NCBI GenBank assembly: GCA_002937855.1
Contig: PTKS01000001.1
Coordinates: forward strand, 97,948 to 161,947
Length of the DNA: 64,000 nt
Source: Alphaproteobacteria bacterium MarineAlpha5_Bin12
GTDB lineage: Bacteria > Pseudomonadota > Alphaproteobacteria > HIMB59 > GCA-002718135
Direction of reading: 5' to 3'
How positions within the stretch are numbered: the first letter of the stretch is position 1; each line of letters opens with the position of its first letter. The notes below the pieces were generated by a model, which was given only the letters and a program-made list of their open reading frames with translations, did no database searches and was not told the origin of the DNA. Of this stretch, positions 1 through 64,000 are shown in pieces. The position numbers were made by a program, and so were the translations under genes.

Positions 1-450
1 AATCATAATTATTATTAATAATGAGATAATAATTTGAAATAAAATTCTCACTTTTGCTTGAAGTCCTTTACTAGAGTAAAACTTAATTTTTAGATAATCG
101 TCAATAAAACCCAAACTTCCAAATGATAATGTTGCAATTAAAACAATCCAAATAAATATATTCTTTAAATCAGACCAGATAATAGTTGATAAAATTATAC
201 TTAATAATATTAAGATTCCTCCCATAGTCGGTGTACCAGATTTTTTTACTATATGGTTCTCTGGCCCATCTTTTCTAATAGGCTGTCCTTTAGGTTGAAT
301 AGTTTTTAATTTATTAATTATTCTTTGACCAAACATTAAAGATATAAAGAGTGCTGTTAATGTAGCGCCACCTGCTCTAAAAGTAATATAATTAAATAGA
401 TTTAAAAAGCTAAATTGACTAATGAATATTTCAGTAAAATAAACTATCAT
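1..450 (-). CDS. mraY: Phospho-N-acetylmuramoyl-pentapeptide transferase MraY, N-terminal ~150 codons (gene runs off the left edge)
   Basis: Not in the ORF track. My translation from ATG at 450-448 gives MIVYFTEIF..YITFRAGGATLTALFISL..KDGPENH..KSGTPTMGGILILLS..GFIDDYLKI, which closely parallels the MraY N-terminus. ATGA overlap with the murF stop; canonical dcw position. Confidence 0.85.
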   Translation of the reverse strand, partial: MIVYFTEIFISQFSFLNLFNYITFRAGGATLTALFISLMFGQRIINKLKTIQPKGQPIRKDGPENHIVKKSGTPTMGGILILLSIILSTIIWSDLKNIFIWIVLIATLSFGSLGFIDDYLKIKFYSSKGLQAKVRILFQIIISLLIIIMI

Positions 451-1832
451 TTTTCTTCTATTAGTTCTTTATTATATAATTTCTTAAAAAAAATATTAAC
501 ACTCGATGAATTGGAACCTTTAGCTAAAATAATTGTATTCTTTTTAATATATTTAGCCAAATGTTTTATTAATTCTTTTTGATTTGAAAAATAAAAAATA
601 TTCTTTTTATTTTTATAGGTTTTATATAAATTCAAAATTAAATTACCGAAAAGTATAACTTGAAAAAAATTATTCACATTTAAATAGTTACTTATTTCTC
701 TATGGTAAGATTTTTCTTTTTTTCCTAGTTCCAACATATCACCTAAAATTAGAATTTTATTATATTTTTTGTTACTTTCATATTCTTTAAAATATTTTAT
801 TGTTTCTTTCATTGAAAGAGGGCTTGCGTTATATGTTTCATCTATTAATAAGGTTTTTTTTCGAAAAATGTAAACTTTATCAATATTTCCTCTACCTTTT
901 AATTCGGGTAAATATAAGGCATTTTTGAATATTTTTTTAATATTTAATTTTAGTATAAAAAAAACCAAAATTACAATTAAACTGTTTACTGCCTGATGCT
1001 TCGCTAGTGTTAATATTTTATAGTTATAATTTTTTTTGTTATAGTTAATTTTTAACAAAAACTTATTTTTTGAAATTCTATGGATTTTTTTGATTACTAA
1101 ATTTGACTTTTTTTCATCGCCAAAAGTGTAAATTTTTATTTTTTGTTTATCTAAAATTTTATAAAGATATGTTTTAAATTTTAAATTATATGGTATAATG
1201 ACTGTTTCTAAACAATTATTATATTTAGGATTAATCATATCATATTTTTCTTTTGCAACATTTTTAATATTTTTAAAGTATTTTAAATGAGTACTAGAGA
1301 TATTAGTAATAATTGAAATATTGGGTTTAACAATTTTGGTTAGTTTTTTAATTTCTCCAAAATTATTAGTTCCTATCTCAAAAATAGCTACTGATGAATT
1401 TAACCTTAAATTGCAAAGACTTAAACTTACCCCTAATTCATTATTATAGCTTTTTATTGATGCTTGTGATTTCATTTCAAATTTTAAAAAAAATTTTAAT
1501 TGTTCTTTAGTTGAAGTTTTCCCTACACTCCCAGTAACTGCTATAACTTTACCAGTAAATTTTTTTCTTTTAAATTTTGCTATTTCTTTTAAAAATATTT
1601 TACAATTTGATACTTTAATAATTTTATTCTTATATTTAGAATTAGTATTTTCTGAGATTATTTTTAATGCTCCTTTTTTTAAAGCATCTTCAATATAATA
1701 TTTTCCATGATCTTTAGAACCTTTTAAAACTACAAAAATATCTCCTTTTTTTATATCTCTACTATCAATTTTAAAATCACCTTTAAAATTATTCAATATT
1801 TTTTTTATCTTATTTTCTAACACTTTTTTCAT
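447..1832 (-). CDS. murF: UDP-N-acetylmuramoyl-tripeptide--D-alanyl-D-alanine ligase
   Basis: 461-aa ORF. Mur-ligase P-loop AVTGSVGKTSTKE. Lies between murE and mraY and overlaps both. Confidence 0.9.
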   Translation of the reverse strand: MKKVLENKIKKILNNFKGDFKIDSRDIKKGDIFVVLKGSKDHGKYYIEDALKKGALKIISENTNSKYKNKIIKVSNCKIFLKEIAKFKRKKFTGKVIAVTGSVGKTSTKEQLKFFLKFEMKSQASIKSYNNELGVSLSLCNLRLNSSVAIFEIGTNNFGEIKKLTKIVKPNISIITNISSTHLKYFKNIKNVAKEKYDMINPKYNNCLETVIIPYNLKFKTYLYKILDKQKIKIYTFGDEKKSNLVIKKIHRISKNKFLLKINYNKKNYNYKILTLAKHQAVNSLIVILVFFILKLNIKKIFKNALYLPELKGRGNIDKVYIFRKKTLLIDETYNASPLSMKETIKYFKEYESNKKYNKILILGDMLELGKKEKSYHREISNYLNVNNFFQVILFGNLILNLYKTYKNKKNIFYFSNQKELIKHLAKYIKKNTIILAKGSNSSSVNIFFKKLYNKELIEEK

Positions 1833-3267
1833 TTATTTTTTTGATATAATTATTAGCAATTTTTAAATCATCAAATAAAAATTTTCTTTCTTTTATTATT
1901 TGGTATTTTTCATGACCTTTTCCCGCTATGATTAAAATTTCGTTTTGTTTAAGCTCTTGTAAAGCAATTTTAATTGCCACCCTTCTGTTTGGAATTAATT
2001 TTGCTCTTGAGCATCCTTTATAAATATCTGAACGAATTTTAGATGGATTTTCATTTCTAGGGTTATCATCAGTTAAATAAATTTTATTTGCTTTCAAGTT
2101 TGCTATTCGTCCCATTGATATTCTTTTTGATTTATCCCTATCTCCACCACAACCAAACAAAATATTGGCTTTTTTATTAAACTTATTATAAGCAAAATCC
2201 AAAATACTACTTATGGCATCAGGAGTGTGAGCAAAGTCAATAAAAACTCTTGATAAATTATTGAGTTTATAACACTCTTCCATTCTACCAGAAGGATTTT
2301 TTATTTTATTAATTTCTCCTATTATTTTCTTATTTAATAATCCTAAAGCAAGAAGAATAGCAAATGAACATTCCAAATTTTCTATAATTTGAATGTTATC
2401 TATTTTTTCTTGAATTTTTATTTTCTTTTTATTTATATAAATATAATTTTTATTTAATTTATTTTCTATAAATATATTACTTTTTTTTGATCCGTATGTG
2501 ATAATCTTTATAGATTTTCTTTTTAATTCTTTTTTAAATTTTAGAGGATAATTTATTTTTGAATTTAAAATTGCAGTTCCATTTTTATTCAAAAATTTTG
2601 TAAATAAATTAAGTTTAATAGATTTATATGAAGTATAATTTTTATGATAATCAAGATGGTCTTTAGAGATATTTGTAATAACAGCTATATTTATTGGGAG
2701 ACCCTCTATTCTTTTTTGATCAATGCCGTGACTTGATGCTTCAAAAATAAAATATTTTGAATTTTTCTGAGCATGATTATTTGCTATTTTAAATAATGAA
2801 CAAATATCTGGGGTTGTTATTTCTAAACTAGATTTCTTATTTTTTTTATAATATTCACCAATCGTTCCAACATAGGAGGAATTAAGTTTTTTTAATAATA
2901 ATAGTTGATGAAGATACCATGATACTGAAGTTTTTCCATTTGTACCAGTAATAGCTATTAAATTTTTAGGAAGTGGCTTGTAAAAATATTTTAATAATAT
3001 TGGAAGTTTTTTTCTAATTTTATTATCATATAAAACTGGTAAATTTTTATTTCCAAATTTATTATCAGTTATAACAAATTTTGCACCTCTATTTATTGCT
3101 GATTTTATAAATGAATTTCCTTTATATTTTTTTCCTATTAATGAGATATATAAATCACCTTTTTTAATATTATTTGAATTTAAATTAATATTATTAATTT
3201 TCTCATTTTTAAATTTTATTTTTTTATTACTATTTTTAGTTAATAAAAGAATTTTTTTAAGTAACAA
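1810..3267 (-). CDS. murE: UDP-N-acetylmuramoyl-L-alanyl-D-glutamate--2,6-diaminopimelate ligase
   Basis: 485-aa ORF. P-loop AITGTNGKTS. DDNPRNE (the DNPR motif of DAP-adding MurE). 23-nt overlap with murF. Confidence 0.9.
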   Translation of the reverse strand: MLLKKILLLTKNSNKKIKFKNEKINNINLNSNNIKKGDLYISLIGKKYKGNSFIKSAINRGAKFVITDNKFGNKNLPVLYDNKIRKKLPILLKYFYKPLPKNLIAITGTNGKTSVSWYLHQLLLLKKLNSSYVGTIGEYYKKNKKSSLEITTPDICSLFKIANNHAQKNSKYFIFEASSHGIDQKRIEGLPINIAVITNISKDHLDYHKNYTSYKSIKLNLFTKFLNKNGTAILNSKINYPLKFKKELKRKSIKIITYGSKKSNIFIENKLNKNYIYINKKKIKIQEKIDNIQIIENLECSFAILLALGLLNKKIIGEINKIKNPSGRMEECYKLNNLSRVFIDFAHTPDAISSILDFAYNKFNKKANILFGCGGDRDKSKRISMGRIANLKANKIYLTDDNPRNENPSKIRSDIYKGCSRAKLIPNRRVAIKIALQELKQNEILIIAGKGHEKYQIIKERKFLFDDLKIANNYIKKINEKSVRK

Positions 3268-3277
3268 TATTTTTTTC

Positions 3278-4957
3278 CTAATTTTTTTGTTTTTTCAATT
3301 CAGCCTTGTAAATTTTTTTTGTATCAACTGGAGGAATGTTAAAAATATTTACCATACCTTTAATAATTTTTGATACAATAGGAGCAGAAACCCAAGCTCC
3401 AGTAGTATTAAAATATGACTCTTCTATTCCTTTAGGATTCCTTACCATAGATAAAATTATATATTTTGGATCCGACATTGGAAATACACCTATAAACGAT
3501 GATAAATTGGCTTTTTTATGATACTGTGAATCCTCAATTAATTCAGCAGTTCCAGTCTTTCCTCCTACTTCATATCCTTCAACCCTTGCTTTTGGTCCTG
3601 TCCATTCAGTTTCTAAAATAACAGCGCGCAATAATTCTCTAACTTTTATTGATGTTTTTTCACTTATTACCCTTTGATAATAGTTTGTATGATTATCTCT
3701 TAAGTATGTGCTTTTGACTGTTATACCTCCATTAACTAAAGTTGCATAAGCACTACATAATTGCAAAGGACTCACCGATAACCCATATCCATACCCTATA
3801 GTCATAGTATTAACTGGGCGCCATGGTTTAGGAACTAACGGGCTACCAGTTTCGGGTATTTCAAGAAGTTGTTTTTCTAATAATCCAAATTTTTTTAAAT
3901 ATTGCTTTTGTGTTTCAGTGCCTATCAATTTTGCTACTTTCGCAGCTCCAATATTAGATGATTTAACAATAATTTCTCTAATATTCAGTGAGCCATCAAA
4001 AGGTTTGTGATCATTAATAGAATATTTTCCAATCTTAATTGGTTTATTAACTTCAAATTCATCTAAATCTGATATTTTATTACTATCATATCCTATAGCC
4101 ATTGTTATTGGCTTAAAGGTAGAGCCCATTTCATAAACACCTTGAGAAAAAGAATTAAATAAGTTTTTTTGAGAAGTTAAAGTAATATTATTTGGATCAA
4201 AATTAGGAAGACTTGAAGAAGCTAAAATTTGGCCACTTGAAATATCTAAAATAATTGAAACACCACCATCAGCATTAAACTTATTTATAGCTTTTGTTAA
4301 TTCCTCTGTTACTAGGTACTGTAATCTTAGATCCACACTAAGATAAACATCCTCCCCATTACTTAATGTTTCATTTAAACCTCGTTCAATTCCACTCATA
4401 GGTTTTTCATCTATATTTGTAAATCCAACTAAATGAGAAGTTATAGAACCGTGAGGATATATTCTTCTTTTTTCGTTATGAATTTGTAAACCAATTTCAC
4501 CTAAATTATTTATTTTTAAATGTTCTTTAGGACTTATATTTTTTTTTAACCAAATAAAATTTGAATTACTGTAGATTTTTTTATGTATATCTTCTTTTTT
4601 AAAAGAGAAAATTTCAACTAATTTATTTGTTACATTTTTTTTATTTTTTATTAAATTTGGTCTTAATGATAATGAAAAGGATCTAATTGTGGTTGCTAAA
4701 ATCTCTCCATTTCTGTCATATATATTACCTCTATTAAGAATTTTAATTTTATCATCAATTTTTGCAATTTCTTGATTTTTATCAAATAAATTAGAAACAA
4801 TCATAACATCTGTTAATTTAAAAAAAATAGATAAATAGATAAGAATAAAAAAAGATATGGTAAAAAAAATTCTTTTATGAGCTTGTTTTAAAGATTCATT
4901 ATCAAATAACTTAAGCTTTATTTTTTTTTTATTGCTTCCAATAAAATTTAAAAACAT
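3278..4957 (-). CDS. ftsI: Division-specific class B penicillin-binding protein (peptidoglycan D,D-transpeptidase FtsI)
   Basis: 559-aa ORF. N-terminal membrane anchor. Transpeptidase motifs STFK, SSN, KTGT. dcw position after ftsL. Confidence 0.9.
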   Translation of the reverse strand: MFLNFIGSNKKKIKLKLFDNESLKQAHKRIFFTISFFILIYLSIFFKLTDVMIVSNLFDKNQEIAKIDDKIKILNRGNIYDRNGEILATTIRSFSLSLRPNLIKNKKNVTNKLVEIFSFKKEDIHKKIYSNSNFIWLKKNISPKEHLKINNLGEIGLQIHNEKRRIYPHGSITSHLVGFTNIDEKPMSGIERGLNETLSNGEDVYLSVDLRLQYLVTEELTKAINKFNADGGVSIILDISSGQILASSSLPNFDPNNITLTSQKNLFNSFSQGVYEMGSTFKPITMAIGYDSNKISDLDEFEVNKPIKIGKYSINDHKPFDGSLNIREIIVKSSNIGAAKVAKLIGTETQKQYLKKFGLLEKQLLEIPETGSPLVPKPWRPVNTMTIGYGYGLSVSPLQLCSAYATLVNGGITVKSTYLRDNHTNYYQRVISEKTSIKVRELLRAVILETEWTGPKARVEGYEVGGKTGTAELIEDSQYHKKANLSSFIGVFPMSDPKYIILSMVRNPKGIEESYFNTTGAWVSAPIVSKIIKGMVNIFNIPPVDTKKIYKAELKKQKN

Positions 4958-4963
4958 AACTTA

Positions 4964-5326
4964 TCAATCTGATTTTATGTTAAATTCTTTTTGAAAATCT
5001 TGATTTTTACTCGAAACAGATATGATTGTTTTATTTTTTTCAAATCTATCAAAAAAAATTTTTTGTGTTAATATTAAATTTTTATTTGATTCATTAACTT
5101 CACTATCTAAATATATTGCACTCATTTTTTTAATATACTTTGGATTACTATAAACAGCAAATTCTGCTAGTAATACTTTGTTTGATTCTTTTAAATTTTT
5201 AATTTTATATTTTAATGATAAAATATTTTTTTCAATTTCTTTAGTTTGATTATTTATCTGAGACCAAACTCCTAATAATAAAATAGAGAAAAATAAAAAA
5301 ATAAAACTTACAAATTTTGCTTTCAT
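4964..5326 (-). CDS. ftsL: Cell division protein FtsL
   Basis: 120-aa ORF with a single N-terminal TM helix followed by a coiled-coil-like segment. Sits between rsmH and ftsI; 4-nt overlap with rsmH. Confidence 0.7.
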   Translation of the reverse strand: MKAKFVSFIFLFFSILLLGVWSQINNQTKEIEKNILSLKYKIKNLKESNKVLLAEFAVYSNPKYIKKMSAIYLDSEVNESNKNLILTQKIFFDRFEKNKTIISVSSKNQDFQKEFNIKSD

Positions 5327-6276
5327 AAAGAAGATTCCATAATTTTTTCAGCAACCCGAAGCCTAGCTGATCGACATCGCGGATTAGATGCAATTTCGAT
5401 ATTATCTGGTTTAATAGCTTTCTTGGTGATTATTTTTAAAGTAATTTGACCAGTATCGCTAGGCTCCGGATTATGGCGGGAGGAACGCCACTTTTTACCA
5501 CTTTTGTGGTTAAAATATTCTTTCACAAGCTTATCTTCTAAACTATGGAAAGAAACTACAATAATTCTTCCGCCTGGAATTAAAAGTTTTTCAGATTTAT
5601 TAAGAGCTTCACTTATTTCATGCAATTCATTATTTACATATATCCTAAGTGCCTGAAAAACTTTTGTTGCAGGATGTTTTTTTGTTTTTAATTTTATACT
5701 ATTCTTTATTATTTTTATTAAATCTTCAGTAGTCTGAATATTATTTTTTTTTCTATTTTCAACAATCTTTTTAGCAATAGACTTTGAATATTTTTCTTGA
5801 CCATATTTAAAAAATATATTTGCAATCTCTATTTCACTAAAATTATTTATTAAATCATAAGCAGAAAATCCTTTTCCACTCATTCTCATGTCTAAAGGAC
5901 TATTAATTTGAAATGAAAATCCTCGTTTTTTATCTTCAATTTGATTTGAAGACATGCCAAGATCGAAGAAAATTGCATCAAAACCCTTGAAATTTTTCTT
6001 ATTCATTTGCTCTGATACAAGTTGATCTATTTTACTAAATTGTCCTTCTATAAATTTAAAGTTAGTTTTATTTTCTAATTTTTTTGCATAAATTTTTGCT
6101 AATGGATCTCTATCTATCGCAATTAAATTATTTATATTTTTATTCATTAATAAAAGCTTAGAATAACCACCACCCCCGAAGGTTGCGTCAATAATATTTA
6201 AATTTTCTTTCTGTGGAAGAAAATTAACTGCTTGATTAATCATGACGGGTATATGTTTATTAGTCTGAGTATTCAT
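5323..6276 (-). CDS. rsmH: 16S rRNA (cytosine1402-N4)-methyltransferase RsmH/MraW
   Basis: 317-aa ORF. Motifs DATFGGGGYS and FDLGMSSNQ. Second gene of the dcw cluster. Confidence 0.92.
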   Translation of the reverse strand: MNTQTNKHIPVMINQAVNFLPQKENLNIIDATFGGGGYSKLLLMNKNINNLIAIDRDPLAKIYAKKLENKTNFKFIEGQFSKIDQLVSEQMNKKNFKGFDAIFFDLGMSSNQIEDKKRGFSFQINSPLDMRMSGKGFSAYDLINNFSEIEIANIFFKYGQEKYSKSIAKKIVENRKKNNIQTTEDLIKIIKNSIKLKTKKHPATKVFQALRIYVNNELHEISEALNKSEKLLIPGGRIIVVSFHSLEDKLVKEYFNHKSGKKWRSSRHNPEPSDTGQITLKIITKKAIKPDNIEIASNPRCRSARLRVAEKIMESSL

Positions 6277-6736
6277 TTTTATTTTTTGATAAATTTGTTT
6301 TTAATGTTCTTTTTTGCTCTAAGTTTCTTGACCTTGATTCATTTTGTCTTTGAATTGCAAATTTTGGTTCACTTAATTGAAAAGAATGCCCTAAACCAAT
6401 AAATGTTACTTCATTATTTATATTTGCGTATTCTTTTAAATCATCTGGAATTGTAAATCTTCCTTCTGAATCAAGTTTGACATATTGTAACTCTGAAAAA
6501 ATAGAGGTTAAGAAATCATCTTGTTCATCTGAAAAAATATCAAGTTGTTCAATTCTTTTTGAAATATTTTCGATACGACTATAACTGCACCCTTCAATAA
6601 CCTTATATTTAAATGACTTAAATAGTATTATTTCGGTTGATTTTTTTTCTGATATACAAGACCTAAATGAAGCAGGTAAAGAAATTCTACCTTTTTTATC
6701 TATTTTATAGTTGTACGTAGATAGAAATAGTTTCAT
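6260..6736 (-). CDS. mraZ: Transcriptional regulator MraZ
   Basis: 158-aa ORF. Duplicated SpoVT/AbrB-type halves with DKKGRISLP and DSEGRFTIP (DxxxR) motifs. First gene of the dcw cluster. Confidence 0.9.
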   Translation of the reverse strand: MKLFLSTYNYKIDKKGRISLPASFRSCISEKKSTEIILFKSFKYKVIEGCSYSRIENISKRIEQLDIFSDEQDDFLTSIFSELQYVKLDSEGRFTIPDDLKEYANINNEVTFIGLGHSFQLSEPKFAIQRQNESRSRNLEQKRTLKTNLSKNKNEYSD

Positions 6737-6755
6737 TTTATAATCACCATGCTTT

Positions 6756-6790
6756 ATGGGTTATCATGGGAATTTATGGGCGTCAATGGG
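6756..6790. promoter_or_regulatory. Four direct ATGGG boxes in exact 10-bp register (candidate MraZ operator), overlapping a TTGACG -35-like hexamer for mraZ
   Basis: ATGGG at 6756-6760, 6766-6770, 6776-6780 and 6786-6790, each separated by 5 nt, starting 20 nt upstream of the mraZ ATG. E. coli MraZ is known to bind TGGGN direct repeats with 5-nt spacers. Confidence 0.55.
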
Positions 6791-6830
6791 AAATTTATTT
6801 TGTTCTATTTATGTTCTATAAAATAATAAA

Positions 6831-7176
6831 GTAGATAGCTATTAAGCCGGGTTCTGTAATTTCAATGAAATTTAGCAGTTATCTATCTAGGATAAATGTC
6901 ACCATTTATCTCAAGCAGCCTACCCGAACGACTTAAACTGGAACAATTCATTTGTCATTCCTATTTGGCCTTGCTCCAAAAAGGGTTTGCAATGCCATGT
7001 TTGTTACCAAACAAGCGGTGCGCTCTTACCGCACCTTTTCACCCTTACCTAATAGGCGGTTTATTTTCTGTTGCACTTTCCTAGGGTCACCCCTACCAGG
7101 TATTACCTGGTTTTTTGTTCCAAAGAGCCCGGACTTTCCTCTTAATAAAATATTAAGCAACTGCCTTACTATCTAC
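6831..7176 (-). ncRNA. rnpB: RNase P RNA, bacterial type A
   Basis: The minus strand reads GAGGAAAGTCCGGGCTC (complement of 7125-7141), GGTAAGGGTGAAAAGGTGCGGTAAGAGCGCACC and ACAGAACCCGGCTTA. The terminal P1 pairing is GTAGATAG...CTATCTAC. The region is GC-richer than its flanks. ORFs 6896..7084 and 6952..7227 are spurious. Confidence 0.93.
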
Positions 7177-7186
7177 TTAACATTTG

Positions 7187-7215
7187 CTAATAGGCTAAAA
7201 TTAAAATTTAGTCAA
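7187..7215 (-). promoter_or_regulatory. Candidate sigma-70 promoter of rnpB (TTGACT-17 nt-TATTAG)
   Basis: Minus strand: TTGACT (7215-7210), 17-nt spacer, TATTAG (7192-7187), about 10 nt before the P1 5' strand. The -35 overlaps the amidase stop codon. Confidence 0.45.
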
Positions 7216-7936
7216 CTATGTCTTTAGAAAATTGATCAACTAACATATATGTTTCCCTATTTGGATATCCTCTTACAAAATGTTGTTGGTAATGCATTTG
7301 AAATGCTCTCGTAACTTGTCTGTAATCTATATCCTTTTTTCTATCGATTCTTATATTGTAACCTATTTTTTTTAATTTTTTTTTGTAATCAATAATATCA
7401 AACTTTTTATATTCATTTTTTTGCTTTAATTTATTAATTTTAGGCAAATAGGATAATTTTAAATTATCTAATTTTTTCCAAGGAAACTTTTTACCTGGAT
7501 CTGATTTTCTCATAGGAGCTATATCAGAGTGACCAAGTATGTTAAAATTAGAAATTTTGTATTTCTTGTTTAATTTTATTTTTTTTATTAAACCAATCAA
7601 AGATTTAATCTGTTTGTTACCATATTCTTCAAAATCAAGTTCGCAACCTGTATTTTCAAGTTCTATTCCAATTGAGTATGAATTTAAATCTTTTATTCCC
7701 TTCCAATAACTTTTTCCAGCATGCCAAGCTCTTTTATTTTCATTGACAAGCTTATATATATCTCCATGTTTACTAATTACAAAATGTGAGCTAACTTTCT
7801 TTTTTAGATCACAAAGATGTTCTAAACTTTCATTAAAATCTTTTATTGCAGTATAGTGAATTATGATAAATTTAATAATACTTTTTTTAGATCTAGTATT
7901 AAAATTTTTTGACTTATATGTAGTTATGAATTTCAT
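7208..7936 (-). CDS. N-acetylmuramoyl-L-alanine amidase (amidase_2, AmpD/AmiD-like) with a C-terminal peptidoglycan-binding-like tail
   Basis: 242-aa ORF. Motifs IIHYTA, AWHAGKSYW, SIGIELEN, GHSDIAPMRKSDPG. Confidence 0.8.
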   Translation of the reverse strand: MKFITTYKSKNFNTRSKKSIIKFIIIHYTAIKDFNESLEHLCDLKKKVSSHFVISKHGDIYKLVNENKRAWHAGKSYWKGIKDLNSYSIGIELENTGCELDFEEYGNKQIKSLIGLIKKIKLNKKYKISNFNILGHSDIAPMRKSDPGKKFPWKKLDNLKLSYLPKINKLKQKNEYKKFDIIDYKKKLKKIGYNIRIDRKKDIDYRQVTRAFQMHYQQHFVRGYPNRETYMLVDQFSKDIVD

Positions 7937-7980
7937 TAAAATTTACAAATCACATATAATAATATAATAATTGTTTAATA

Positions 7981-8796
7981 ATGGCTAATAATTTTAAAAT
8001 ATTAATAACAATATTATTATTCATCTTTATATCAGGATGTGAAAAAAAAGTTGATGAAAAAATAATAGAAACAAATAATGATTTCCCAGAAATTGAATAT
8101 ATAAACGCAAAAAAATTACTGGATGAACAAAGATTTAATGAAGCTCAAAAAAGTTTTAATGAAATAGAGAAAAAATATCCCTTATCAAATTGGTCTTTAA
8201 AATCGAAAATTATGAGCATATTTATTGACTATCTAAAACTGGATTATGAAAATGCTTCAATAAATATACAAAGATTTATTAACAAATATCCTGATTATAA
8301 AGATATTGATTATGCATATTATTTAAAGGCATTAATTAGTTATGAACAAATTAAAAATCCAGCTTTAGATGCAACATACACTAGTGAATCTCAAAAAAAT
8401 TTCAAAGAATTAATTAGAAGATTCCCAACAAGTAAATATTCAAAAGATGCAGAACAAAAACTGATTTTAATAGAAACTATATTAGCAGGTAAAGATATGC
8501 ATATAGGTTTTTATTATTTGCAACAAAAGAAATATTTGGCTGCTTTAAATAGATATATAAAAATAGTAGATAATTATAAGCCAAATAAATATACACCTGA
8601 AGCACTTCATAGAATAGTAGAAATATATTATAGTCTGGGAATGATTGGTGATGCGGAAAGGGTAGCAGCTGTATTAGGATATAACTATCCAGAAAGTGAT
8701 TGGTATAGGAAATCTTATAAATTAGTAGGAAAAAAAGAGGTATTAAATTCAGATGATAAAAGTTGGGCTAGCAAATTATTAAACAAAATAAAATAA
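7981..8796 (+). CDS. bamD: Outer membrane protein assembly factor BamD (YfiO/ComL lipoprotein)
   Basis: 271-aa ORF. Signal peptide with lipobox FISGC. TPR-like repeats typical of BamD. Confidence 0.75.
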   Translation: MANNFKILITILLFIFISGCEKKVDEKIIETNNDFPEIEYINAKKLLDEQRFNEAQKSFNEIEKKYPLSNWSLKSKIMSIFIDYLKLDYENASINIQRFINKYPDYKDIDYAYYLKALISYEQIKNPALDATYTSESQKNFKELIRRFPTSKYSKDAEQKLILIETILAGKDMHIGFYYLQQKKYLAALNRYIKIVDNYKPNKYTPEALHRIVEIYYSLGMIGDAERVAAVLGYNYPESDWYRKSYKLVGKKEVLNSDDKSWASKLLNKIK

Positions 8797-10827
<2,031 letters not shown>

Positions 10828-10829
10828 TA

Positions 10830-13064
10830 TTATTCTCTAAATAAATATTTTAAATAAACCATTTTTGTACCTACTTTTTCAAAATTAATCAAAGCAGTGA
10901 TATTTTCAATTTCTAAAATTCGTCCATATCCAAATTTTTTATGAAAAATTCTATCTCCTTCATTAAATGAGCCTTGATCTTTTGTTGATATATCTTGGTT
11001 GTATTCAAAATTTTGTTCATTAATTCTCTTATAATTTTCTATTAATCTTTTTTTACCAGGGGAAATTTCATTAAGGTTTTCTTCTTCTAATTGAGATATA
11101 TTTAAAGAATATTCTTCGTTTTCAAAAATTTCTGAATTAAATATTTCTAAATCTTCTTTAGGTAATTCGTTAATAAATCTTGATGGTGAATTAAAATCAT
11201 GTGAAGCATATGAATATCGATTTTGGTTTACAAAAGATATAAAAACCCTTTCTTTAGCTCTTGTAAGTGCTACATATGCTAATCTCCTTTCTTCCTCTAA
11301 TCCTGACTGTCCTTTTTCTTCTATTGATCTTTTACTTGGAAATAATCCTTCTTCCCAACCAATCAAAAAAACATATTTAAATTCGAGTCCCTTAGCACTA
11401 TGCATAGTCATTAAACTAATTTTTTCATTTTTATAAATGCTATCATTTTCTGCAACCAAACTAACATGCTCTAAAAAACCCTCTAAGTTTTCAAATTCTT
11501 TTAAACCATTCATAAACTCATTTACATTATCTAATCTATCATGACTTTCAATATTATCTTTTAATTTACTTTCGTTTATCAATAATTCCATATAGCCTGA
11601 ATCCTCTAGAATTAATTCACAAAGATCGATATGATTAGTTTTTTCAATAATTTTATTCCATTTGTGTATTTTTGAAATTAGATTATTTATTTCTATTTTT
11701 GCTTTGCCTCGTTCATCAGATTGAAGATATATTTTACACCCCTCAAATAATGAAATTTTTCTATTTCTAGAAATCAAGTTAATTTTTTTTAAAGTTAGTT
11801 TTCCAATTCCTCTCTTTGGAACATTAATGATTCTTTCTAGTGCAAGGTCATCATTGTGATTATTTGCTATCCTTAAATAAGCTATGACATCTTTTATTTC
11901 TTTTCTTTCATAAAACTTAGTTCCACCTATTATTCTATAAGGTAAGCCTATATTTAAAAATCTTTCTTCAAATGATCTAGTGTGTGCTGCTACTCTCATT
12001 AAAATAGCGATTTCATTCAAAGGAGTTTTTGAATTTTTTAATTCTTCTATTTTACTACTTATATTAGTAGCTTCTTCTTTTGTTTCCCAAAACCCTCTTA
12101 TTTCAATTTTATTTCCTTCATTATTTTGACTCCAGATTTTTTTATTGTATCTATTTTTATTAAAATTTATTAAATGAGAAGCACAATTTATAATTTTTTT
12201 AGTCGATCTGTAATTTTGCTCTAAAAACATTACTGAAGGGTTTTCAAAATCTTTTTCAAAATTTAATATATTTTTTATTTCTGCCCCTCTCCATGAATAT
12301 ATAGATTGGTCATCATCACCAACACAACATATATTTTTATGATGATTATATAAATATTTTAACCACGCTTGCTGAGAAGGATTAATATCTTGATATTCAT
12401 CAACTAAAATATATTTAAACTGATTTTGTAATTGATAAAGAATTTTTTTATTTTTCTTAAAAATAGTTAAACAGTGAATTATTAAATCTCCAAAATCACA
12501 GCAATTCAATCTTATTAATTCATTTTGATATATAGAAAAAATTTTTGCTAAATCTTTTTCATCTTTTATTTTTGCTTTTTCAAGAACTTCTTCTACTGAA
12601 ATATTATCATTTTTAAATCTGTCTATGCATTTTGTATAATATTTTGCATTTTTATCCTCTAGAGAAATTTTTTCAGCTTCACATATACTTTTGATTAGTT
12701 TAGTCTGATCATCTTTATCAATTATTACAAAATTATTTTTTAAACCTATTAATTCTGAATATCTTCTTAATATCCTTGCGGAGATTGAATGAAAAGTTCC
12801 AACCCACCAGGAATCAATCATCTTTCCTGTCATATTACTAACTCTAGTTTTTAATTCATTGGCTGCTTTATTAGTAAATGTCACGGCTAGTATTTGGTTT
12901 GGTAACGCAAGTTTAGATGCAAGAAAGTAATAAATTTTTAATATTAATACTCTTGTTTTTCCACTTCCTGCCCCAGCTAAAATAAGCAAGCTACCACTTG
13001 ATTTTTTTACTGCATCTATTTGTTGCTTATTAAGGTCTCCAAAGTTTTTATCCAAATTATTCAT
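10830..13064 (-). CDS. uvrD: UvrD/Rep/PcrA-family ATP-dependent DNA helicase
   Basis: 744-aa ORF. Walker A AGAGSGKT, DExx box VDEYQD, TMHSAKGLEF, YVALTRAKE. Convergent with ligA; only 2 nt between the stop codons. Confidence 0.85.
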   Translation of the reverse strand: MNNLDKNFGDLNKQQIDAVKKSSGSLLILAGAGSGKTRVLILKIYYFLASKLALPNQILAVTFTNKAANELKTRVSNMTGKMIDSWWVGTFHSISARILRRYSELIGLKNNFVIIDKDDQTKLIKSICEAEKISLEDKNAKYYTKCIDRFKNDNISVEEVLEKAKIKDEKDLAKIFSIYQNELIRLNCCDFGDLIIHCLTIFKKNKKILYQLQNQFKYILVDEYQDINPSQQAWLKYLYNHHKNICCVGDDDQSIYSWRGAEIKNILNFEKDFENPSVMFLEQNYRSTKKIINCASHLINFNKNRYNKKIWSQNNEGNKIEIRGFWETKEEATNISSKIEELKNSKTPLNEIAILMRVAAHTRSFEERFLNIGLPYRIIGGTKFYERKEIKDVIAYLRIANNHNDDLALERIINVPKRGIGKLTLKKINLISRNRKISLFEGCKIYLQSDERGKAKIEINNLISKIHKWNKIIEKTNHIDLCELILEDSGYMELLINESKLKDNIESHDRLDNVNEFMNGLKEFENLEGFLEHVSLVAENDSIYKNEKISLMTMHSAKGLEFKYVFLIGWEEGLFPSKRSIEEKGQSGLEEERRLAYVALTRAKERVFISFVNQNRYSYASHDFNSPSRFINELPKEDLEIFNSEIFENEEYSLNISQLEEENLNEISPGKKRLIENYKRINEQNFEYNQDISTKDQGSFNEGDRIFHKKFGYGRILEIENITALINFEKVGTKMVYLKYLFRE

Positions 13065-13137
13065 AATTAATAGCTAGATAAGTAAAAATATACATATATA
13101 TATTTGATGAAAAATGATAATACCATAAATAAAAATA

Positions 13138-13935
13138 ATGCAAAATCTTGTTAAAACTTTTATTTTTATCTTTCTCTCTGCAGTATTATACATTTCGCCA
13201 GTACTATCTGATGAGAATGATGAAAATAGCATAGAAATTACTTCATCTGACTATAATACCACACCATATGATCAAGAAATTTTCGATCCATTTGAACCAG
13301 TCAATAGAGTAGTTTTTAAGTTCAATAATGTAGCAGATAGGGTTGTTTTGGAGCCTATTGCTAAAGGTTATAGAAGACTTCCTTCACCTGTGCAAACAGG
13401 AGTAGGTAATTTTTTTAGTAATTTAAAATTACCTATAATTATTATAAATCAGTTTTTACAAGGCCAATTTAAAAATGCTGCAAGTTCAACAGGTAGATTA
13501 GTGGTAAATACTACAATTGGTATAGGTGGTCTTGTCGATGTTGCCGAAAGAATTGGATTAGAAGAGAAGGATGAAGATTTTGGACAAACATTGGCCGTGT
13601 GGGGTGTAAATGAAGGTCCGTATATAATTCTTCCTATTTTTGGTCCATCTAACCTGAGGGATACAACAGGTATGTTTATAACAAGTTTGACTGATCCAAC
13701 AAATTTATATTTGGTTGATCAAGGAGAGGGTGAATGGATAGCAGTTAGAACCGCTGGAACGGCAGTAGATCAAAGATCAAAGATAATTGACGAAGTTAAT
13801 ACTTTGAGAGAAAATTCTATAGATTATTATGCTGCAGTCAGAAGTTCTTATTATCAAAACCGTGACGCGGCAATAAAAAATAGGGATGATACTGAATTAA
13901 CCCCAGTTCCATTAATTTCAGTAGAGTTTGAATAA
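13138..13935 (+). CDS. mlaA: MlaA/VacJ-family outer-membrane lipid asymmetry protein
   Basis: 265-aa ORF. Signal peptide. DPFEPVNR..F.FN motif region typical of VacJ. Followed by and overlapping mlaC. Confidence 0.75.
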   Translation: MQNLVKTFIFIFLSAVLYISPVLSDENDENSIEITSSDYNTTPYDQEIFDPFEPVNRVVFKFNNVADRVVLEPIAKGYRRLPSPVQTGVGNFFSNLKLPIIIINQFLQGQFKNAASSTGRLVVNTTIGIGGLVDVAERIGLEEKDEDFGQTLAVWGVNEGPYIILPIFGPSNLRDTTGMFITSLTDPTNLYLVDQGEGEWIAVRTAGTAVDQRSKIIDEVNTLRENSIDYYAAVRSSYYQNRDAAIKNRDDTELTPVPLISVEFE

Positions 13936-14545
13936 AATGAAGAAAAATTTAACTTATTTTTGTTTTTTATTTTTTATTATTTTTTATACAACTAATTCTT
14001 CAGCTAATTCATCAGATGTAAAAAACTGGCTGAAATATGAAATAGATCAAATAATTAATTTATATAAAAATGATGAGATATCTGCAGAAGTAAAATTAAA
14101 TGCTATAAAAGAAACAATTAACAAAAGTTTTGCTGGCAAAAGTATAGCAAAATTTGTTGTGGGAAATAAATGGGATGAAGCAAGCGAAGAAGTGCGCGAA
14201 AATTTTGTAGAATTATTCAAAGAACATTTATCTTTGACTGTTGGATCATTAATGCAAAGCTATTCAAATCAAAAATATGAATTAATCGATGCTACAGAGG
14301 TAAAAAAAGGATTATTTAAAATAGATATGGAATTAACTTTTAATGAACAAAAAACATTAGTAACATGGGGTGTGAAGGAACATAAAAACAAATTTTATGT
14401 TATGGATTTGATTATTGCGGATATTTCATTAATGAGAGCTAAAAGATCTGAATTTAGCTCAGTTTTGAAGAAAAAAAATCTTAAAGAATTAAATATTATT
14501 TTAAAAGATCAAAATCTTGAAAGTTATAATAATCTAATTAATTAG
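13928..14545 (+). CDS. mlaC: Phospholipid-binding periplasmic protein MlaC (Ttg2D/toluene-tolerance family)
   Basis: 205-aa ORF. Signal peptide. Family resemblance and pairing with mlaA. Confidence 0.65.
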   Translation: MNKMKKNLTYFCFLFFIIFYTTNSSANSSDVKNWLKYEIDQIINLYKNDEISAEVKLNAIKETINKSFAGKSIAKFVVGNKWDEASEEVRENFVELFKEHLSLTVGSLMQSYSNQKYELIDATEVKKGLFKIDMELTFNEQKTLVTWGVKEHKNKFYVMDLIIADISLMRAKRSEFSSVLKKKNLKELNIILKDQNLESYNNLIN

Positions 14546-14958
14546 TTTTTTTTATAATCTTCAGCATATTTTTTTATGTAGTTTAACATTGAATGCACGC
14601 CGTTTCTTCGACTTGGCGTTAAGATGTTATCTAGATCTAGTATATTGAGTTTTTCGAAATTAGACTCCATTATTTCATTTGGTTTTTTATTCCCATAAAT
14701 ATCGCACAATATTGTAACCATTCCTTTAGATATAAATGCATCTGAATCGCTATAAAAATCTAGAATTCCATTTTTAAATAATGGGACCAACCAAACCTGA
14801 GCTTGACATCCACTGACCAAAAATGCTTCTTTTCTGTATTCTTCTGGAAATTTATCTGCTTTTTTTCCCTGTTCAAGTAAATATTTATATTTATCCATCT
14901 TATCTTCAAAATAATCTAATTCCTCTTTATATAGCAAAATTTTTTCTTCAATATTCAT
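14542..14958 (-). CDS. sufE: Cysteine desulfuration (sulfur acceptor) protein SufE/CsdE family
   Basis: 138-aa ORF. Active-site region VSGCQAQVWL. Confidence 0.8.
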   Translation of the reverse strand: MNIEEKILLYKEELDYFEDKMDKYKYLLEQGKKADKFPEEYRKEAFLVSGCQAQVWLVPLFKNGILDFYSDSDAFISKGMVTILCDIYGNKKPNEIMESNFEKLNILDLDNILTPSRRNGVHSMLNYIKKYAEDYKKN

Positions 14959-14960
14959 AA

Positions 14961-15872
14961 CTACACACTAGGGTATTTAATTTCTACTTCTTGCATCCAG
15001 TTATTTAAATTTTCAATTCTATTTTCTGGAGACGGATGAGATGACATAAATTCTGGTACTTTATTATTATTTTGCACTTGCATTCTTTTCCACACTTGAA
15101 CTGATTCTTCCATATTAAATCCTGACAAACTCATAAAAGTTAAACCCATATAATCAGCTTCAGTTTCCATATTTCTAGAAAATGGTAATAAAATTCCAAA
15201 CTGAACAACATTATTATATATATCAGAATTATCTTCTAAAACCTTCCCATAGTTAGTATTTAATAAGCCCTGCGTTCCTAAAGAAATAATAGAATAATGA
15301 GTTAGCTTTTCTACTGTATGCCTTGCAAATGCATGCGCAATCTCATGTCCCATAATAGAAGCTATCCCATCATCATTTTTAGCTATTGGCATTATTCCAG
15401 TATAAAAAGCAATTTTACCTCCTGGCATACACCAAGCATTTTTAATTAAATTACCTTTTTGATCTTTAACATCTAATAGTGCAAATTCCCATTTAAAATC
15501 TGATACAGGATTTTTTAAAGAATTTTTAGCATAATATCTGTTTATTGAATTCGAAATATGCATTCCTATTTCCTTAATTTTTTTAGATTCAGAAGTATTC
15601 TCAACCAATATTTTTTTTGATTTAGCCTTTTTAATGAAATCTTGATATTGAATTTCAATAACATTATTTAAATGTTTTTCATTACTGTATATCTGAGGAA
15701 GTCCGCCAATACCTCCTGAAGGTAATATAATTGGTAAATTGTATTCATAAAAATTTAGTTGTTTTCGATTTGTAATTGGCACTTCAGCGCAACTAGGAAG
15801 GATTAATGCGGAACAAATTGAGCAGCTTGCTCCGTAAATAAATTTTCTCCTTGATATTTTTTTTTCTCTCAT
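14961..15872 (-). CDS. M48-family zinc metallopeptidase, probable Tat-exported lipoprotein
   Basis: HEIAHAFARH (HExxH). N-terminus MREKKISRRKFIYGAS...LPSC (twin-arginine motif plus Cys). I trimmed the tracked ORF (to 15929) to ATG 15872 because the extension runs through the tRNA gene. Confidence 0.75.
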   Translation of the reverse strand: MREKKISRRKFIYGASCSICSALILPSCAEVPITNRKQLNFYEYNLPIILPSGGIGGLPQIYSNEKHLNNVIEIQYQDFIKKAKSKKILVENTSESKKIKEIGMHISNSINRYYAKNSLKNPVSDFKWEFALLDVKDQKGNLIKNAWCMPGGKIAFYTGIMPIAKNDDGIASIMGHEIAHAFARHTVEKLTHYSIISLGTQGLLNTNYGKVLEDNSDIYNNVVQFGILLPFSRNMETEADYMGLTFMSLSGFNMEESVQVWKRMQVQNNNKVPEFMSSHPSPENRIENLNNWMQEVEIKYPSV

Positions 15873-15895
15873 AAATGTAAGTACATATAATATAT

Positions 15896-15972
15896 TGGTG
15901 GGCCCGCCTGGACTCGAACCAGGGACCACGCCGTTATGAGCGGCGCGCTCTAACCAACTGAGCTACAGGCCC
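15896..15972 (-). tRNA. tRNA with CAU anticodon (elongator Met or lysidine-dependent Ile2), CCA encoded
   Basis: The minus strand folds by eye as GGGCCTG-TA-GCTC-AGTTGGTTA-GAGC-G-CGCCG-CTCATAA-CGGCG-TGGTC-CCTGG-TTCGAGT-CCAGG-CGGGCCC-A-CCA. A G1-C72 pair excludes the initiator. Confidence 0.9.
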
Positions 15973-16020
15973 AATATAATTATGCATTTAATTTTTATTT
16001 TATATTTAAACAAGATAAAT

Positions 16021-16863
16021 TTAAACAATATTTCCATTAATATCCAAAGTCATTAAATCTTCTCCTAAAATTGGACTTTTTCCATAATCTTTTTTGACTA
16101 GTTTTCTCAATTTATTCTTATTAAAGACAGGTGGAACAAAATGGGATAAAACTAAGTTTTTTGCCATAACTTTTTTTGCAATTTTTCCCACTTGTCTTGA
16201 AGTTGTATGATATGATTTTACATTATGAACTGTTTGAGAGCTTCTAATGCCTCTTTCAGGGATTATTTCATCTTCAATAAACACCTCATGAACAAGTATA
16301 TCTGAATTAAGTGCAAATTTATTTAAATTTTTACATGGCTTGGTATCACCGCTAATGGTAATTTTTTTATTTTTATTTATAAAATTATACCCATAAGCAT
16401 AGACAACGGGTTTGTGGTCTACCTTAAAATATTCAACTTTAATATCATTGATCATAAAATAATTATTATCATTTATTTCCTTAATATTTAGTTTAAAGCC
16501 TTCAGTTGATTTTCTTTTTTCAAATTTAATTCTTGCATTTCTTTCTTTTTTCCATGAATCCATTAAAGAAAATAAAAAATTTTTTGTTCCTTTTGGACCT
16601 ATTATATTCCATTTTTTTTTCCTATATTGGTGCCAACTTGAAATTATAAGTTGGTAAAAATCAACAACATGATCAGAATGCAAATGAGTTAAAAGTAGGT
16701 AGTCAATATCTGCTCCTTTGAAACCAGCTTGTAATAATCTTTGTGTAACTCCTGATCCACAATCAATTAAAATTTTTGTTTTGCGTGTATAAATTAAATT
16801 TGATGGTCCAAACCTATCTTTATTAACTGAGGGACAGCCCGTACCCAGTAATGTTAAAAACAT
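16021..16863 (-). CDS. Metallo-beta-lactamase-fold hydrolase (RNase Z/ElaC-like short form)
   Basis: 280-aa ORF. LTLLGTG start and HLHSDH motif. The start abuts the rpoD stop with no gap. Confidence 0.6.
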   Translation of the reverse strand: MFLTLLGTGCPSVNKDRFGPSNLIYTRKTKILIDCGSGVTQRLLQAGFKGADIDYLLLTHLHSDHVVDFYQLIISSWHQYRKKKWNIIGPKGTKNFLFSLMDSWKKERNARIKFEKRKSTEGFKLNIKEINDNNYFMINDIKVEYFKVDHKPVVYAYGYNFINKNKKITISGDTKPCKNLNKFALNSDILVHEVFIEDEIIPERGIRSSQTVHNVKSYHTTSRQVGKIAKKVMAKNLVLSHFVPPVFNKNKLRKLVKKDYGKSPILGEDLMTLDINGNIV

Positions 16864-19197
16864 TTAATTATCTAAAAAAGTTTTTAATTTTCTAGCCCTT
16901 GTAGGATGTTTTAGTTTTCTCAAAGCTTTAGCTTCTATCTGTCTTATCCTCTCTCTAGTGACATTAAATTGCTGACCTACTTCTTCAAGTGTATGATCAG
17001 AATTCATACCAATACCAAATCTCATCCGTAACACCCTTTCTTCCCTGGGTGTCAAAGATGCTAAAACTCTTGTTGTGGTTTCTCTTAATGAACTCCTTAT
17101 AGATGCATCGATAGGAACTACAACTGATTTATCTTCAATAAAATCACCAAGACTAGAATCTTCTTCATCGCCAACAGGGGTTTCCATACTTATTGGTTCT
17201 TTAGCAATTTTTAAAACTTTCCTTACTTTTTCTAAAGGCATATGTAATCTTTTTGCAAGCTCATCTGGAGTAGGCTCCCTACCAATTTCATGAAGTATTT
17301 GTCTTGATGTCCTTACAATTTTATTAATTGTTTCTATCATATGCACAGGAATTCTAATTGTTCTAGCTTGATCCGCAATTGACCTAGTGATAGCTTGTCT
17401 AATCCACCATGTAGCATATGTTGAAAACTTATATCCTCTCCTATACTCAAATTTATCAACCGCTTTCATCAAACCTATATTGCCCTCTTGGATCAAATCT
17501 AAAAATTGAAGACCACGATTTGTATATTTTTTTGCTATAGAAATAACTAATCTCAAATTTGCCTCTACCATTTCTTTTTTTGCTCTACTTGCTGATCTTT
17601 CTCCTTGTTGAACAGTTCCGACGATTCTTCTAAACTCATCTATTGAAACCTCCGCTGCATTTTCAATTTCAGCTATATCTGAAACAACCTGTAGGATTAC
17701 ATCTTTATAAGTATTTGAAAACTTTATCCATTCCTTGCTAGTATCTTTTGATATTAATTTTAACCAAGATTCTTTACCTTCATATCCAATGTAATTTTTA
17801 ATAAAATCTTCTCTTTTAATTCCACAATCATTTGCTAATCTTAGCAATTTACCCTCTCTCATTAATAACTTCTTATTTAAATCATATAAATGATCCATCA
17901 AAGCTTCAATTGTAGATGAATTTAGGTGAACCCCTTTCATTAGCTCAATCATTTCCCTTTGTATTTTTTTATATTTTTTTTCTAAAGATTTAAGTTTTTT
18001 ATCTTCATCTAAATTCAAATCTTTCAAATCTGATTGAGTTTTTTTTAATTTTTTAAAAGTTTTAGCTATGTTATCAAAATCTTTTAAAGCTTGGGGTTTA
18101 AGTTTTTCCTCCATAACAGCAAGAGATAAATTCAAGCTATCAAGTTCTTCATCTTCTTCCTCTTGATCTGCTGGAATTTCTTCATCCGATTTATCTTTAC
18201 TTTCTTTTTTTTCTTTTTTTAATTTTTTTTCTTCTAATTTTTGTTCTTTAGTTGAGCCTGATTCAATAATTTTTAAAGTTTCATCTATTTTGCTTTCTCC
18301 AAAATCTGAAACATCATAGGTTGCTTCAAGATCAACTATATCTCTTAAAAGCATTGTGCCATCCTTAATAGAATCTTTCCAACTAATCACTGATCTAATT
18401 GTAAGAGGACTCTCGCAAATAGCTCCAATCATCATCTCTCTTCCTGCTTCAATCCTTTTGGCTATGGCAATCTCACCCTCTCTGCTTAATAGATCTACAC
18501 CACCCATATCTCTAAGGTATAGTCTTACTGGATCGTTAGTTTTTCCAACCTGAGATTTTTTATCATCTTCAATAGAGTCAGATAAATTAAAATTCCCATC
18601 CTCATCCTTATCAGTAATAAATTCTTCTTTTTTTGCTACTATTGAGATTTCTTGAGATGAAATTCTTTTTTTGATTTCTTCTACCTTAGTTTCACTTCTT
18701 AATTTTTTTGGAATTATTCTTTCTACTTGTTTAATTGTTAAGTAACCATCTCTTTTACCTACTACCAACAAATCATCTAATAATTTATTTATTTTTTCCT
18801 CTATTGCTAAAGCTCTTCTTTTTTCAGTTTCTAATTTTCTTAATCTTCTTTTTTCAAGTTTTTCTTTCTTGATTTTTTCAGCTAATTTTAATCTTTCAAT
18901 TTGTTTTTTTCTTCTTAATTTGGCTGCAATTTTTTTCTTTCTTAACTTTTCTATTAGTCTTGTTTTTTTTAATCTTGCAGAAATTTTTTTCTTTCTTAAC
19001 TTTTCTTTTAATTTTGCTATTTTAAGTTTTGCAGCAATTTTTTTCTTTTTTAAACGTTTTGTAAGTTTTTCTTTTTTTATCTTTTCTTTTAATTTTTTAT
19101 TTTGAATGGCTTTTTTTTTAAAAGATACTTTTTTTGTTGCCATTCTATTTGGTTTTTTTGGTTTTGTTTTTGTTTTTTTGTTTTTTTTAGGTGCCAT
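16864..19197 (-). CDS. rpoD: Primary RNA polymerase sigma factor RpoD with a ~135-aa Lys/Arg-rich repeat N-terminal extension
   Basis: 777-aa [30 protein letters not shown] (region 2) and [27 protein letters not shown] (region 4.2). The ORF starts 8 nt after the dnaG stop. Confidence 0.93.
18923..19084 (-). repeat. Three tandem 54-bp (18-codon) degenerate repeats inside the rpoD 5' region
   Basis: GC(T/A)G(C/A)AATTTTTTTCTTTCTTAAC.. recurs at 18923, 18977 and 19031 (54-bp period). It encodes ..EKLRKKKI(A/S)A(K/R)L.. units. Confidence 0.7.
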
Positions 19198-19205
19198 TAT
19201 ATTTA

Positions 19206-20960
19206 TTATTCTAATTCTGATATATAATCATAACTTAACTTTTCAAATTCTTGCCAATTTAATAAAGTTGCTTCAGATTCTAAATTCTTAATGCTTTTAT
19301 CTAATTCTGCTAAATTTGAAAGCCTTGTATCAATTATTTTTGCAGATTTTTTAACTTCTTGTAATGCTTTTTGTGAATTAAAATTTGGCGAAGAATAAGG
19401 GAAAAGTTGATAAATTTGCCTATTTAACGCTTTATCTACAATATTCTCATATTTTGAATTTTTAAGATAACTTACTATATCTTTGCTAGATAGATTTATA
19501 TTATCTCTTTTAGAAATTTCTTCAAATGATTTTGCTAAATAATCGTTTTCAATAATTATCTTTATTATATCATCTATAATATCTGCTCTGATGGACTGGT
19601 GATTTATAAATGTTGCTATAAAGGATAAATATTCATTTTCTTTAAGCTTCATAACTTCTTCATTTAATTTTTTATTATCATTTCTTAGTTTTTTATTTAT
19701 TTTAATATTAAAGAAAGAAAACAATTTATTTTTAAATTCTCTTTTATAAAAAAATTTGACTTTCTTATCTGTAATCAAATCAGTTATATCATCAAAATAT
19801 TTATCAAAAATAATTTTTTGATCTGGAGTTTGATGTTGAAAAGAATTTTTTGCATAATCAAAAATAAAATTTGACAAATTTTTAGAATTTTTTAAGAAAT
19901 TGACAAAATCATTTTTATTTAATTTATTTATAAAACTATCAGGATCCTCTTTGTCAGGTAGTTCCAAAAAATTTAGAGAATATCCTGGTTTTATAAATTT
20001 GAGAGCAAGTAATGCTGACTTGATTGATGCTTTTTTTCCTGCAATATCTCCATCAAACATTATAGTTGGTATTTTACAAGTTCTCCATGCAAGTAATAAC
20101 TGTTCCTCTGTCATAGAAGTCCCCAAAGGAGCTACAACGCTTTTAATACCCTTATCAGCTAAAGAAATAACATCCATATAGCCCTCACAAATTAATAAAT
20201 TATTTTTTTTTCTAGCAATTTTTTTTGCATTTTCTAAATTAAAAAGAAGTTTTCTTTTTTTAAAAAAATTACCTTCTGCTGAATTAATATATTTGGGCTC
20301 GATATTTTCAATTGTCCTTCCACCAAATCCAACTATTTTTGAATAATTATTAATAATTGGAAACATTAACCTTTTATAAAAAAAATCTCTTTTATTATTA
20401 TTAATTTTAAATAAATTTGATTTAATTAAATCATCTTCTTCAAAAGATTTATTTTTTAAATGGTTATACAATGAAATTTTTCTATTATATGAATAACCAA
20501 TTTTATAAAAGTTTATTGTTTGTTCTGAAATATTTCTTTTTTTTAGATATTCTAAAGCTGCTTTATTCTCTTTAATATATAAATTCTTGCAGTAAAAATT
20601 AGTTGCTTCTAAATAAATTTGATCTATTTTTTCTATAAGTTTTTTATCATTTGTATTTTGATTTAATTGTCTATCAATAGTTACTCCAGCTTTGCGGCTT
20701 AATTCTATTAAAGCATCATTAAAAGAATATTTCAAATAATCTGTGTAAAATGATATTAAATCTCCCTTTGCCCCACATCCAAAACAATAATATGACGATA
20801 GCTCTTCATTAATTTTCATAGAAGGAGTTTTTTCATTATGAAATAAACAGGAGCACCATAAATCATTTCCCCGATTTACTAGTTTCGTATGTTTTGATAG
20901 TTCATCACTTAATTTTATTTTTGATTTTATTTCATCTATCTTATCTCTTAAAGAATTCAT
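19206..20960 (-). CDS. dnaG: DNA primase
   Basis: 584-aa ORF. Zinc ribbon [30 protein letters not shown] region [10 protein letters not shown]. Confidence 0.92.
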
Positions 20961-21427
20961 TAATTTTTTTCGTTTATAATTTGTTTTGCTAATTGCCCAG
21001 CTAATGACATATCAATTTTACCAGAATATTTTGTCTTTAGAGTTGCCATAACCTTACCCATATCTTTAATAGACTCGACTTTTACTTCTTTAATTATTTG
21101 TGTAATTAATGTTTTTGTTTCATCAGGATTAAATTGCTCTGGTAATAGAGCTTTGATTATTTTGATTTCTTCCATTTCTATTTCGGCGAGATTTTTCCTT
21201 CCACCCTTACTATACATTTCAAAAGATTCTTTACGTTGTTTAATTAATGATTGAAGAATTTTAAAAATATCTTCATCAGTTATAATTTTATCATTTTCTG
21301 ACCTCAAAGAAATATCCTTATCTTTTATAGCGGACTTAATTAATCTATAAGTTTTAATCTTTGTTTGATTTTTTTCTTTTAGTGAAGATTTATATTTTTC
21401 TTCAATTTTTTCTAATATTTTGATCAT
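20960..21427 (-). CDS. GatB/YqeY domain protein
   Basis: 155-aa ORF with family resemblance. Shares one base with the dnaG start (TAATG). Confidence 0.7.
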   Translation of the reverse strand: MIKILEKIEEKYKSSLKEKNQTKIKTYRLIKSAIKDKDISLRSENDKIITDEDIFKILQSLIKQRKESFEMYSKGGRKNLAEIEMEEIKIIKALLPEQFNPDETKTLITQIIKEVKVESIKDMGKVMATLKTKYSGKIDMSLAGQLAKQIINEKN

Positions 21428-21544
21428 TTTTTTAATATATTTTATCGAATCGAATTCTTATAGTTTTTTATTTATATAATATTAAATTAGAGAAATAACT
21501 ACTACTTGACTAATATTTATAAACAAATTACTAAACTTCTTTTA

Positions 21545-22738
21545 ATGCCTGAAAAAATTGAACATAGCATTAAAAAATTAAAATATTCCGCAGTATTAAT
21601 ACTAGAAAATGGTGAAGTTTTTTGGGGATATGGGCTAGGGCCGAAAAGAACTGTAATCGCTGAACTCTGTTTTAATACGTCTATAACAGGATATCAAGAA
21701 ATACTAACTGACCCATCCTATGCAAAGCAAATAATAACATTTACTTTTCCTCATATAGGCATTGTAGGAACAAATATTAATGACAATGAATCTATAAAAC
21801 CTTTTGCAAGTGCATGTGTTATATCTGAAGAGGTTAGCACATCTTCAAATTGGAGATCGATAAAAACTTTAGATAAGTGGTTTATAAAAAACAATCTTCC
21901 TTGTATTACTAACATAAATACAAGATATATAACTAAACTCCTTGTTAAAAAAGGTGCTTTAAAAGCAGCGTTAATAAATTTTAGTGAAATAAATTTTGAT
22001 ATTAATAAGATTGTAAAAAAAATTAAGAAATGGGAAGGGCTTGAAAATCTAGACTTAGCAAGTCAAGTAACCACAAAAATAAAATATACTACCTTTGAGT
22101 CAAAATGGAATCATAAAAAAAACAATTTTGATCAGAATTTTATAAACAAGGAAACATATAAAATAGTTTGTATAGATTATGGAGCTAAAAGAAATATTCT
22201 TAGATCACTGTGTCAAAGAAATCTTGAAATAATAGTTGTACCTGCTAAATCTTCTTTTAAAAAAATTATTGAATTTAAACCATACGGTATCTTTCTTTCT
22301 AACGGGCCTGGAGACCCTTTTGCAACAGGAAAATATGCCGTACCAGTAATTAAAGAATTAATAAAATTAAATATACCAATTTTTGGAATATGCTTAGGGC
22401 ACCAATTATTATGTCTTTCTTTTGGAGCTAAAACAAAAAAAATGTACCATGGACATAGAGGTGCAAATCACCCAGTACAAAATTTAATTTCAAAAAAAGT
22501 TGAAATTACTACTCAAAATCATGGTTTCGAAGTTATTAGATCAAGTTTGCCAAAAGAAATAAAAGAGACTCATATTTCCTTGTTTGATAAATCAAATGAA
22601 GGTGTTGAGCACATTAAGTTACCTATATTTAGTGTTCAATACCATCCAGAATCAAGCCCAGGGCCACATGACAGTCAGTATTTGTTTAATAAATTTCATC
22701 AAAATATAAAAAAATATGCCAAAAAGAAAAGATATTAA
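21545..22738 (+). CDS. carA: Carbamoyl-phosphate synthase small (glutamine amidotransferase) subunit
   Basis: GATase triad region GICLGHQLL and [14 protein letters not shown] prefer ATG 21545 (MPEKIE..) over the tracked TTG 21506. Confidence 0.92.
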
Positions 22739-25700
22739 AAAAATATTAGTTATAGGAGCTGGGCCAATAATAATTGGTCAAGCATGTGAATTTGATTATT
22801 CGGGTGTACAAGCTTGCAAAGCATTAAAGGATGAAGGCTTTAATGTAATTTTAATTAATTCTAATCCAGCAACAATAATGACTGATCCAAATATTGCTGA
22901 TAAAACATATATAGAACCAATAGATACTGAATTTATAGAAAAGATCATAAAAAAAGAAAGGCCTGATGCATTACTCCCAACTATGGGTGGGCAGACCGCA
23001 ATAAATGCAGCGTTAAAATTACATAAACTTAAAATTTTAAAGAAATACAATGTTGAAATGATTGGCGCAAAACCAAAATCAATAAATTTGGCTGAGGACA
23101 GAAATTTATTTAAGAAAGCTATGAATGAAATTGGCTTAGAATCCCCTAAAAGTATAATAATTAAATCAAATCAAGAAGCATTAAATTTAATAAATAAGAT
23201 AAATTTACCAGTAATTATAAGACCAAGTTTTACTTTAGGGGGATCTGGTGGAGGAATAGCGAGAACGACTGAAGAATTTTTTACTTCAATTAAAAATGGT
23301 CTTGATGAAAGTCCCACAAAACAAGTTTTGGTAGAAGAATCTGTAATTGGTTGGAAAGAGTATGAAATGGAAGTTGTAAGAGACAAAAATGATAATTGTA
23401 TAATTGTTTGTTCTATAGAAAATATTGACCCCATGGGAGTGCACACTGGCGATTCTATTACAATTGCTCCTTCACTAACATTAACTGATAAAGAATACCA
23501 AATAATGAGAGATGCAAGCATAAGCGTGTTAAGAAAAATTGGTGTAGATACAGGCGGATCTAATGTGCAATTTGCTATAAATCCAAAAGATGGAAGAATG
23601 CTAGTTATTGAAATGAATCCTAGAGTAAGTAGATCTTCCGCATTGGCTTCAAAAGCAACTGGATTTCCAATAGCAAAGGTAGCGGCTAAATTGGCAGTAG
23701 GTTTTACTTTAGACGAATTAACAAATGATATTACTAAGGTTACTCCAGCAAGCTTTGAACCAAGTATAGATTATATTGTTACTAAAATTCCAAGATTTTC
23801 ATTTGAAAAATTTTCCACTACTAGTGGGTTATTAACCACTTCAATGCAATCTGTAGGTGAAGTTATGAGTTTTGGCAGATCTTTTAGTGAGTCATTGCAA
23901 AAGGGGTTATGTTCATTAGAAACTGGTCTAAACGGTTTAAATAAACCAAAAAGAGAAAAACAACAAACTCTATACAGTATTGAAGAAAATTTATTAACTC
24001 AAAGTCCAGAAAGAATACTCTATATAGCAGAAGCATTAAGAAATAAATTCACTGTTGAAAAAATATGCTCTTTGACCGGATATGATAAATGGTTTGTTAA
24101 TCAAATAAAAATAATTACTGAATTAGAAAAAGAAATTTTAAAATTTAAACTACCTTTAAAAATTGATGATTTTTATAGAATAAAAAATTATGGATTTAGT
24201 GACAAAAGAATTGCTGAAATATCTCAAATTCCATTGAAAGAAATAGATAATTTTAGGGTAAAAAATAACATTTATCCTTTTTACAGAAGGGTTGATACTT
24301 GTGCAGGTGAATTTGACTCTTCTACGCCTTATTTATATTCAAGTTATAATAATGAAGAATATAATGAAGAAAAGTGTGAGTCAAAACCTTCTAAAAATAA
24401 AAAAGTGATTATACTAGGAGGAGGTCCAAACAGAATAGGCCAGGGTATTGAATTTGATTATTGCTGTGTGCATGCAGTTTTTGCATTGAAGGAAATGGGA
24501 TATGAAACAATTATGATTAATTGTAATCCTGAAACTGTATCTACAGATTATGATACTGCGGATAGATTATATTTTGAGCCACTAATATCTGAAAATGTTA
24601 ATAATATTATTAATGCTGAAAGTAAAAAAGGGAGTTTAATTGGCGCAATTATCCAATTTGGAGGGCAAACTCCTTTAAACATAGCAAAAGAAATTGAAAA
24701 AAATACAAAAATTTTAGGAACTTCTCCAAATATGGTTGATTTGTCTGAAGATAGAGAAGATTTTAAAAAAATATTATCTAAACTAAAATTGAAACAACCA
24801 GAAAATGGAATAGCATATAATATTGAAGAAGCTACTTCAATTGCTAGGAATATTGGCTATCCTGTTTTAATTAGACCTTCTTTTGTTTTAGGTGGTAGGG
24901 CAATGGAAATTGTGTATGAAGAAAAAAACTTATCTGAATATTTTAATTATGCTAGATCTATATGGACATCTAGACATGTTCCTGAAAATAACCCTATTCT
25001 ACTCGATAGATATTTAGAAAATGCAAAAGAGCTTGATGTTGATCTAATTAGAGACAAAGATAACAATATTTACATAGCAGGTATTATGGAACATATTGAA
25101 GAGGCTGGTATCCATTCTGGTGATAGTTCATGTTCTATTCCTCCATATTCGTTAAAAAATAATGTAATTTTAGAAATTGAACGCCAATCAAAGTTGTTGG
25201 CTAAAGAGTTAAATGTGATAGGAATTATGAATATTCAATTTGCTATAAAGAATAATGAAATTTATGTATTAGAAGTAAATCCCAGAGCAAGTAGAACCGT
25301 ACCTTTTGTTGCAAAATCAAGCGGAATAGAAATAATTAAACTAGCAACTTATGTCATCATGGGAAAAAAATTAAAAGATTTTAAAAAATTAAAAAATTAT
25401 AAAAAATTACCTTATTTTTCAGTTAAAGAACCAGTTTTTCCTTTTAAAAAATTTCAAAATGTCGATGTTTTAAGAGGTCCTGAAATGAAATCTACTGGTG
25501 AAGTAATGGGAATAGATAAAAGTTTCTTATCTGCATATGCTAAAAGTCAAATAGGAGCGGGAATAAATCTTCCTACAAGAGGAAAAGTGTTTTTATCAGT
25601 AAAAGATAAAGATAAGAAAGAACTGGTATTAATCGCAAAAAAATTAATTAGAATTGGCTTTAAACTTATAGGCACTGATGGAACAACAAAATATTTAAAA

Positions 25701-25970
25701 GATAGAAATGTAAAAATAAATAAAATAAATAAAATTAGTGAAGGAAGTCCACATGTGGTTGATTTGTTAAGAGAAAATAAAATAAACTTGGTAATAAATA
25801 CAACAGAAGATAAAAAATCTATGGGAGATAGCTATATAATGAGAAGAAATACCTTAATCTCTAACACTCCTTACTATACTACTATAAATGGTGCTAGAGT
25901 TGCAGTTAATTCTATAGCTATTTTGAAGAAAAAAAATCTAAAAGTTAGATCTTTGCAAGCCTTATATTGA
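22716..25970 (+). CDS. carB: Carbamoyl-phosphate synthase large subunit
   Basis: 1084-aa ORF. Duplicated ATP-grasp halves ([21 protein letters not shown] / [20 protein letters not shown]). C-terminal MGS-like domain. Confidence 0.96.
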
Positions 25971-26033
25971 AGATAAACTAGTTGATAATTTTTTTTTTTT
26001 TATTATTGTAAAAAAAGAAAAAAATAAAAGAAA

Positions 26034-26507
26034 ATGTCAAAAATTCCTATAACTGTAGAAGGCCACAATAAGCTGCAAATTGAACTCAAACAACTTATTA
26101 ATGAAGAAAGGCCAAATATAATAAAAGCAATCGCCGAAGCAAGATCCCATGGAGATCTTTCTGAAAATGCCGAATATCATTCAGCGAAAGAAAAACAAAG
26201 TTTTATTGAAGGAAAAATAGCAGAATTAGAATCTGTTATTGCTCAAGCAGATATTATTGATGTTTCTACTTTATCTGGTAAAGATATAAAATTCGGAGCT
26301 ACAGTAACTGTAATAGATGAAGAAACAGAGCAAAAATCAACATATCAAATAGTTGGAGAAAACGAATCTGACATTAAAAAAAATAAATTATCAATTACGA
26401 GTCCTTTAGGAAGAGCATTAATTGGTAAAGAGAAAAACAGCATAGTAGAATTCAATAGTCCAAAGGGTTCAAAAACTTATTCTATTAAATCAGTAAAATA
26501 TATATAA
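26034..26507 (+). CDS. greA: Transcription elongation factor GreA
   Basis: 157-aa ORF. N-terminal coiled coil with [15 protein letters not shown]. Confidence 0.92.
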
Positions 26508-26512
26508 TCAAA

Positions 26513-27460
26513 TTGAGAACCAAAACAAATTTATGGGTCATGACTGATGGATCTCAAGGAATGATAAGTCAAGTAAAAGGATTAGCAGAACATATAGACT
26601 CTAATTTTCAAGAAAAAATAATAAAACTCAAATGGCCATGGTCAATACTTCAACCAGGAATATTGCCAATATATAAGAATATTTTTAACATTGATTTTAT
26701 AGAAAGAGATTTACCTAAAATCTTAATTACTTGTGGCAGAAAAAGTGTTTATGCATCAATTTATTTAAAAAAAAAATTAAAAGATAAAATTACTACAATT
26801 CATATCCAAGATCCTAAAATTAATACAAATAAATTTGATTATGTAGTGTCACCAAATCACGACAAATTAAAAGGGGATAATGTAATAACTTCTTTTGGTG
26901 CTATACATAATTTAACTGAAGAAATCATTAGTAATTCTCAAAAAATATTTGAAATTCCAAATAACAAAAAAATAGTTACAATCATTTTAGGAGGTGAAAA
27001 TAATCATTATAAACTAACAAATATTGAAATAAATAAGCTGATTTCTCTAATTGAAAAATTGAATAATTTAGAAGAAAAATATTATTTTCTTTTTGTTAGT
27101 TCAAGAAGAACGGACTTAAAATTAATTGATATATTAAAAAATAAATTTACAAAAAAATACTACGTTTGGGATAAAAGTTCTATAAATCCCTATAAATATT
27201 CTTTAAAAATTTCAGATTACATAATATTAACTTCGGATTCCACTTCAATGATATCAGAGGCAACAATTACTGGTAAGCCTATATTTATTTTTCATTTACC
27301 ATTTAAAAGAAAAAGCCTGAGATTTGAGAGTTTTCATAGAGAGTTTCAACAAAAAGGGATAACAAGACCTTTTGAAGATAGATTATATTCATGGTCATAT
27401 GAGCCTTTAAATGAAGCAAAAAGAATAGCTGGCATATTAAACACAAAAATATTAAAATAA
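26513..27460 (+). CDS. ELM1/DUF1022-family protein (GT-B-like fold, function unknown in bacteria)
   Basis: 315-aa ORF with a TTG start. LWVMTDGSQGMISQVKGLAE N-terminus typical of the family. Confidence 0.55.
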   Translation: MRTKTNLWVMTDGSQGMISQVKGLAEHIDSNFQEKIIKLKWPWSILQPGILPIYKNIFNIDFIERDLPKILITCGRKSVYASIYLKKKLKDKITTIHIQDPKINTNKFDYVVSPNHDKLKGDNVITSFGAIHNLTEEIISNSQKIFEIPNNKKIVTIILGGENNHYKLTNIEINKLISLIEKLNNLEEKYYFLFVSSRRTDLKLIDILKNKFTKKYYVWDKSSINPYKYSLKISDYIILTSDSTSMISEATITGKPIFIFHLPFKRKSLRFESFHREFQQKGITRPFEDRLYSWSYEPLNEAKRIAGILNTKILK

Positions 27461-27468
27461 TATATATA

Positions 27469-28098
27469 ATGAATGAATTTTTAAACTCTTTAAAAAATAG
27501 TGTTAGAGAATGTAATAAACCATTTCAACACTGGGAAATTAACAAACCTTTAACTCAAAATATTATTAATGAAATAATTTCAGTAAAAATTCCTGAAGGT
27601 CAACATGCATATGATGGAACTAGGGCTGCTGATTATTCTGGTGGGGGAATAGACAATAAATTAAGGATTTTTGTAGATAAAAAAAATTGTCATTTATACC
27701 CAGAATTAAAATCGCTAATTAAAACATTGCAATCAAAATCTTGTCAAAATATTGTTTCTAATTATTTAAATAAAGATATTTCAAAATCTTATGTGAGACT
27801 TGAAGTGATAGCAGATAAAATAGGTTTTTGGTTAAAGCCTCACAAAGATATTAAAGAAAAAATTATGACAATGATGTTATGGATTAATAATTATGATGAA
27901 TCAGAAAATTTAGGAACAGATTTTTATGATGAGTCTTTTAATCTAGTAAAAACATCAAAATACATTCATAATACGGGTTATTTTTTTTCATCAGGTAATG
28001 ATACCTGGCATGGGCTAGAAAAAAAAAGTATAAAAAAAGAAAGAAGATGTATTCAAATTAATTATGTATCTTTTAAAACTGATTGGCCAGTTGAATAA
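27469..28098 (+). CDS. Hypothetical protein with a 2OG/Fe(II)-oxygenase-like HxD...H...R signature
   Basis: 209-aa ORF. PHKD, then TWHG, then RRCIQINY, in the order and spacing expected for a facial triad plus a 2OG-binding Arg. Confidence 0.45.
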   Translation: MNEFLNSLKNSVRECNKPFQHWEINKPLTQNIINEIISVKIPEGQHAYDGTRAADYSGGGIDNKLRIFVDKKNCHLYPELKSLIKTLQSKSCQNIVSNYLNKDISKSYVRLEVIADKIGFWLKPHKDIKEKIMTMMLWINNYDESENLGTDFYDESFNLVKTSKYIHNTGYFFSSGNDTWHGLEKKSIKKERRCIQINYVSFKTDWPVE

Positions 28099-28101
28099 AT
28101 T

Positions 28102-29043
28102 ATGACAGAAAATAAAACAAAATTACTAATAATTGGCTCGGGTCCAGCAGGTTATACAGCTGCTATATATGCTGCTAGAGCAAACCTAAATCCACATTTA
28201 GTCTCAGGTTTGACTCCAGGTGGACAATTAACTATTACAACAGATGTTGAGAATTACCCTGGATATGAAAACGTGATTCAAGGACCTTGGTTAATGGAGC
28301 AAATGGCAAGTCAGGCTAAAAAAGTTGGTACTGTAATTCACGATGATATAATCAAAGAAGTTGATTTTTCCAAAAAACCTTTTTTAGCAATAGGAGAAAG
28401 CAACAAACAATATATTGCTGAGTCTGTTATTATTTCAACCGGAGCGCAAGCTAGATGGCTAAAAATAAAAGGAGAAGATAAATTTAAAGGTTATGGAATA
28501 TCCGCTTGCGCAACTTGTGATGGGTTTTTTTTTAAAGATAAAGAAGTCGCAGTAATAGGTGGAGGAAATACAGCTGCAGAAGAGGCTTTATTTCTTACTA
28601 ATTTTGCTTCAAAAGTAAATATTATTCATAGAAGAGATAGTTTAAGATCTGAAAAAATTTTACAAGAAAGGCTATTCAAAAATCCTAAAATTAAAATTCA
28701 TTGGAATAAAATTGTCAAAGAGTTTAAAGGTAAGGATTCTCCAAGAGAATTAGAAAAAATAATAATTTCTGATATAAAAAATAATTCACAAGAAGAAATG
28801 GATATAAACGGGGTATTTATTGCAATTGGACATGATCCTGCGACAAAATTATTTTTGAATAAATTAAAAATGGATGATGAAAATTATATTTTAACTAAAC
28901 CTGATAGTACAGAAACAAGTGTTGAGGGTGTTTATGCTGCTGGAGATGTTAAAGATAAAATTTATAGACAAGCTGTTACAGCAGCAGGAATGGGTTGTAT
29001 GGCAGCACTTGAGGCAGAAAAATATTTGTCAAATAAAAATTAA
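28102..29043 (+). CDS. trxB: Thioredoxin-disulfide reductase
   Basis: 313-aa ORF. Redox centre CATCDG. FAD motif IIGSGPAGYTAA and NADPH motif GGGNTAAEEA. Confidence 0.95.
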   Translation: MTENKTKLLIIGSGPAGYTAAIYAARANLNPHLVSGLTPGGQLTITTDVENYPGYENVIQGPWLMEQMASQAKKVGTVIHDDIIKEVDFSKKPFLAIGESNKQYIAESVIISTGAQARWLKIKGEDKFKGYGISACATCDGFFFKDKEVAVIGGGNTAAEEALFLTNFASKVNIIHRRDSLRSEKILQERLFKNPKIKIHWNKIVKEFKGKDSPRELEKIIISDIKNNSQEEMDINGVFIAIGHDPATKLFLNKLKMDDENYILTKPDSTETSVEGVYAAGDVKDKIYRQAVTAAGMGCMAALEAEKYLSNKN

Positions 29044-29048
29044 TTTAA

Positions 29049-29174
29049 TTAGCCTTGTCGGGCTTTCATTCTTGGATTTTTTTTATTAATTATGTATATC
29101 CTGCCTTTTCTTCTAACAACTTTGCAGTCCTTATCTCTGGTTTTTGCAGATTTTATTGAATGTCTTACTTTCAT
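29049..29174 (-). CDS. rpmJ: 50S ribosomal protein L36
   Basis: Below the ORF-track size cutoff. My translation is [41 protein letters not shown] (41 aa), the alphaproteobacterial-type L36 pattern. Confidence 0.85.
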
Positions 29175-29247
29175 AATTTTTAGTTTTTTGTTGAACTAAA
29201 TTAAATGGTTTATTTTGTCAATTATATAAACTATATTTACTTTAAAT

Positions 29248-30834
29248 ATGCCTTTTTTTGAATCAAAAATTAGATCAAATGTTCTAAGTTCTCAAGGTAT
29301 AGCAGCAACATCCCACCCTTTAGCATCTTTGGAAGCAATAGAAATTCTAAAAAAGGGGGGTAACGCAATAGATGCTGCATTGGCAGCATCTATAGTTTTA
29401 TCTGTTGTTGAACCTAATGCTTCCGGATTAGGAGGAGATTCCTTTTCGATAATAAGTATGAAAGGAAAAGATCCTGTATCATACAATGGTTCTGGAATTA
29501 ATCCAGAAAAAGCAAATTTAGATTATTTTAATTCAAAAAAAATCAAATCAATAGATAAAGAAAGTCCTCACTCTGTTACAATTCCTGGAGCAGTTAATGC
29601 ATGGGCTGAAATGCATAATGATTTTGGCAAATTAGAATTTGAACAATTATTTAAAAAAGCAATTTATCTAGCAAAAAATGGATATAATATTACTGAAAAG
29701 GTAGCCTTAGACTGGGGAAAAAATATAAACAAGTTAAAAAAAAATAATAATACAAGGAGAATATTTTTAAAAGAAGATAAGAGTTTTAAATTTTCAGAAA
29801 ACTATAAGAACCCGGCCTTAGGTGATACACTTTTAAAAATTAGTAAAAAGGGGGCAAAAGAATTTTATTCAGGAGAAATTGCGAGAGATATTGTAAAATC
29901 ATTAAATAGTTTGGGTGGTGTTCATACTCTTGAAGATTTTAATCGACAAAAAACCATAAAAAATAAAACTATATTTTCAAAATATAAAGATATTTATATC
30001 CATCAATGCCCTCCCAATGGACCAGGAATAACTGTTCTTTTAATGATGAAAATGATGGAAAAATTGAAAATTGAAAATTATAAACCTATGAGTTTTGAAA
30101 GATTTCATATTGAAGCAGAGTTAACAAAATTTTGCTACAAAATTCGTGAAGAAAACATAGGAGATCCAAATTTTATTAATATTGATTTTAGTAAAATCTT
30201 GTCAGATAAATCAGTTAATGAGTATATTAAAAAGTTCTCATTTACAAATTGCTATGACATTGGAAATCTTAAAATACCCGCACATCCAGAGACTACATAT
30301 TTAACTGTAGTTGATAAAGACCTAAATGCAATTTCAATTATTAATTCAATTTGTTATTCCTTTGGCAGTGGAATTACTACAAACAATACCGGGATATTAC
30401 TGCAAAATAGAGGAACAAACTTTAGATTAGAAAATAATCATCCAAACTGTATTGCCTCTTTTAAGAGACCTTTGCACACTATAATTCCAGGAATGATTGC
30501 AAATAATAAAAAAGATATTATTCTTTCATATGGGGTAATGGGAGGGCAATTCCAACCAGTTGGTCACACTCATGTGCTCAACAATATTTTTGATTACAAT
30601 ATGAAAATTCAAGAGGCTATAGATTTTCCAAGAGGATTTAATTACAATAATACATATAAACTTGAGTTGGGAATAACTCATGAAATTGAAAAAAAATTAA
30701 AAAAAACTGGTCATAATACAGAAATAATTAATGGATATCATGGTGGTGGCCAAGCAATAAAAATTGATTATAAAAATGGAGTATTAATTGGTGGTTCTGA
30801 CTCAAGAAAGGACGGTTGTGCAATCGGGTTATAA
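29248..30834 (+). CDS. ggt: Gamma-glutamyltransferase-family protein without an N-terminal signal peptide
   Basis: 528-aa ORF. Begins directly at the conserved GIAATSHPLAS region. Autoprocessing/nucleophile region HPETTYLTVVD. GGSDSRKDG near the C-terminus. Confidence 0.85.
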   Translation: MPFFESKIRSNVLSSQGIAATSHPLASLEAIEILKKGGNAIDAALAASIVLSVVEPNASGLGGDSFSIISMKGKDPVSYNGSGINPEKANLDYFNSKKIKSIDKESPHSVTIPGAVNAWAEMHNDFGKLEFEQLFKKAIYLAKNGYNITEKVALDWGKNINKLKKNNNTRRIFLKEDKSFKFSENYKNPALGDTLLKISKKGAKEFYSGEIARDIVKSLNSLGGVHTLEDFNRQKTIKNKTIFSKYKDIYIHQCPPNGPGITVLLMMKMMEKLKIENYKPMSFERFHIEAELTKFCYKIREENIGDPNFINIDFSKILSDKSVNEYIKKFSFTNCYDIGNLKIPAHPETTYLTVVDKDLNAISIINSICYSFGSGITTNNTGILLQNRGTNFRLENNHPNCIASFKRPLHTIIPGMIANNKKDIILSYGVMGGQFQPVGHTHVLNNIFDYNMKIQEAIDFPRGFNYNNTYKLELGITHEIEKKLKKTGHNTEIINGYHGGGQAIKIDYKNGVLIGGSDSRKDGCAIGL

Positions 30835-31866
30835 TTAATCAAACACATTGTTGTGTTGTCTATTTACTCTTATAAAAGTTGTGCATTTACTTAATTGTTT
30901 CAAAGATTGAGCTCCAACGTAGGTACAGCTGCTCCTTACTCCTCCTAAAATATCGTTAATCGTGTGTTTTAGTGATTCTTTATACTTTATTCTACTTATC
31001 TTCCCCTCACTACTTCTATATTCTAATAATCCTCCGTAATGTTTTTCAAGTGCAGTTTCTGAACTAGAGCCATAAAATTCAACATATTTTGATCCATTTT
31101 TTTTTATAACCCTTCCTCCTCCTTCTTCGTGACCTGCTAACATACCCCCCAGCATAACAAAATCAGCGCCTCCACCAAATGCTTTAGCTACGTCTCCTGG
31201 ACATGTACAACCTCCATCAGCAATTATATGCGCACTTAAACCATGTGCTGCATCTGAACATTCAATTACAGCACTAAGTTGAGGATATCCCACACCAGTT
31301 TGAATTCTTGTTGTACAAACACTTCCTGGTCCAATTCCAACTTTAACGATGTCTGCTCCACTCAAAATCAATTCTTGTGTCATATCAGCAGTTACAACAT
31401 TTCCTGCAATTATTGTTTTGCTAGGAAAATCCTCTCTAACTGAAGAAATAAATTTGCTAAAATGATCTGAATATCCATTAGCAATATCAATACAAATAAA
31501 TTGAAAAAAATTTAATTCTTTTAATGTGTCTTTTACAGTTTTATATACTTCCTTATCAGTACCTAAACTTAAAGAAACAAATGGATAGATTTTTTTTATA
31601 TCTTTGAAGTTTTTAATTTGTTCAAGTTTGTGTTGCTTTGTAAGAGCAGTTATCATCTTAAAAGTTGATAAAATTTCAGCAATCTTTAATTCACCTACAC
31701 CGTCCATATTGCTAGCAATAATTGGTATGCCTGTCCATTCATAATTGCTATGTTTAAATTTATAGGTTCTTATTAAATCTACTTCTTTTCGACTTTTTAA
31801 AGTACTTCTTTTAGGCCTGAATAGGACATCTGAATAGTCTAGTTTTACTTCTTCTTCAATTCTCAT
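30835..31866 (-). CDS. guaC: GMP reductase
   Basis: 343-aa ORF. MRIEEEVKLDYSDVLFRPKRSTLKSRKEV parallels the E. coli GuaC N-terminus. GIGPGSVCTTR active-site loop. Confidence 0.9.
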   Translation of the reverse strand: MRIEEEVKLDYSDVLFRPKRSTLKSRKEVDLIRTYKFKHSNYEWTGIPIIASNMDGVGELKIAEILSTFKMITALTKQHKLEQIKNFKDIKKIYPFVSLSLGTDKEVYKTVKDTLKELNFFQFICIDIANGYSDHFSKFISSVREDFPSKTIIAGNVVTADMTQELILSGADIVKVGIGPGSVCTTRIQTGVGYPQLSAVIECSDAAHGLSAHIIADGGCTCPGDVAKAFGGGADFVMLGGMLAGHEEGGGRVIKKNGSKYVEFYGSSSETALEKHYGGLLEYRSSEGKISRIKYKESLKHTINDILGGVRSSCTYVGAQSLKQLSKCTTFIRVNRQHNNVFD

Positions 31867-31960
31867 ATTTTTAATAAAATATTATTAACATATTAAACCT
31901 AAAATAATATTTATCTTATGTGGATAAATTCAGATAAAGTGTTATTTGTTTAAATTATAA

Positions 31961-32848
31961 ATGAAGAATAGTATTTATATCGATATTTTAAAAGAAAAAA
32001 ATAATTTCAATAATTATTTTAAAAAATTATTATCAAGCCAATTATCAACTACTTATCTTGAAAAAGTAATGGAATATAGTGCCTTAAATGGGGGTAAAAG
32101 AATCAGACCGTATTTAGTGAAACAATTTTCATTAATAAAAAAGATAAGATCTACTAATTATAACAGGGTTTCATCGGCAATTGAAATCATTCACTCCTAT
32201 TCTCTTATACATGATGACCTCCCAAGTATGGATAATGACGATTATAGAAGAGGTAAATTGAGTGCTCATAAAAAATATAACGAAGCTCAAGCAATTTTAG
32301 CTGGTGATAGTCTTCATGACCTTGCTTTTGAAATACTAGCAGATAAAAAAACCTGTAATGATACAAAAATAAGGATAGAAATAATAAAATATTTATCAAA
32401 ATCCATTGGTTCTAAAGGTTTGGCTGGGGGTCAATCCTTAGATTTAATTTATGAAAAGAAAAAGGTAAACATCAATGAAATTAAAAGGATGTATTTAATG
32501 AAAACTGGAGCTTTATTTAGATTTTGTTGCATTTCACCACTAATGATTGCTAATTCCTCTAAAAAAGAAATTGCTTTTGCATCTGATTATGGAAATTTTT
32601 TTGGTTTAATTTTTCAAATTGTAGATGATTTTATAGATATAAATGGAAACAAAAATAATATTGGAAAAACGCCTGGCAAAGATATTAAACAAATGAAAAG
32701 CACTTTTGCAAATTATTACAAAAATCAAAATATAAAGAAAGTTTGTTTTAAATTAAAATCAAATTTTTATAGTAAGCACAAATATTACTTAAATAAATGG
32801 AAAAAATTAGATAAAATTTTAGATTATTTAATTTCTCAGTTAAATTAA
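31961..32848 (+). CDS. ispA: (2E,6E)-farnesyl diphosphate synthase / polyprenyl synthetase
   Basis: 295-aa ORF. First Asp-rich motif LIHDDLPSMDNDDYRRG and second Asp-rich motif FQIVDDFID. Confidence 0.88.
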   Translation: MKNSIYIDILKEKNNFNNYFKKLLSSQLSTTYLEKVMEYSALNGGKRIRPYLVKQFSLIKKIRSTNYNRVSSAIEIIHSYSLIHDDLPSMDNDDYRRGKLSAHKKYNEAQAILAGDSLHDLAFEILADKKTCNDTKIRIEIIKYLSKSIGSKGLAGGQSLDLIYEKKKVNINEIKRMYLMKTGALFRFCCISPLMIANSSKKEIAFASDYGNFFGLIFQIVDDFIDINGNKNNIGKTPGKDIKQMKSTFANYYKNQNIKKVCFKLKSNFYSKHKYYLNKWKKLDKILDYLISQLN

Positions 32849-33726
32849 TTAGCTTTTTTTAAGTTCGGTTTCTTTAATTCTAAAATAGTGTGTATAAGCA
32901 ATGTAGATATAATTAAACTTCCTCCAATTATGGTTTCTAAACTTGGAGTTTCCCTAATAATTAACCAAACCCAAATGGGACCTAGAGTCGTTTCTAAAAC
33001 AAAAAATAATTCGACTTCATGTGCTGGCATGTATCTTGGAGCTAAAGTTAAAAATGCTAATGGTATAGTAACAAAAAAAACACACATTATTGGTACCAAA
33101 TAAATATCAGCTCCTTCAAGATATAAGGATTTAACAAAAAAAATAGTAAATAACATTGTAAAAAACTTTGCTATCATTAAAGAGGGTAAAAAATTTGCCA
33201 ACTTACCAATTCTAATAACAACTGAACTTGCCCCAACTAAAAATGCTGTTATAAAACCGAAAAAATCTCCTACAAGCCTTCCTGATTGATAAGAATCATT
33301 AAAAATAAATAAAACAAATATAAAACATAAAAACATAGCAATCCAAGTTCTTTTTTTCGGATATTCTTTTAATAAAAATATACTTAAAAATGCTGCCATA
33401 AATGGTGCTAAACTTAACATAACTAATGTATTAGCAACATTTGTGTTTTCTAAAGAAAAAATAAAAGTGATATTTGTTAAAGCTACAATTAAGGCATTAA
33501 TTAAACCTGCATAACCAATTATAAATATAGCTTTAAAAAAATTTTTTTTATAAAAAATTATCAAGCCAATTAATAAAATAAAAAAAGGGATAATGCCTCT
33601 GTAAAATACTAAATCCCAGGAGTTTATTTTAACTAATCTAATAAACAAAGAATCAGGAGTGATAATTAAAATACCTATTAATGATAAGAAAATACCTTTT
33701 TTTTGGTCAGATAAATTTTTAATCAT
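32845..33726 (-). CDS. EamA/DMT-family transporter (10 TM)
   Basis: 293-aa polytopic ORF. 4-nt overlap with the upstream aldolase-SDR gene. Confidence 0.75.
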   Translation of the reverse strand: MIKNLSDQKKGIFLSLIGILIITPDSLFIRLVKINSWDLVFYRGIIPFFILLIGLIIFYKKNFFKAIFIIGYAGLINALIVALTNITFIFSLENTNVANTLVMLSLAPFMAAFLSIFLLKEYPKKRTWIAMFLCFIFVLFIFNDSYQSGRLVGDFFGFITAFLVGASSVVIRIGKLANFLPSLMIAKFFTMLFTIFFVKSLYLEGADIYLVPIMCVFFVTIPLAFLTLAPRYMPAHEVELFFVLETTLGPIWVWLIIRETPSLETIIGGSLIISTLLIHTILELKKPNLKKAN

Positions 33727-35744
33727 CTTAAGCTTGCTTCAATATTTCCACCGTCAACTGTTATAATATTTCCTGTTGTTTTTTTTAATTTTGATTGAAA
33801 AACGAAAGCTTTTGCTACATCAAATGCGGTTACTTCTTTATTCAGAAGGTTTCCCTTCATATAGTTTTTTAAAGATAAATTTCTTGCTTTTGATCTTTTG
33901 ATTATCATTTTTTGAGTAAGTATTCCGCTTCTGATACGATCAGCATTTATTCCATTAAATCTAATATTATATTTACTATACTCTAAGGCATATTGTTTCA
34001 TTAAAAACAGAGTTGTAGATTTAGGTAGGCCATAAGGGCCAAAATTCTTTCCTGGATTAATTGATTGTTTAGAAATATTAAATAAAATTAAACCTCCAAA
34101 ATTTTGTTTTAAATAAATATTAACTGCATTTTGTGAAGCGTATTGATGGGAGAAAAAATTAATTTCAAAGCTATTTTTGATTATTTTTGAATCAACTTGA
34201 GCAATTTTGCCTTCAAATGCTTTTCCAGCATTAGAAATCAAAATATCTATTCCTCCATAAGTTTTAATTATGTTATTAAACGAATTTTTTACTTCAACAT
34301 TATTAGTGAGATTGCATTTTATAATTTTACATCTTTTAATTATATTTTCAGGAAGCCTTTTTATAGATTTTATATCATTATCTAATAAAACTACTTCGGC
34401 CCCCTCTTTTAAAAATTCTTGAGCAGTAGCAATTCCAATAGTTCCACAACCACCTGTAATTACAACAATATTTCCTTCTAATTCTAATTGTTTTCTATTC
34501 GTAATTTTGGCCATTTCTAAAGGCCAATATTCCATTTTAAATATTTCTTTTTGACTTATTGATTTAAAATTTCCTATTTTTGAAGCATCTTTTATCGAAT
34601 TGACCATTGATAAAAAAATATCTGCACCAATTTTAGTCTCTTTATAATTCCTATTGATACTTAATAATCCATAGCCAGGTAAAATTATAATTCTTGGTAA
34701 ATTATCAGTAATTTTAGAATTCTTAACAAATTTTTTATTTTTTTTAAAATAAATTTTATACTTTTTTATAAAATTAGTTATCTGCATCTCAATTAATTTA
34801 TTGGATAATTTATTGACATTTAAGATTAAAAAGAAAGGTTTTATTCTTATAACATGATCAGGTGTAACTGGACCTTTGTTTATAATTTGAAAAATATCTT
34901 TTCTTAAAGTAAAATCAATTATTTCTTTAGAATTATAAAAATTAAGTATAAATCTTTTTTTAGAAAACTTATAGACTGCTTTTCTTATTGCTGTAATTAC
35001 TTCTGAAATTTCAATATTTTTTTTAATGTAATTTTTTTTTAATTTTACTTCTTTTAATTTATTTATATATTTTTCAGCTTTATTCACATATTTAATCATT
35101 CGATCATAACTTTCTTTTGCACTTTCACCAAAAGTAAATATTCCATGATTTAATAATATCATACATTCTATACTTTTATTTTTATTAAATTCTTGTTTAG
35201 CTTTTTTAGCTAATTCAAACCCTGGCATAGTATAAGGAACAATAGAAATTTTTTTTCCAAAAACCTTATTGCATAAAGCTTTTGAATTTTTTTGATTTAC
35301 TATACTCAATATAGCTGAGGAATGAGTATGATCTATATATTTATGGGGTAAAAAAGCATGTAAAAGAGTTTCAACAGATGGATTTGGAGAAGTGGTATCA
35401 ATTAAATTTTTTCTGAGATAGTTAACCATATTTTTATCGTCTAGTTTTTTTAATTTTTCCACCTCCAGCAATGGTTTTAACTCTAAACAAGGCATACCAT
35501 TCTCATTTAGATTAGACATATCCCAGCCACTACCTTTTACGTATATAACGTCAATAATTTTTCCTGAAATATTTCTAAGATAGCCTTTTAACGATGTGTT
35601 GCCGCCACCATGTAAAACTAAGTTTTTTTCTCTTCCGAGTAAATGAGTTGAATATATTCTTAACGCGAGATTTTTATCTATCTTTTTCTTTTTGTATTCA
35701 TTAATATATCTTATTGATTCTTTTGGATTCCAATTATTTTTCAT
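33723..35744 (-). CDS. Bifunctional class II aldolase / short-chain dehydrogenase fusion (RhaD/YuxG-type architecture)
   Basis: 673-aa ORF. N-terminal LHGGGNTSLK and HAFLPHKYIDHTHS (class II aldolase Zn site). C-terminal SDR with VITGGCGTIGIA and YGLPK (YxxxK). Confidence 0.8.
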   Translation of the reverse strand: MKNNWNPKESIRYINEYKKKKIDKNLALRIYSTHLLGREKNLVLHGGGNTSLKGYLRNISGKIIDVIYVKGSGWDMSNLNENGMPCLELKPLLEVEKLKKLDDKNMVNYLRKNLIDTTSPNPSVETLLHAFLPHKYIDHTHSSAILSIVNQKNSKALCNKVFGKKISIVPYTMPGFELAKKAKQEFNKNKSIECMILLNHGIFTFGESAKESYDRMIKYVNKAEKYINKLKEVKLKKNYIKKNIEISEVITAIRKAVYKFSKKRFILNFYNSKEIIDFTLRKDIFQIINKGPVTPDHVIRIKPFFLILNVNKLSNKLIEMQITNFIKKYKIYFKKNKKFVKNSKITDNLPRIIILPGYGLLSINRNYKETKIGADIFLSMVNSIKDASKIGNFKSISQKEIFKMEYWPLEMAKITNRKQLELEGNIVVITGGCGTIGIATAQEFLKEGAEVVLLDNDIKSIKRLPENIIKRCKIIKCNLTNNVEVKNSFNNIIKTYGGIDILISNAGKAFEGKIAQVDSKIIKNSFEINFFSHQYASQNAVNIYLKQNFGGLILFNISKQSINPGKNFGPYGLPKSTTLFLMKQYALEYSKYNIRFNGINADRIRSGILTQKMIIKRSKARNLSLKNYMKGNLLNKEVTAFDVAKAFVFQSKLKKTTGNIITVDGGNIEASLR

Positions 35745-36823
35745 TATTCTAATAAAGATAATATTGAGTTTTTAGTTGCATCTACAACTTTTTTTTCAGT
35801 TATAATTTTATTAATAAATTTTGCGGGAGTTACATCAAAAGCATAATTTACAGATATTGAATTAGTTGGTGTTGTTCTTATTTTTGTAATTTTTCCTTCT
35901 TTGTCTAAACCTGTCATATATGATATTTCTTCTGAATCTCTTACTTCTATAGGAACTTGATTAATACCATCGTTCATTGAAAAATCAATACTCGAAATTG
36001 GTGCCGCAACATAGAAAGGAATATTGTTTTCTTTTGCTGCTAATGCTTTAAGATAAGTGCCTATTTTATTACAAACATCACCCGTTGCTGTAGTTCTATC
36101 AGTGCCTGTAATACAAACATCTACCATTTTATTTTGCATTAAATGTCCTCCAGTATTATCTACAACCAGTGAACAAGGTATCCCTTCATTCATTAATTCC
36201 CAAGCTGTTAAATTAAAACCTTGGTTTCTAGGTCTTGTTTCATCAACCCATATATGAAGAGGAATTCCTTTTCTGTGTGCCTTATATACTGGAGCTAATG
36301 CTGTACCCCAATCTACAGTGGCCAACCAACCTGCATTACAATGAGTTAAAACATTTACTTTATCTTTTTTCTTATCATAAATTTCGTTTAAAAGTTCAAA
36401 GCCATTATTGCCAATATTGTTGCAAGCATTTATGTCATCTTGTCTTATTTGATTTGCAAGATTTAAAATAGTATCAGTATTTTTTTCTTTGCTTTGATTT
36501 TTAATTTTATTTAAAATTTTTTTTACTGCCCATTCTATATTAACTGCAGTAGGTCTAGTATTAATTAATTCTTCACCAGTTTTAATTAAATTTTCATAAG
36601 AGCTGTCAATTTTTGAAGATAAATACATTCCATATGACGCTGTAACACCAATCAATGGCGCTCCTCTTACTTGCATTTCTTTTATGGCGAAAATTACGTC
36701 CTTTAGACTATTTAATTCTTGTATTTTTAATTCAAATGGAAGCAGTCTTTGGTCAATAATTTTGATATTTTCAGAATTATTATCCATCCATATTGTTTGC
36801 ATATTTTTATTATTTACTTTCAT
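35744..36823 (-). CDS. mtnA: S-methyl-5-thioribose-1-phosphate isomerase
   Basis: 359-aa ORF. IDQRLLP, MQVRGAPLIGVTASYG, GTDRTTATGDVCNKIGTY. Confidence 0.88.
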   Translation of the reverse strand: MKVNNKNMQTIWMDNNSENIKIIDQRLLPFELKIQELNSLKDVIFAIKEMQVRGAPLIGVTASYGMYLSSKIDSSYENLIKTGEELINTRPTAVNIEWAVKKILNKIKNQSKEKNTDTILNLANQIRQDDINACNNIGNNGFELLNEIYDKKKDKVNVLTHCNAGWLATVDWGTALAPVYKAHRKGIPLHIWVDETRPRNQGFNLTAWELMNEGIPCSLVVDNTGGHLMQNKMVDVCITGTDRTTATGDVCNKIGTYLKALAAKENNIPFYVAAPISSIDFSMNDGINQVPIEVRDSEEISYMTGLDKEGKITKIRTTPTNSISVNYAFDVTPAKFINKIITEKKVVDATKNSILSLLE

Positions 36824-37701
36824 TTATTATCTTTATTATATCTTTCTAAAATTGTTTTTAATTTTTTTCTAGTGTCTTTTTTCCAATATTTTTTTTGTGT
36901 AACTATTGAATTATTTAAAATAGAAGAAGTATTGTCAGCTCCAAAATCAATCCCTTTCGAATAAAGATAAGTAAATTTTTTAATAAAATTTAGAGCATTT
37001 TCACTATTATTTTTTAAATTTTTTAATAACATTTCAACATCAACAGATTCAAAATTATCATGCCAACAGTCATAGTCAGTAACCATTGAAATTGAACAAT
37101 ATCTCATTTCTGCTTCCCTAGCTAATTTTGCTTCTGGCATATTAGTCATCCCAATAACATCTGCATTCCAAGATTTATATAAAAGGGATTCTGATCTTGT
37201 AGAAAATTGAGGACCTTCAATTGCTACATAAGTCCCCATATATTGATTTCTTATATTTAATTCTTTTAAAACTTTTAAAGATAATTTCATTAAAATTTTT
37301 GAAGTTGGTTTTGCCATTGGAACATGAGCAACTATTCCATCTTTGAAAAAAGTTTTTTCTCTTAGCTGTGTTTTATCAATAAATTGATCAACAATTACGA
37401 ATGTTCCTGGAGATAATTTTTCTTTCAAAGAGCCTACAGCAGATAGAGAAATTAAATCGGTAACATTACACTTTTTTAAACATTCTATATTTGCTCGATA
37501 ATTTATTTCTTGAGGTGACAATTTGTGTCCCCTACCATGACGTGAAAGAAAATATACTTTCTGATTTCCAATTTTACCTTCTATGATTTTATCCGATGGT
37601 TTTCCAAAAGAAGATCTTATTGAAATAGCTTTTTTGTTTTTTATAAAATCTATATCATACAAACCACTTCCTCCTATAAATCCTAATATTTGATTATTCA
37701 T
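36820..37701 (-). CDS. mtnP: S-methyl-5'-thioadenosine phosphorylase
   Basis: 293-aa ORF. GFIGGSGLYD, FLSRHGRGH, GMTNMPEAKLAREAE. Confidence 0.88.
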   Translation of the reverse strand: MNNQILGFIGGSGLYDIDFIKNKKAISIRSSFGKPSDKIIEGKIGNQKVYFLSRHGRGHKLSPQEINYRANIECLKKCNVTDLISLSAVGSLKEKLSPGTFVIVDQFIDKTQLREKTFFKDGIVAHVPMAKPTSKILMKLSLKVLKELNIRNQYMGTYVAIEGPQFSTRSESLLYKSWNADVIGMTNMPEAKLAREAEMRYCSISMVTDYDCWHDNFESVDVEMLLKNLKNNSENALNFIKKFTYLYSKGIDFGADNTSSILNNSIVTQKKYWKKDTRKKLKTILERYNKDNK

Positions 37702-37714
37702 AAAAATTTACTCT

Positions 37715-38743
37715 CTAAATTGATGGCCAAGTATCAGTTAAGCGATAGCCTTGAGGAAAGGGATTATTTTCATCTAAATATAATGTTTGTTCACCTGTTA
37801 TCCAAGCTTGGCCAGTTAAAACTGGCACTATTGCTTTAATGTTATTAATAGCAATTTCTTCTTTTATATAACATTCAAAAGAAGTCCCTAATATCGATTT
37901 TGACTCAAATAATTGTTGAATTTTAATTTGGTTTTTTTTATACATATACGCAAGCCTTGCTGAGCTACCAGTTCCACATGGAGATCTGTCAAGTTTTTTT
38001 GGTCTAATACATACTGTGTTTTTACCTTCCAGATTATCAAGAGAATTGATAAATGGTTTATCCATTAACATACAAAAAGAAATATAATTTAAATTATCTA
38101 ATTGCGGATGTTTGAAACCTAACTGTTCTGAAGCTGATTTTGTTATTTTTGAACAAATATCAACTATTTTATCTGCGTTTTCTGGTTTTATTTCTATATT
38201 TATATCTGAATTATTAACTAAAACAAAGCTATCACCTCCATAAGCTGTACTTACTGTTAAATCACCTAATCCAGGAACTGAAATGTTTTTATCTAAATCA
38301 ACCACAAATGAGGGTAAATTAGTAATAGATACCTTTTTTACTTTTTGATTTTCACATTCTGCTTCAACTTCTATTAATCCTCCTGGAGCTTCAAGTGTTA
38401 TCTTCATATTTGAATTTTTAATTGGAATAATATTTTTTTCTAAAAGCACAGTAGCTACACAAATAGAATTACTTCCAGACATTGGAGGTAAGTCCATTGG
38501 TTCCATTATAATAAAACCCATATCAGCTTTGGGGTTTTTAGGAGGAACAAGTAAATTAACATGTTTAAAAACACCACCTCTTGGCTCGTTCAATATAAAT
38601 TCCCATAATTTTTTATTTTTTTTTAAAAAATATGATTGTTCTAAAAGAGTTTTACCTGGCGGTGGTTCAACACCTTCAATTATTACATCGCCTACTTCAC
38701 CACAACAGTTAGCTGAGATCAATTTAATATTTCTCATGATCAA
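37715..38743 (-). CDS. Proline racemase-superfamily protein with a Ser/Cys (not Cys/Cys) catalytic pair
   Basis: 342-aa ORF. EPRGG. PPMSGSNS where the family has MCGH. DRSPCGTGSSA retained. Confidence 0.75.
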   Translation of the reverse strand: MIMRNIKLISANCCGEVGDVIIEGVEPPPGKTLLEQSYFLKKNKKLWEFILNEPRGGVFKHVNLLVPPKNPKADMGFIIMEPMDLPPMSGSNSICVATVLLEKNIIPIKNSNMKITLEAPGGLIEVEAECENQKVKKVSITNLPSFVVDLDKNISVPGLGDLTVSTAYGGDSFVLVNNSDINIEIKPENADKIVDICSKITKSASEQLGFKHPQLDNLNYISFCMLMDKPFINSLDNLEGKNTVCIRPKKLDRSPCGTGSSARLAYMYKKNQIKIQQLFESKSILGTSFECYIKEEIAINNIKAIVPVLTGQAWITGEQTLYLDENNPFPQGYRLTDTWPSI

Positions 38744-38758
38744 TATTAATTTTATAAA

Positions 38759-39610
38759 TTATATATTTTTACTAACTAGATAAACAAATATTAAAGACGT
38801 TGCAAACATTATTAGACTATACGTTGCTGCTGGGATTAGATAAACCCCTCCTCCAAAAATTGAAGTAGCAACTACAATTGCTAATGTTCCATTCTGCAAG
38901 CCACATTCTATAGTAATCGATTTTCTTTGTTTTTTACCTGAACCCAATAATTTAGCTATATAGAATGCAAAACTCATCATAATTAAATTTAATACTAAAG
39001 TTATTGCACCTGCTTGTGAAAAATAAGAAACTATATTTTCTCTTTCGGATAGGATTGCTCCCATTAATACTAAAACAAATAATCCTGCTGAAATTTTTTT
39101 TGCTAATGGCTCAAAAGATAAAGAAGTTTTAGATAAAAATTTCTTGCAGGTCATTCCTAAAAGCACTGGAACAGTAACTATAAGAAACATGCTCAAGGCA
39201 ATATCCATTAAATTAATATTCTGATTCCCAATATCTGTAGATAAAAAATCAACTGATGTAATGATTATAAAAGGAATAGTAAAAACACATAGCAAACTTA
39301 TAATAGCTGTAAGAGAGATTGATAAAGCAACATCCCCCTTTGCAAAAGAAGTGAGAATATTTGAAGTTGCACCTCCTGGTGCCGCAGCAATTATCATTAC
39401 TCCTATTGCCAATTCGGGGCTCAATGGCCAAAAGCTTACTAATAATAATGCAATTAATGGAAGTGCAATTATTTGAGAAAAAGCCCCTACGAAAAAATCT
39501 TTAGGTTGTTTTGCAACCCTCAAAAAATCCTCCCCAGTCAAACCTAAACCAAGAGAAAACATTATGAATGCTAAAGCCAATGGTAATATAACATCTGTAA
39601 TAATTCCCAT
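38759..39610 (-). CDS. Bile acid:Na+ symporter (BASS)-family transporter
   Basis: 283-aa polytopic ORF. AAPGGATSN and ECGLQNG motif regions typical of BASS. Confidence 0.75.
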   Translation of the reverse strand: MGIITDVILPLALAFIMFSLGLGLTGEDFLRVAKQPKDFFVGAFSQIIALPLIALLLVSFWPLSPELAIGVMIIAAAPGGATSNILTSFAKGDVALSISLTAIISLLCVFTIPFIIITSVDFLSTDIGNQNINLMDIALSMFLIVTVPVLLGMTCKKFLSKTSLSFEPLAKKISAGLFVLVLMGAILSERENIVSYFSQAGAITLVLNLIMMSFAFYIAKLLGSGKKQRKSITIECGLQNGTLAIVVATSIFGGGVYLIPAATYSLIMFATSLIFVYLVSKNI

Positions 39611-39711
39611 ATATTTAGCTTACTATATAATCTTACATATTCAAAACAATTTTGAAACTATTTCTAAAATATTGAGTTATTTTTGGTAATATTAACTATA
39701 TAAACTGTCTA

Positions 39712-40305
39712 ATGATAGATTACATTCCTCAACTAATTATTTACGTATTTATAGCTGCAATTACGCCAGGTCCAAATAATACAATTGCATTTTATACAAG
39801 TTATAATTTCGGAATAAAAAATTCTTTACATATTCCTATAGCTGCAACAATTGGAGTTAGTTTAATTCAATTATTATGCTGCATTGGTCTAGGGTCTATA
39901 CTCCTAAAGTTTCCAATCATACAAAGCATACTTAAAGTTTTTGGATGTATCTATTTAATTTATTTAGCGTATCAAATATCAAAATTCAAAATCTCAAAAA
40001 ATCAACAAAATGTTAAAAAAATAAATTTTTTTGAATGCTTTTTGTTTCAATTTATGAATCCAAAACTTTATGTATTTGCATCAACGACATCAGTTATTTT
40101 TACAAATTATAATTACAACTTTTTATTAGAAACATTTGCAATTGTTTCAATTATGGGAGGGATGACAATAATAGCTATATCAATATGGATTTTCTTGGGA
40201 AACTTTTTATTAAAACTTTTCAATAATGATGTACAAAGAAAAATAATTAATTACACTTTAAGTTTGTTTTTACTTGCTACAGCAATTTGGATTTTTACTA
40301 GCTAA
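39712..40305 (+). CDS. LysE/RhtB-family amino-acid/metabolite exporter
   Basis: 197-aa ORF, 6 TM. N-terminal ITPGPNN motif. Confidence 0.75.
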   Translation: MIDYIPQLIIYVFIAAITPGPNNTIAFYTSYNFGIKNSLHIPIAATIGVSLIQLLCCIGLGSILLKFPIIQSILKVFGCIYLIYLAYQISKFKISKNQQNVKKINFFECFLFQFMNPKLYVFASTTSVIFTNYNYNFLLETFAIVSIMGGMTIIAISIWIFLGNFLLKLFNNDVQRKIINYTLSLFLLATAIWIFTS

Positions 40306-40320
40306 ATTTTTAATTATAAT

Positions 40321-40947
40321 ATGAATAAAAAAAACATTGATAACAAAATCCCAATTTACAAAATTTCATCAAAAAAAAAGATGATAGAGTATTATGACAA
40401 TTGGACAATTAACAATAAATACAATCAGGATATGATCAATTGGAAATATGTAGCTCCAAAAAATACTGTTAATCTCTTTAGCAAATTTACAAAAAACAAG
40501 AAGCAAAAAATCCTAGATGCTGGTTGTGGTACAGGTTTAGTTGGGGTTGAGTTAATGAAAAAAGGATTCACAAATACAATAGGAGCAGATTTTTCTAAAA
40601 GTATGCTTAATTTAGTTCCAAAAAAATTATATAAATCTTTAGAACTTATTGATTTAAATAAAAAACTTGATTTTAAAAACAACAGTTTTGATACTGTAAT
40701 TTGTGTAGGGACATTTACCTATGGGCATGTGAAAGCAAATACATTAAATGAATTTATAAGAATTACAAAAAAAGATGGGATAATTTGTTTTACTATCAAT
40801 GAAGGAATTTATTTTAAATATAAATTTGATGAAAAAATTAAAGAATTATCAAATAAAAAAATTTGGAAAATATTAAAATTCCTTAAATCATCATATATAA
40901 TAAATAAAAAAGTTGATTCATGGTTGTGTATTGCAAAAATTCTTTAA
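40321..40947 (+). CDS. Class I SAM-dependent methyltransferase
   Basis: 208-aa ORF. Motif I ILDAGCGTGLVG. Confidence 0.75.
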   Translation: MNKKNIDNKIPIYKISSKKKMIEYYDNWTINNKYNQDMINWKYVAPKNTVNLFSKFTKNKKQKILDAGCGTGLVGVELMKKGFTNTIGADFSKSMLNLVPKKLYKSLELIDLNKKLDFKNNSFDTVICVGTFTYGHVKANTLNEFIRITKKDGIICFTINEGIYFKYKFDEKIKELSNKKIWKILKFLKSSYIINKKVDSWLCIAKIL

Positions 40948-40949
40948 AA

Positions 40950-42233
40950 TTATACCTTATCAAGGGGGTAAGAACTCAATAGTTCTAATCCATTATCTGT
41001 AATTAAGTACTCATCTTCTAATTTTACACCCTCTTTACCTCCAACTTCTCCTATATAACTCTCTACAGATATAATCATATTCTTTTGAAATATTCCGCTA
41101 AAATCTCCATTACTAAAATCTTCATTCGGATAAGAAATACAAGGATATTCATCACACATTCCCACTCCATGTACTTGACAGGGATAATGGTTATCAAAAC
41201 AATTTTCTGGAAGTTTCCAAGCTTTTTCTGCAAACTCTAAAAAAGTTGTACCATTTTTGATTATTTTTTCATTATGTTTTATATTTTCTAACGCTAGATC
41301 ATGTAATCTCTTTTGTTTGTCATTTAATTTATGGCCCTCTACAAAAGTCCTTGAAATATCTGCACAATAACCGTAAGGCCCAACCATATCAGTATCAAAA
41401 GCTACAATATCCCCCTTTTGAATTATTCTATTGCTACATTCTTGAAACCATGGATTTGTTCTTTGACCTGAGGCTAGCAATCTAGTTTCAATCCACTCTC
41501 CTCCATTTTCAATATTAGTTTTATGAAGAAATGACCACAATTCTTCCTCAGTTATTCCTGCTTTTAATTCTTCATAAATTTTTGAAATTCCCTTCTCTGC
41601 TGTTTTAAGAGAAGCCCTCATGCACATAATTTCGTCTTCTGATTTTATGCATCTAGCAGTTTCCATAAATTTTTGGGCATGAATTATTTTATAAGAAAAA
41701 TTAGAAGTTAATGATTCCATAGCTACAGGATCAATAGTGTCAATTGCTAAAACTTTATTTTCAGACACATACATTTTCATCAAATCATCAACTATGTTTG
41801 CCCATCTTTTTGCGTTTCTATTTAAATTTTCACCTGCAGAAAAATAATCCCAAGTTTCTGCAAATCTAACTTCATCAACTGTGCAAAAATCTTTTGATAA
41901 ATTTGCACATTTTGGATACTCAAATAGAATTACAGGACCGCTAGCTGGTACAAAAAGATATCTTGTCATTATGTGCATAGCAAATAAACTCATATTTCTA
42001 GTATCTGTAGCATATCGTATATTAATTGGATCAAATAAAATACATGCCCCCACATCATGTTTAACAAGCTGATCTCTTACCCTATTTAATCTATACATTC
42101 GCATCCGATCAAAATCGATTTTATCTTCATATAACCTAGGTTTGAAAGATTCTTGATTAGCAATTGGTTCATTTTTTTCACCAATTTTTGGACCTATCCG
42201 TCTCTGATAATTTTTATTTCCTATTAAATTCAT
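40950..42233 (-). CDS. M24B (creatinase/prolidase-fold) metalloenzyme, DddP-like (candidate DMSP lyase)
   Basis: 427-aa ORF. FDPINIRYATD, GGEWIETRLLASGQRTNPWFQEC. Full five-ligand metal set FDTD...ADISR...VHGVG...SVE...LED. See the finding for the DddP-specific residue pattern. Confidence 0.6.
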   Translation of the reverse strand: MNLIGNKNYQRRIGPKIGEKNEPIANQESFKPRLYEDKIDFDRMRMYRLNRVRDQLVKHDVGACILFDPINIRYATDTRNMSLFAMHIMTRYLFVPASGPVILFEYPKCANLSKDFCTVDEVRFAETWDYFSAGENLNRNAKRWANIVDDLMKMYVSENKVLAIDTIDPVAMESLTSNFSYKIIHAQKFMETARCIKSEDEIMCMRASLKTAEKGISKIYEELKAGITEEELWSFLHKTNIENGGEWIETRLLASGQRTNPWFQECSNRIIQKGDIVAFDTDMVGPYGYCADISRTFVEGHKLNDKQKRLHDLALENIKHNEKIIKNGTTFLEFAEKAWKLPENCFDNHYPCQVHGVGMCDEYPCISYPNEDFSNGDFSGIFQKNMIISVESYIGEVGGKEGVKLEDEYLITDNGLELLSSYPLDKV

Positions 42234-42295
42234 AATTTTAATAATTAAATTTCTTGATATAATTATATTTTAATGATTATCTTCTTTTGAAAAAT

Positions 42296-43471
42296 ATGAA
42301 AAGTATTTATGATATAATTCCTAAAAAAAAATTAGAAGTGGTTTCAAATTCAATTGAAAAAGCTCATGGTCTTCCTAATGAATGCTATCTAAATGAAGAA
42401 TACAGCCTTATCGAAAGAAAAAAGCTTTTTGAAGAAAAATGGGTTGTTGTTGGCGTTGCTAGCAATCTTCCTAATATAGGTGATGCAAAGCCATTTGATT
42501 TGTTAGGAATTCCATTAATAATTCTTCGTGATAAAAAATCTAAAATCAGAGTTTTTCACAATGTGTGTAGCCATAGAGGATACAAACTACTTCAAAAAAA
42601 ATGTAATATTAAAAATGTTATTAGATGTCCATATCATTCATGGGCTTATGACTTAAAAGGGAATCTGACTGCTACACCTCATTTAGGAGGTATGAATAAA
42701 CATAGTAATAAAAATTTTGATCCATCAAAAAGTAATTTAAAAGAAGTCAGAACATTTGTTTGGCTTGATATGATTTTAATTAATATATCCGGCGAGGCAG
42801 AAAATTTTGAAACTTATATTAAACCTCTGAGTGATAGATGGAAAAAATTTTGGCCAGAAGAAGATCAAAAATTGATAAGATATTCTCCAGACTTTAGTTA
42901 TTTTCTTTTAAAAGCAAATTGTAATTGGAAATTTGCAATAGAAAATTATTGTGAAAGCTATCACCTACCTTGGGTTCATCCAGGGTTGAATGCATATTCA
43001 AAAATCGATGATCATTATCATATTCAGGGCTTACCAAATAGATTTGCTGGACAAGGAACTGTTGTATATGATCCAAAGTTTAAAGGGAATAATAAGTTTC
43101 CATGCTTTCCAAATTGGCCTAAAAAAAATGAGAAAATTGCTGAGTATGTTGCACTCTTTCCAAATGTTATGCTTGGTATACATAAAGATCACTATTATGC
43201 ATATTGGCTAGAGCCTATAAACTTATCATATACATTGGAACATATGGAAATATATTATGTTGGTGAAGAAGCGGCTAATTCAAAAAAATATAAATCTCTT
43301 AGAAAACAAAATTATAATCTTTGGCATAGTATACAATCAGAAGATCTTAATATAATTGAGGGTATGCAATCAGGAAGGAAATCACCAATTTACAATGGGG
43401 GAAATTTTTCTCCAGTTATGGATAATCCCACACATCATTTTCACAAATGGGTTGTGGAGAATATAATATAA
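42296..43471 (+). CDS. Rieske [2Fe-2S] non-haem-iron oxygenase, alpha (oxygenase) subunit
   Basis: CSHRGYKL...CPYHSWAY Rieske motif. Mononuclear iron motif ENYCESYHLPWVH. Start is either tracked TTG 42287 or ATG 42296. Confidence 0.8.
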   Translation: MKSIYDIIPKKKLEVVSNSIEKAHGLPNECYLNEEYSLIERKKLFEEKWVVVGVASNLPNIGDAKPFDLLGIPLIILRDKKSKIRVFHNVCSHRGYKLLQKKCNIKNVIRCPYHSWAYDLKGNLTATPHLGGMNKHSNKNFDPSKSNLKEVRTFVWLDMILINISGEAENFETYIKPLSDRWKKFWPEEDQKLIRYSPDFSYFLLKANCNWKFAIENYCESYHLPWVHPGLNAYSKIDDHYHIQGLPNRFAGQGTVVYDPKFKGNNKFPCFPNWPKKNEKIAEYVALFPNVMLGIHKDHYYAYWLEPINLSYTLEHMEIYYVGEEAANSKKYKSLRKQNYNLWHSIQSEDLNIIEGMQSGRKSPIYNGGNFSPVMDNPTHHFHKWVVENII

Positions 43472-43536
43472 TTCTCTAAATTTAAATATTTTAATATATT
43501 TTTTATTATGTATAAAATAACTTATTAATATTTATT

Positions 43537-44049
43537 ATGCCCAAAATAATTTCATTATATGTAAATTTTGTAGACTGGTTATGCATAAAAGTTGGAAGAA
43601 TAACTATGTACACAGTTTTTTTGATGATGTTTATTTTAGTTCTATCATTTGTAACAAGAAATATAATAAACATTCCACTAATTTGGATTATAGAAATGGC
43701 ACAATTTATTATTACAGGTTATTACTTGCTTGGTGGTGGCTACTCTATGATTACTAATGACCATGTTCGTATGGATTTATTTTACAGTAAATTGTCTGAT
43801 CGTAACAAAGCAAAGATGGATTTGTTTACTAGTATTTTTTTAGTTTTTTATTTAGTTTGTTTATTAATAGGTTCTATAACAAGTTTAATATATACAATTG
43901 ATACAAATCAAAGATTATTTACTGCTTGGGCTCCATATGTATGGCCAATAAAAACAATAATGTTTTTTGGCATTTTGTTGATGTTACTTCAATCAATTTC
44001 AATGATTTTTAAAGATTTTTCGAAGGTAACAGGGAGAAAAATTAAATGA
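43537..44049 (+). CDS. TRAP transporter small permease (DctQ-like)
   Basis: 170-aa ORF, 4 TM. 4-nt overlap with the large permease. Confidence 0.8.
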   Translation: MPKIISLYVNFVDWLCIKVGRITMYTVFLMMFILVLSFVTRNIINIPLIWIIEMAQFIITGYYLLGGGYSMITNDHVRMDLFYSKLSDRNKAKMDLFTSIFLVFYLVCLLIGSITSLIYTIDTNQRLFTAWAPYVWPIKTIMFFGILLMLLQSISMIFKDFSKVTGRKIK

Positions 44050-45374
44050 TAGCTGACTATTTTAGCTATGAATTTATTGCAATTTTTATGTTTGTAACAA
44101 TGTTACTTATGCTTCTCACTGGGCAAAGAGTTTTTGGAGCAATTGGATTTGTATCTGCTGCAGCTGCATTATTATTGTGGGGAGATGGGGCAATAGAAAT
44201 GCCTTACACAGCTACTTGGAAACTTTTCAAATGGTATCCTATGCTGACTTTACCTTTATTCATCTACATGGGATATATGATCTCAGAATCTGGAATTGCA
44301 AATGATCTTTATAAAATGTTTCATGTTTATTTTGGTGGAATAAAGGGTGGATTAGCAATAGGAACAATGGGTATGATGGTAGCTATATCGGCTATGAATG
44401 GTCTAAGCGTAGCAGGAATGGCAATTGGAGCTACGATAGCATTACCTGAAATGTTAAGAAGGAATTATGATAAAAGAATGATTACTGGAGTTGTTCAAGC
44501 TGGGAGCTCCTTAGGTATTTTAGTTCCTCCAAGTGTAGTTCTAGTTTTATATGGCATGATAGCAAGACAGCCCGTTAGCAAACTTTGGCTTGCAGGAGTT
44601 TTTCCAGGATTAATGATGGCAAGTCTTTTTATTCTATATATTTATTTACGTTGCAAATTTCAACCTGAGCTTGGACCAGTATTACCTAAAAAAGAAAGAG
44701 ATATTCCTTATATAGAAAAATTAAAATTATTAAGAGCTGGCATTGTTCCATTTGCTATATTTTTTGCAATGACCGGTTTATTTTTAATGGGTATTGCAAG
44801 TTTAGTTGAATGTTCGGCAGTAGGCGCACTTTGTGCAACAATTGCAGCAGGATTTAAGAAAAAATTAAATAAAGAGGTAATTGAAAAAACTCTTAGAAAA
44901 ACATTAGGGGTATCTTGTATGTTTATGTGGATCATTTTAGCTGCTCTTTGTTTTGGTGCAGTTTTTGATGGTATAGGTGCTGTAAAAGCTATTGAAACTC
45001 TCTTTATTGAGAGATGGGATTTAAGTCCTTGGGGTGTATTAATAATGATGCAATTATCATACATACTTATGGGCATGTTTCTTGACGATACAGCAATGTT
45101 GGTAATTGTAGCTCCTCTTTACGTTCCTTTAATTATAGCTCTTGGTTTTGACCCGATTTGGTACGGAGTACTTTACACTATAACTTGCCAAATAGCCTAT
45201 ATGACACCACCTTTTGGATATAATTTATTTTTGATGAGGGCTATGGCTCCAAGTGAAATAACTTTAATTGATATCTATAGATCAATTATTCCTTTTGTTT
45301 TAGTCATGTGTTTAGGGCTAAGCTTAGTTATGATATTTCCTGAAATAGCTACTTGGTTACCATCACTACTATAA
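44046..45374 (+). CDS. TRAP transporter large permease (DctM-like)
   Basis: 442-aa polytopic ORF typical of DctM. Confidence 0.85.
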   Translation: MIADYFSYEFIAIFMFVTMLLMLLTGQRVFGAIGFVSAAAALLLWGDGAIEMPYTATWKLFKWYPMLTLPLFIYMGYMISESGIANDLYKMFHVYFGGIKGGLAIGTMGMMVAISAMNGLSVAGMAIGATIALPEMLRRNYDKRMITGVVQAGSSLGILVPPSVVLVLYGMIARQPVSKLWLAGVFPGLMMASLFILYIYLRCKFQPELGPVLPKKERDIPYIEKLKLLRAGIVPFAIFFAMTGLFLMGIASLVECSAVGALCATIAAGFKKKLNKEVIEKTLRKTLGVSCMFMWIILAALCFGAVFDGIGAVKAIETLFIERWDLSPWGVLIMMQLSYILMGMFLDDTAMLVIVAPLYVPLIIALGFDPIWYGVLYTITCQIAYMTPPFGYNLFLMRAMAPSEITLIDIYRSIIPFVLVMCLGLSLVMIFPEIATWLPSLL

Positions 45375-45480
45375 AATATTAATAGTTTTTACTATAATTT
45401 ATGAATATTTATCTAATTTATTAAATAGACTTTTATTCAAATTAGAGCTAGAATTTTTTAATTGTTTTTTTGGAGGAAAA

Positions 45481-46551
45481 ATGAAAAATAATTCAAAATT
45501 AACTAAACGCCGTGATTTTTTAAAAAAAGCTGGCTTGGTTACTGCAGGAGCAGTTGGAGCAACAACTTTAAGCGCTCCATATGGTTATGCAGCTACTAAT
45601 CCAATTAAATGGAGGCTTCAAACATATTCTGGTGCGCCACTTGGTGCACATGTGGTTAAACCTCAAATAGAATCATTTAATCAAGCTGCTCATGGTGAAA
45701 TGGAAATTGAACTATATTATGCTGACCAATTAGTTCCTACAGATGAATTGTTTAGGGCAATGCAAGCAGGTACTATTGATGCTGTTCAAAGTGATGATGC
45801 AACAATGGGATCACCAGTAGATATACAAATATTTGGTGGTTATTTTCCTTTTGCTACTCGTTTTAGTTTAGATGTTCCTGCAATGTTTAAGTATTACGGT
45901 TTAAATGACATTTGGGCTGAAGCTTATGGTGAAGTTAAAAATGTAACTTGGCTAAGTACAAGTGCTTGGGATCCATGTGTATTATTTACTGTTAAAAAAC
46001 CTATAAGAAAACTTTCAGATATGAAAGGTCTAAGAGTGTTTGGTGTACCTACTGCAGGTAGATTTATGGCCAGATATGGTTTAATACCAGTAATAGTTCC
46101 TTGGGACGATGTTGAAGTTGCAATGCAAACAGGAGAACTTGACGGAGTTTGTTGGTGTGGATTTACTGAAGCTTATGAAGTTGGATGGGCAGATATTTGT
46201 AACTACGCACTATCAAATGCTATTACAGGTGCATGGTTTGGTTCATACTTTGTTAACACAAAAAGCTGGGAAGGAATATCACCTAAACTTCAAGAACTAT
46301 ACAGAATGTCTATAGACGGATCACATTATTATAGACAAGTATGGTACTGGGGTGGAGAAGCAGACCTAAGAGTTAACGGTAAAAAAATGGAAATCACTGG
46401 ACTACCTGCAAATGAATGGGCTGGAGTTGTTCAAGATGCCAAAGAATTTTGGGATGAAACATCAAAAATAAGTCCTAGATGCGCTAAAGTTGTAGATGCA
46501 TTTAATAAATATTCGGACACTATGGAAAAAGCTGGTTATCCTTATAGATAA
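45481..46551 (+). CDS. TRAP transporter periplasmic solute-binding protein with a twin-arginine signal peptide
   Basis: 356-aa ORF. KRRDFLKKAGLVTAGAVGA Tat signal. GGAGG Shine-Dalgarno 4 nt upstream. Noticeably GC-richer than neighbouring genes. Confidence 0.8.
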   Translation: MKNNSKLTKRRDFLKKAGLVTAGAVGATTLSAPYGYAATNPIKWRLQTYSGAPLGAHVVKPQIESFNQAAHGEMEIELYYADQLVPTDELFRAMQAGTIDAVQSDDATMGSPVDIQIFGGYFPFATRFSLDVPAMFKYYGLNDIWAEAYGEVKNVTWLSTSAWDPCVLFTVKKPIRKLSDMKGLRVFGVPTAGRFMARYGLIPVIVPWDDVEVAMQTGELDGVCWCGFTEAYEVGWADICNYALSNAITGAWFGSYFVNTKSWEGISPKLQELYRMSIDGSHYYRQVWYWGGEADLRVNGKKMEITGLPANEWAGVVQDAKEFWDETSKISPRCAKVVDAFNKYSDTMEKAGYPYR

Positions 46552-46561
46552 ATCAAAAAAA

Positions 46562-46585
46562 ACACTCCGAATAAAATCGGAGTGT
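46562..46585. terminator. Bidirectional rho-independent terminator between convergent genes
   Basis: Perfect 9-bp stem ACACTCCGA / TCGGAGTGT with a 6-nt loop, flanked by an A-run upstream and a T-run downstream. Confidence 0.8.
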
Positions 46586-46596
46586 TTTTAAAATAT

Positions 46597-47352
46597 TTAG
46601 GGTTTCGCAGTCACACCACCATCTACTACAATTTCCGTACCAGTAATGTATTGACTTTCATCGCTTAACAAAAACATTACACAACTACTAATATCTTTAG
46701 GCTTTCCTACCCTTCTCAAAGGTATATTTTCTTCTAAATTTTTTTTCAGTTTTGGGTTTTTTTTCCATCTATCTTGCATTGGTGTATTAATTGCTCCTGG
46801 TAAGATAACATTAGACCTGCAATTAGAACCAGCGAATTGTATAGCTATAGATTTAGAAATTCTAATCATTGCTGCTTTTGAGGATCCGTAAGCGTCTTGA
46901 GGTTTATTATCGCCTGATAAAGCATCAATGGATGATATGTGAACCATTGAGCCAAATTTATTTTTTTTCATCTTAGGTATAATTAATTTACATAGGGATA
47001 CCATTGTTTTAAGATTAATATCATACACTTTATCCCAAATTTCAAAATCAATATCTATTAAAGAAACATCTTTTTCAAACCACAAAACTCCAGTTGTGTT
47101 CACTAAATAATCTATTGAATTATTCTCTTTATAGAATTTATTTATTATTTTTTTTAATTCTTTAAAATTTGTTAAATCTATTTTTTTGAAAATCATATAT
47201 TTGTTTTTTTTTAGAAATTTTTTTGGAGGTTCTTTAATATCTAGCATCAAAGTTTTGATTTTATTATTTGATAGTCTTTCTGATATATCAAGCCCCATCC
47301 CTCCTGATGACCCAGTAACAATTGCACTTTTTCCTAAGTAATTAAGTTTCAT
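46597..47352 (-). CDS. Short-chain dehydrogenase/reductase
   Basis: 251-aa ORF. VTGSSGGMGL and YGSSK (YxxxK). Confidence 0.8.
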   Translation of the reverse strand: MKLNYLGKSAIVTGSSGGMGLDISERLSNNKIKTLMLDIKEPPKKFLKKNKYMIFKKIDLTNFKELKKIINKFYKENNSIDYLVNTTGVLWFEKDVSLIDIDFEIWDKVYDINLKTMVSLCKLIIPKMKKNKFGSMVHISSIDALSGDNKPQDAYGSSKAAMIRISKSIAIQFAGSNCRSNVILPGAINTPMQDRWKKNPKLKKNLEENIPLRRVGKPKDISSCVMFLLSDESQYITGTEIVVDGGVTAKP

Positions 47353-47458
47353 AATTTTAATATTCTATTTGATTTTTTTTAACATTGCTAAATTTTTATG
47401 ATAGTATAATATTATATTCTCCAAGATACTAATAAAAATATATAGAGGAAAATAAAAC

Positions 47459-48892
47459 ATGAAGAAATTTCAAAGCTATATTAATGGTACCTGGATTGAT
47501 AGTTCCACTGGAGAAATAATAGTTGTCGATAATCCAGCAACTGAAGAAATAGTAGGTGAAGTTGCTTGTGCTAGTAATGAAGATGTTGACTTAGCAGTAG
47601 AAGCTGCAAAAAAGTCATTTCTAAAAAGAGATTTAGTAGATATGCATCCAATGGAGAGATCAAAATTAATGCGATCTATTGCGATAGAGCTTAGAAATAT
47701 CTCTAAAGAAGCAGGAAAGTTGCTTTGTTATGAAAATGGAAAACTTTTATCAGGTGCAGAATATGAATTTCAAGATGCTGCAAATTATTTTGATTATTAT
47801 GGTGGACTAACAGATAAGCTAGAAGGATCAACAATCCCTGTTTCAAAAGGAGTTGTGGATTATACAATCTTGGAACCCTATGGTGTATCAGCTCATATAA
47901 TTCCTTGGAACTACCCTATCTCAATGATCGGAAGATCATTAGCGTGTTCAATTGCCACTGGTAATTCAACTGTAATTAAAACTCCTGAACTCGCTCCTTT
48001 AGCAGCTACTTCTTATTTTGCAGAAGCACTTGAAAAAGCTGGGATCCCTAAAGGAACAGTAAACATAATTTGCGGATATGGAGAAAAAACAGGTTCTTAT
48101 CTTGTGTCACACCCTGATGTAAATCATATAGCTTTCACTGGATCAGTTGAAACAGGAAAGAAAATATTGCATGCAGCTGCAGATAAAGCGATACCTGCAG
48201 TAGTAGAATTAGGGGGGAAATCAGCTGGAATTGTTTATCCTGATGCAGATTTAGATAAAGTGGTTAATAGTGCAAAAACTGCAATTTTTGGTGTAGCAGG
48301 ACAAATTTGCTCTGCTATGTCTAGGTTAGTTGTTCATAAATCTGTTAAGGATGAATTAGTTGATAAGCTGGTTAATTTGACAAAATCTCTAAAAGTAGGT
48401 GCTGGATATGAAAAAGGTGTTGATTGCACCCCTGTAATTTCAAAAAATCAATTAGAAAAAGTTGAGGGTTATGCAAGATCAGGAATTCAGGCAGGGGCAG
48501 AGGCAGTTGCGGGTGGTAAAAAGATTGAAGGAAAAGGATATTTTTTTGAATCAACTGTATTAGATGGCGTAAAACAAGATATGACTGTTGCTAGAGAAGA
48601 AATTTTTGGACCAGTTTTATCAATAATAGAATATGAAGATTCAGATGAAGCAATACAAATTGCAAACGACACAGATTATGGGCTTGCTGCAGGTGTATTT
48701 ACAAAAAATATAGACCAAGCAACAGAAGCATCAAATAAATTAGAGGCAGGTCAAATTTATGTTAATAGCTGGTTTACAGGAAGTATTGCAACTCCCTTCG
48801 GTGGATATAAACAATCTGGTTACAGTCGTGAAAAAGGACAACAAGCATTAAAAAGCTACCTTCAAGTTAAGAATGTAGGTATTCAACTTTAA
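47459..48892 (+). CDS. NAD(P)-dependent aldehyde dehydrogenase
   Basis: 477-aa ORF. ELGGKSA and catalytic-Cys region GQICSAMSR. Confidence 0.88.
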   Translation: MKKFQSYINGTWIDSSTGEIIVVDNPATEEIVGEVACASNEDVDLAVEAAKKSFLKRDLVDMHPMERSKLMRSIAIELRNISKEAGKLLCYENGKLLSGAEYEFQDAANYFDYYGGLTDKLEGSTIPVSKGVVDYTILEPYGVSAHIIPWNYPISMIGRSLACSIATGNSTVIKTPELAPLAATSYFAEALEKAGIPKGTVNIICGYGEKTGSYLVSHPDVNHIAFTGSVETGKKILHAAADKAIPAVVELGGKSAGIVYPDADLDKVVNSAKTAIFGVAGQICSAMSRLVVHKSVKDELVDKLVNLTKSLKVGAGYEKGVDCTPVISKNQLEKVEGYARSGIQAGAEAVAGGKKIEGKGYFFESTVLDGVKQDMTVAREEIFGPVLSIIEYEDSDEAIQIANDTDYGLAAGVFTKNIDQATEASNKLEAGQIYVNSWFTGSIATPFGGYKQSGYSREKGQQALKSYLQVKNVGIQL

Positions 48893-48896
48893 CTTT

Positions 48897-50129
48897 TTAA
48901 TTAAATCTACTTGCTCTGAAAGAAGAAATATCAAAATTTGGTTTTTTTTCATCTATTAAATATTGAATTATTTTACCTGTAACAGCTGCTGTAGTCCATC
49001 CTATATGTTGGTGGCCAAATGCATAAAAAATTCTTTCATCACTCTTTGATCTATCAATTACAGGAAGAGAATCTGGTAATGTAGGCCTATATCCAACCCA
49101 TGTAGACTTAATTTCATTTAAATTAGGAAGTAATTTTCTTGTTTGTTTTTCAATCATATTTACTCTTTTATTATTGAATTTTGAATTTAATCCTGCAATT
49201 TCCACAGTACCAGCAGATCTTATTCCTTCTTCAATTTGTATAATATAAAATCCAGACTGAGACCATCCAATAGGTCTACTAATTAATTTTTCTGTATTAG
49301 AAAAAAGAACATGATAACCTTTTTCAGTATCGAGTGGAAATTTATCACCTATTTTAAGCGCTAATTCCTTGGTCCATGCTCCAGTAGACAGTATAATTTT
49401 ATCAAAATTAGTTTTTTTATCTTCTAAAGACAACTCTATTGAATTTTCTTTTTTACCAATTGAAATAACTTTATTCTTTATAAAAGAACCACCTTTTTCA
49501 ATAAATTTATCAAATATCTTTGAACTTATTTTCATAGGATTAGTAGTGTACCTTGTGCCTTCAAATAAATGTCCTCTATAATACACATCTGCTATATTAG
49601 GCTCAATTTCTTTTATTTCCTCCTTACTTAAATCCTTAACTTTAACATTATTTTTAATTCTTAAGTCGTTTGTGGATTTTGAATATTCATATTCTTTCTT
49701 TGATGAATATAAATAAAGAGCTTCATTGTTATTTATATAATTTTCTACATCTATTTCGTTAAAAATTTCATCATAATAATATCTTGAATGAGATAATAAT
49801 TTTGATAATGATTGTGCAATATGTTCTACTTTTTCTTTTTTACAATTTTTCAAAAACTGATAAGACCAAGGTAAATTTTTAAGTAGATAAATAAAATCAA
49901 TTGCCAAAGGTCCATCATTTTTTAACAACATACTTGGAACTTCTTTTAAAATTGAAGGTGAATTTATTGGTACACAAGCATAATCAGCAAACGTACAAGC
50001 ATGTCCATAACTCGTCCCTGAACCAGGCATATTTTGATCTATTAGAGTTACCTTAAATCCATTTTTTTGTAAAAAAAAAGAAGTGCAAAGGCCCACAATC
50101 CCTGCCCCAATTACAGCAACATTTTTCAT
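48897..50129 (-). CDS. FAD-dependent oxidoreductase (DAO/D-amino-acid dehydrogenase-like)
   Basis: 410-aa ORF. N-terminal VAVIGAGIVGLCTS dinucleotide fold. Follows the ABC permease genes after a 6-nt gap. Confidence 0.8.
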   Translation of the reverse strand: MKNVAVIGAGIVGLCTSFFLQKNGFKVTLIDQNMPGSGTSYGHACTFADYACVPINSPSILKEVPSMLLKNDGPLAIDFIYLLKNLPWSYQFLKNCKKEKVEHIAQSLSKLLSHSRYYYDEIFNEIDVENYINNNEALYLYSSKKEYEYSKSTNDLRIKNNVKVKDLSKEEIKEIEPNIADVYYRGHLFEGTRYTTNPMKISSKIFDKFIEKGGSFIKNKVISIGKKENSIELSLEDKKTNFDKIILSTGAWTKELALKIGDKFPLDTEKGYHVLFSNTEKLISRPIGWSQSGFYIIQIEEGIRSAGTVEIAGLNSKFNNKRVNMIEKQTRKLLPNLNEIKSTWVGYRPTLPDSLPVIDRSKSDERIFYAFGHQHIGWTTAAVTGKIIQYLIDEKKPNFDISSFRASRFN

Positions 50130-50135
50130 TAAAAT

Positions 50136-51026
50136 TTATCTTGCTTTTATACCGCGAAGTCTTTCTGCTCTTCGTCGGAGAATTTCAACAGTGGACAACA
50201 ATAAAATAGATAAAACAACTAAACATGTAGCCATACATAAAATAACGGGGCTTATTTCTTGCCTTATACCTGCCCACATTTGCTTAGGTATCGTTAGTTG
50301 ATCAAGACTTGCCATAAACATCACAATTACCACCTCATCAAATGATGTAATAAAGGCAAATAAAGCTCCCGATATCACTCCTGGTAAAATTAGAGGCATG
50401 ATAACTTTGAAGAAAGTTCTAATTGGTTTTGCTCCTAAACTTTGAGAAGCTTTAGTCATATTTGTATCAAACCCTACAAGCGTCGCGGTTACTGTAATAA
50501 CAACAAATGGTGTTGCAAGTGCTACGTGGGCCATAATAATTCCTGTAAATGTATAAACAAGATTAAATCTTGCATAAAAGAAAAACATACCTGCAGCAGT
50601 AATGATCAAAGGCACTATCATTGGAGATATCAAGATTGACATTATTAAGCCCTTGTAAGGCATATGTGGTCTACTTAAACCCAATGCAGCTAATGTGCCC
50701 AATGAAGTTGCAATAAATGTAGATGTTAATCCAACAAAAAAACTGTTTACTGTTGCATACATCCATTTATTACCACATGGAGTTGTAAGACTTTTATCAG
50801 TACAAATTCCAACCATATATCTATACCATCGTAATGACCAGGCTTCTGGATCAGGGGGAAAAGTAAGCATACCTTCAGTAAAAATCATAAAAGGTGATAC
50901 ACTAAATGATATAGGGATTATCGCTACTAATGGTGCGATAAGGAAAAAAAATACAGTTCCACAAAAGAATAAATAAAAATAATAAAATAATCTTTGTCCT
51001 GAGGTTGTGTAACTAGGTAATGCCAT
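50136..51026 (-). CDS. ABC transporter permease (PotC-like)
   Basis: 296-aa polytopic ORF. EAA-loop region SQSLGAKPIRTFFKVIMPLILPG. Confidence 0.85.
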   Translation of the reverse strand: MALPSYTTSGQRLFYYFYLFFCGTVFFFLIAPLVAIIPISFSVSPFMIFTEGMLTFPPDPEAWSLRWYRYMVGICTDKSLTTPCGNKWMYATVNSFFVGLTSTFIATSLGTLAALGLSRPHMPYKGLIMSILISPMIVPLIITAAGMFFFYARFNLVYTFTGIIMAHVALATPFVVITVTATLVGFDTNMTKASQSLGAKPIRTFFKVIMPLILPGVISGALFAFITSFDEVVIVMFMASLDQLTIPKQMWAGIRQEISPVILCMATCLVVLSILLLSTVEILRRRAERLRGIKAR

Positions 51027-51028
51027 TT

Positions 51029-52303
51029 TTATCCTAACTTTATATTATCAATTCCAACTATTTTATTATACAACCAATACAAAACTAACATTAAAACTAA
51101 AAGAATGCTCCCTAAAGCGGAGCATAAACCCCAATTTAAAGTAGTCTTTAGATGATATGCTATCCAGTGACCAATTAATTGTCCATCCTTGCCTCCTACT
51201 AATGCAGGAGTAATATAGTAACCTATTGCTAAAACAAATACTAATAAACCTCCAGCGCTTATTCCTGGAATTGTCTGCGGTAAGTATACTTTATAAAAAG
51301 CGCGAGCTGGTTTAGCTCCCAAATTTTGCGCAGCTCTCATATGACTCTTAGGAATTACTTTCATAACACTGTAAAGAGGTAAAATCATAAAAGGTAGAAG
51401 TATTTGCGTCATTGCTATTATAGTACCTGTCATATTGTATACCATTTGAATTCTCTGATCATCGTTAATGATTCCTAACCAAACCAATATACCATTTATT
51501 ACCCCATTTTGTTGAAGCATCACAATCCACGCGGTTGTTCGAACAAGTAAAGAAGTCCAAAAAGGTAATAAAACAAATATCATTAATAAATTACTATACC
51601 GAAGAGGAAGGTTAGCTAATAAATGAGCTACTGGAAAACCTAAAATTAAGCAAAAAAATGTCACGTAAATACTTACTTCAAGCGTTCTCCACCAAGTTCT
51701 TACATATATTCTTCTCTCTTCATTTTGTTTGACTACACTTCCATCTATATCGAAAGTCCTATCCATTGCATTCCAATAATAAATAGAAGTAGTTTCATTA
51801 ATCATTTGATTCATTGCAATCCAAAAAGTAGGATCACCCCAGCCTTTATGAATTTCTATCAATGTATCTTTATAGGAAACCGGTAATTCTCCAGATTTTA
51901 CAATCTTTTTTATTTGTCTTCTTGTTTTCTTAATCAGACTTTTCCAACCTGACTTAGAATAATTCATTCGCGTTAGAGCTTTACCAACTTGAATACCTTC
52001 TCCAGTTGCTAATTCATCAAAAATTGCTCTATAAACCTCTTCTGGGGGCAAATCCTGTCCATCCCATTTTTCATATTCTTCAAATGTTTTTGGAAAAACT
52101 GTGTTAATGTGACTATCATCAACACTTCTCATAAGCATATCGCCTATGGGCACAACAAATGTTATTAAAATAAATAACAATAGAGGAAAAACCAAAAGAA
52201 AGGCTCTAAGCTTATTCTTTCTTTCTGTTTTTTTGAGACTTACTCTTAATGGTATGCCATCAGTTGTTAATATTTCAGTATTAGTTGTAATTTTGACCTC
52301 CAA
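51029..52303 (-). CDS. ABC transporter permease (PotB-like) with a ~150-aa extracytoplasmic insertion after TM1
   Basis: 424-aa ORF. EAA-loop AQNLGAKPARAFYKVYLPQTIPG. Only a TTG start (52303) precedes TM1, so the start is uncertain. Confidence 0.8.
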   Translation of the reverse strand: MEVKITTNTEILTTDGIPLRVSLKKTERKNKLRAFLLVFPLLLFILITFVVPIGDMLMRSVDDSHINTVFPKTFEEYEKWDGQDLPPEEVYRAIFDELATGEGIQVGKALTRMNYSKSGWKSLIKKTRRQIKKIVKSGELPVSYKDTLIEIHKGWGDPTFWIAMNQMINETTSIYYWNAMDRTFDIDGSVVKQNEERRIYVRTWWRTLEVSIYVTFFCLILGFPVAHLLANLPLRYSNLLMIFVLLPFWTSLLVRTTAWIVMLQQNGVINGILVWLGIINDDQRIQMVYNMTGTIIAMTQILLPFMILPLYSVMKVIPKSHMRAAQNLGAKPARAFYKVYLPQTIPGISAGGLLVFVLAIGYYITPALVGGKDGQLIGHWIAYHLKTTLNWGLCSALGSILLVLMLVLYWLYNKIVGIDNIKLG

Positions 52304-52307
52304 ATAA

Positions 52308-52332
52308 AAAGGCGAGAACTAATCTCGCCTTT
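52308..52332 (-). terminator. Intra-operon rho-independent terminator/attenuator after the binding-protein gene
   Basis: 10-bp stem AAAGGCGAGA / TCTCGCCTTT with a 5-nt loop. On the minus strand it is followed by TTATTTGG. Lies 31 nt after the SBP stop. Confidence 0.7.
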
Positions 52333-52363
52333 AAATTAAATCATGTTTTGTATTAAATCAAGC

Positions 52364-53464
52364 TTAGTTACCCATCCAAGCAGCATATCGCTCGTCAATT
52401 TCAGCTCCATTATCAGACCACCATTCAGGATCACCCATAACTGAAATTTTTAATCTTTCAGGAGTGTTCGGCATGTGTGGCATAACATCAATACCTGTGT
52501 GGAACCAAGGCTCACCAGCTTTAATGATATCAATACCTGATGCTCTCATTGGACCATAAGTGATATATTTAGCTTGTTCAGCTTGAGATGCGGGAGACGT
52601 AGCATGAATTAAGAAATCCATTGCTTGATCTCTATTTGGTGCACCAGTCATTAAACATAAATATTCTTGTTCTAATAACTGACCTTCCCAAATATATTCA
52701 AAGTTTGCACCTTCACTAAGAACTGCTGCGCCAACACGACCATTGTACGCGATTGACATACTAACTTCACCACTACTTACTAATTCAAGTGGTTGAGCTC
52801 CAGCTGACCAGTGAACAATATGATCTTTAATTTTATCCATTACACCAAATGCTCTGTCTATAGCGCCACTTTGGCTCTTCAACACTTTGTAAACACCTTT
52901 TGGTGCAATTCCATCTGCAACTAGTGCCATTTGGATAAATCCATTTGCCCAAGTATGAACGCCTCTTTTACCAGGATAATTTTCTACATCAAAAAAGTCT
53001 GCAATTTTTGATGGTTGTTTATCTGCTGGAAAAGCACTAGGATCGAAAAATACAACATAAGTCCAGAAAATTTGTGGACCACAACAGTCTGATAGATTTT
53101 CAACTCCATTAGCTGCCATATCCGCAATAAGTCCATCTCCATTTTCTGCTGCAACGAAATTATCGTATTCCCCAGAAATGTCTTCAAATAGACCTTCATC
53201 ACATCCAGTAATTGCTTCATCTGGAAGAACGTCTACTAAATCCCATGCAACATTTCCACTTTCTACTTGTGCACGAACTTCACCTAAACCACCATTATAA
53301 TTTTCAAATTGAATAGCGCTAGGATCACTGTAAGTGTCTGCATATGCCTTAATTTGACTTTCTGTATACGCTCCACCCCAAGATGCTACAGTCACTGCAG
53401 ATGCTGAGAAAGAAAATAACGCGCATACCGATGCAAATAAGAAGGCTTTAATAAATTTTAACAT
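52364..53464 (-). CDS. ABC transporter periplasmic substrate-binding protein (PotD/PotF-like, family 1)
   Basis: Signal peptide MLKFIKAFLFASVCALFSFSASA. AGGAGG lies 8 nt before ATG 53464, so I prefer this start over tracked 53470. Markedly GC-richer and poorer in Lys/Asn than its neighbours. Confidence 0.85.
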   Translation of the reverse strand: MLKFIKAFLFASVCALFSFSASAVTVASWGGAYTESQIKAYADTYSDPSAIQFENYNGGLGEVRAQVESGNVAWDLVDVLPDEAITGCDEGLFEDISGEYDNFVAAENGDGLIADMAANGVENLSDCCGPQIFWTYVVFFDPSAFPADKQPSKIADFFDVENYPGKRGVHTWANGFIQMALVADGIAPKGVYKVLKSQSGAIDRAFGVMDKIKDHIVHWSAGAQPLELVSSGEVSMSIAYNGRVGAAVLSEGANFEYIWEGQLLEQEYLCLMTGAPNRDQAMDFLIHATSPASQAEQAKYITYGPMRASGIDIIKAGEPWFHTGIDVMPHMPNTPERLKISVMGDPEWWSDNGAEIDERYAAWMGN

Positions 53465-53588
53465 AATCATGTCCTCCTATTTTATAGTTTGTTTGATTAA
53501 GTACTTATTCAAAGTTGTTTTATATAACACGAATAGGATTAAAAAAAAGGCTAAATTTGTTATAAATTTGAAATATATATTGATTTTA

Positions 53589-54677
53589 TTAGGTATTTTT
53601 GATGTCTAACGCCCTTATATCAGATGAGTTCCAAGAAACATTAATTTTATCTCCTTCGTTTAAGGATAAAGATCCTTCGTTTGGAGTTTTAACAATAAAT
53701 TGATCATTATTGCACACATTTAATCTTATTCTTATATGGTCACCTAAATAGATCAGTTCTTTAACTTCTCCTTCAAAGTTATTTTCTTCTTCTTTATTTG
53801 AGTTTATTGTGACTCTTTCTGGGCGTACTGATAATTCAGTCGCATCTCCTTCTGAATTTACATTTACTTTTAAAGCTTTCACTTGGCTCCCTCCGTTTAC
53901 TTCTACATCACATAAATCACCTTCAATTTTTTTTACTATTCCTGTAAATCTATTATTTTCTCCTATGAATTGCGCCACGAAAGAATTTTCAGGTTTTTCA
54001 TAAAGAACATCAGGTGTAGATAACTGTTGAACAACTCCATCATTAAATACAGCTATTCTATTGGACATAGTTAATGCTTCACTTTGATCATGAGTTACAT
54101 AAACTACTGTAATTCCAATTCTTTCATGAATATGTTTAATCTCATATTGCATTTGTTCTCTCAAATTTTTATCTAACGCTCCAAGAGGCTCATCCATTAA
54201 GACTAAGCGAGGTTCAAAAACTAATGCTCTAGCTAAAGCAACTCTTTGTTGTTGACCACCCGATAATTGAGCTGGGAAGCGATTACCAAATTCACCCAAT
54301 TCAACCATATCTAATGCCTTTTTGACTCTTGTAGTTACATCTGATTTAGAAATTTTTCTTACCTCTAAAGGAAAAGCAAGATTTTCTTGAACTGTCATAT
54401 GAGGAAAGAGAGCATAATTTTGAAATACCATTCCAATTTCTCTTTCGTAGGGTGGAATTTTGCTTATTGGTTTATTATCTAAATAAATTTCACCATTTGT
54501 AGGAGTTTCAAATCCTGCCAACATCATCAGTGTTGTTGTTTTGCCTGAACCAGAAGGTCCTAACATTGTAACAAACTCACCTTTGGATATATTTAAATTT
54601 AAGTTTTTAACAACTAAAACTTCGCCATCATAACTCTTATCAATTTTTTCAAAAACTACAAATCCACTGTTTTCCAT
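53589..54677 (-). CDS. ABC transporter ATP-binding protein (PotA-like, with C-terminal TOBE-type domain)
   Basis: Walker A GPSGSGKTT, signature LSGGQQQRVALARAL, Walker B LVLMDEPLGALD. ATG 54677 preferred over tracked GTG 54683. Confidence 0.9.
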   Translation of the reverse strand: MENSGFVVFEKIDKSYDGEVLVVKNLNLNISKGEFVTMLGPSGSGKTTTLMMLAGFETPTNGEIYLDNKPISKIPPYEREIGMVFQNYALFPHMTVQENLAFPLEVRKISKSDVTTRVKKALDMVELGEFGNRFPAQLSGGQQQRVALARALVFEPRLVLMDEPLGALDKNLREQMQYEIKHIHERIGITVVYVTHDQSEALTMSNRIAVFNDGVVQQLSTPDVLYEKPENSFVAQFIGENNRFTGIVKKIEGDLCDVEVNGGSQVKALKVNVNSEGDATELSVRPERVTINSNKEEENNFEGEVKELIYLGDHIRIRLNVCNNDQFIVKTPNEGSLSLNEGDKINVSWNSSDIRALDIKNT

Positions 54678-54772
54678 ATACACACTTTTAATTTATTTAT
54701 AGACATTTGTAATAGACGAATAACTAGCAAAATGTCAATATTAATAGCTATATTATTTTATTTTTTTTATCA

Positions 54773-55642
54773 ATGAATATAAATGGTTTTTTTTCTGCAA
54801 TCTTGGCAGCATCTTTATTTGGTATGATACCAACGTTTACAAAAATATCATATGGGTACCAAATCAGCCCACAATTAGCGGTGTTTACTAGATATGTACT
54901 TGCTTTAATTTTAATAATAGTTCCATTTATTATTTACAAAAATAATTATAAAATTATTAAACAAAAAATTTTTCTACTTTTACTTATTTCTTTAGGTTCT
55001 ATATGCCTTTCAACTGGGTTGCTAGTATCTGTAATATTTATTCCAGTAAGTTTAGTGGCATTAATTTTTTATACGTACCCTTTAATTGTCCTAGGATATT
55101 CAAGTATTTTTGGAAAGAAATTAAATAAGATTCAAATAATAGGTTTTTTTTTAGCTTTTGCAGGACTGGGATTAGCTTTAGGCCCAAACTTTGAAACATT
55201 AAATATATATGGAATAATGTTAGCATTATTAGCATCAATTGGAGCAGCAACTATATTAATTACAAATGAAATTTTAGCTAAAGATTTGAATCCCTTTACA
55301 ATTAATGCATTTGTTAATTTTTTTTGTTTTTTAGTTTTAGTATTAGTTATAGGGATAAATTTTGATATTGATTTAAATGTTCCAAACTTGGGAAAAATTT
55401 ATATATTTTTTGCCTCATTATTTTACTGTGCAGCTTTTTTTGCACAATTAATAGCTGTAAGTTATATTGGCTCTACAAAAACTTCTCTAATATTATATTT
55501 AGAACCTATAGTGGCAATAATTTCAGCAATAATACTATTAAATGAATCTTTAACAAAAATTCAAACTTTAGGAACAATAATAGTCATATTTTCTTTGGTA
55601 ATTTCTTTAAGAAAAAATACTAACCAATTGTATTCTTCATAA
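54773..55642 (+). CDS. EamA/DMT-family transporter
   Basis: 289-aa 10-TM ORF. Its 3' end overlaps the convergent M19-like gene by 23 nt. Confidence 0.75.
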   Translation: MNINGFFSAILAASLFGMIPTFTKISYGYQISPQLAVFTRYVLALILIIVPFIIYKNNYKIIKQKIFLLLLISLGSICLSTGLLVSVIFIPVSLVALIFYTYPLIVLGYSSIFGKKLNKIQIIGFFLAFAGLGLALGPNFETLNIYGIMLALLASIGAATILITNEILAKDLNPFTINAFVNFFCFLVLVLVIGINFDIDLNVPNLGKIYIFFASLFYCAAFFAQLIAVSYIGSTKTSLILYLEPIVAIISAIILLNESLTKIQTLGTIIVIFSLVISLRKNTNQLYSS

Positions 55643-56609
55643 AATTTAGCCAATTAGATCCCATTATCTTGATTGCATTTTTTTCAGAAATTCCAGATTT
55701 AATTAATGCATTATAAATATTTATTATGTCACTACCTTTTCTAAACCATTGTGGTTGGGTTGGCCATTTTATACTTTTATTTTTTGATTCACCATAATCC
55801 AATTTTTTTGTCCATTTTCCATTTCTCATCCAAACAACCACTTCATCTTTCCAATTACTACATAAATCACTTCCAATTCCAATACTCTCGATACCAATTA
55901 GATTTATCAAATCCTTAACCATTTGACAAAAATCTTCTATTTTGCATTTGTTATGATTTTTTAAATGATAAGGGTATAAACTTAGTCCTATAAATCCATT
56001 TTTATTTGAAAGTTTTTTTAAGACATCATTTTCAATGTTTCTTTTTGATTTATGAAAAAAAAATGGATTTGCATGTGAAATGGCCACGGGTTTTTTAGAA
56101 ATTTTTATTGCATCTAGGCATGTTTTTTTTCCCGCATGACTTAAGTCAACAATTATTCCTAGATTATTCATTTCTTCAATTACTTGATGTCCGAATCTTG
56201 AAATACCCGAGTCAACTGCTTCAAAGCATCCTCCGCCTATAGCAGTTTGATTGTTATATGTTAATTGCATAAATCTCAGCCCTAGAGAATAAAATTTTTC
56301 TAATAAAAAAATATTATTTTCTATAGGAGCTGAATTTTGAAATCCAAAAATTATAGCTACTTTGTTATTTTTTTTTGCTTTTATTATATCATCAGTATTT
56401 TTGGCATGAGTAATTATATCTTTATTTTTTTTAATTCTGATTTGCCATTTTTTAATTTTATTTATTGCCTCTTCAGTGTTTTCCCAATACACAATAGTTA
56501 CGTGAACAGCTGTAAGGCCACCCTGCCATAAGTCTTCCAATATTTTTCTGTTCCAATTGCAATATTGAAGACCATCAATAAGAATATGATTTTTTAATGG
56601 ATTTTTCAT
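55620..56609 (-). CDS. M19 (renal dipeptidase)-like amidohydrolase with a partly degenerate metal site
   Basis: 329-aa ORF with no signal peptide. DLSHAG, ISHANP and GSD are retained. The usual DGHND is DGLQY and the bridging Glu region reads FGFQNS. Confidence 0.7.
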   Translation of the reverse strand: MKNPLKNHILIDGLQYCNWNRKILEDLWQGGLTAVHVTIVYWENTEEAINKIKKWQIRIKKNKDIITHAKNTDDIIKAKKNNKVAIIFGFQNSAPIENNIFLLEKFYSLGLRFMQLTYNNQTAIGGGCFEAVDSGISRFGHQVIEEMNNLGIIVDLSHAGKKTCLDAIKISKKPVAISHANPFFFHKSKRNIENDVLKKLSNKNGFIGLSLYPYHLKNHNKCKIEDFCQMVKDLINLIGIESIGIGSDLCSNWKDEVVVWMRNGKWTKKLDYGESKNKSIKWPTQPQWFRKGSDIINIYNALIKSGISEKNAIKIMGSNWLNFMKNTIG

Positions 56610-56688
56610 TTAAATTTTTGCAAATAATGTATTTATTTATATATATATTTTATAATACGATGCTAAAAAAATAATTAAACTAAAAAAA

Positions 56689-58353
56689 ATGAAATCAAAA
56701 GAAATTATGACATTAAAAAGGATGGGTTCGAAATACCCATCTAGACTAAGTTTTTCAAGGAGTATGCTTAGATTATTGGTTAGAGAAAAATGGAAAATTA
56801 GAAAATCAAAATTTGATTTAGATAAAAATGGCTATGGTACAGTTATCTATGAGGTGGATACTTTGAAAGGAATTTATTCTCTTATATGCTTTTCTCGTTT
56901 TTTGAATGATGAAGAAAGAAGTGATAGGGTAATTGCTGATAAATGGGATACTGCTTATACACTTCACATAGGAAAAATTAGTAAAAAAAATTTAAATAGA
57001 TTAAAAGAAAATGTTCCACTTCAAGAATTAGGCAGAAATTCACCAAATGAAATAATTTTAAGTCGGGCAAATAAAAGTGTGCGTTTGTTCAAAAAAGTAG
57101 TCGAATGTCTTTCAAATGGTGAACAGCCTAGTATTAAAGAAATTAATGAAGTCGGATATTTAATGAGAACAACAGCCGTGTATGGAAGTGGAAAATTTGG
57201 ATTATCTGATTTTGAAAGAACAAAAAAAGCTACATTATTTGATCAGCCATTTAGAGCAGAAATGTTATCTGTATATATTATAAGAGAATTTAGCGTAGAT
57301 TTAGTTGAGCATATAGCACATCATATTAATCCTAAAAAAGCAGTAAAACTTGATAAAAAAATTAAACAACACCTAGGTATTGGAAACTCTACTGGCTTAG
57401 GAATGGCTCCCTTTGTTATTAAACATCCAAAATTGATTCATAAATGGATGAACCAGTTTAATCTTGCAGTTAACAAAATATATTCTTTGAAAAATATAAA
57501 TCAAAAAAAATTAAATGAATTTATTAAATTAATTGAAAAGTCTAAAGACTATTTAAAAGAAGTAAAAACTGTTGATAGTTTTCAAATTAAAAAAAATGCG
57601 AAAGCTTTAGCAGATATTAAAAAAACAATTATATTTTTGAAAAAAAATAATCCTAAAAAAAATAATTATCAATGGAAAAATATTATCGATTTTGCTTACA
57701 AAAATTTAAACTATGATGCTCAAGAGATAATAAAAGTTCAGCTTATAGAATTATACCCTGAAATTGCTGACCCGTTAGGAGATGACATGTCAAATTCTGA
57801 TGATTTATATATAAAATCAAATGAAAAAATTTCTTCATTAATTGAATTTATTGAAAAAAATTATCAATGGGCGATTAAAATAGATTTTAATAAAAAAGAA
57901 AATTCATATTTATTTTGGTATATCTCAGAAGAAAAATTAGAGCCTAGATTGGGAGAAAGATATAATGAAAAAGGTTCTGAACTTGAACAACCCTTAGGAA
58001 TTGGAAAATTGGTTCAAATTTTGTATAATTTTTTACTTCAACATAAAGAAACTCATAAAGAAACAGTTGCTAAATTCTTACTTAGTTATCCCGAATACAG
58101 GGGAATTATCAGAAGAATACAAACATTATCAGATTACAAATTTGGAGAAGTAAAAGATAATATTTTAGCAAAAAATACTATGCCTATAGATATGTTGCGA
58201 TTTAAATTATCTTTTTTTGGTGCATCGCGCTATGATCCAAAATCTGATAGATGGTTAAGAGTAAGTTTTTTTGCTGGTGCTCCATTTTATAGAGATTTAT
58301 CTAATAAAAATGTTGATACTTGGGGTTTTACAACTATGAATTCTTACAATTGA
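56689..58353 (+). CDS. Hypothetical protein, 554 aa, no motif I can recognise
   Basis: Long uninterrupted ORF in an AT-rich genome where random ORFs are short. Soluble, with no TM segment or signal peptide. Coupled to the next ORF by a TTGA overlap. Confidence 0.65.
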   Translation: MKSKEIMTLKRMGSKYPSRLSFSRSMLRLLVREKWKIRKSKFDLDKNGYGTVIYEVDTLKGIYSLICFSRFLNDEERSDRVIADKWDTAYTLHIGKISKKNLNRLKENVPLQELGRNSPNEIILSRANKSVRLFKKVVECLSNGEQPSIKEINEVGYLMRTTAVYGSGKFGLSDFERTKKATLFDQPFRAEMLSVYIIREFSVDLVEHIAHHINPKKAVKLDKKIKQHLGIGNSTGLGMAPFVIKHPKLIHKWMNQFNLAVNKIYSLKNINQKKLNEFIKLIEKSKDYLKEVKTVDSFQIKKNAKALADIKKTIIFLKKNNPKKNNYQWKNIIDFAYKNLNYDAQEIIKVQLIELYPEIADPLGDDMSNSDDLYIKSNEKISSLIEFIEKNYQWAIKIDFNKKENSYLFWYISEEKLEPRLGERYNEKGSELEQPLGIGKLVQILYNFLLQHKETHKETVAKFLLSYPEYRGIIRRIQTLSDYKFGEVKDNILAKNTMPIDMLRFKLSFFGASRYDPKSDRWLRVSFFAGAPFYRDLSNKNVDTWGFTTMNSYN

Positions 58354-59057
58354 TAGTGAGTTATTCATTTTACGAAATATACATAACAGCACAAAGAGCT
58401 TTTACAGCTATGGGATTTCCTTATGGCTGTGACGAAGATGCGGCATTTATCATAACTTGGCTGGAGCTAAATAATTTTCAAGGAATTAAAATCTTATCAA
58501 ATTTAATTTCTGAAATGGACCAAAAATATGAAGGAAAAATTGAAATAAATAATTTAAATGAAAAAATAAATTTTAAAAATAAATCAATTTTAATGAAAGG
58601 TGCTGGATTAATAGACTATCTTAATTCAGAAATTAAAAATAAAAATAAAATTTCTATAAACATCATAAATTGCAAAGATGGAATATTATTTCTACCTCTT
58701 CTTTATAAAAAATCTGAATATGTGAATTCATATCAATTAACTTTTCATGATGTTAATAATGAGATAAAAACTTATGAAATTTTTGATAAAGAAATAATAT
58801 TATGTCAAAAAAAATATAGTGATTTATTAAATCAAAACACTGTCTGTATTGTCATTAATAACAATAAAGAAAAAGTAAATAATTCTAATAAGAATAGTAT
58901 TATTTCAGAAAAAAAAATTCAAAAAAATCTTGCGCAATCTATAAAACCAAAATCAGATTCATGGGATAAAATTACAAAATTAGCAAATAAAACATTTGTT
59001 CCTGAATCTGAAGAGTCAAGAAATAAAGGAGCGGGTGGAGGAAATGACAATGATTAG
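58350..59057 (+). CDS. Hypothetical protein, ~235 aa, Gly-rich acidic C-terminus
   Basis: Tracked as 58320..59057 (TTG). In-frame TTG 58350 overlaps the upstream TGA (TTGA); GTG 58356 is an alternative start. No recognisable catalytic motif. Confidence 0.6.
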   Translation: MIVSYSFYEIYITAQRAFTAMGFPYGCDEDAAFIITWLELNNFQGIKILSNLISEMDQKYEGKIEINNLNEKINFKNKSILMKGAGLIDYLNSEIKNKNKISINIINCKDGILFLPLLYKKSEYVNSYQLTFHDVNNEIKTYEIFDKEIILCQKKYSDLLNQNTVCIVINNNKEKVNNSNKNSIISEKKIQKNLAQSIKPKSDSWDKITKLANKTFVPESEESRNKGAGGGNDND

Positions 59058-59070
59058 TTTTAATTTAGAT

Positions 59071-60183
59071 TTATATAAAAGGTAATGCACAAAGCTTAGC
59101 TTGGTAAATATCATTGCCAATAACTATTTGATATTCTTGTGAAACATTCCAGAATGGTTTATTAATCATTGCTATACCTATAACTTTTTTAAAATTAGGA
59201 GAATATACACCCGATCTCATATCTCCAACAATATTATTATCTTTATCTTTTAGTTCTATCGAACCTGAAACGTTAATGGTTTTAGTTTCAATAATAATTC
59301 CCATTAATTTTCTTGTAATTCCTTTAGTTTGAATTTTTTTTAATTCGTTTTTTCCTATAAATTCCACATCACTGTCTATATTTATAAATTTGTCAAAACC
59401 ACATTCAAAAGGATTATCATTATTATCAAAATCATTACCACAAGATAATAAAGCGCTTTCAATTCTTTCTATAAGATTTGGGTATCCTGGTCTGATATTG
59501 AATTCTTTTCCAATATCAAATAAAGAATCATACAATTCTAACCCTGACTTTGTATTTTCAACATATATTTCGTAACCACCCTGCTTTGACCAACCAGATC
59601 TTGCTATTAAATGGTCTGTGTCTTTAAATTCAAAATAATCAAAGTCAAAAAACTTTAGTCCTCTAATTTTTTCTCCTAAAATTTTTTCCATTAAAATATA
59701 TGATTTTGGTCCTTGTACAGCTAATATGTTTACATTAGGTTCTATAATGTTAACTTTTAGGTCATATCCTATAGCTAATCCTTTAGCATATAAAATTACA
59801 TCACTATCTGCTATTGAAAGCCACCATTTTTCAATACTATGTCTTAAAACTACAGGATCATTAATCAAACCACCTTTATTATCAATGATTGGACAATAAT
59901 AACATCTACCATCTTTTGATTTTGATAAATCTCTACAAGTCATTAATTGCACAAGCCTTGCTGAATCTTTCCCAGAAATTTCTACCTGCCTTTCTCCAGC
60001 CACATCCCAAACCTGAACGTGTTCTTTTAGATGATAATAATCATCTTCTAAAGAATTATTAAATCCAGTTGGGAGTAACATATGATTATAAACAGTATAA
60101 GAAGTAAGACCCTGTTTTTCTAATCTAGAAGTATAGGGAGTACTTCTTATTCTTCTAGATTTTGATATTAAAAAATTTTTCAC
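59071..60183 (-). CDS. dmdA: GcvT-fold aminomethyltransferase, DMSP demethylase DmdA-like
   Basis: 370-aa ORF. From memory, [20 protein letters not shown].., ..[24 protein letters not shown].., ..[16 protein letters not shown].., ..NPFECGFD.. closely track the Pelagibacter ubique DmdA sequence. Confidence 0.72.
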
Positions 60184-60201
60184 TTTATTCTCTTTTATTT
60201 T

Positions 60202-61368
60202 CTAAACTAAATGCAAACTTCTTGGAAAATTACAAAACAATTCACATCCATTTTCTGTAACTCTTATTGATTCACTTATTTCTAATCCCCAAGTGTCCAT
60301 CCACATTCCTGCCATCAAATGATAAGTTACATTTGGTCTCAATTCTGTCATATCATTTTTTCTTATACTTAATGTATGTTCGCCCCAGTCTGGTGGATAT
60401 CCAATCCCAATAGAATAACCAGCTCTTGAATCTTTTTTTACATCATATTTTTCTAATACATTCCAAAAAGCTGTTGCTACATCATTAGCTGTGTTTCCAG
60501 GCTTTGTAAATTTAATTGCATTTTCTACACTTTCATTTGTAATTTTCATTGTTTCTCTAATTTTATCATTTGGTTTTCCTATATATACAGTTCGTGCCAT
60601 AGGGCAATGATATCGATTTTTAACTCCTCCCAATTCAATTATAGTTCCTTCATTATTAGAAAATTTTTTATCTGATGGGGTTAAATGAGCGGCTGAAGCG
60701 GCATTTCCGCTTGCTAATATTATGGTTAGTCCTGAATACTCACCTCCCATTTTGTCATTTCCAGAAATCAATGCTTGTTGAATATTTCCAGCCACCTCAT
60801 TTTGTCTAATACCAGGCTTAATTGAATCATAAGCTTTCTGCATACCAAGTTGAACCAATACACTAGCTTTTTTCATATATTCAATTTCTGCATCAGACTT
60901 AATAAGTCTTACCCAGTTAACTAACAAATGAGCATTTCGAAATTTTGCATTGGGACATTGAGAGGTTAATCTATAATGAATTTCAGCAGTATAATAATAA
61001 CTATCCATTTCAACACCTATTGATTTATTATCCCAATTTTTACTCTTTAAAAAGTCTGATACAAAATCAAAAGGATGTTGTGGGGGGTATTGTATTAATT
61101 TTTCGGGGTAACCTAAAATATTTTTTTCATTTAAATATGTTGTAATCTTAGCTCCATTAGCATCTTGTTTTCTTCCAATCCAAACTGGTTCTGTATAATC
61201 AATATTCAATATTATTAATTGTGGAACATAAAATGACCAACCGTCATAACCAGATAAGTAGTACATATTTGATGGATCTGTGCAAATTAAAATATCTATC
61301 CCATTCTTAGTCATAGCATTTTTAGTTTCTTTTATTCTTTTTTCAAATTCTTCTTTAGAAAAATTCAT
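60202..61368 (-). CDS. Creatinase/ectoine-hydrolase (DoeA/EutD)-type M24-fold hydrolase lacking the canonical metal ligands
   Basis: I trimmed the ORF to ATG 61368 (MNFSKEEF..), which forms an ATGA overlap with the upstream stop. Creatinase_N-like N-terminus. GYSIGIGYPPDWGEH. The Asp ligand positions read IELGG / HCPMART. Confidence 0.75.
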   Translation of the reverse strand: MNFSKEEFEKRIKETKNAMTKNGIDILICTDPSNMYYLSGYDGWSFYVPQLIILNIDYTEPVWIGRKQDANGAKITTYLNEKNILGYPEKLIQYPPQHPFDFVSDFLKSKNWDNKSIGVEMDSYYYTAEIHYRLTSQCPNAKFRNAHLLVNWVRLIKSDAEIEYMKKASVLVQLGMQKAYDSIKPGIRQNEVAGNIQQALISGNDKMGGEYSGLTIILASGNAASAAHLTPSDKKFSNNEGTIIELGGVKNRYHCPMARTVYIGKPNDKIRETMKITNESVENAIKFTKPGNTANDVATAFWNVLEKYDVKKDSRAGYSIGIGYPPDWGEHTLSIRKNDMTELRPNVTYHLMAGMWMDTWGLEISESIRVTENGCELFCNFPRSLHLV

Positions 61369-62150
61369 TTTTCTGACTCCAATAATTTTCCAAATCCATA
61401 TATTGGAGAATTCATTTTTATAGAACGTAAACAATCCCAAATTGTCACTTGATTGCTTGTTAAAACTGGCTTTTTAATAATATTTTCTATATCTTTTATA
61501 ATACTTAATATTGGCATTGCTGTACATGATATAAAAACTCCATCTGATTTATTGTCATTAATTGATTTAATTGTATTGATAATTGATTCCTTTTTTATCA
61601 TTGCTACATCTTTATCTGACTCAATATTGAAAGAATTGAAGCTTGTAACATTAATATTGTTTTTTTCCAAATAATCAAAAATTGTTTTATTAACAATTTT
61701 AGGATAAGGAGTTAATACAGCAACTTTATTTAATGATAGTTTTTTAAATGCTTTCAAAGCTGCAGTGATGGGTGTAGTTACATAACAATTTTTCTTTACA
61801 GCAGATATTTGTTTTATTACTTCTTTTTCACCTATTGCTATTGTCCCAGAAGTACATCCATAGGCAATCGTATTAATTGACTCTCCAGGCAAAATATTTT
61901 CAGCTATAACAGATAATTTATTTTTCATCTTTAAATAATTCTTACGATTCATAGGATTTTTAAAAGGTATTCTATTAACATATAAATTAACTGGTTTTTT
62001 ATAGATAAGATTTCTAAAATCTTGCTCTATGGTAAAATCAGTGGAAAGCGTTATAAGACCAATTCTGGGTGTCTCATTTTTTTGAAACTCAGCTTCATAA
62101 TTATTTTGTAAAAAATTTTTCAATTTTGTTTTGGAAAATAATCTTCGCAA
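61365..62150 (-). CDS. Asp/Glu/hydantoin racemase-superfamily protein (maleate isomerase / EutA-like) with both catalytic Cys
   Basis: RIGLITLSTD, AYGCTSGT and FISCTAM. Start is either tracked TTG 62150 or in-frame TTG 62123, which forms a TTGA overlap with the upstream stop. Confidence 0.7.
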   Translation of the reverse strand: MRRLFSKTKLKNFLQNNYEAEFQKNETPRIGLITLSTDFTIEQDFRNLIYKKPVNLYVNRIPFKNPMNRKNYLKMKNKLSVIAENILPGESINTIAYGCTSGTIAIGEKEVIKQISAVKKNCYVTTPITAALKAFKKLSLNKVAVLTPYPKIVNKTIFDYLEKNNINVTSFNSFNIESDKDVAMIKKESIINTIKSINDNKSDGVFISCTAMPILSIIKDIENIIKKPVLTSNQVTIWDCLRSIKMNSPIYGFGKLLESEK

Positions 62151-63238
62151 CTGCCTTCTCTATAAACATCCGTAGTTGCGCAATGTAATGCGCCTCCAAA
62201 AGGATATGCATCTCTAAATGGCACTGGTATTACTTCCATACCTAGTTTATCTAACTGCTCTAACTGGTATACCTCGCTTTCTTCAACGCAGACAGTTTTG
62301 GGATCAACTACTAAAACATTCATGCTTAACCATACGCTTGAATAACATAAAGGGGGGGGTTGATTATGAGCAGGTTGAGCTGCATCCACTATTTCCCAAT
62401 CATTATTATAAAATATTTTTTTTTGTTCCTCTGGTAATTGCCTTGATGAGTTATTTAAAACTAGACCCGGTCTTATAGGTGTAAAAGTAGCATCAATGTG
62501 AATTGGATATGGGTCGCCTGGAAAATTAAGAATGTGCACTCTATGATTAGAAAAGTGTCTTTTTATCCAATTTGCACCTTTAATATTTGTTGTAAATCCA
62601 TTTTGTATAAAAAGATCCTTACCCATTCTTAAAATATCTGCAGCATCAAATAGAGGCTCTTCTTCAGTTGTTACAAATTCTTTATTTTTTACCATATCTA
62701 ATCTCTCTTTAATTGTAATTCCATCACTCAGATAATTTTTTCTATAAGATTTTTCTGTTAATCTTGGTTTTGGAGCAGATTCCCATTTCATATTTTTATC
62801 TTCATCAAAATATTTTTGAAGAAGGGGTCTATAACAAAGATATTCAAACCATCTTGATCTGTAAGACATTGTGGCTTCCAACATCTCATTTCCTAGAGTA
62901 AGAATCACATCTCTTGGTGGCATACAACCAAACATGCTCCCTATTTCCCAATCAGGAGTCATTGCTTTTTGATTAAAATTAATAGGTGTTGGTCTATCAA
63001 CTTTTATTCCTCTCTTTTCTAAAATTGATGATAATCCATCTAATTGTGCATTACCTTTATCAATTGATTCTTGAGTTCTTGGTCCATGTTTTCCTTTCAT
63101 ATCACTATCTTCAGGTATTTTTGGATCAGTAGCAGGCTCAGGTGGTGGTATACAACACCCATCAGCTCTACCGACTATTACATGTTTAAGAGGATCCCAT
63201 TCATTCCAAGAATTTACAATTATATTTTTTTCTGTCAT
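62120..63238 (-). CDS. Amidinotransferase, close homologue of L-arginine:glycine amidinotransferase (AGAT)
   Basis: 372-aa ORF. NSWNEWDPLKHVIVGR, MPPRD, FDAADI, PIHIDATF and GGALHCATTD parallel the AGAT sequence, including the Asp/His/Cys triad. Confidence 0.82.
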   Translation of the reverse strand: MTEKNIIVNSWNEWDPLKHVIVGRADGCCIPPPEPATDPKIPEDSDMKGKHGPRTQESIDKGNAQLDGLSSILEKRGIKVDRPTPINFNQKAMTPDWEIGSMFGCMPPRDVILTLGNEMLEATMSYRSRWFEYLCYRPLLQKYFDEDKNMKWESAPKPRLTEKSYRKNYLSDGITIKERLDMVKNKEFVTTEEEPLFDAADILRMGKDLFIQNGFTTNIKGANWIKRHFSNHRVHILNFPGDPYPIHIDATFTPIRPGLVLNNSSRQLPEEQKKIFYNNDWEIVDAAQPAHNQPPPLCYSSVWLSMNVLVVDPKTVCVEESEVYQLEQLDKLGMEVIPVPFRDAYPFGGALHCATTDVYREGSCEDYFPKQN

Positions 63239-63268
63239 TATTTATGTTGATATTATATAGTTTTATTT

Positions 63269-64000
63269 ATGGATATTAGTAATAAAAAACTTTTCAAACA
63301 GCAATGTTTTATTAATGGTGAATGGATAGATTCAGAAGATAATCAAGTTTTAGAAGTTAATAATCCTGCTACACAAGACATTTTAGGAACTATTCCTAAT
63401 TGTGGAAAAAATGAAACAAAAATTGCAATTCTAGCTGCTGAAAAGTCTTGGACTAATTGGAAGTCAAAAACAGCAAAAGAAAGATCTGGTATTTTAAAAA
63501 AATGGTTTAAATTAATTGAAGAAAATCATGAAGATTTATCTAAAATAATGACCTTTGAACAAGGAAAATCTATCAATGAATCTAGAGCAGAAATTACCTA
63601 TGGAGCTTCATTTGTGGAATGGTATGCTGAAGAATGTAGAAGAGTTTATGGAGATACTATACCTGATATTTTAGAAGACAGAAGAACAATAGTCATTAAA
63701 CAACCTGTAGGCGTAGTTGGAGCTATTACGCCATGGAATTTTCCAAGTTCAATGATAACAAGAAAGTGTGCTCCTGCATTAGCTGTCGGCTGCCCTGTTA
63801 TAATTAAACCAGCAAGCCAAACTCCTTATTCTGCACTAGCATTAGCAGCTCTTGCTGAAGAAGCAGGATTTCCAAAAGGGACAATAAACGTAATAACAGG
63901 ATCTGCTAAAGATATAGGTTTTGAATTATCAACTAATCCAATTGTAAGAAAATTATCATTTACTGGATCAACTGAAATTGGAAAAATACTTTTAAAACAA
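63269..64000 (+). CDS. gabD: Succinate-semialdehyde dehydrogenase-type aldehyde dehydrogenase, N-terminal 244 codons (runs off the right edge)
   Basis: Not in the ORF track. My translation is MDISNKKLFKQQCFINGEWIDSEDNQVLEVNNPATQDILGTIP..VGAITPWNFPSSMITRK..FTGSTEIGK, the GabD/SSADH pattern. Confidence 0.8.
   Translation, partial: MDISNKKLFKQQCFINGEWIDSEDNQVLEVNNPATQDILGTIPNCGKNETKIAILAAEKSWTNWKSKTAKERSGILKKWFKLIEENHEDLSKIMTFEQGKSINESRAEITYGASFVEWYAEECRRVYGDTIPDILEDRRTIVIKQPVGVVGAITPWNFPSSMITRKCAPALAVGCPVIIKPASQTPYSALALAALAEEAGFPKGTINVITGSAKDIGFELSTNPIVRKLSFTGSTEIGKILLKQ

What the first reader, a model, noticed from the sequence alone, without database searches (positions are those of the whole stretch)
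33723..37701. mtnP-mtnA translationally coupled to an aldolase-SDR fusion: candidate single-polypeptide DHAP shunt for methylthioadenosine
Seen in sequence:
- mtnP, mtnA and a 673-aa gene are chained by 4-nt (36820-36823) and 1-nt (35744, TAATG) overlaps.
- An EamA transporter follows with another 4-nt overlap (33723-33726).
- The 673-aa protein fuses a class II aldolase domain (GGGNTS, HAFLPHKYIDHTHS) to a classical SDR (TGGCGTIG, YGLPK).
- No mtnB/C/D, RuBisCO-like protein or cupin follows.

Established knowledge:
- MtnP plus MtnA yield methylthioribulose-1-P.
- In the DHAP shunt (Rhodospirillum/Rhodopseudomonas, some E. coli), a stand-alone class II aldolase cleaves this to DHAP plus 2-(methylthio)acetaldehyde, and a separate dehydrogenase reduces the aldehyde.
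- The fused architecture is otherwise known from rhamnulose-1-P aldolase/lactaldehyde dehydrogenase (YuxG/RhaEW type).

Inference:
- The rhamnose-type fusion has been recruited here to do both post-isomerase steps on MTRu-1-P (and possibly 5-deoxyribulose-1-P).
- The EamA protein would export methylthioethanol or methylthioacetate.
- In an organism of the SAR11 type, which depends on exogenous reduced sulfur, the fate of this methylthio group matters physiologically.
- As far as I know, a fused form of the shunt has not been characterised.
Basis: partly seen in the sequence, partly recalled or inferred. Interest (0 to 1): 0.75.

Follow-up and report, generated by a model that had tools for sequence, protein, structure and literature searches.

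The report
Fused aldolase-dehydrogenase in methylthioadenosine breakdown operon
A SAR11-type marine bacterium encodes, in one tightly overlapping operon, the first two enzymes of methylthioadenosine recycling followed by a two-domain aldolase/dehydrogenase, and genome comparisons suggest this fusion does the next two steps, which would be an uncharacterised variant of the known "DHAP shunt".

Summary
Four minus-strand genes, mtnP, mtnA, a 673-aa class II aldolase/SDR fusion and an EamA transporter, are joined by ATGA, TAATG and ATGA overlaps.

The fusion is neither a rhamnose enzyme nor an Ald2 orthologue. It passes NCBIfam NF006192 (function unassigned) and fails the rhamnulose equivalogs. 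It is 28% identical to a true rhamnose-locus member and has no significant similarity to E. coli Ald2.

Comparative genomics supports a role after MtnA:
- All 14 informative close relatives have mtnA directly upstream.
- 33 of 79 species-representative loci (35-51% identity) carry mtnA, mtnP or mtnK within 8 kb. None carries rhamnose genes.
- Four different cluster layouts recur. They include adenine phosphoribosyltransferase, a SAM-decarboxylase/spermidine-synthase gene, and an MtnK + ABC importer + MtnR-like regulator set.
- No locus has a second class II aldolase.

All catalytic residues are conserved. By analogy with RhaEW, the likely products are DHAP plus 2-(methylthio)acetate, or acetate from 5'-deoxyadenosine.

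Caveats: there is no biochemistry, sister paralogue clades sit in other sugar clusters, EamA is conserved only in the nearest relatives, and the rest of the genome was not seen.

Verdict: a new variant of a known pathway, and readily testable.

The parts
36820..37701 (-). mtnP, 5'-methylthioadenosine (and probably 5'-deoxyadenosine) phosphorylase, 293 aa
   Evidence: Pfam PNP_UDP_1 E 2.5e-38. The top six NCBIfam hits are all MTA or MTI phosphorylase models, and all are slightly below their cutoffs. NCBI sources name it S-methyl-5'-thioadenosine phosphorylase. It is conserved upstream of mtnA in 10 of 11 close relatives with enough flank.
35744..36823 (-). mtnA, S-methyl-5-thioribose-1-phosphate isomerase, 359 aa. 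Its start overlaps the mtnP stop (ATGA).
   Evidence: NF004326 432 bits (cutoff 271) and TIGR00512 393 bits (cutoff 279). 50% identical (E 3e-137) to the MtnA encoded in the E. coli SE15 mtnK-mtnA-ald2 operon. Junction read.
33723..35744 (-). 673-aa bifunctional class II aldolase / NAD-type short-chain dehydrogenase. Proposed MTRu-1-P / 5-deoxyribulose-1-P aldolase plus aldehyde dehydrogenase.
   Evidence: NF006192 813 bits (cutoff 639). TIGR02632 RhaD_aldol-ADH 399 bits, below its cutoff of 568. AF2 model pLDDT 85, pTM 0.83. Context census.
35073..35633 (-). Aldolase_II domain of the fusion (aa 38-224)
   Evidence: Pfam PF00596 E 1.2e-19. 3m4r (N-terminal class II aldolase domain, T. acidophilum) matches by sequence at E 6e-50 and by Foldseek at TM 0.93. 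GGGNTS, E125, H139, H141 and H200 are conserved in 39 of 39 mtn-linked homologues.
34500..35072 (-). Conserved middle region of the fusion (aa 225-415). It has no Pfam family and belongs to the aldolase half.
   Evidence: Invariant motifs GPVTPDHVIR, DPxPR and EYWxLE. The region is confidently modelled. Stand-alone 414-aa aldolase + middle proteins exist on S. meliloti pSymB (H18-H20).
33747..34469 (-). Classical SDR domain of the fusion (aa 426-666)
   Evidence: adh_short E 1.3e-30. TGxxxGIG, D455 at the end of beta-2 (NAD preference), N529, S558, Y571 and K575 are conserved in 38 or 39 of 39 mtn-linked homologues. All 15 columns that discriminate mtn-linked from rhamnose-type/deep members lie in this domain.
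32845..33726 (-). EamA/DMT-family transporter, 293 aa. Its start overlaps the fusion stop (ATGA). It is a possible product exporter, but only weakly linked.
   Evidence: Pfam EamA E 1.2e-14. Junction read. It is found after the fusion only in L094 (98% id) and L002/L003 (64% id), and not in the other close relatives.
37715..39610 (-). Two co-directional upstream genes: a proline-racemase-family gene (37715-38743) and an SBF transporter (38759-39610). They may share the transcript but are probably unrelated in function.
   Evidence: Gaps of 13 and 15 nt. Pfam Pro_racemase and SBF. The trans-3-hydroxy-L-proline dehydratase model scores 467, below its cutoff of 550. These genes are not conserved upstream of mtnP in relatives; in L004 an aldehyde dehydrogenase sits there.

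Best explanation
The operon encodes a compact, Ald2-independent version of the DHAP shunt for the 5'-deoxynucleoside by-products of S-adenosylmethionine.

Proposed steps:
1. MtnP phosphorolyses methylthioadenosine (and probably 5'-deoxyadenosine) to adenine plus 5-methylthioribose-1-P (or 5-deoxyribose-1-P).
2. MtnA isomerises this to the ribulose-1-phosphate.
3. The N-terminal RhaE-type, Zn-dependent class II aldolase half of the 673-aa protein cleaves it to DHAP plus 2-(methylthio)acetaldehyde (or acetaldehyde).
4. The fused NAD-type SDR half converts the aldehyde at once. By analogy with RhaEW, this is most likely oxidation to 2-(methylthio)acetate (or acetate). That would pull the reversible aldol cleavage forward and avoid a free reactive aldehyde.
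5. In this lineage the EamA protein may export the acid.

What is shown: gene order and overlaps, family membership, intact catalytic residues, and recurrent linkage of this subfamily to mtnA, mtnP, mtnK, apt and speDE.

What is inferred: the substrate, the aldolase (rather than dehydratase) chemistry, the oxidative direction, and export.

Confidence 0.65 is for the pathway role of the fusion. Within that, I put oxidation against reduction at about 60:40.
For: **Linkage in close relatives.** All 14 informative loci at >=55% identity have mtnA directly upstream, with a gap of at most 20 nt or an overlap. 10 of 11 with enough flank also have mtnP. This clade is monophyletic in 100 of 100 bootstraps.

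**Linkage in distant relatives.** Of 79 GTDB species-representative loci at 35-51% identity, mtnA lies within 8 kb in 30, mtnP in 18 and mtnK in 10. Any of the three is present in 33. Among the 50 loci with both flanks >=6 kb, 22 have at least one. Chance expectation is roughly 0.006 per locus.

**Four different layouts converge on the same partners.**
- mtnP-mtnA-fusion.
- mtnP-apt-mtnA-fusion (10 loci).
- SorC regulator + ribose-type ABC importer + mtnK-mtnA with the fusion (10 loci; mtnK and mtnA are annotated as such in Pararhizobium).
- In Pelagibacteraceae single-cell genomes, a SAM-decarboxylase/spermidine-synthase gene divergent from the fusion, with mtnA, mtnP and apt downstream.

**Parallels with E. 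coli.** The SorC regulator is 32% identical (E 7e-55) to E. coli MtnR/YjhU, the DHAP-shunt repressor.

**No competing aldolase.** No locus and no part of the window holds another class II aldolase.

**Not a rhamnose enzyme.** Rhamnose genes are found in 0 of 79 loci. A true rhamnose-locus member is only 28% identical.

**Curated models follow context.** mtn-linked members pass NF006192, the FGGY-linked member passes NF006195, and the rhamnose member passes NF006189/TIGR02632.

**Catalytic machinery is intact.** All catalytic residues of both domains are conserved in 39 of 39 mtn-linked members (S558 in 38). All 15 columns that discriminate mtn-linked from rhamnose-type members lie in the SDR domain.

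**Biochemical precedent.** RhaEW oxidises its aldehyde with NAD+, shows no activity with NADH, and needs NAD+ for DHAP release (PMC3870299).

**The field has a gap here.** It still lists the enzyme that converts 2-methylthioacetaldehyde as unknown (PMC13474568, PMC5893883).
Against: - No biochemical or genetic data exist for any NF006192 member.
- The aldolase domain is not related to Ald2 at the BLASTP level (E 0.74). The assignment therefore rests on context alone.
- From established aldolase stereochemistry, L-rhamnulose-1-P is L-threo at C3-C4 (RhaD type). MTRu-1-P is D-erythro (FucA type, as Ald2 is). A RhaE-type fold would need a different C4 preference.
- Sister paralogue clades at 48-54% identity sit in other sugar clusters (FGGY kinase + Fe-ADH; PfkB + GFO + transketolase + RLP), so specificity changes quickly in this family.
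- 46 of the 79 diverse loci show no mtn gene within 8 kb.
- Only 13 of the well-conserved columns separate mtn-linked members from the paralogues G3 and G4.
- EamA is not a conserved partner.
- The rest of the genome, which could hold mtnB/C/D or ald2, was not available.
Confidence: 0.65

Rival explanations
1. Same pathway position, but the SDR domain reduces the aldehyde with NADH to 2-(methylthio)ethanol (or ethanol). This is what happens, through an unidentified alcohol dehydrogenase, in Rhodospirillum, Rhodopseudomonas and aerobic E. coli. It is a variant of the best explanation, not an alternative to the pathway role.
For: In all characterised DHAP shunts the product observed in vivo is the alcohol. 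SDRs typically interconvert alcohols and carbonyls. The substrate-pocket residues of the mtn-linked clade differ from those of RhaW, so the RhaW precedent may not carry over.
Against: The only characterised family member oxidises its aldehyde and is inactive with NADH. The NAD-type Asp455 is invariant across the family. An irreversible oxidation explains the fusion better, because it pulls the aldol equilibrium forward.
Confidence: 0.25
2. The fusion cleaves a different ketose-1-phosphate made by the same neighbours. One example is D-ribulose-1-P from ordinary nucleosides (ribose-1-P), giving DHAP plus glycolaldehyde and then glycolate. The operon would then be a nucleoside-pentose catabolic route and not MTA/5'-dAdo salvage.
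For: MtnP is slightly below every MTAP equivalog cutoff. Some relatives carry a nucleoside hydrolase and an ABC importer (L001, L153), which suggests uptake of external nucleosides or sugars. MTAP-family enzymes are often promiscuous. Ribulose-1-P aldolases of the class II family are known (NCBIfam NF053831 is listed).
Against: MtnA passes the MtnA equivalog cutoffs. The kinase in the kinase-type clusters is a true MtnK, with the GDGNLN motif, and is annotated mtnK. MtnK phosphorylates C1 of 5-deoxy or 5-thio pentoses. Linkage to the SAM-decarboxylase/spermidine-synthase gene and to apt points to MTA specifically.
Confidence: 0.1
3. It is an ordinary RhaEW-type deoxyhexose enzyme (rhamnulose-1-P or fuculose-1-P aldolase / lactaldehyde dehydrogenase), as JGI and COG annotation says. 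Its position beside mtnA would then be incidental.
For: Same three-part architecture and the same catalytic residues as RhaEW. JGI names homologues 'rhamnose utilization protein RhaD'.
Against: It is below both rhamnulose equivalog cutoffs and 28% identical to a true rhamnose-locus protein. No rhaI, rhaM or rhamnulokinase occurs in 79 loci or in the window. The mtnA adjacency recurs in many lineages and in several layouts.
Confidence: 0.03
4. The N-terminal half acts as an MtnB-like dehydratase, not an aldolase, and the SDR half reduces the resulting diketone. This would be an unknown branch of methionine salvage.
For: MtnB shares the class II aldolase fold and the metal site. A weak MtnB HMM hit exists (TIGR03328, E 0.0014).
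Against: The similarity to RhaE-type aldolases is far stronger (252 bits against 18). No mtnC, mtnD, mtnW or mtnX partner occurs in the window or in any locus.
Confidence: 0.04

Closest known systems
RhaEW / YuxG (bifunctional L-rhamnulose-1-phosphate aldolase / L-lactaldehyde dehydrogenase; TIGR02632, NF006189; Rodionova et al. 2013, PMC3870299)
   Same: Same architecture: class II aldolase, a conserved middle region, then a classical NAD-type SDR. The metal, acid-base and N-S-Y-K residues are the same. The logic is the same: cleave a ketose-1-P to DHAP and oxidise the aldehyde at once.
   Different: Only about 28% identical and below both equivalog cutoffs. It is never found in rha loci and is found beside mtnA, mtnP or mtnK instead. 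The SDR substrate-pocket columns differ systematically (for example Y-G-L vs Y-S-A, M629/G631 vs R/R, L609 vs W). The proposed substrate has the opposite C4 configuration.
DHAP shunt of Rhodospirillum rubrum, Rhodopseudomonas palustris and ExPEC E. coli (MtnP, or MtnN+MtnK; MtnA; Ald2; unidentified alcohol dehydrogenase)
   Same: The same first two enzymes: the window MtnA is 50% identical to the MtnA encoded in the E. coli shunt operon. The operon logic is the same. The kinase-type clusters have a homologous SorC/MtnR-type regulator and a sugar importer. The proposed DHAP product is the same.
   Different: Ald2 is a 213-aa stand-alone FucA-subfamily aldolase with no significant similarity to the fusion (E 0.74). 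The aldehyde step there is a separate, still unidentified enzyme that gives the alcohol. Here it is fused and probably gives the acid.
5-deoxyribose salvage DrdK-DrdI-DrdA of Bacillus thuringiensis (Beaudoin et al. 2018, PMC6079011)
   Same: A kinase, isomerase and class II aldolase cluster that turns a radical-SAM by-product into DHAP plus acetaldehyde. It parallels the MtnK-type clusters that contain the fusion.
   Different: DrdA is a stand-alone aldolase and no dehydrogenase is fused to it. No sequence comparison with DrdA was made here.
Fusion enzymes of methionine salvage (Tetrahymena MtnBD, MtnAK; Arabidopsis DEP1 = MtnB-MtnC)
   Same: Precedent for fusing a class II aldolase-fold domain to the next enzyme of MTA recycling.
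   Different: Those fusions keep the sulfur on the path to methionine (dehydratase chemistry). This one is predicted to split the carbon skeleton.

Membership tests
RhaEW (TIGR02632 / NF006189 rhamnulose-1-P aldolase / lactaldehyde dehydrogenase) | Aldolase_II + middle region + SDR in one polypeptide of about 680 aa | tested here: met
   Pfam domains and full-length alignment to the models.
RhaEW (TIGR02632 / NF006189 rhamnulose-1-P aldolase / lactaldehyde dehydrogenase) | Score at or above the curated equivalog cutoff | tested here: not met
   TIGR02632 399.4 vs 567.75, and NF006189 392.8 vs 634. A true rhamnose-locus protein scores 1209 and 1295.
RhaEW (TIGR02632 / NF006189 rhamnulose-1-P aldolase / lactaldehyde dehydrogenase) | Encoded within rhamnose utilisation loci (rhaA/rhaI, rhaB/kinase, rhaM, rhamnose transporter) | tested here: not met
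   None in the window. RhaI, RhaM and rhamnulokinase are found in 0 of 79 relatives' loci.
RhaEW (TIGR02632 / NF006189 rhamnulose-1-P aldolase / lactaldehyde dehydrogenase) | Cleaves L-rhamnulose-1-P and oxidises L-lactaldehyde with NAD+ | not testable with these tools
   Needs an enzyme assay.
NCBIfam NF006192 (PRK08324.1-6, 'bifunctional aldolase/short-chain dehydrogenase', no function assigned) | Full-length score above the curated cutoff of 639 bits | tested here: met
   813.1 bits over residues 1-673. Other mtn-linked members score 783-1149.
DHAP shunt (MTA/5'-dAdo to DHAP + aldehyde) | MTA phosphorylase (MtnP), or nucleosidase + MtnK | tested here: met
   PNP_UDP_1, and all best hits are MTAP models. 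It is marginally below the cutoffs (267.8 vs 274.85 for TIGR01694).
DHAP shunt (MTA/5'-dAdo to DHAP + aldehyde) | MTR-1-P isomerase MtnA | tested here: met
   Passes NF004326 and TIGR00512. 50% identical to the MtnA of the E. coli shunt operon.
DHAP shunt (MTA/5'-dAdo to DHAP + aldehyde) | Ald2: a stand-alone FucA-like class II aldolase of about 210 aa | tested here: not met
   No stand-alone class II aldolase in the window or in any related locus. The fusion against E. coli Ald2 gives BLASTP E 0.74.
DHAP shunt (MTA/5'-dAdo to DHAP + aldehyde) | A class II aldolase active site encoded next to mtnA (functional equivalent of Ald2) | tested here: met
   E125, H139, H141, H200 and the GGGNTS phosphate loop are conserved 39 of 39. 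The gene overlaps mtnA.
DHAP shunt (MTA/5'-dAdo to DHAP + aldehyde) | Formation of DHAP and 2-(methylthio)acetaldehyde or acetaldehyde from MTRu-1-P or 5dRu-1-P | not testable with these tools
   Needs an enzyme assay or labelled feeding.
Canonical methionine salvage (MtnB, MtnC or MtnW/X, MtnD) | Dehydratase, enolase-phosphatase and acireductone dioxygenase genes | tested here: not met
   Absent from the 64-kb window. The rest of the genome could not be examined. The supplement of the 135-genome Pelagibacter study was inconclusive.
Classical NAD(H)-preferring SDR | TGxxxGxG, Asp at the end of beta-2, NAG, and the catalytic Asn-Ser-Tyr-Lys | tested here: met
   T430-G431...G437, D455, N505-A-G507, N529, S558, Y571 and K575 are all conserved. 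The fold matches NAD-bound SDRs.

The most novel reading that the evidence does not exclude
SAR11-type bacteria and many other Alphaproteobacteria dispose of methylthioadenosine through a fused aldolase/aldehyde dehydrogenase. This would make 2-(methylthio)acetate, a so far unrecognised organosulfur metabolite.

The gene that follows the fusion would decide the fate of that product:
- An EamA exporter (this window): reduced sulfur is excreted into seawater by an organism that cannot reduce sulfate.
- The abundant, uncharacterised 138-aa protein with an invariant His/Glu set (most of the clade): it processes the alpha-methylthio-carbonyl product, possibly releasing methanethiol for re-assimilation.

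The same fusion family, paired with other kinases, transketolase and RuBisCO-like proteins, would be a general 'ketose-1-P to DHAP + acid' module.
Probability: 0.2. Interest if true: 0.8.

Novelty: new variant of a known kind. Interest (0 to 1): 0.62.

Why it matters
- **A candidate for a missing enzyme.** The DHAP shunt is regarded as a prevalent bacterial route for the toxic SAM by-products MTA and 5'-deoxyadenosine. Its aldehyde-handling enzyme is still listed as unknown. This finding supplies a concrete candidate in which that step is fused to a non-orthologous aldolase.

- **A function for a large unassigned family.** It proposes a function for a curated but unassigned protein family (NF006192). 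The wider fusion family has 699 clusters at 50% identity with E <= 1e-30. The family is currently mislabelled 'RhaD', 'glucose 1-dehydrogenase' or left generic.

- **Sulfur economy in SAR11.** SAR11 cannot reduce sulfate. Whether the methylthio group of MTA is lost, excreted as a new compound or recovered therefore affects both cell sulfur economy and the marine dissolved organosulfur pool.

- **Testability.** The hypothesis can be tested directly with three recombinant proteins and commercially available MTA.

Tried and rejected
- **Broad alignment for the genome scan.** A 15-sequence alignment worked.
- **ORF-based census.** It lost the fusion in 11 high-GC loci and was replaced by tblastn.
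- **Promoter and terminator scan.** Uninformative in this AT-rich DNA: 41 promoter-like sites against 58 expected, and no internal terminator.
- **Rfam.** No riboswitch near the operon; only RNase P RNA and one tRNA elsewhere in the window.
- **Key distribution paper.** North et al. 2020 (PMC7237333) is not held. A prior mention of fused forms there cannot be excluded.
- **Look-up of a window gene for annotating 44-64 kb.** It failed and was replaced by Pfam scans.
- **Aldehyde dehydrogenase as a conserved partner.** Rejected: it occurs in one locus only.
- **Cupin hypothesis for the 138-aa neighbour.** It fits at motif level only. There is no Pfam, PDB or fold match and the model is poor (pLDDT 57). 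Left as inconclusive.
- **'All mtn-linked members form one clade that excludes other contexts'.** Rejected: FGGY-linked and TK/RLP-linked clades are interspersed.
- **Supplement of the 135-genome Pelagibacter study.** It did not settle the presence of mtnB/C/D.
- **Specificity positions against the closest paralogues.** Only 13 columns differ, which is too few to draw a pocket-level conclusion.

Full report
**1. Observation**

The region holds four minus-strand ORFs:
- 36820-37701 (293 aa)
- 35744-36823 (359 aa)
- 33723-35744 (673 aa)
- 32845-33726 (293 aa)

Reading the junctions confirms an ATGA overlap between the first two genes, a TAATG overlap between the second and third, and an ATGA overlap between the third and fourth.

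The proteins are as follows:
- A PNP_UDP_1 phosphorylase. All its best NCBIfam hits are MTA phosphorylase models, though it is marginally under their cutoffs.
- A bona fide MtnA (NF004326 432 bits vs cutoff 271; TIGR00512 393 vs 279).
- An Aldolase_II + adh_short fusion.
- An EamA transporter.

Two further co-directional genes precede mtnP, with gaps of 13 and 15 nt: a proline-racemase family gene and an SBF transporter. They are not conserved partners in relatives.

The rest of the 64-kb window is housekeeping and transport. It contains no stand-alone class II aldolase, MtnC/MtnD-type gene, RuBisCO-like protein, MtnK, Apt or spermidine synthase. No riboswitch lies nearby.

Exact copies of these proteins are recorded from 'Pelagibacteraceae bacterium' and 'MarineAlpha5_Bin12' MAGs. 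The window is 21-35% G+C. The SAR11-type attribution is therefore reasonable.

**2. What the fusion is**

It matches the curated NCBIfam model NF006192, 'bifunctional aldolase/short-chain dehydrogenase' (813 bits, cutoff 639). This model has no assigned function. The fusion fails the two rhamnulose-specific equivalogs (399 vs 568; 393 vs 634).

The aldolase half alone still finds only fusion-family models strongly. Stand-alone RhaD, FucA, MtnB and ribulose-1-P aldolase models score at E 4e-8 to 0.09.

A real Ald2, taken from the E. coli SE15 mtnK-mtnA-ald2 operon, is a FucA-subfamily protein with no significant similarity to the fusion (E 0.74). The two MtnA proteins are 50% identical. If the fusion does Ald2's job, it is a non-orthologous replacement.

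The AlphaFold model is confident (pLDDT 85, pTM 0.83). Its N-terminus superposes on 3m4r, the N-terminal class II aldolase domain of a Thermoplasma homologue (TM 0.93). Its C-terminus superposes on NAD-bound SDRs. No full-length member of the family has been solved.

Conserved residues in all 39 mtn-linked homologues (S558 in 38):
- The phosphate loop GGGNTS.
- Glu125, His139, His141 and His200. These align with the PSSE...HxH...H pattern of FucA-type enzymes (my reading of the motifs).
- The SDR TGxxxGIG motif, Asp455 (NAD preference), Asn529, Ser558, Tyr571 and Lys575.

**3. Context census**

The family is large: 699 clusters at 50% identity with E <= 1e-30.

*Close relatives.* A metagenome scan shows that every locus at >=55% identity with enough upstream sequence has mtnA directly upstream (14 of 14). 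10 of 11 also have mtnP. This clade is monophyletic in 100 of 100 NJ bootstraps.

*Diverse relatives.* A scan of GTDB species representatives returned 80 loci at 35-51% identity. Counts among the 79 with a full-length fusion:

| Feature within 8 kb of the fusion | Loci |
|---|---|
| mtnA | 30 |
| mtnP | 18 |
| mtnK | 10 |
| any of the three | 33 |
| any of the three, among the 50 loci with both flanks >=6 kb | 22 |
| RhaI, RhaM or rhamnulokinase | 0 |

A rough chance expectation is 0.006 per locus.

*Recurring layouts:*
- mtnP-mtnA-fusion.
- mtnP-apt-mtnA-fusion (10 loci).
- A SorC regulator, a ribose-type ABC importer and mtnK-mtnA next to the fusion, in Rhizobiales and Rhodobacterales (10 loci). 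In Pararhizobium the RefSeq annotation itself says mtnK and mtnA.
- In Pelagibacteraceae single-cell genomes, a SAM-decarboxylase/spermidine-synthase gene divergent from the fusion, with mtnA, mtnP and apt downstream.

The SorC regulator is 32% identical (E 7e-55) to E. coli YjhU/MtnR, the experimentally shown DHAP-shunt repressor.

An HMM of the aldolase domain finds no second class II aldolase in any locus.

*Annotated anchors fix the other subfamilies:*
- A Rhizobium phaseoli protein in a true rhamnose locus (rhaI, rhaM, rhaS, kinase) is 28% identical and passes the rhamnulose equivalogs.
- A Rhizobium sp. BT04 protein next to an FGGY kinase and an Fe-ADH passes NF006195.

**4. Limits of the association**

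The mtn-linked members are not one exclusive clade. In the enlarged tree the window's clade (G1+G2) has two low-GC sister clades, each with 100% bootstrap support:
- G4, beside an SDR, an FGGY kinase and an Fe-ADH.
- G3, beside two GFO oxidoreductases, a xylose-isomerase-like TIM barrel, a PfkB kinase, a split transketolase and a RuBisCO-like protein.

Each clade thus travels with its own enzymes for making a ketose phosphate. This fits a general 'ketose-1-P to DHAP + oxidised aldehyde' module whose specificity follows the clade. It also means function cannot be transferred across the whole of NF006192.

Other limits:
- 46 of the 79 diverse loci have no mtn gene nearby (for example Reyranella, Pseudolabrys next to RNase E, and Nitrospinaceae).
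- All columns that separate mtn-linked from rhamnose-type/deep members lie in the SDR domain: Y-G-L vs Y-S-A after the catalytic Tyr, M629/G631 vs R/R, L609 vs W, and R603 gained. This is what a change of aldehyde substrate would predict.
- Against the closest paralogues only 13 conserved columns differ. Seven of them are aldolase-domain changes in G4, near the catalytic Glu and His residues.

**5. Mechanism**

Shown: the operon structure, the families and the intact active sites.

Inferred:
1. MtnP gives adenine + MTR-1-P.
2. MtnA gives MTRu-1-P.
3. The aldolase half gives DHAP + 2-(methylthio)acetaldehyde.
4. The SDR half converts the aldehyde.

For the last step, the only biochemical precedent in the family is RhaEW. 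It oxidises lactaldehyde to lactate with NAD+, is inactive with NADH, and releases no DHAP without NAD+. With the family-invariant NAD-type Asp455, I favour oxidation to 2-(methylthio)acetate at about 60:40 over reduction to the alcohol. The alcohol is the product seen in characterised shunts.

5'-Deoxyadenosine would be handled in the same way, giving acetate. Radical-SAM genes lie near two more distant members, which is only suggestive.

A caveat from established aldolase stereochemistry: rhamnulose-1-P is L-threo at C3-C4, whereas MTRu-1-P is D-erythro, the FucA/Ald2 type.

**6. EamA**

EamA follows the fusion only in the window's nearest relatives (98% and 64% identity). In 16 other loci of the same clade, a conserved 138-aa protein followed by a DUF1330 protein takes that position after a 5-7 nt gap.

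That 138-aa protein belongs to an abundant marine family with no annotation. It has invariant H60, H65, H67, E82 and H105. The pattern looks cupin-like, but there is no Pfam, PDB or fold support and the model is poor. The exporter idea is therefore plausible for this lineage only, and it is not established.

**7. Literature and novelty**

Reviews and primary papers up to July 2026 describe Ald2 as stand-alone and the aldehyde-converting enzyme as putative or unknown. None of the held DHAP-shunt, methionine-salvage or SAR11 papers that I searched mentions a fused form or this gene. The main distribution paper, North et al. 2020, could not be read.

I classify this as a new variant of a known kind. 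The pathway logic is known and the fusion architecture is known. The combination is uncharacterised, and it involves a non-orthologous aldolase.

Whether the organism also has mtnB/C/D or ald2 elsewhere remains untested.

Noticed in passing
L099:6352-6768 (also L095-L110 and L132-L136, directly after the fusion); not present in the window: A conserved 138-aa hypothetical protein follows the fusion after 5-7 nt in 16 loci of the window's clade. A DUF1330 protein follows it. The family is abundant in marine metagenomes (1107 hits, some 90% clusters with thousands of members). It has no Pfam family and has invariant H60, H65, H67, E82 and H105, which look cupin-like. The structure model was poor and no fold match was found.
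   Followed up: partly
L107:1845-11062 and L129 (paralogue clade G3, 50-52% identical to the window protein): The fusion is embedded in a cluster of two GFO/MocA oxidoreductases, a xylose-isomerase-like TIM barrel, a PfkB kinase, a split transketolase and a RuBisCO-like protein. This is an apparently different sugar pathway that uses the same aldolase/SDR module.
   Followed up: partly
L090 (Pararhizobium qamdonense plasmid p3, NZ_CP119568.1 256185-261616): mtnK-mtnA are followed in the same direction by a split transketolase (annotated as a DXS N-terminal-like protein plus a transketolase C-terminal domain protein) and a RuBisCO-like protein. A SorC regulator and the fusion lie next to them. 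MTR may be fed into two branches here.
   Followed up: no
L073, L080, L084 (Chlorobiaceae MAGs): A RuBisCO-like protein lies 1.2-1.4 kb downstream of a member of this fusion family in green sulfur bacteria.
   Followed up: no
L011, L020, L021, L032 (Pelagibacteraceae genomes), about 6870-8000: A single gene fuses S-adenosylmethionine decarboxylase to spermidine synthase (Pfam AdoMet_dc + Spermine_synth). It is divergently adjacent to the aldolase/SDR fusion. mtnA, mtnP and apt lie on the other side, which makes a compact cluster of MTA-related genes.
   Followed up: partly
L142 (metagenome contig, 35% identical, deep branch): A distant member of the fusion family also has mtnK (117 bp), mtnA (1.2 kb) and a transketolase (2.9 kb) downstream. 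The mtn linkage therefore occurs outside the main clade too.
   Followed up: no
L001 and L153 (58-65% identical relatives): A variant of the window's cluster replaces mtnP with an MtnK-like kinase, an inosine-uridine nucleoside hydrolase and an SBP_bac_1-type ABC importer upstream of mtnA-fusion. This suggests uptake of external 5'-deoxynucleosides or 5-deoxypentoses.
   Followed up: partly
window 40950-42233 (-): An M24-family metallopeptidase that one source names 'dimethylsulfoniopropionate lyase DddP'. A second M24/creatinase-like gene lies at 60202-61440.
   Followed up: no
window 37715-39610 (-): A proline-racemase-family protein lies directly upstream of mtnP. Its best hit is the trans-3-hydroxy-L-proline dehydratase model (467 bits, below the 550 cutoff). 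An SBF-family transporter lies upstream of it. The gaps are 13-15 nt, so these genes may share the transcript.
   Followed up: partly
window 32845-32848: The 3' ends of the EamA gene (minus strand) and a polyprenyl synthetase gene (31961-32848, plus strand) overlap convergently by 4 nt. No room is left for a terminator between them.
   Followed up: no
window 50136-54683 (-) and 54773-55642 (+): A PotABCD-like ABC importer (SBP_bac_8, two permeases, an ATPase with a TOBE domain) and a second EamA transporter. A stand-alone aldehyde dehydrogenase (47459-48892) and an SDR (46597-47352) lie nearby.
   Followed up: no
plasmid hits H18-H20 (Sinorhizobium meliloti pSymB-type replicons): Stand-alone 414-aa proteins correspond to the aldolase plus middle region of the fusion without the SDR domain. 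This shows that the middle region belongs to the aldolase half.
   Followed up: no
window 6827-7176 (-) and 15899-15972 (-): Bacterial RNase P RNA (class A, 307 bits) and one tRNA gene.
   Followed up: no

Follow-up and report, generated by a model that had tools for sequence, protein, structure and literature searches.

Gene organization of the locus

The locus lies in a 64-kb window, the whole stretch of DNA that was analysed, which derives from a HIMB59/MarineAlpha5 lineage, and consists of three called ORFs: one of 329 aa on the reverse strand (55620-56609), one of 554 aa on the forward strand (56689-58353) and a third, also forward, ending at 59057. They encode an M19-fold amidohydrolase (homC-like; Pfam PF01244, 258.5 bits), a member of an orphan family (homB-like) and a DUF3726 protein (homA-like, 58350-59057; Pfam, E 4.9e-10), the latter two being the putative large and small subunits of a HomB-HomA pair. 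At the stop/start junction, which reads ...caaTTGAtagtgag, the TGA at 58351-58353 closes the 554-aa gene and is overlapped by a TTG at 58350-58352, the TTGA overlap described in an earlier sequence-only reading of this DNA. Because most homologues of the small protein begin with M/V-SYSFYE in the alignment, its true start is probably the GTG at 58356 (233 aa), 2 nt past the stop of the 554-aa gene, rather than the TTG at 58350 (235 aa). The two genes are tightly coupled with either start codon, and in other taxa the same genes overlap by 1-4 nt. An AT-rich intergenic region of 79 bp (56610-56688), of the length previously noted, separates the divergent homC-like and homB-like genes and presumably holds both promoters; a consensus promoter scan of it was uninformative against the AT-rich background.

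The 554-aa ORF has more than 8000 matching database proteins among the matches listed, which fall into 1265 clusters at 50% identity (E<=1e-3), and the small ORF has 744 database matches; both are real genes, far beyond chance, as had been argued. The flanking genes had also been named correctly: an EamA-family transporter (54773-55642, forward strand; Pfam EamA), which converges on the homC-like gene with a 23-nt overlap and is syntenic in the HIMB59-type loci L002 and L014, and dmdA (59071-60183; NCBIfam equivalog scoring 536 bits, cut-off 410).

The HomC-like M19 protein

The HomC-like protein has the Pfam M19 fold in common with the membrane dipeptidases, and was aligned with MAFFT to the reference DPEP1 (1ITQ, sequence and numbering verified). 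It shows the replacements H20->L, D22->Y, E125->Q and H152->Y, and keeps H198 (DLSH), H219 (SHAN), R230 and D288 (GSD), in agreement with the earlier by-eye alignment. Three of the five zinc ligands thus differ; in DPEP1, H20, D22 and E125 supply one zinc site and the bridging ligand. The same pattern occurs in 13 of 13 homologues for E125, H152, H198, H219, R230 and D288, and in 12 of 13 for H20/D22, the Sulfitobacter gene call beginning downstream of these. Since every homologue with the columns present has the pattern, the altered metal-site residues characterise the subfamily and are not a loss peculiar to this locus. As judged from this alignment, the residues of one metal site are missing from the protein, which is neither a plain nor a canonical binuclear dipeptidase, as had been proposed. 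Its best PDB relative, aligned over the full length (E 1.8e-62), is 2I5G, a structural-genomics entry from Pseudomonas aeruginosa described as an 'amidohydrolase', which shares the IDGL and GFQN motifs; no published function for 2I5G was found in the literature.

The HomB- and HomA-like proteins

The former statement that neither forward ORF contains a nameable motif stands for the 554-aa protein, which has no Pfam, NCBIfam or PDB match in sequence searches, but not for the small one, which carries DUF3726. The 554-aa protein shares 40-43% identity with its ~570-aa counterpart in the Ruegeria, Vibrio and Pseudomonas clusters described below. Structure prediction followed by Foldseek, suggested earlier as a check, gave an AlphaFold model of very high confidence (pLDDT 95.9, pTM 0.94) with no PDB match better than E 0.8, and HomB may represent a new fold. 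About 30 polar or aromatic residues, among them nine Arg, His246 and Glu346/354, are conserved at >=85% in both halves of this very diverse family; the near-invariant set contains nine Arg and one His, and no conserved Cys. In a neighbour-joining tree, which splits the family in two, the HIMB59 clade groups with the hom-type proteins of Ruegeria, Vibrio and Pseudomonas, apart from the S. meliloti-type paralogues.

Natural HomB-HomA fusions of 760-943 aa occur among 38 of the 150 best representatives, with a DUF3726 match in 16 and an Ldh_2 match in 8 of these. Their fusion into one polypeptide in relatives confirms that HomB and HomA act jointly. In the model of a fusion (pTM 0.91), the DUF3726 part gave a Foldseek match over ~150 columns (prob ~1.0, E 0.025-0.6) to type-2 malate/lactate dehydrogenases of the Ldh_2 family (1X0A, 1Z2I, YiaK 1S20, AllD 1XRH, DpkA 1WTJ); the match spans under half of the Ldh_2 fold, with a TM-score normalised to the target of ~0.3. 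Profile-profile comparison of HomA with Ldh_2 (hhalign) gave no support (prob 1.3%), the window's small protein itself has no Ldh_2 Pfam match, and in the alignment the SHG catalytic histidine region of the family is not conserved in HomA; co-linear Ldh_2 Pfam matches in some fused relatives are sub-threshold. From the modelled structure, HomA, which has a conserved C-terminal motif (SExSRxxGAGGG), resembles a truncated type-2 malate/lactate dehydrogenase.

Conservation of the trio and the homarine operon

The three genes recur together across Alpha-, Beta- and Gammaproteobacteria and were found in synteny at each locus inspected, among them those of HIMB59 relatives, Pseudomonas, Vibrio, Rhodobacterales and Rhizobiales. 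This synteny and the HomB-HomA fusions bear out the earlier suggestion that the pair and the M19-like protein form one functional module; likewise, the expected conservation and adjacency of the pair in related genomes was seen as the same linkage, by short overlap or fusion. The genes are typically arranged as LysR / aldehyde dehydrogenase / M19-like / BCCT transporter / ~560-570-aa protein / DUF3726 / Ldh_2 oxidoreductase, found in Ruegeria TM1040, Phaeobacter, Aliiroseovarius, Sulfitobacter, Vibrio campbellii, Pseudomonas MPC6 and Mesorhizobium. Clusters with the DUF3726 gene thus often include a true Ldh_2 gene (HomE) as well.

The homABCDER operon for catabolism of homarine (N-methylpicolinate), a phytoplankton compound degraded via N-methylglutamate to glutamate, was recently reported (Ferrer-Gonzalez et al., Nat Microbiol 2026, PMC13236597). 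In Cobetia sp. OBi1 (ACFLL8_11490-11520), the order is homE, homA, homB, a glycine-betaine-type transporter, homC ('peptidase'), homD (ALDH) and homR, and the Ruegeria pomeroyi locus is SPO3188-SPO3192, with SPO3191 as the ALDH (PMC13236597). Genetics showed that growth on homarine needs homB, homC and homD in R. pomeroyi and homD in Cobetia, and the operon was also reported in SAR11 and SAR116 (PMC13236597). The mapping of HomB to the 554-aa protein, HomA to the DUF3726 protein and HomC to the M19-like protein rests on gene order and descriptions, not on direct R. pomeroyi or Cobetia sequences. It fits the published behaviour of the HMM profiles, of which homA and homB were specific, homC gave false positives and homD many non-specific hits, with E-values down to 1e-240 for homB against 1e-57 for homA (PMC13236597). 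The TM1040 proteins have their best matches in the window proteins (HomB 40%, HomC 41%, HomA 24%).

Because cluster gene content and order match homABCDER, the trio is probably the HIMB59-lineage homC, homB and homA, the core of a homarine catabolic pathway. The function of the two proteins called unrecognisable, and of the M19-like enzyme, would thus be largely explained by a pathway published in 2026. The block had been described as genuinely unassignable; this no longer holds, given the match to a genetically validated operon (PMC13236597), the DUF3726 domain of the small protein and the solved structure 2I5G of the M19 variant, and both proteins can essentially be placed in a characterised family. 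Counting against the homarine assignment, the FAD-binding motifs that HomA is said to have (PMC13236597) were not reproduced in the HomA-like protein by Pfam or NCBIfam.

Genes surrounding the trio in the HIMB59 lineage

Within the 64-kb window, no HomD-type ALDH, LysR (HomR), BCCT, Ldh_2 (HomE) or sox/mgd genes were detected, which also counts against the homarine assignment. The window carries a variant cluster and contains instead a 477-aa aldehyde dehydrogenase (47459-48892, forward strand; Pfam Aldedh, 526 bits), with just 34% identity to HomD-type ALDHs, against 59-95% among the latter, and with its position likewise occupied in L014 and L015; a 410-aa DAO-family FAD oxidoreductase (48897-50129, reverse strand; Pfam DAO, 177.6 bits), 59% identical to the syntenic L014 gene; and a PotABCD-type ABC transporter (50136-54683, reverse strand), comprising two permeases, a binding protein (52364-53470) and an ATPase (53589-54683), in the place of the BCCT transporter of canonical clusters. 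The binding protein is 72% identical to its syntenic L014 counterpart and only 24-25% to that of the S. meliloti-type cluster. These genes and EamA keep their synteny with the trio across HIMB59-type genomes; they could possibly provide a non-orthologous HomD stand-in (ALDH), an N-methyl amino acid oxidising step (DAO) and the uptake system (ABC transporter). In HIMB59-type relatives, the trio adjoins an Ldh_2 gene and a set of genes of the heterotetrameric sarcosine-oxidase/NMGDH type.

The module had been placed inside an organosulfur/osmolyte catabolic region, but its link to dmdA and organosulfur metabolism is a matter of neighbourhood only: a 63%-identical relative keeps the trio and has no dmdA at this position. 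The pair co-occurs with the M19-like gene at all loci inspected, irrespective of dmdA. Homology points to a nitrogen compound, homarine, as the likely substrate, not DMSP.

Alternative explanations and proposed mechanism

The lack of canonical HomD, HomR, BCCT and HomE, with unrelated genes in their stead, would also be expected if the trio were a HomCBA homologue acting on a related substrate of the N-alkylpyridinium or N-heterocyclic zwitterion kind, with trigonelline, picolinate and N-methylated cyclic amino acids as candidates; the HIMB59 cluster would then be a distinct pathway variant. HomC divergence is intermediate (41-48% identity to the canonical proteins, 38-39% to the S. meliloti-type paralogue) and exceeds that among the canonical HomC proteins (53-90%), which weighs against the homarine assignment, and paralogous trios occur in other contexts: with IclR, ABC transporter, RidA, and aminotransferase or ThDP enzyme in the S. 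meliloti/Aminobacter type, and with a Rieske oxygenase and no ALDH in L018. However, the HomB proteins of Vibrio, Pseudomonas and Rhodobacterales are only ~40-44% identical mutually, with that of the window no further off and nested on the hom-type side of the tree, and HIMB59-type relatives carry, next to the trio, the NMGDH/sarcosine-oxidase-type genes expected of a pathway producing N-methylglutamate; a different substrate is therefore considered rather unlikely.

That HomB and HomA are accessory proteins (chaperone, sensor or scaffold), with the M19-like hydrolase doing all the chemistry, would accord with the want of a recognised cofactor or catalytic motif in either, and of the Ldh_2 catalytic His in HomA. 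It is highly improbable in view of the ~30 conserved HomB residues, typical of an active site, of the homB knockout, which abolishes growth on homarine (PMC13236597), and of the established chemistry, by which a simple amidohydrolase alone cannot open an aromatic pyridinium ring. Scarcely credible is a coincidental adjacency of an ordinary dipeptidase to unrelated lineage-specific genes of a DMSP/organosulfur island: dmdA does lie immediately downstream, and the Phaeobacter trio also adjoins a dmdABCD cluster, but conservation of the trio in three proteobacterial classes irrespective of dmdA, including the relative mentioned above, and the replaced zinc ligands speak against it, and the synteny data already contradict it.

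Under the favoured homarine assignment, only a hypothetical chemistry can be given for HomAB and HomC. A HomB-HomA heterodimer would carry out the first ring-activating and ring-opening step on the N-methylpyridinium ring, with HomB as catalytic subunit and HomA as a truncated Ldh_2-like partner devoid of the family's catalytic His and bearing the conserved SR..GAG tail; published AlphaFold heterodimer scores (ipTM+pTM) are 0.92-0.95 (PMC13236597). HomC, using at most one metal on the retained H198/H219/D288 side, would hydrolyse the amide left on the nitrogen, probably an N-formyl group, and release ring carbon C6, which would explain the C5 product. The C5 aldehyde would be oxidised by an aldehyde dehydrogenase, and the enamine/imine reduced to N-methylglutamate and then demethylated. 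Here, the roles of HomD, HomE, HomR and BCCT would probably be taken by the syntenic unrelated ALDH, DAO-type oxidoreductase and ABC transporter.

Comparison with known systems

The analogy proposed for the hom pathway is with TgnAB/TgnC/TgnD of Acinetobacter baylyi, in which trigonelline, an isomeric N-methylpyridinium carboxylate, is opened with its N-methyl kept, after which a hydrolase and an aldehyde dehydrogenase act (PMC13236597, citing Perchat et al. 2018). The likeness is functional only: no sequence or fold relationship to the Tgn enzymes was found, nor any flavin reductase or flavin monooxygenase domain in HomA or HomB by Pfam/NCBIfam, and HomB lacks a structural neighbour in the PDB. 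Compared with the hom operon, the window differs in that homC points away from homBA instead of sharing its orientation, and dmdA is inserted downstream. In common are the orphan ~560-aa, DUF3726 and M19-like 'peptidase' families, the adjacent and translationally coupled homB and homA with homC alongside, and a marine oligotroph as host.

Gene organization of the trio

The window is AT-rich (21-35% GC in 2-kb windows), and its ORF list contains an M19-like gene (homC-like; 55620-56609, reverse strand, 329 aa), a gene for a 554-aa protein (homB-like; 56689-58353, forward strand) and a shorter gene (homA-like; 58350-59057, forward strand) whose product matches Pfam DUF3726. The homC-like and homB-like genes are divergent and separated by a 79-bp gap. 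The homB/homA junction reads caaTTGAtagtgag, and TTG 58350 therefore overlaps the TGA stop of the 554-aa gene. A sequence-only reading of this DNA had described a coupled ORF pair divergent from an altered M19-like gene; this basic observation is confirmed by the ORF list, sequence and alignment, and the TTG/TGA overlap and 79-bp gap it noted are borne out by the junction and intergenic sequences. Because most HomA homologues begin with M/V-SYSFYE in the alignment, GTG 58356 (233 aa) is more likely to be the homA start than TTG 58350. The tight coupling of homB and homA holds with either start, and the two genes overlap by 1-4 nt in other bacteria too. A promoter and terminator scan was uninformative in such AT-rich DNA. 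Downstream of the homC-like gene lies a convergent EamA gene, the 3' ends of the two overlapping by 23 nt (55620-55642).

Probable identification as a hom gene system

Homarine is an abundant phytoplankton metabolite, whose bacterial degradation route was genetically defined only in 2026. Transcriptomics, RB-TnSeq and deletions together defined the homABCDER genes (Ferrer-Gonzalez et al., Nat Microbiol 2026, PMC13236597). In Cobetia sp. OBi1 their order is homE, homA, homB, a glycine-betaine-type transporter, homC ('peptidase'), homD (aldehyde dehydrogenase) and homR, with the transporter and homE treated as variable, while the R. pomeroyi hom genes are SPO3188-SPO3192, SPO3191 being an aldehyde dehydrogenase (ALDH) (PMC13236597). 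The same study reports that homA and homB are adjacent in 97.7% of 11,755 genomes, that AlphaFold predicts a HomA-HomB heterodimer (ipTM+pTM 0.92-0.95), and that SAR11 and SAR116 carry the operon; HMMs for homA and homB are specific and those for homC and homD give off-target matches, with E-values down to 1e-240 for homB versus 1e-57 for homA, and the shorter gene is less well recovered in metatranscriptomes (PMC13236597). In the literature, DUF3726, PDB entry 2I5G, Phaeobacter locus tags and cluster keywords all drew a blank, and only the search on homarine succeeded.

A tblastn search against annotated plasmids and chromids (168 records) revealed a canonical order of (RidA), LysR, aldehyde dehydrogenase, 'membrane dipeptidase', BCCT, a ~570-aa hypothetical protein, DUF3726 and (Ldh-family oxidoreductase), present in Ruegeria sp. 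TM1040, Phaeobacter, Aliiroseovarius, Sulfitobacter, Vibrio campbellii, Pseudomonas sp. MPC6 and Mesorhizobium. The Cobetia order, when reversed, is exactly that of the Vibrio, TM1040 and Phaeobacter clusters. There is thus a strong case for equating HomE with the Ldh_2 enzyme, HomA with DUF3726, HomB with the ~570-aa protein, HomC with the M19-like protein, HomD with the ALDH and HomR with the LysR regulator, a mapping that rests on gene order, product descriptions and HMM behavior. In the window, HomB is directly followed by HomA, 40% and 24% identical to the TM1040 pair, and is accompanied by HomC (55620-56609), which is 41-48% identical to the canonical M19-like proteins (53-90% identical to each other) and carries the same ligand substitutions. 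The trio, which had been regarded as a genuinely unassignable block of coding sequence, is a new, organizationally variant example of the gene system described in 2026. The presence of hom core genes in a HIMB59/AEGEAN-169-type genome, as recognized by homology, would add a further abundant ocean lineage with streamlined genomes to those that have this capacity.

HomB and HomA

An identical copy of the 554-aa HomB protein is recorded for Alphaproteobacteria bacterium MarineAlpha5_Bin12. The protein has relatives at 77% identity in HIMB59-type MAGs and single-cell genomes, and belongs to a large family, with >8000 proteins among the matches listed from a 5.8-billion-protein set, and with 1265 clusters at 50% identity with E<=1e-3, 364 of these with E<=1e-30. 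The initial impression that neither ORF could be recognized survives sensitive searches and structure prediction for HomB, which has no match in Pfam, NCBIfam or PDB (searched both singly and with a 104-sequence profile), but not for the small ORF with its DUF3726 assignment. The HomB model (pLDDT 95.9, pTM 0.94) found nothing better than E 0.8 in a Foldseek search of 350,542 PDB chains; HomB is a confidently modelled protein without a structural relative in the PDB. Conserved features of the family include nine near-invariant Arg, one His (H246), Glu346/354, several Trp and Tyr, and a G-x-G-N-S-x-G-x-G loop, with no conserved Cys.

Among the 150 best family representatives, 38 are HomB-HomA fusions of 760-943 aa, and 16 of these match DUF3726 in their C-terminal extension. 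Because relatives carry such fused HomB-DUF3726 proteins, the two window proteins are predicted to work as one unit. The most conserved element of HomA is its C-terminal tail SExSRxxGAGGG (58980-59057), with the consensus FVPESEESRxKGAGGG(D/N)D(N)D across 21 diverse sequences, in which S223, A228 and G229 never vary, and R224, G227 and G231 almost never. The tail is modelled at low confidence in the model of a natural HomB-HomA fusion, and may insert into HomB.

HomC

The M19-like protein matches PF01244 at 258.5 bits (cut-off 26), establishing fold-level homology to M19, and its PDB matches include 1ITQ, 3ID7, 5LWZ and others. The closest solved relative is the structural genomics entry 2I5G (E 1.8e-62), with which it has the IDGL and GFQN motifs in common; a possible link to the P. 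aeruginosa dgcAB (dimethylglycine) locus through the 2I5G protein was considered and dropped. In a MAFFT alignment to renal dipeptidase DPEP1 (sequence and numbering verified against 1ITQ), the window protein retains H198, H219, R230 and D288, and has H20 replaced by L, D22 by Y, E125 by Q and H152 by Y, such that the binuclear zinc ligand set H20, D22, E125, H198, H219 reads L, Y, Q, H, H. The E125, H198 and H219 positions read as in the window in 13 of 13 homologues, and the H20 and D22 positions in all 12 that have those columns, a Sulfitobacter gene call that begins downstream of H20/D22 being left out for these two. Homologues from three proteobacterial classes share this pattern, and the altered ligands are a subfamily hallmark. 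The by-eye alignment on which the loss of ligands was originally proposed was right, but the loss is not a local one. From its sequence, HomC is best described as an M19 fold with one metal site lost.

Genomic context of the trio

The trio also recurs in metagenomic contigs, and this recurrence across genomes, together with the fusion of HomB and HomA in relatives, supports the earlier suggestion of a functional module. For example, in contig L017 (29%-GC genome GCA_049472155.1), RidA-ALDH-M19-BCCT is followed by a single 804-aa HomB-HomA fusion. Directly after the fusion lies a 745-aa molybdopterin oxidoreductase (both genes within 8001-12655), perhaps a sign that this lineage uses a hydroxylation step. 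In contig L018 (5366-10411), a Rieske ring-hydroxylating oxygenase and a YccV-like gene lie directly upstream of M19-HomB-HomA, and there is no aldehyde dehydrogenase. A distant paralogous trio is present on S. meliloti pSymB and in Aminobacter (L007 8223-17854; L009 8187-18332), with HomB 25-30% identical to the HIMB59 type and partners that include IclR, a PotD-type ABC transporter, RidA, and an aminotransferase or ThDP (acetolactate-synthase-like) enzyme, without an ALDH, and is likely to act on a different substrate. The idea that the PotD-type transporter is a feature common to this cluster and the window is not supported, the binding proteins being only 24-25% identical.

In the HIMB59-type relative L014 (63% identical), the order is ALDH, DAO oxidoreductase, PotABCD-type ABC transporter, EamA, homC (reverse), homB, homA, M24 hydrolase, soxGADB-type genes and Ldh_2. 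The window matches this block up to the M24 gene, with different genes beyond, and no Ldh_2 or sox/mgd homologues were detected within its 64 kb. In the window and in two further HIMB59-type loci (L001 and L002), dmdA is inserted after homA (59071-60183 in the window); L014 has no dmdA beside the trio. Independently, dmdA, dmdB, dmdD and dmdC follow the trio in Phaeobacter inhibens (L008 11849-17289). The proximity of dmdA may reflect a recurring 'phytoplankton osmolyte island', or coincidence. Following dmdA, the region 60202-63238 encodes a DoeA/EutD-like M24 hydrolase (486 bits, cut-off 613), a EutA-like protein (213, cut-off 318) and a 372-aa amidinotransferase-fold protein with a weak ADI match; the 412-aa ORF listed here probably starts ~24 codons later, at MNFSKEEF... 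All HIMB59-type relatives keep the M24 gene in synteny with the trio (67% identical in L014), but have soxGADB-type genes in place of the EutA-like and amidinotransferase-fold genes. Further upstream (40950-43471), a DddP-like M24 gene (368 bits, under the 600-bit equivalog cut-off) is divergent from a Rieske oxygenase alpha subunit gene with a weak GbcA-like match, and a TRAP transporter follows (43537-46551).

Proposed ring-opening pathway

Homarine contains seven carbons and N-methylglutamate six, and ring carbon C6 must therefore leave and C5 become a carboxylate. Homarine is reported to yield first N-methylglutamate and later glutamate, and to keep its methyl group through ring opening (PMC13236597). 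A scheme parallel to trigonelline catabolism would be the most economical. HomB-HomA would activate and cleave the pyridinium ring, leaving an N-formyl-N-methyl enamine aldehyde; HomC, which retains the H198/H219/D288 side of the metal site and is probably mononuclear, would take off the formyl group; C5 would be oxidized by an ALDH; and an imine/enamine reductase (the Ldh_2 enzyme HomE, where present) would yield N-methylglutamate. Such enamine and imine intermediates would fit the occurrence of RidA genes in many clusters.

A more far-reaching combination, which we consider improbable as a whole, is that HomB is a new enzyme fold which, with a degenerate Ldh_2-like HomA, opens the N-methylpyridinium ring by chemistry unrelated to flavin, Rieske and molybdenum systems; that the HIMB59-type trio (without HomD, HomR, BCCT and HomE, and wired to another ALDH, a DAO oxidoreductase and an ABC transporter) is a distinct pathway variant, possibly for another substrate, in an abundant, little-studied oceanic lineage; and that the 1265-cluster family holds further catabolic systems, with the S. 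meliloti pSymB type as one example. A HomB without a structural relative in the PDB, an apparently degenerate HomA and a HomC one metal site short make the ring-opening chemistry a well-defined biochemical target. The enzymology of this structurally isolated HomB, and the absence of HomD from the HIMB59-type arrangement, are what remains of interest.

Comparison with known systems

One candidate relationship for HomA is with the Ldh_2 family. In the natural fusion model (pLDDT 88.6, pTM 0.91), the DUF3726 part resembles type-2 malate/lactate dehydrogenases over ~150 columns (Foldseek probability ~1.0, E 0.025-0.6), and 8 of the 38 fused relatives have sub-threshold Pfam Ldh_2 matches, co-linear with and after the DUF3726 match in the two examined (P0338 and P0341). 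However, the similarity to the family is only partial: window HomA has no Pfam Ldh_2 match, a PDB search with the HomA profile found nothing, profile-profile comparison of DUF3726 with HomE-type Ldh_2 is not significant (hhalign, prob 1.3%), and the Ldh_2 catalytic His (SHG region) is not conserved in the HomA alignment. A two-component flavin oxygenase like TgnAB would be another possible counterpart of HomA-HomB, but Pfam and NCBIfam detect no flavin reductase or flavin-dependent oxygenase domain in either protein, and HomB has no structural neighbor in the PDB. Rather than a flavoprotein, HomA resembles an Ldh_2 domain that is truncated and catalytically degenerate.

Compared with each other, canonical HomB proteins are 39-44% identical across classes (Vibrio, Pseudomonas, Rhodobacterales) and 54-66% within the alphaproteobacterial set, and window HomB is 40-43% identical to them; a neighbor-joining tree without bootstrap nests the HIMB59 clade within the family half that contains the hom-type proteins, apart from the S. 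meliloti type. Among themselves, HomD-type ALDHs share 59-95% identity, and no HomD orthologue lies within 10 kb of the window trio. The ALDH at 47459-48892, 6.7 kb away, was ruled out at 34% identity to HomD-type enzymes, although a BLAST-only criterion like that of PMC13236597 might still count it, and a second ALDH, with a partial gene at 63299-63985, that runs off the window end (63299-64000) was rejected because it is only 31% identical to them. The canonical operon carries the HomR LysR regulator and a BCCT transporter, whereas the window cluster lacks both, with no tblastn match anywhere in the window to the TM1040 proteins at E<=1e-3. The comparison shows an invariant core of HomC-HomB-HomA, around which aldehyde dehydrogenase, regulator, transporter and reductase can each be exchanged.

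Follow-up and report, generated by a model that had tools for sequence, protein, structure and literature searches.

The analysed stretch of DNA, which we call the window, is 64 kb long and comes from a Pelagibacterales lineage (MarineAlpha5_Bin12 type). It contains a block of four tightly packed genes on the minus strand, with the following features in and around it.

62120..63238, minus: gene 1, AGAT-family L-arginine/ornithine amidinotransferase, 372 aa, homologous to human AGAT
61365..62123, minus: gene 2, EutA-like protein of the Asp/Glu-racemase/Amdase superfamily, 252 aa if begun at TTG 62123 (the ORF could also open further out, at 62150)
60202..61368, minus: gene 3, EutD/DoeA-clade ectoine-hydrolase-type M24 protein, 388 aa counted from ATG 61368
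59071..60183, minus: gene 4, DmdA (DMSP demethylase), 370 aa, GTG start
63269..64000, plus: divergent GabD-type succinate-semialdehyde dehydrogenase, 5' part, running off the window
56689..59057, plus: 554-aa protein, then DUF3726 protein, an overlapping pair convergent with dmdA
55620..56609, minus: M19 (renal-dipeptidase-type) amidohydrolase (PF01244, 258 bits)
54773..55642, plus: EamA-family permease (PF00892)
50136..54683, minus: PotABCD-type ABC transporter with ATPase, SBP_bac_8 binding protein and two permeases (Pfam and NCBIfam)

Direct reading of the junctions agreed with the coordinates, overlaps and 18-nt gap of the original prediction. Gene 2 shares 4-nt overlaps with both neighbours: gene 1 ends in ...AAT TGA, overlapped by the TTG of gene 2 (TTGA), and gene 2 ends in ...AAA TGA, shared with the ATG of gene 3 (ATGA). 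The TAG stop of gene 3 is followed by 18 nt (AAAATAAAAGAGAATAAA), containing an AAGAG-type Shine-Dalgarno-like stretch, and then by the GTG of gene 4. Independent gene callers gave identical 4-nt overlaps on public contigs. All seven motifs that had been quoted for genes 1-3 are present in the ORF translations (FDAAD, IHIDATF and LHCATTD; YGCTSG and ISCTAM; IELGG and HCPMART). The divergent aldehyde dehydrogenase was also placed correctly, since its start at 63269 leaves a 30 bp spacer to gene 1 and the PDB entry it matches best is E. coli GabD (3JZ4, succinate-semialdehyde dehydrogenase, 315 bits); the complete 483-aa gene is called in L179-L181, and the L093 orthologue passes the TIGR01780 SSADH model (713 bits against 646). 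No Rfam elements were found within the block, and promoter and terminator scans of this AT-rich DNA gave no informative signal.

The four family assignments and the catalytic residues held up as well. Gene 1 is homologous over its full length to human AGAT (GATM; PDB 1JDW/1JDX; 286 bits, E 4e-84, 40% identity), whose bacterial relatives include SxtG, HsvA and StrB1; it scored only 18.6 bits against ADI and had no match in Pfam or NCBIfam at default thresholds. Residues D170, D254, H303, D305, R322, S355 and C407 of the human enzyme are all aligned and kept in gene 1, which points to an intact Cys-His-Asp catalytic triad and intact residues for holding the arginine/ornithine moiety. The lid is unlike that of human AGAT, with N300 replaced by Y244 and M302 by I246, and this Tyr and Ile are nearly invariant across the bacterial family. 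The best 120 homologues listed, each at least 70% identical, are spread over several phyla, and the active-site and lid segments are alike in creatinase, EutA and transporter contexts, except that L093 and L182 have a variant lid.

Gene 2 matches PF17645 (Amdase, 77 bits), and its YGC and SC line up with the two catalytic Cys of maleate isomerase (4FQ7). Its score against TIGR02990 (EutA) is 213.6 bits (cut-off 318) and the best family of gene 3 is TIGR02993 with 484 bits (cut-off 613); both proteins are thus under the NCBIfam equivalog cut-offs, and ectoine would be their presumed substrate. Gene 3 is 42-43% identical to DoeA (6TWK; 368 bits) and carries two motifs of that clade, E-L/I-G/A-G...RYHxPMxRT and YPPDWGE, that are absent from creatinase and other M24 proteins. 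With creatinase (creatine amidinohydrolase; PDB 1CHM) it has in common the M24 fold with lost metal ligands, but it is only ~20% identical to the true SAR11 creatinase, is without creatinase motifs and groups with DoeA. By profile scores, identity and motifs, genes 2 and 3 belong to the EutA/EutD clades, and an orphan creatinase-type pair was rejected.

Gene 4 is a DmdA orthologue. It scored 536 bits against NF009133 (above the cut-off of 410) and 583 bits end to end against the P. ubique DmdA (3TFH), a verified enzyme to which it is 67% identical, and its GTG start gives an 11-residue N-terminus matching that of P. ubique DmdA. Because of this orthology, the earlier suggestion that a DmdA paralogue here acts on a different onium substrate is unlikely.

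Among the neighbours, the 554-aa protein had no match in Pfam or NCBIfam. Together with DUF3726 it follows DoeA (or DoeA and DmdA) in most contigs reaching that far, the exceptions being of the L128/L129/L143 type, and in most DoeA contigs M19 comes as well. The M19 gene is a near-constant neighbour of DoeA, co-located in most lineages, L086 included. The Pot-type transporter lies after the DoeA block in 23 of 23 contigs reaching that far, and its orthologues adjoin AGAT in Filomicrobium, in another MAG and in a deltaproteobacterium, for which identity is 71% for the ATPase, 53-55% for the permeases and 39% for the SBP. From ~37 kb onward the window is rich in genes of solute and amine catabolism, such as a DddP-like M24, a GbcA-like Rieske oxygenase, a TRAP transporter, a BADH-like ALDH and DAO. 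As had been predicted for the locus, no DoeB, EutB or EutC was found, and this extends to the whole 64 kb, in which there is also no DoeB2 deacetylase, DABA transaminase, EnuR regulator, Ehu/Ueh-type ectoine transporter, creatinase or sox gene.

To figure out how far the block is conserved, its order was compared among relatives. The four-gene order is also present in L088, L097-L099 and L179-L181, and the block lies on at least 15 independent contigs bearing the identical adjoining 554-aa protein, from differing oceans and projects, which rules out an assembly artefact. In the window versus L088 and L099, dN/dS is 0.08-0.20 for all four genes; all four are under purifying selection, and a decaying remnant is ruled out. 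Conservation of the order across Pelagibacterales, to which the original prediction looked, was not found: DmdA is nearby in 0 of 80 AGAT-anchored SAR11 genome loci, and EutA or DoeA in only 1 to ~5. The same AGAT adjoins a true creatinase in most SAR11; the commonest setting of the 80 loci is EamA-creatinase-AGAT-aldolase, and creatinase (532 bits to 1CHM) adjoins AGAT in ~25.

It turned out that the order is confined to close relatives and joins two separately conserved pairs, AGAT-EutA and DoeA-DmdA. The first, usually with a divergent SSADH, is the head of eut-type operons in other lineages. For instance, L093 reads AGAT-EutA-EutB-EutC-PALP-M20 (DoeB2-like)-M24-..., where EutB has 376 bits (cut-off 413) and EutC 449 bits (above 408); in L183 an AGAT 87% identical to that of the window is followed by EutA, EutE/DoeB (TIGR02994, 363 bits, cut-off 403), EutB and more, and the L182 operon begins the same way. 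The combination had been said to match no doe/eut set, but sister operons hold eutE/doeB, eutB, eutC and a DoeB2-like M20 directly after AGAT-EutA; together with the placing of gene 3 among the ectoine hydrolases this weighs heavily against the original reading, and the window carries a reduced eut-type cluster. As for the second pair, metagenome contigs differ in what comes after DoeA: ~23 have a DmdA orthologue there, ~23 a second DmdA-clade gene, and ~14 have neither. In other lineages soxBDAG stands upstream of DoeA in place of EutA, L119 and L103 form a bridge (M20-M24-...-soxBDAG-DoeA-DmdA), and in sister lineages genes 2 and 3 are separated by ~13 kb of additional DNA. DoeA is 84-99% identical among loci keeping EutA upstream, and the EutA-DoeA adjacency recurs in the distant L086 at 50-51% identity. 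SAR11 genomes are highly syntenic, and an order shared within SAR11 therefore says little about functional coupling.

From the gene identities, conserved catalytic residues, tight packing, purifying selection and modular synteny observed here, we hold with middling confidence that the block is a lineage-specific, trimmed piece of a larger compatible-solute catabolism island, whose four enzymes work in parallel and not serially. The modular island, beside a PotABCD-type importer, would serve ectoine-type rings, DMSP and guanidino compounds; ectoine is a major phytoplankton exometabolite (PMC13012070). The four genes are probably co-transcribed. Together with gene 2, its EutA-type partner, gene 3 would open an ectoine-type cyclic amidine ring to N-acetyl-2,4-diaminobutyrate, gene 4 would pass the DMSP methyl to tetrahydrofolate, and gene 1 may transfer amidino groups between the arginine/ornithine pair and a small guanidino/amino solute of guanidinoacetate/creatine type for nitrogen salvage. 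The GabD-type dehydrogenase could oxidize the semialdehyde end product (the DoeC/Ssd role), M19 is a candidate stand-in for the missing deacetylase, and some other enzyme presumably replaces the transaminase. The order may have arisen by loss or absence of the ~13 kb between genes 2 and 3, which comprises eutE/B/C, M20, a second M24, a hydroxyproline-dehydratase-like gene and soxBDAG. Against the parallel reading, the 4-nt overlaps imply that genes 1-3 are translationally coupled, an arrangement seen more often where enzymes share a pathway; the joint recurrence of AGAT, a racemase (EutA-like or of Asp/Glu type) and an amidino/guanidino hydrolase in the distant genomes L006, L086, L093, L183 and L014 hints at a real functional triad; and the canonical ectoine genes absent from the 64 kb, with the sub-cut-off scores of genes 2 and 3, also count against it.

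The overlaps and the recurrence of the triad in unrelated genomes are what favour a serial novel pathway, in which one chiral guanidino or cyclic-amidine solute is processed in sequence by the amidinotransferase, by the EutA-like racemase and by a C-N hydrolase of M24 (or ureohydrolase) type, with ornithine/arginine as amidino carrier and DmdA merely co-expressed. The deltaproteobacterium L006 has AGAT, M24, an EutA-like protein (211 bits) and the same Pot-type transporter, L086 reads AGAT-creatinase-EutA-DoeA-Pot-M19, L014 has AGAT, an Asp/Glu racemase and an arginase-family protein, L026 an agmatinase-like protein, Pot transporter and AGAT, and in L010 and L076 ArgJ or ornithine carbamoyltransferase is near AGAT. 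We nevertheless regard this pathway as unlikely. AGAT has no EutA or DoeA neighbour in ~75 or more of the 80 SAR11 loci, most lineages have DoeA without AGAT or EutA, the M24 partner varies by locus (creatinase, DoeA, or a third type 20-25% identical to either), the AGAT active site and lid stay constant in all compared loci but two, and no substrate requiring all three chemistries could be named. That the modules are rearranged independently of each other speaks against a single serial pathway, and a new four-step pathway is not supported. Of the undescribed scavenging route originally proposed, the AGAT link and the absence of DoeB/EutB/EutC stand, but the cluster is a reduced eut-type one of unconserved order.

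Comparably doubtful is the idea that the target of genes 2 and 3 is not ectoine but some other cyclic amidine or similar solute, for example hydroxyectoine alone or an analogue not yet described, and that this SAR11 clade can do without the canonical downstream steps. It would fit the low EutA and EutD scores (214/318 and 484/613), the lack of DoeB, DoeD, EnuR and an Ehu/Ueh-type transporter in the window, where M19 and two proteins of unknown family are constant instead, and the parallel M24 and EutA-like pair in L183 and L006, which suggests that one two-enzyme scheme exists in several versions, each for its own substrate. However, sub-cut-off scores are common for AT-rich, streamlined genomes, gene 3 keeps the DoeA-clade motifs and its 43% identity to 6TWK is similar to the 48% of homologues beside M20 deacetylases, and related SAR11-type operons have EutE/DoeB, EutB and EutC, with an ectoine-utilisation model as the best or only family match for each. 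Finally, adjacency without shared function, with streamlining or deletion joining four unrelated genes and genes 2 and 3 left over from a lost eut pathway, would agree with the restriction to close relatives, the ~13 kb in sister lineages and the short spacers everywhere in SAR11, but is very improbable given the low dN/dS, the intact catalytic residues, the EutA-DoeA neighbours in L086 and the many independent contigs.

Compared with the known ectoine/hydroxyectoine clusters, eutABCDE-ssd-atf (Sinorhizobium meliloti, Ruegeria pomeroyi) and doeABCD (Halomonas elongata) (review PMC5924519, phylogeny PMC13188858), the window likewise has EutA- and EutD/DoeA-clade proteins in one operon with a GabD/Ssd-type dehydrogenase adjoining, and related SAR11-type loci add EutB, EutC, EutE/DoeB and a DoeB2-like M20. 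Unlike them, it has no EutB, EutC, EutE, Atf, EnuR or Ehu/Ueh transporter, its eut-type scores are all under the equivalog cut-offs, its operon begins with an AGAT-family amidinotransferase and ends with dmdA, and its constant neighbours are M19, DUF3726 and the 554-aa protein of no known family. SAR11 is not covered in the 2026 EutD survey.

Unlike in the AGAT/GATM route to creatine, gene 1 has no GAMT partner at the locus; the partners of bacterial AGAT are creatinase, EutA-like racemases, M24 hydrolases, arginase-family proteins and the Pot-type transporter. The association of AGAT with EutA-like racemases and M24 hydrolases, noticed in the original prediction, is real, recurrent and cross-phylum, and no description of it was found in the literature that could be searched. 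That a creatine-pathway-type amidinotransferase turns up with these genes again and again is the one feature of the block that the proposed reading does not explain.

With respect to SAR11 C1 and osmolyte catabolism (DmdA SAR11_0246, soxBDAG, creatinase; PMC3160333, PMC3686209), dmdA is grouped in HTCC1062 with mhpC, fadD (dmdB) and mmgC (dmdC) (PMC3160333), whereas in the window it comes after a DoeA-type gene and neither dmdB nor dmdC is close by, and this lineage is without creatinase or sox genes in the 64 kb. Gene 4 nevertheless corresponds to the DmdA of that system, and the islands of sister lineages include both creatinase and sox genes.

The four-gene block was confirmed as an observation in this AT-rich window (GC about 0.21-0.35). 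Its genes are listed together with the dehydrogenase gene upstream:

62120-63238, minus strand: gene 1, ORF of the AGAT family
61365-62123, minus strand: gene 2, ORF of a EutA-like protein
60202-61368, minus strand: gene 3, ORF of a EutD/DoeA-clade M24 protein
59071-60183, minus strand: gene 4, ORF of DmdA, with a GTG start
start at 63269, plus strand: divergent GabD-like aldehyde dehydrogenase (ALDH), 30 bp from gene 1

The original prediction had read a TTGA overlap, an ATGA overlap and an 18-nt spacer at the junctions, and all three are there, the spacer preceding the GTG start. Every motif it quoted is present in the block, and the divergent neighbour it called gabD-type is GabD-like by its match to 3JZ4 (315 bits). 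The block recurs, its 4-nt overlaps again called independently, in loci L088, L097-L099 and L179-L181 as well as on 15 contigs of separate projects, and each of the four genes has a dN/dS of 0.08-0.20 when compared with two relatives. In the promoter scan of the AT-rich block, promoter-like sites were no commoner than in shuffles; the terminator scan found none inside the block, and Rfam found no riboswitch or other RNA near it. The sole Rfam matches in the window are RNase P RNA class A (6827-7176, minus strand, 307 bits) and one tRNA (15899-15972, minus strand).

Genes 2 to 4 were then assigned by family models and structures. Gene 2 belongs to the Amdase/Asp-Glu-racemase superfamily and scores best with EutA, below the equivalog cut-off of TIGR02990 (213.6 vs 318 bits), and both mechanistic cysteines are present, aligned with the pair in maleate isomerase 4FQ7. 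Like eutA, which is encoded with eutD and other eut genes, gene 2 adjoins gene 3, and in the related loci L183 and L093 EutA is followed by EutE, EutB or EutC. For gene 3, the best family is EutD/DoeA (TIGR02993, 484.2 bits, below the 613 cut-off; 459-488 bits for its SAR11 homologues). It matches the DoeA structure 6TWK with 368 bits and 42-43% identity, the next PDB family reaching 98 bits, and contains the DoeA-clade motifs ExxG...RYHxPMxRT and YPPDWGE, which creatinase and other M24 proteins lack. The creatinase-type option of the original prediction was rejected for gene 3, with about 20% identity to the true SAR11 creatinase vs 43% to DoeA. Gene 4 passes the DmdA cut-off of NF009133 (536.2 vs 410 bits) and shares 67% identity over its whole length with the verified P. 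ubique DmdA (3TFH); by this score and identity it is DmdA, and the option of a non-DmdA paralogue was discarded.

The complete eut/doe set (EutB, EutC, EutE/DoeB, Atf/DoeD, EnuR and an Ehu/Ueh transporter) is not present at the locus. Using the L093 proteins as tblastn queries, EutB, EutC, EutE/DoeB and others were not found within the 64-kb window, which also contains no N-acetyl-DABA deacetylase (EutE/DoeB or DoeB2) and no eutB, eutC, M20, sox or creatinase genes. Deacetylase-type genes do occur in related loci, namely L183 (TIGR02994, 363 bits) and, as M20 genes, L093, L119 and L103.

Gene 1 had no Pfam or NCBIfam match at default thresholds. It aligns over the full length with human AGAT (286 bits, E 4e-84, 40% identity), and the catalytic triad is kept: C353, H247 and D198 correspond to human C407, H303 and D254, unvarying in 23 homologues and 16 context-diverse sequences. 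D110, D249, R266 and S301 of gene 1, invariant in the 23 homologues, align with human D170, D305, R322 and S355, the arginine/ornithine-binding residues. The lid differs from that of human AGAT: in gene 1, Tyr (Y244) stands for human N300 and Ile (I246) for M302, and this difference is almost invariant across the bacterial AGAT family. Each of the best 120 homologues listed has at least 70% identity to gene 1, and sequences from Rhizobiales-type and deltaproteobacterial genomes are among them. Active site and lid are the same in creatinase, EutA and transporter contexts, with the exception of the variant lids in L093 and L182 (GDPFPTHID and GDLMPTHID vs the otherwise invariant GDPYPIHID). These two AGAT copies head operons of the EutA-EutB-EutC type, and their lids may mark a change of specificity. 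Several NCBI MAG records of close AGAT homologues (P0033, P0045, P0070, P0073, P0077 and P0089) bear the name “serine/threonine protein kinase”, evidently a propagated misannotation. For one cluster of homologues, P0118, the contig is given as 140 Mb long and may come from a eukaryotic assembly.

Several neighbours of the block in the window were also annotated:

37715-38743, minus strand: trans-3-hydroxy-L-proline-dehydratase-like gene of the proline-racemase family (467 bits vs cut-off 550)
40950-42233, minus strand: DddP-like M24 (NF043017, 368 bits vs cut-off 600)
42287-43471, plus strand: Rieske oxygenase (GbcA-like, 117 bits)
43537-46551, plus strand: TRAP transporter
50136-54683, minus strand: PotABCD-type ABC transporter
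56689-58353, plus strand: 554-aa protein
58320-59057, plus strand: DUF3726 protein, overlapping the preceding gene

The only transporters near the block are the Pot-type ABC system and the weakly scoring TRAP. The best PDB match of the former is 8JV1, “spermidine/putrescine-binding protein” (233 bits), and Filomicrobium, a deltaproteobacterium and another MAG have orthologues of it beside AGAT. The DoeA-linked SAR11 contigs have binding proteins of two types, 69-98% and about 41% identical to that of the window. The DddP-like M24 lies about 17 kb from dmdA and adjoins the Rieske and TRAP genes, with which it may form a second module related to DMSP or betaine. The dehydratase-like gene is 55% identical to its counterpart in the long eut-type island of L093. 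As for the 554-aa protein, it has no Pfam or NCBIfam family; among more than 8000 homologues none is functionally named, and the few with a name are “hypothetical protein”. A Foldseek search of its AlphaFold model (pLDDT 68) against PDB gave nothing significant, only weak kinase-like matches. The protein has 100% identity to one of Alphaproteobacteria bacterium MarineAlpha5_Bin12 and 99% to one of a Pelagibacteraceae bacterium, which makes the DNA that of a SAR11-type organism. The 554-aa/DUF3726 pair follows DoeA (or DoeA and DmdA) in most contigs reaching that far, except the L128/L129/L143 type.

To see how the genes are arranged elsewhere, gene 1 was used as anchor in species-representative genomes, giving 80 loci, mostly Pelagibacteraceae (72-79% identity). 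The four-gene order, proposed for checking across Pelagibacterales, did not hold up in this set: EutA or DoeA lies near AGAT in one of the 80 loci (L086) and DmdA in none. The usual SAR11 context is EamA, M24, AGAT and a PLP aldolase (e.g. L031:5868-10170, HTCC8051). Its M24, with 532 bits to 1CHM, is a true creatinase, and the aldolase after AGAT is threonine-aldolase/GntG-like; about 25 loci have the creatinase next to AGAT and about 30 have the aldolase there. L086, from a distant SAR11 SAG, contains an SSADH-like gene followed by a divergent AGAT-creatinase-EutA-DoeA-PotADBC-M19 series.

With gene 3 as anchor, 78 metagenome loci were obtained. EutA upstream of DoeA is limited to close relatives (DoeA at least 84% identical), and soxBDAG takes its place in other lineages. 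By synteny the block is two pairs, AGAT-EutA and DoeA-DmdA, and no quartet. About 23 contigs carry a DmdA orthologue downstream of DoeA, another set of about 23 carry a second DmdA-clade gene there, and about 14 have neither of them. Past this point most contigs go on with DUF3726, the 554-aa gene and M19, and the PotABCD-type transporter is common to all 23 contigs long enough. The second DmdA-clade gene occupies the slot after DoeA in L106, L116, L128, L157 and about 20 other metagenome loci of further SAR11 lineages (e.g. L116:1191-2315). It is about 40% identical to the DmdA of the window and of P. ubique (NF009133, 388-410 bits vs the cut-off of 410) and may correspond to SAR11_1265 of HTCC1062, a DmdA-like aminomethyltransferase of unknown substrate (PMC3160333).

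Longer versions of the block were found as well. L093 (MarineAlpha5_Bin9) shares the flank SSADH-ROK-BioY-MgtE with the window lineage, and behind its AGAT-EutA pair come:

EutB (376 bits, cut-off 413)
EutC (449 bits, above 408)
a 480-aa PLP enzyme, then a DoeB2-like M20
an M24 of a third type (16421-17578), a trans-3-hydroxyproline-dehydratase-like gene, soxB and soxD

In L183, an AGAT 87% identical to that of the window precedes EutA, an EutE/DoeB-family gene (TIGR02994 is its sole match, below the cut-off of 403), EutB and ALDH, and beyond these come the same M20 and M24, a second EutA-like gene, the dehydratase and soxB. L119 and L103 connect M20...soxBDAG to DoeA-DmdA. In view of these longer versions, the window appears to have the order of the long island with about 13 kb left out, whether by deletion here or by insertion there. 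The third M24 type (also L183:16922-18863 and L006:9170-11227) is 20-25% identical to creatinase and to DoeA. It is paired with the second EutA-like gene, and the pair, kept in SAR11-type islands and in a deltaproteobacterium alike, suggests a parallel “racemase + M24 hydrolase” module.

Beyond SAR11, AGAT on the deltaproteobacterial chromosome L006 adjoins an M24 40% identical to the third type; the EutA-like gene there (211 bits) is 44% identical to the second one of L183, and the Pot-type transporter is orthologous to that of the window (ATPase 71%, permeases 53-55%, SBP 39%). An agmatinase-like ureohydrolase occurs with this transporter and AGAT in Filomicrobium (L026); L040 has the transporter and AGAT. 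In L014, AGAT is followed by an Asp/Glu racemase and an arginase-family fusion protein, and ArgJ and ornithine carbamoyltransferase lie near AGAT in L010 and L076. Other AGAT contexts are unrelated, such as transposons, GBT/OpuA regions and TRAP plus FGase. The link of AGAT with racemase-type, amidino/guanidino-hydrolase and arginine/ornithine genes is recurrent and not universal, and in view of the varied contexts the EutA/M24 link, too, is recurrent yet far from universal.

We favour the reading that the block packs parallel entry enzymes for different solutes, probably co-transcribed, because the modules AGAT, creatinase, EutA, eutBCE, sox, DoeA and DmdA appear and vanish independently of one another, AGAT keeps one active site and lid in the creatinase, EutA and transporter contexts except for the lids of L093 and L182, and the block lies beside a Pot-type importer. 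Genes 3 and 2 would perform an ectoine-type ring opening, gene 4 would demethylate DMSP, gene 1 would transfer amidino groups on putative guanidinoacetate/creatine-type substrates, and the GabD-type dehydrogenase would take a DoeC/Ssd role. The ever-present M19 enzyme may be a candidate for the missing deacetylase. Its chief competitor is a serial AGAT-racemase-hydrolase pathway, for which the translational coupling of genes 1-3 and the cross-phylum AGAT/racemase/hydrolase triads speak; the independent coming and going of the modules leads us to prefer parallel entry enzymes.

A wider proposal, which we consider rather unlikely, makes the bacterial AGAT homologue, which is highly conserved, the core of an undescribed guanidino/cyclic-amidine handling, with ornithine/arginine as amidino carrier and with M24 amidinohydrolases (creatinase, DoeA-type and third type) and EutA-type racemases as partners; in SAR11 it would perhaps be an arginine:sarcosine amidinotransferase. 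Marine communities make creatine from sarcosine and not from glycine, with no enzyme known (PMC9321204), and this field report together with the creatinase-AGAT pairing makes sarcosine a candidate amidino acceptor. If true, the SAR11 enzyme would be the missing one of sarcosine-to-creatine synthesis, and AGAT and creatinase would make an arginase-like cycle.

SAR11 is the most abundant heterotroph of the surface ocean, and among the solutes that plankton release, ectoine, DMSP and creatine-type compounds count as major carriers of N, S and C. Should the proposed reading hold, the block would be a compact kit of entry enzymes beside a multi-solute importer in SAR11-type bacteria. In an incomplete literature search, which yields absence of evidence only, we met no account of SAR11 eut-type genes and no description of an amidinotransferase in eut clusters or with ectoine hydrolase. 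The eut/doe system, AGAT, DmdA and the SAR11 creatinase are already known (PMC5924519, PMC13188858, PMC3160333, PMC3686209). On the proposed reading, the block would extend ectoine-type catabolic genes to a group outside recent surveys, and it brings in an AGAT without assigned bacterial role, spread over several phyla among those best 120 homologues, which recurs beside creatinase, EutA-like racemases, M24 hydrolases, arginase-family enzymes and the same transporter.
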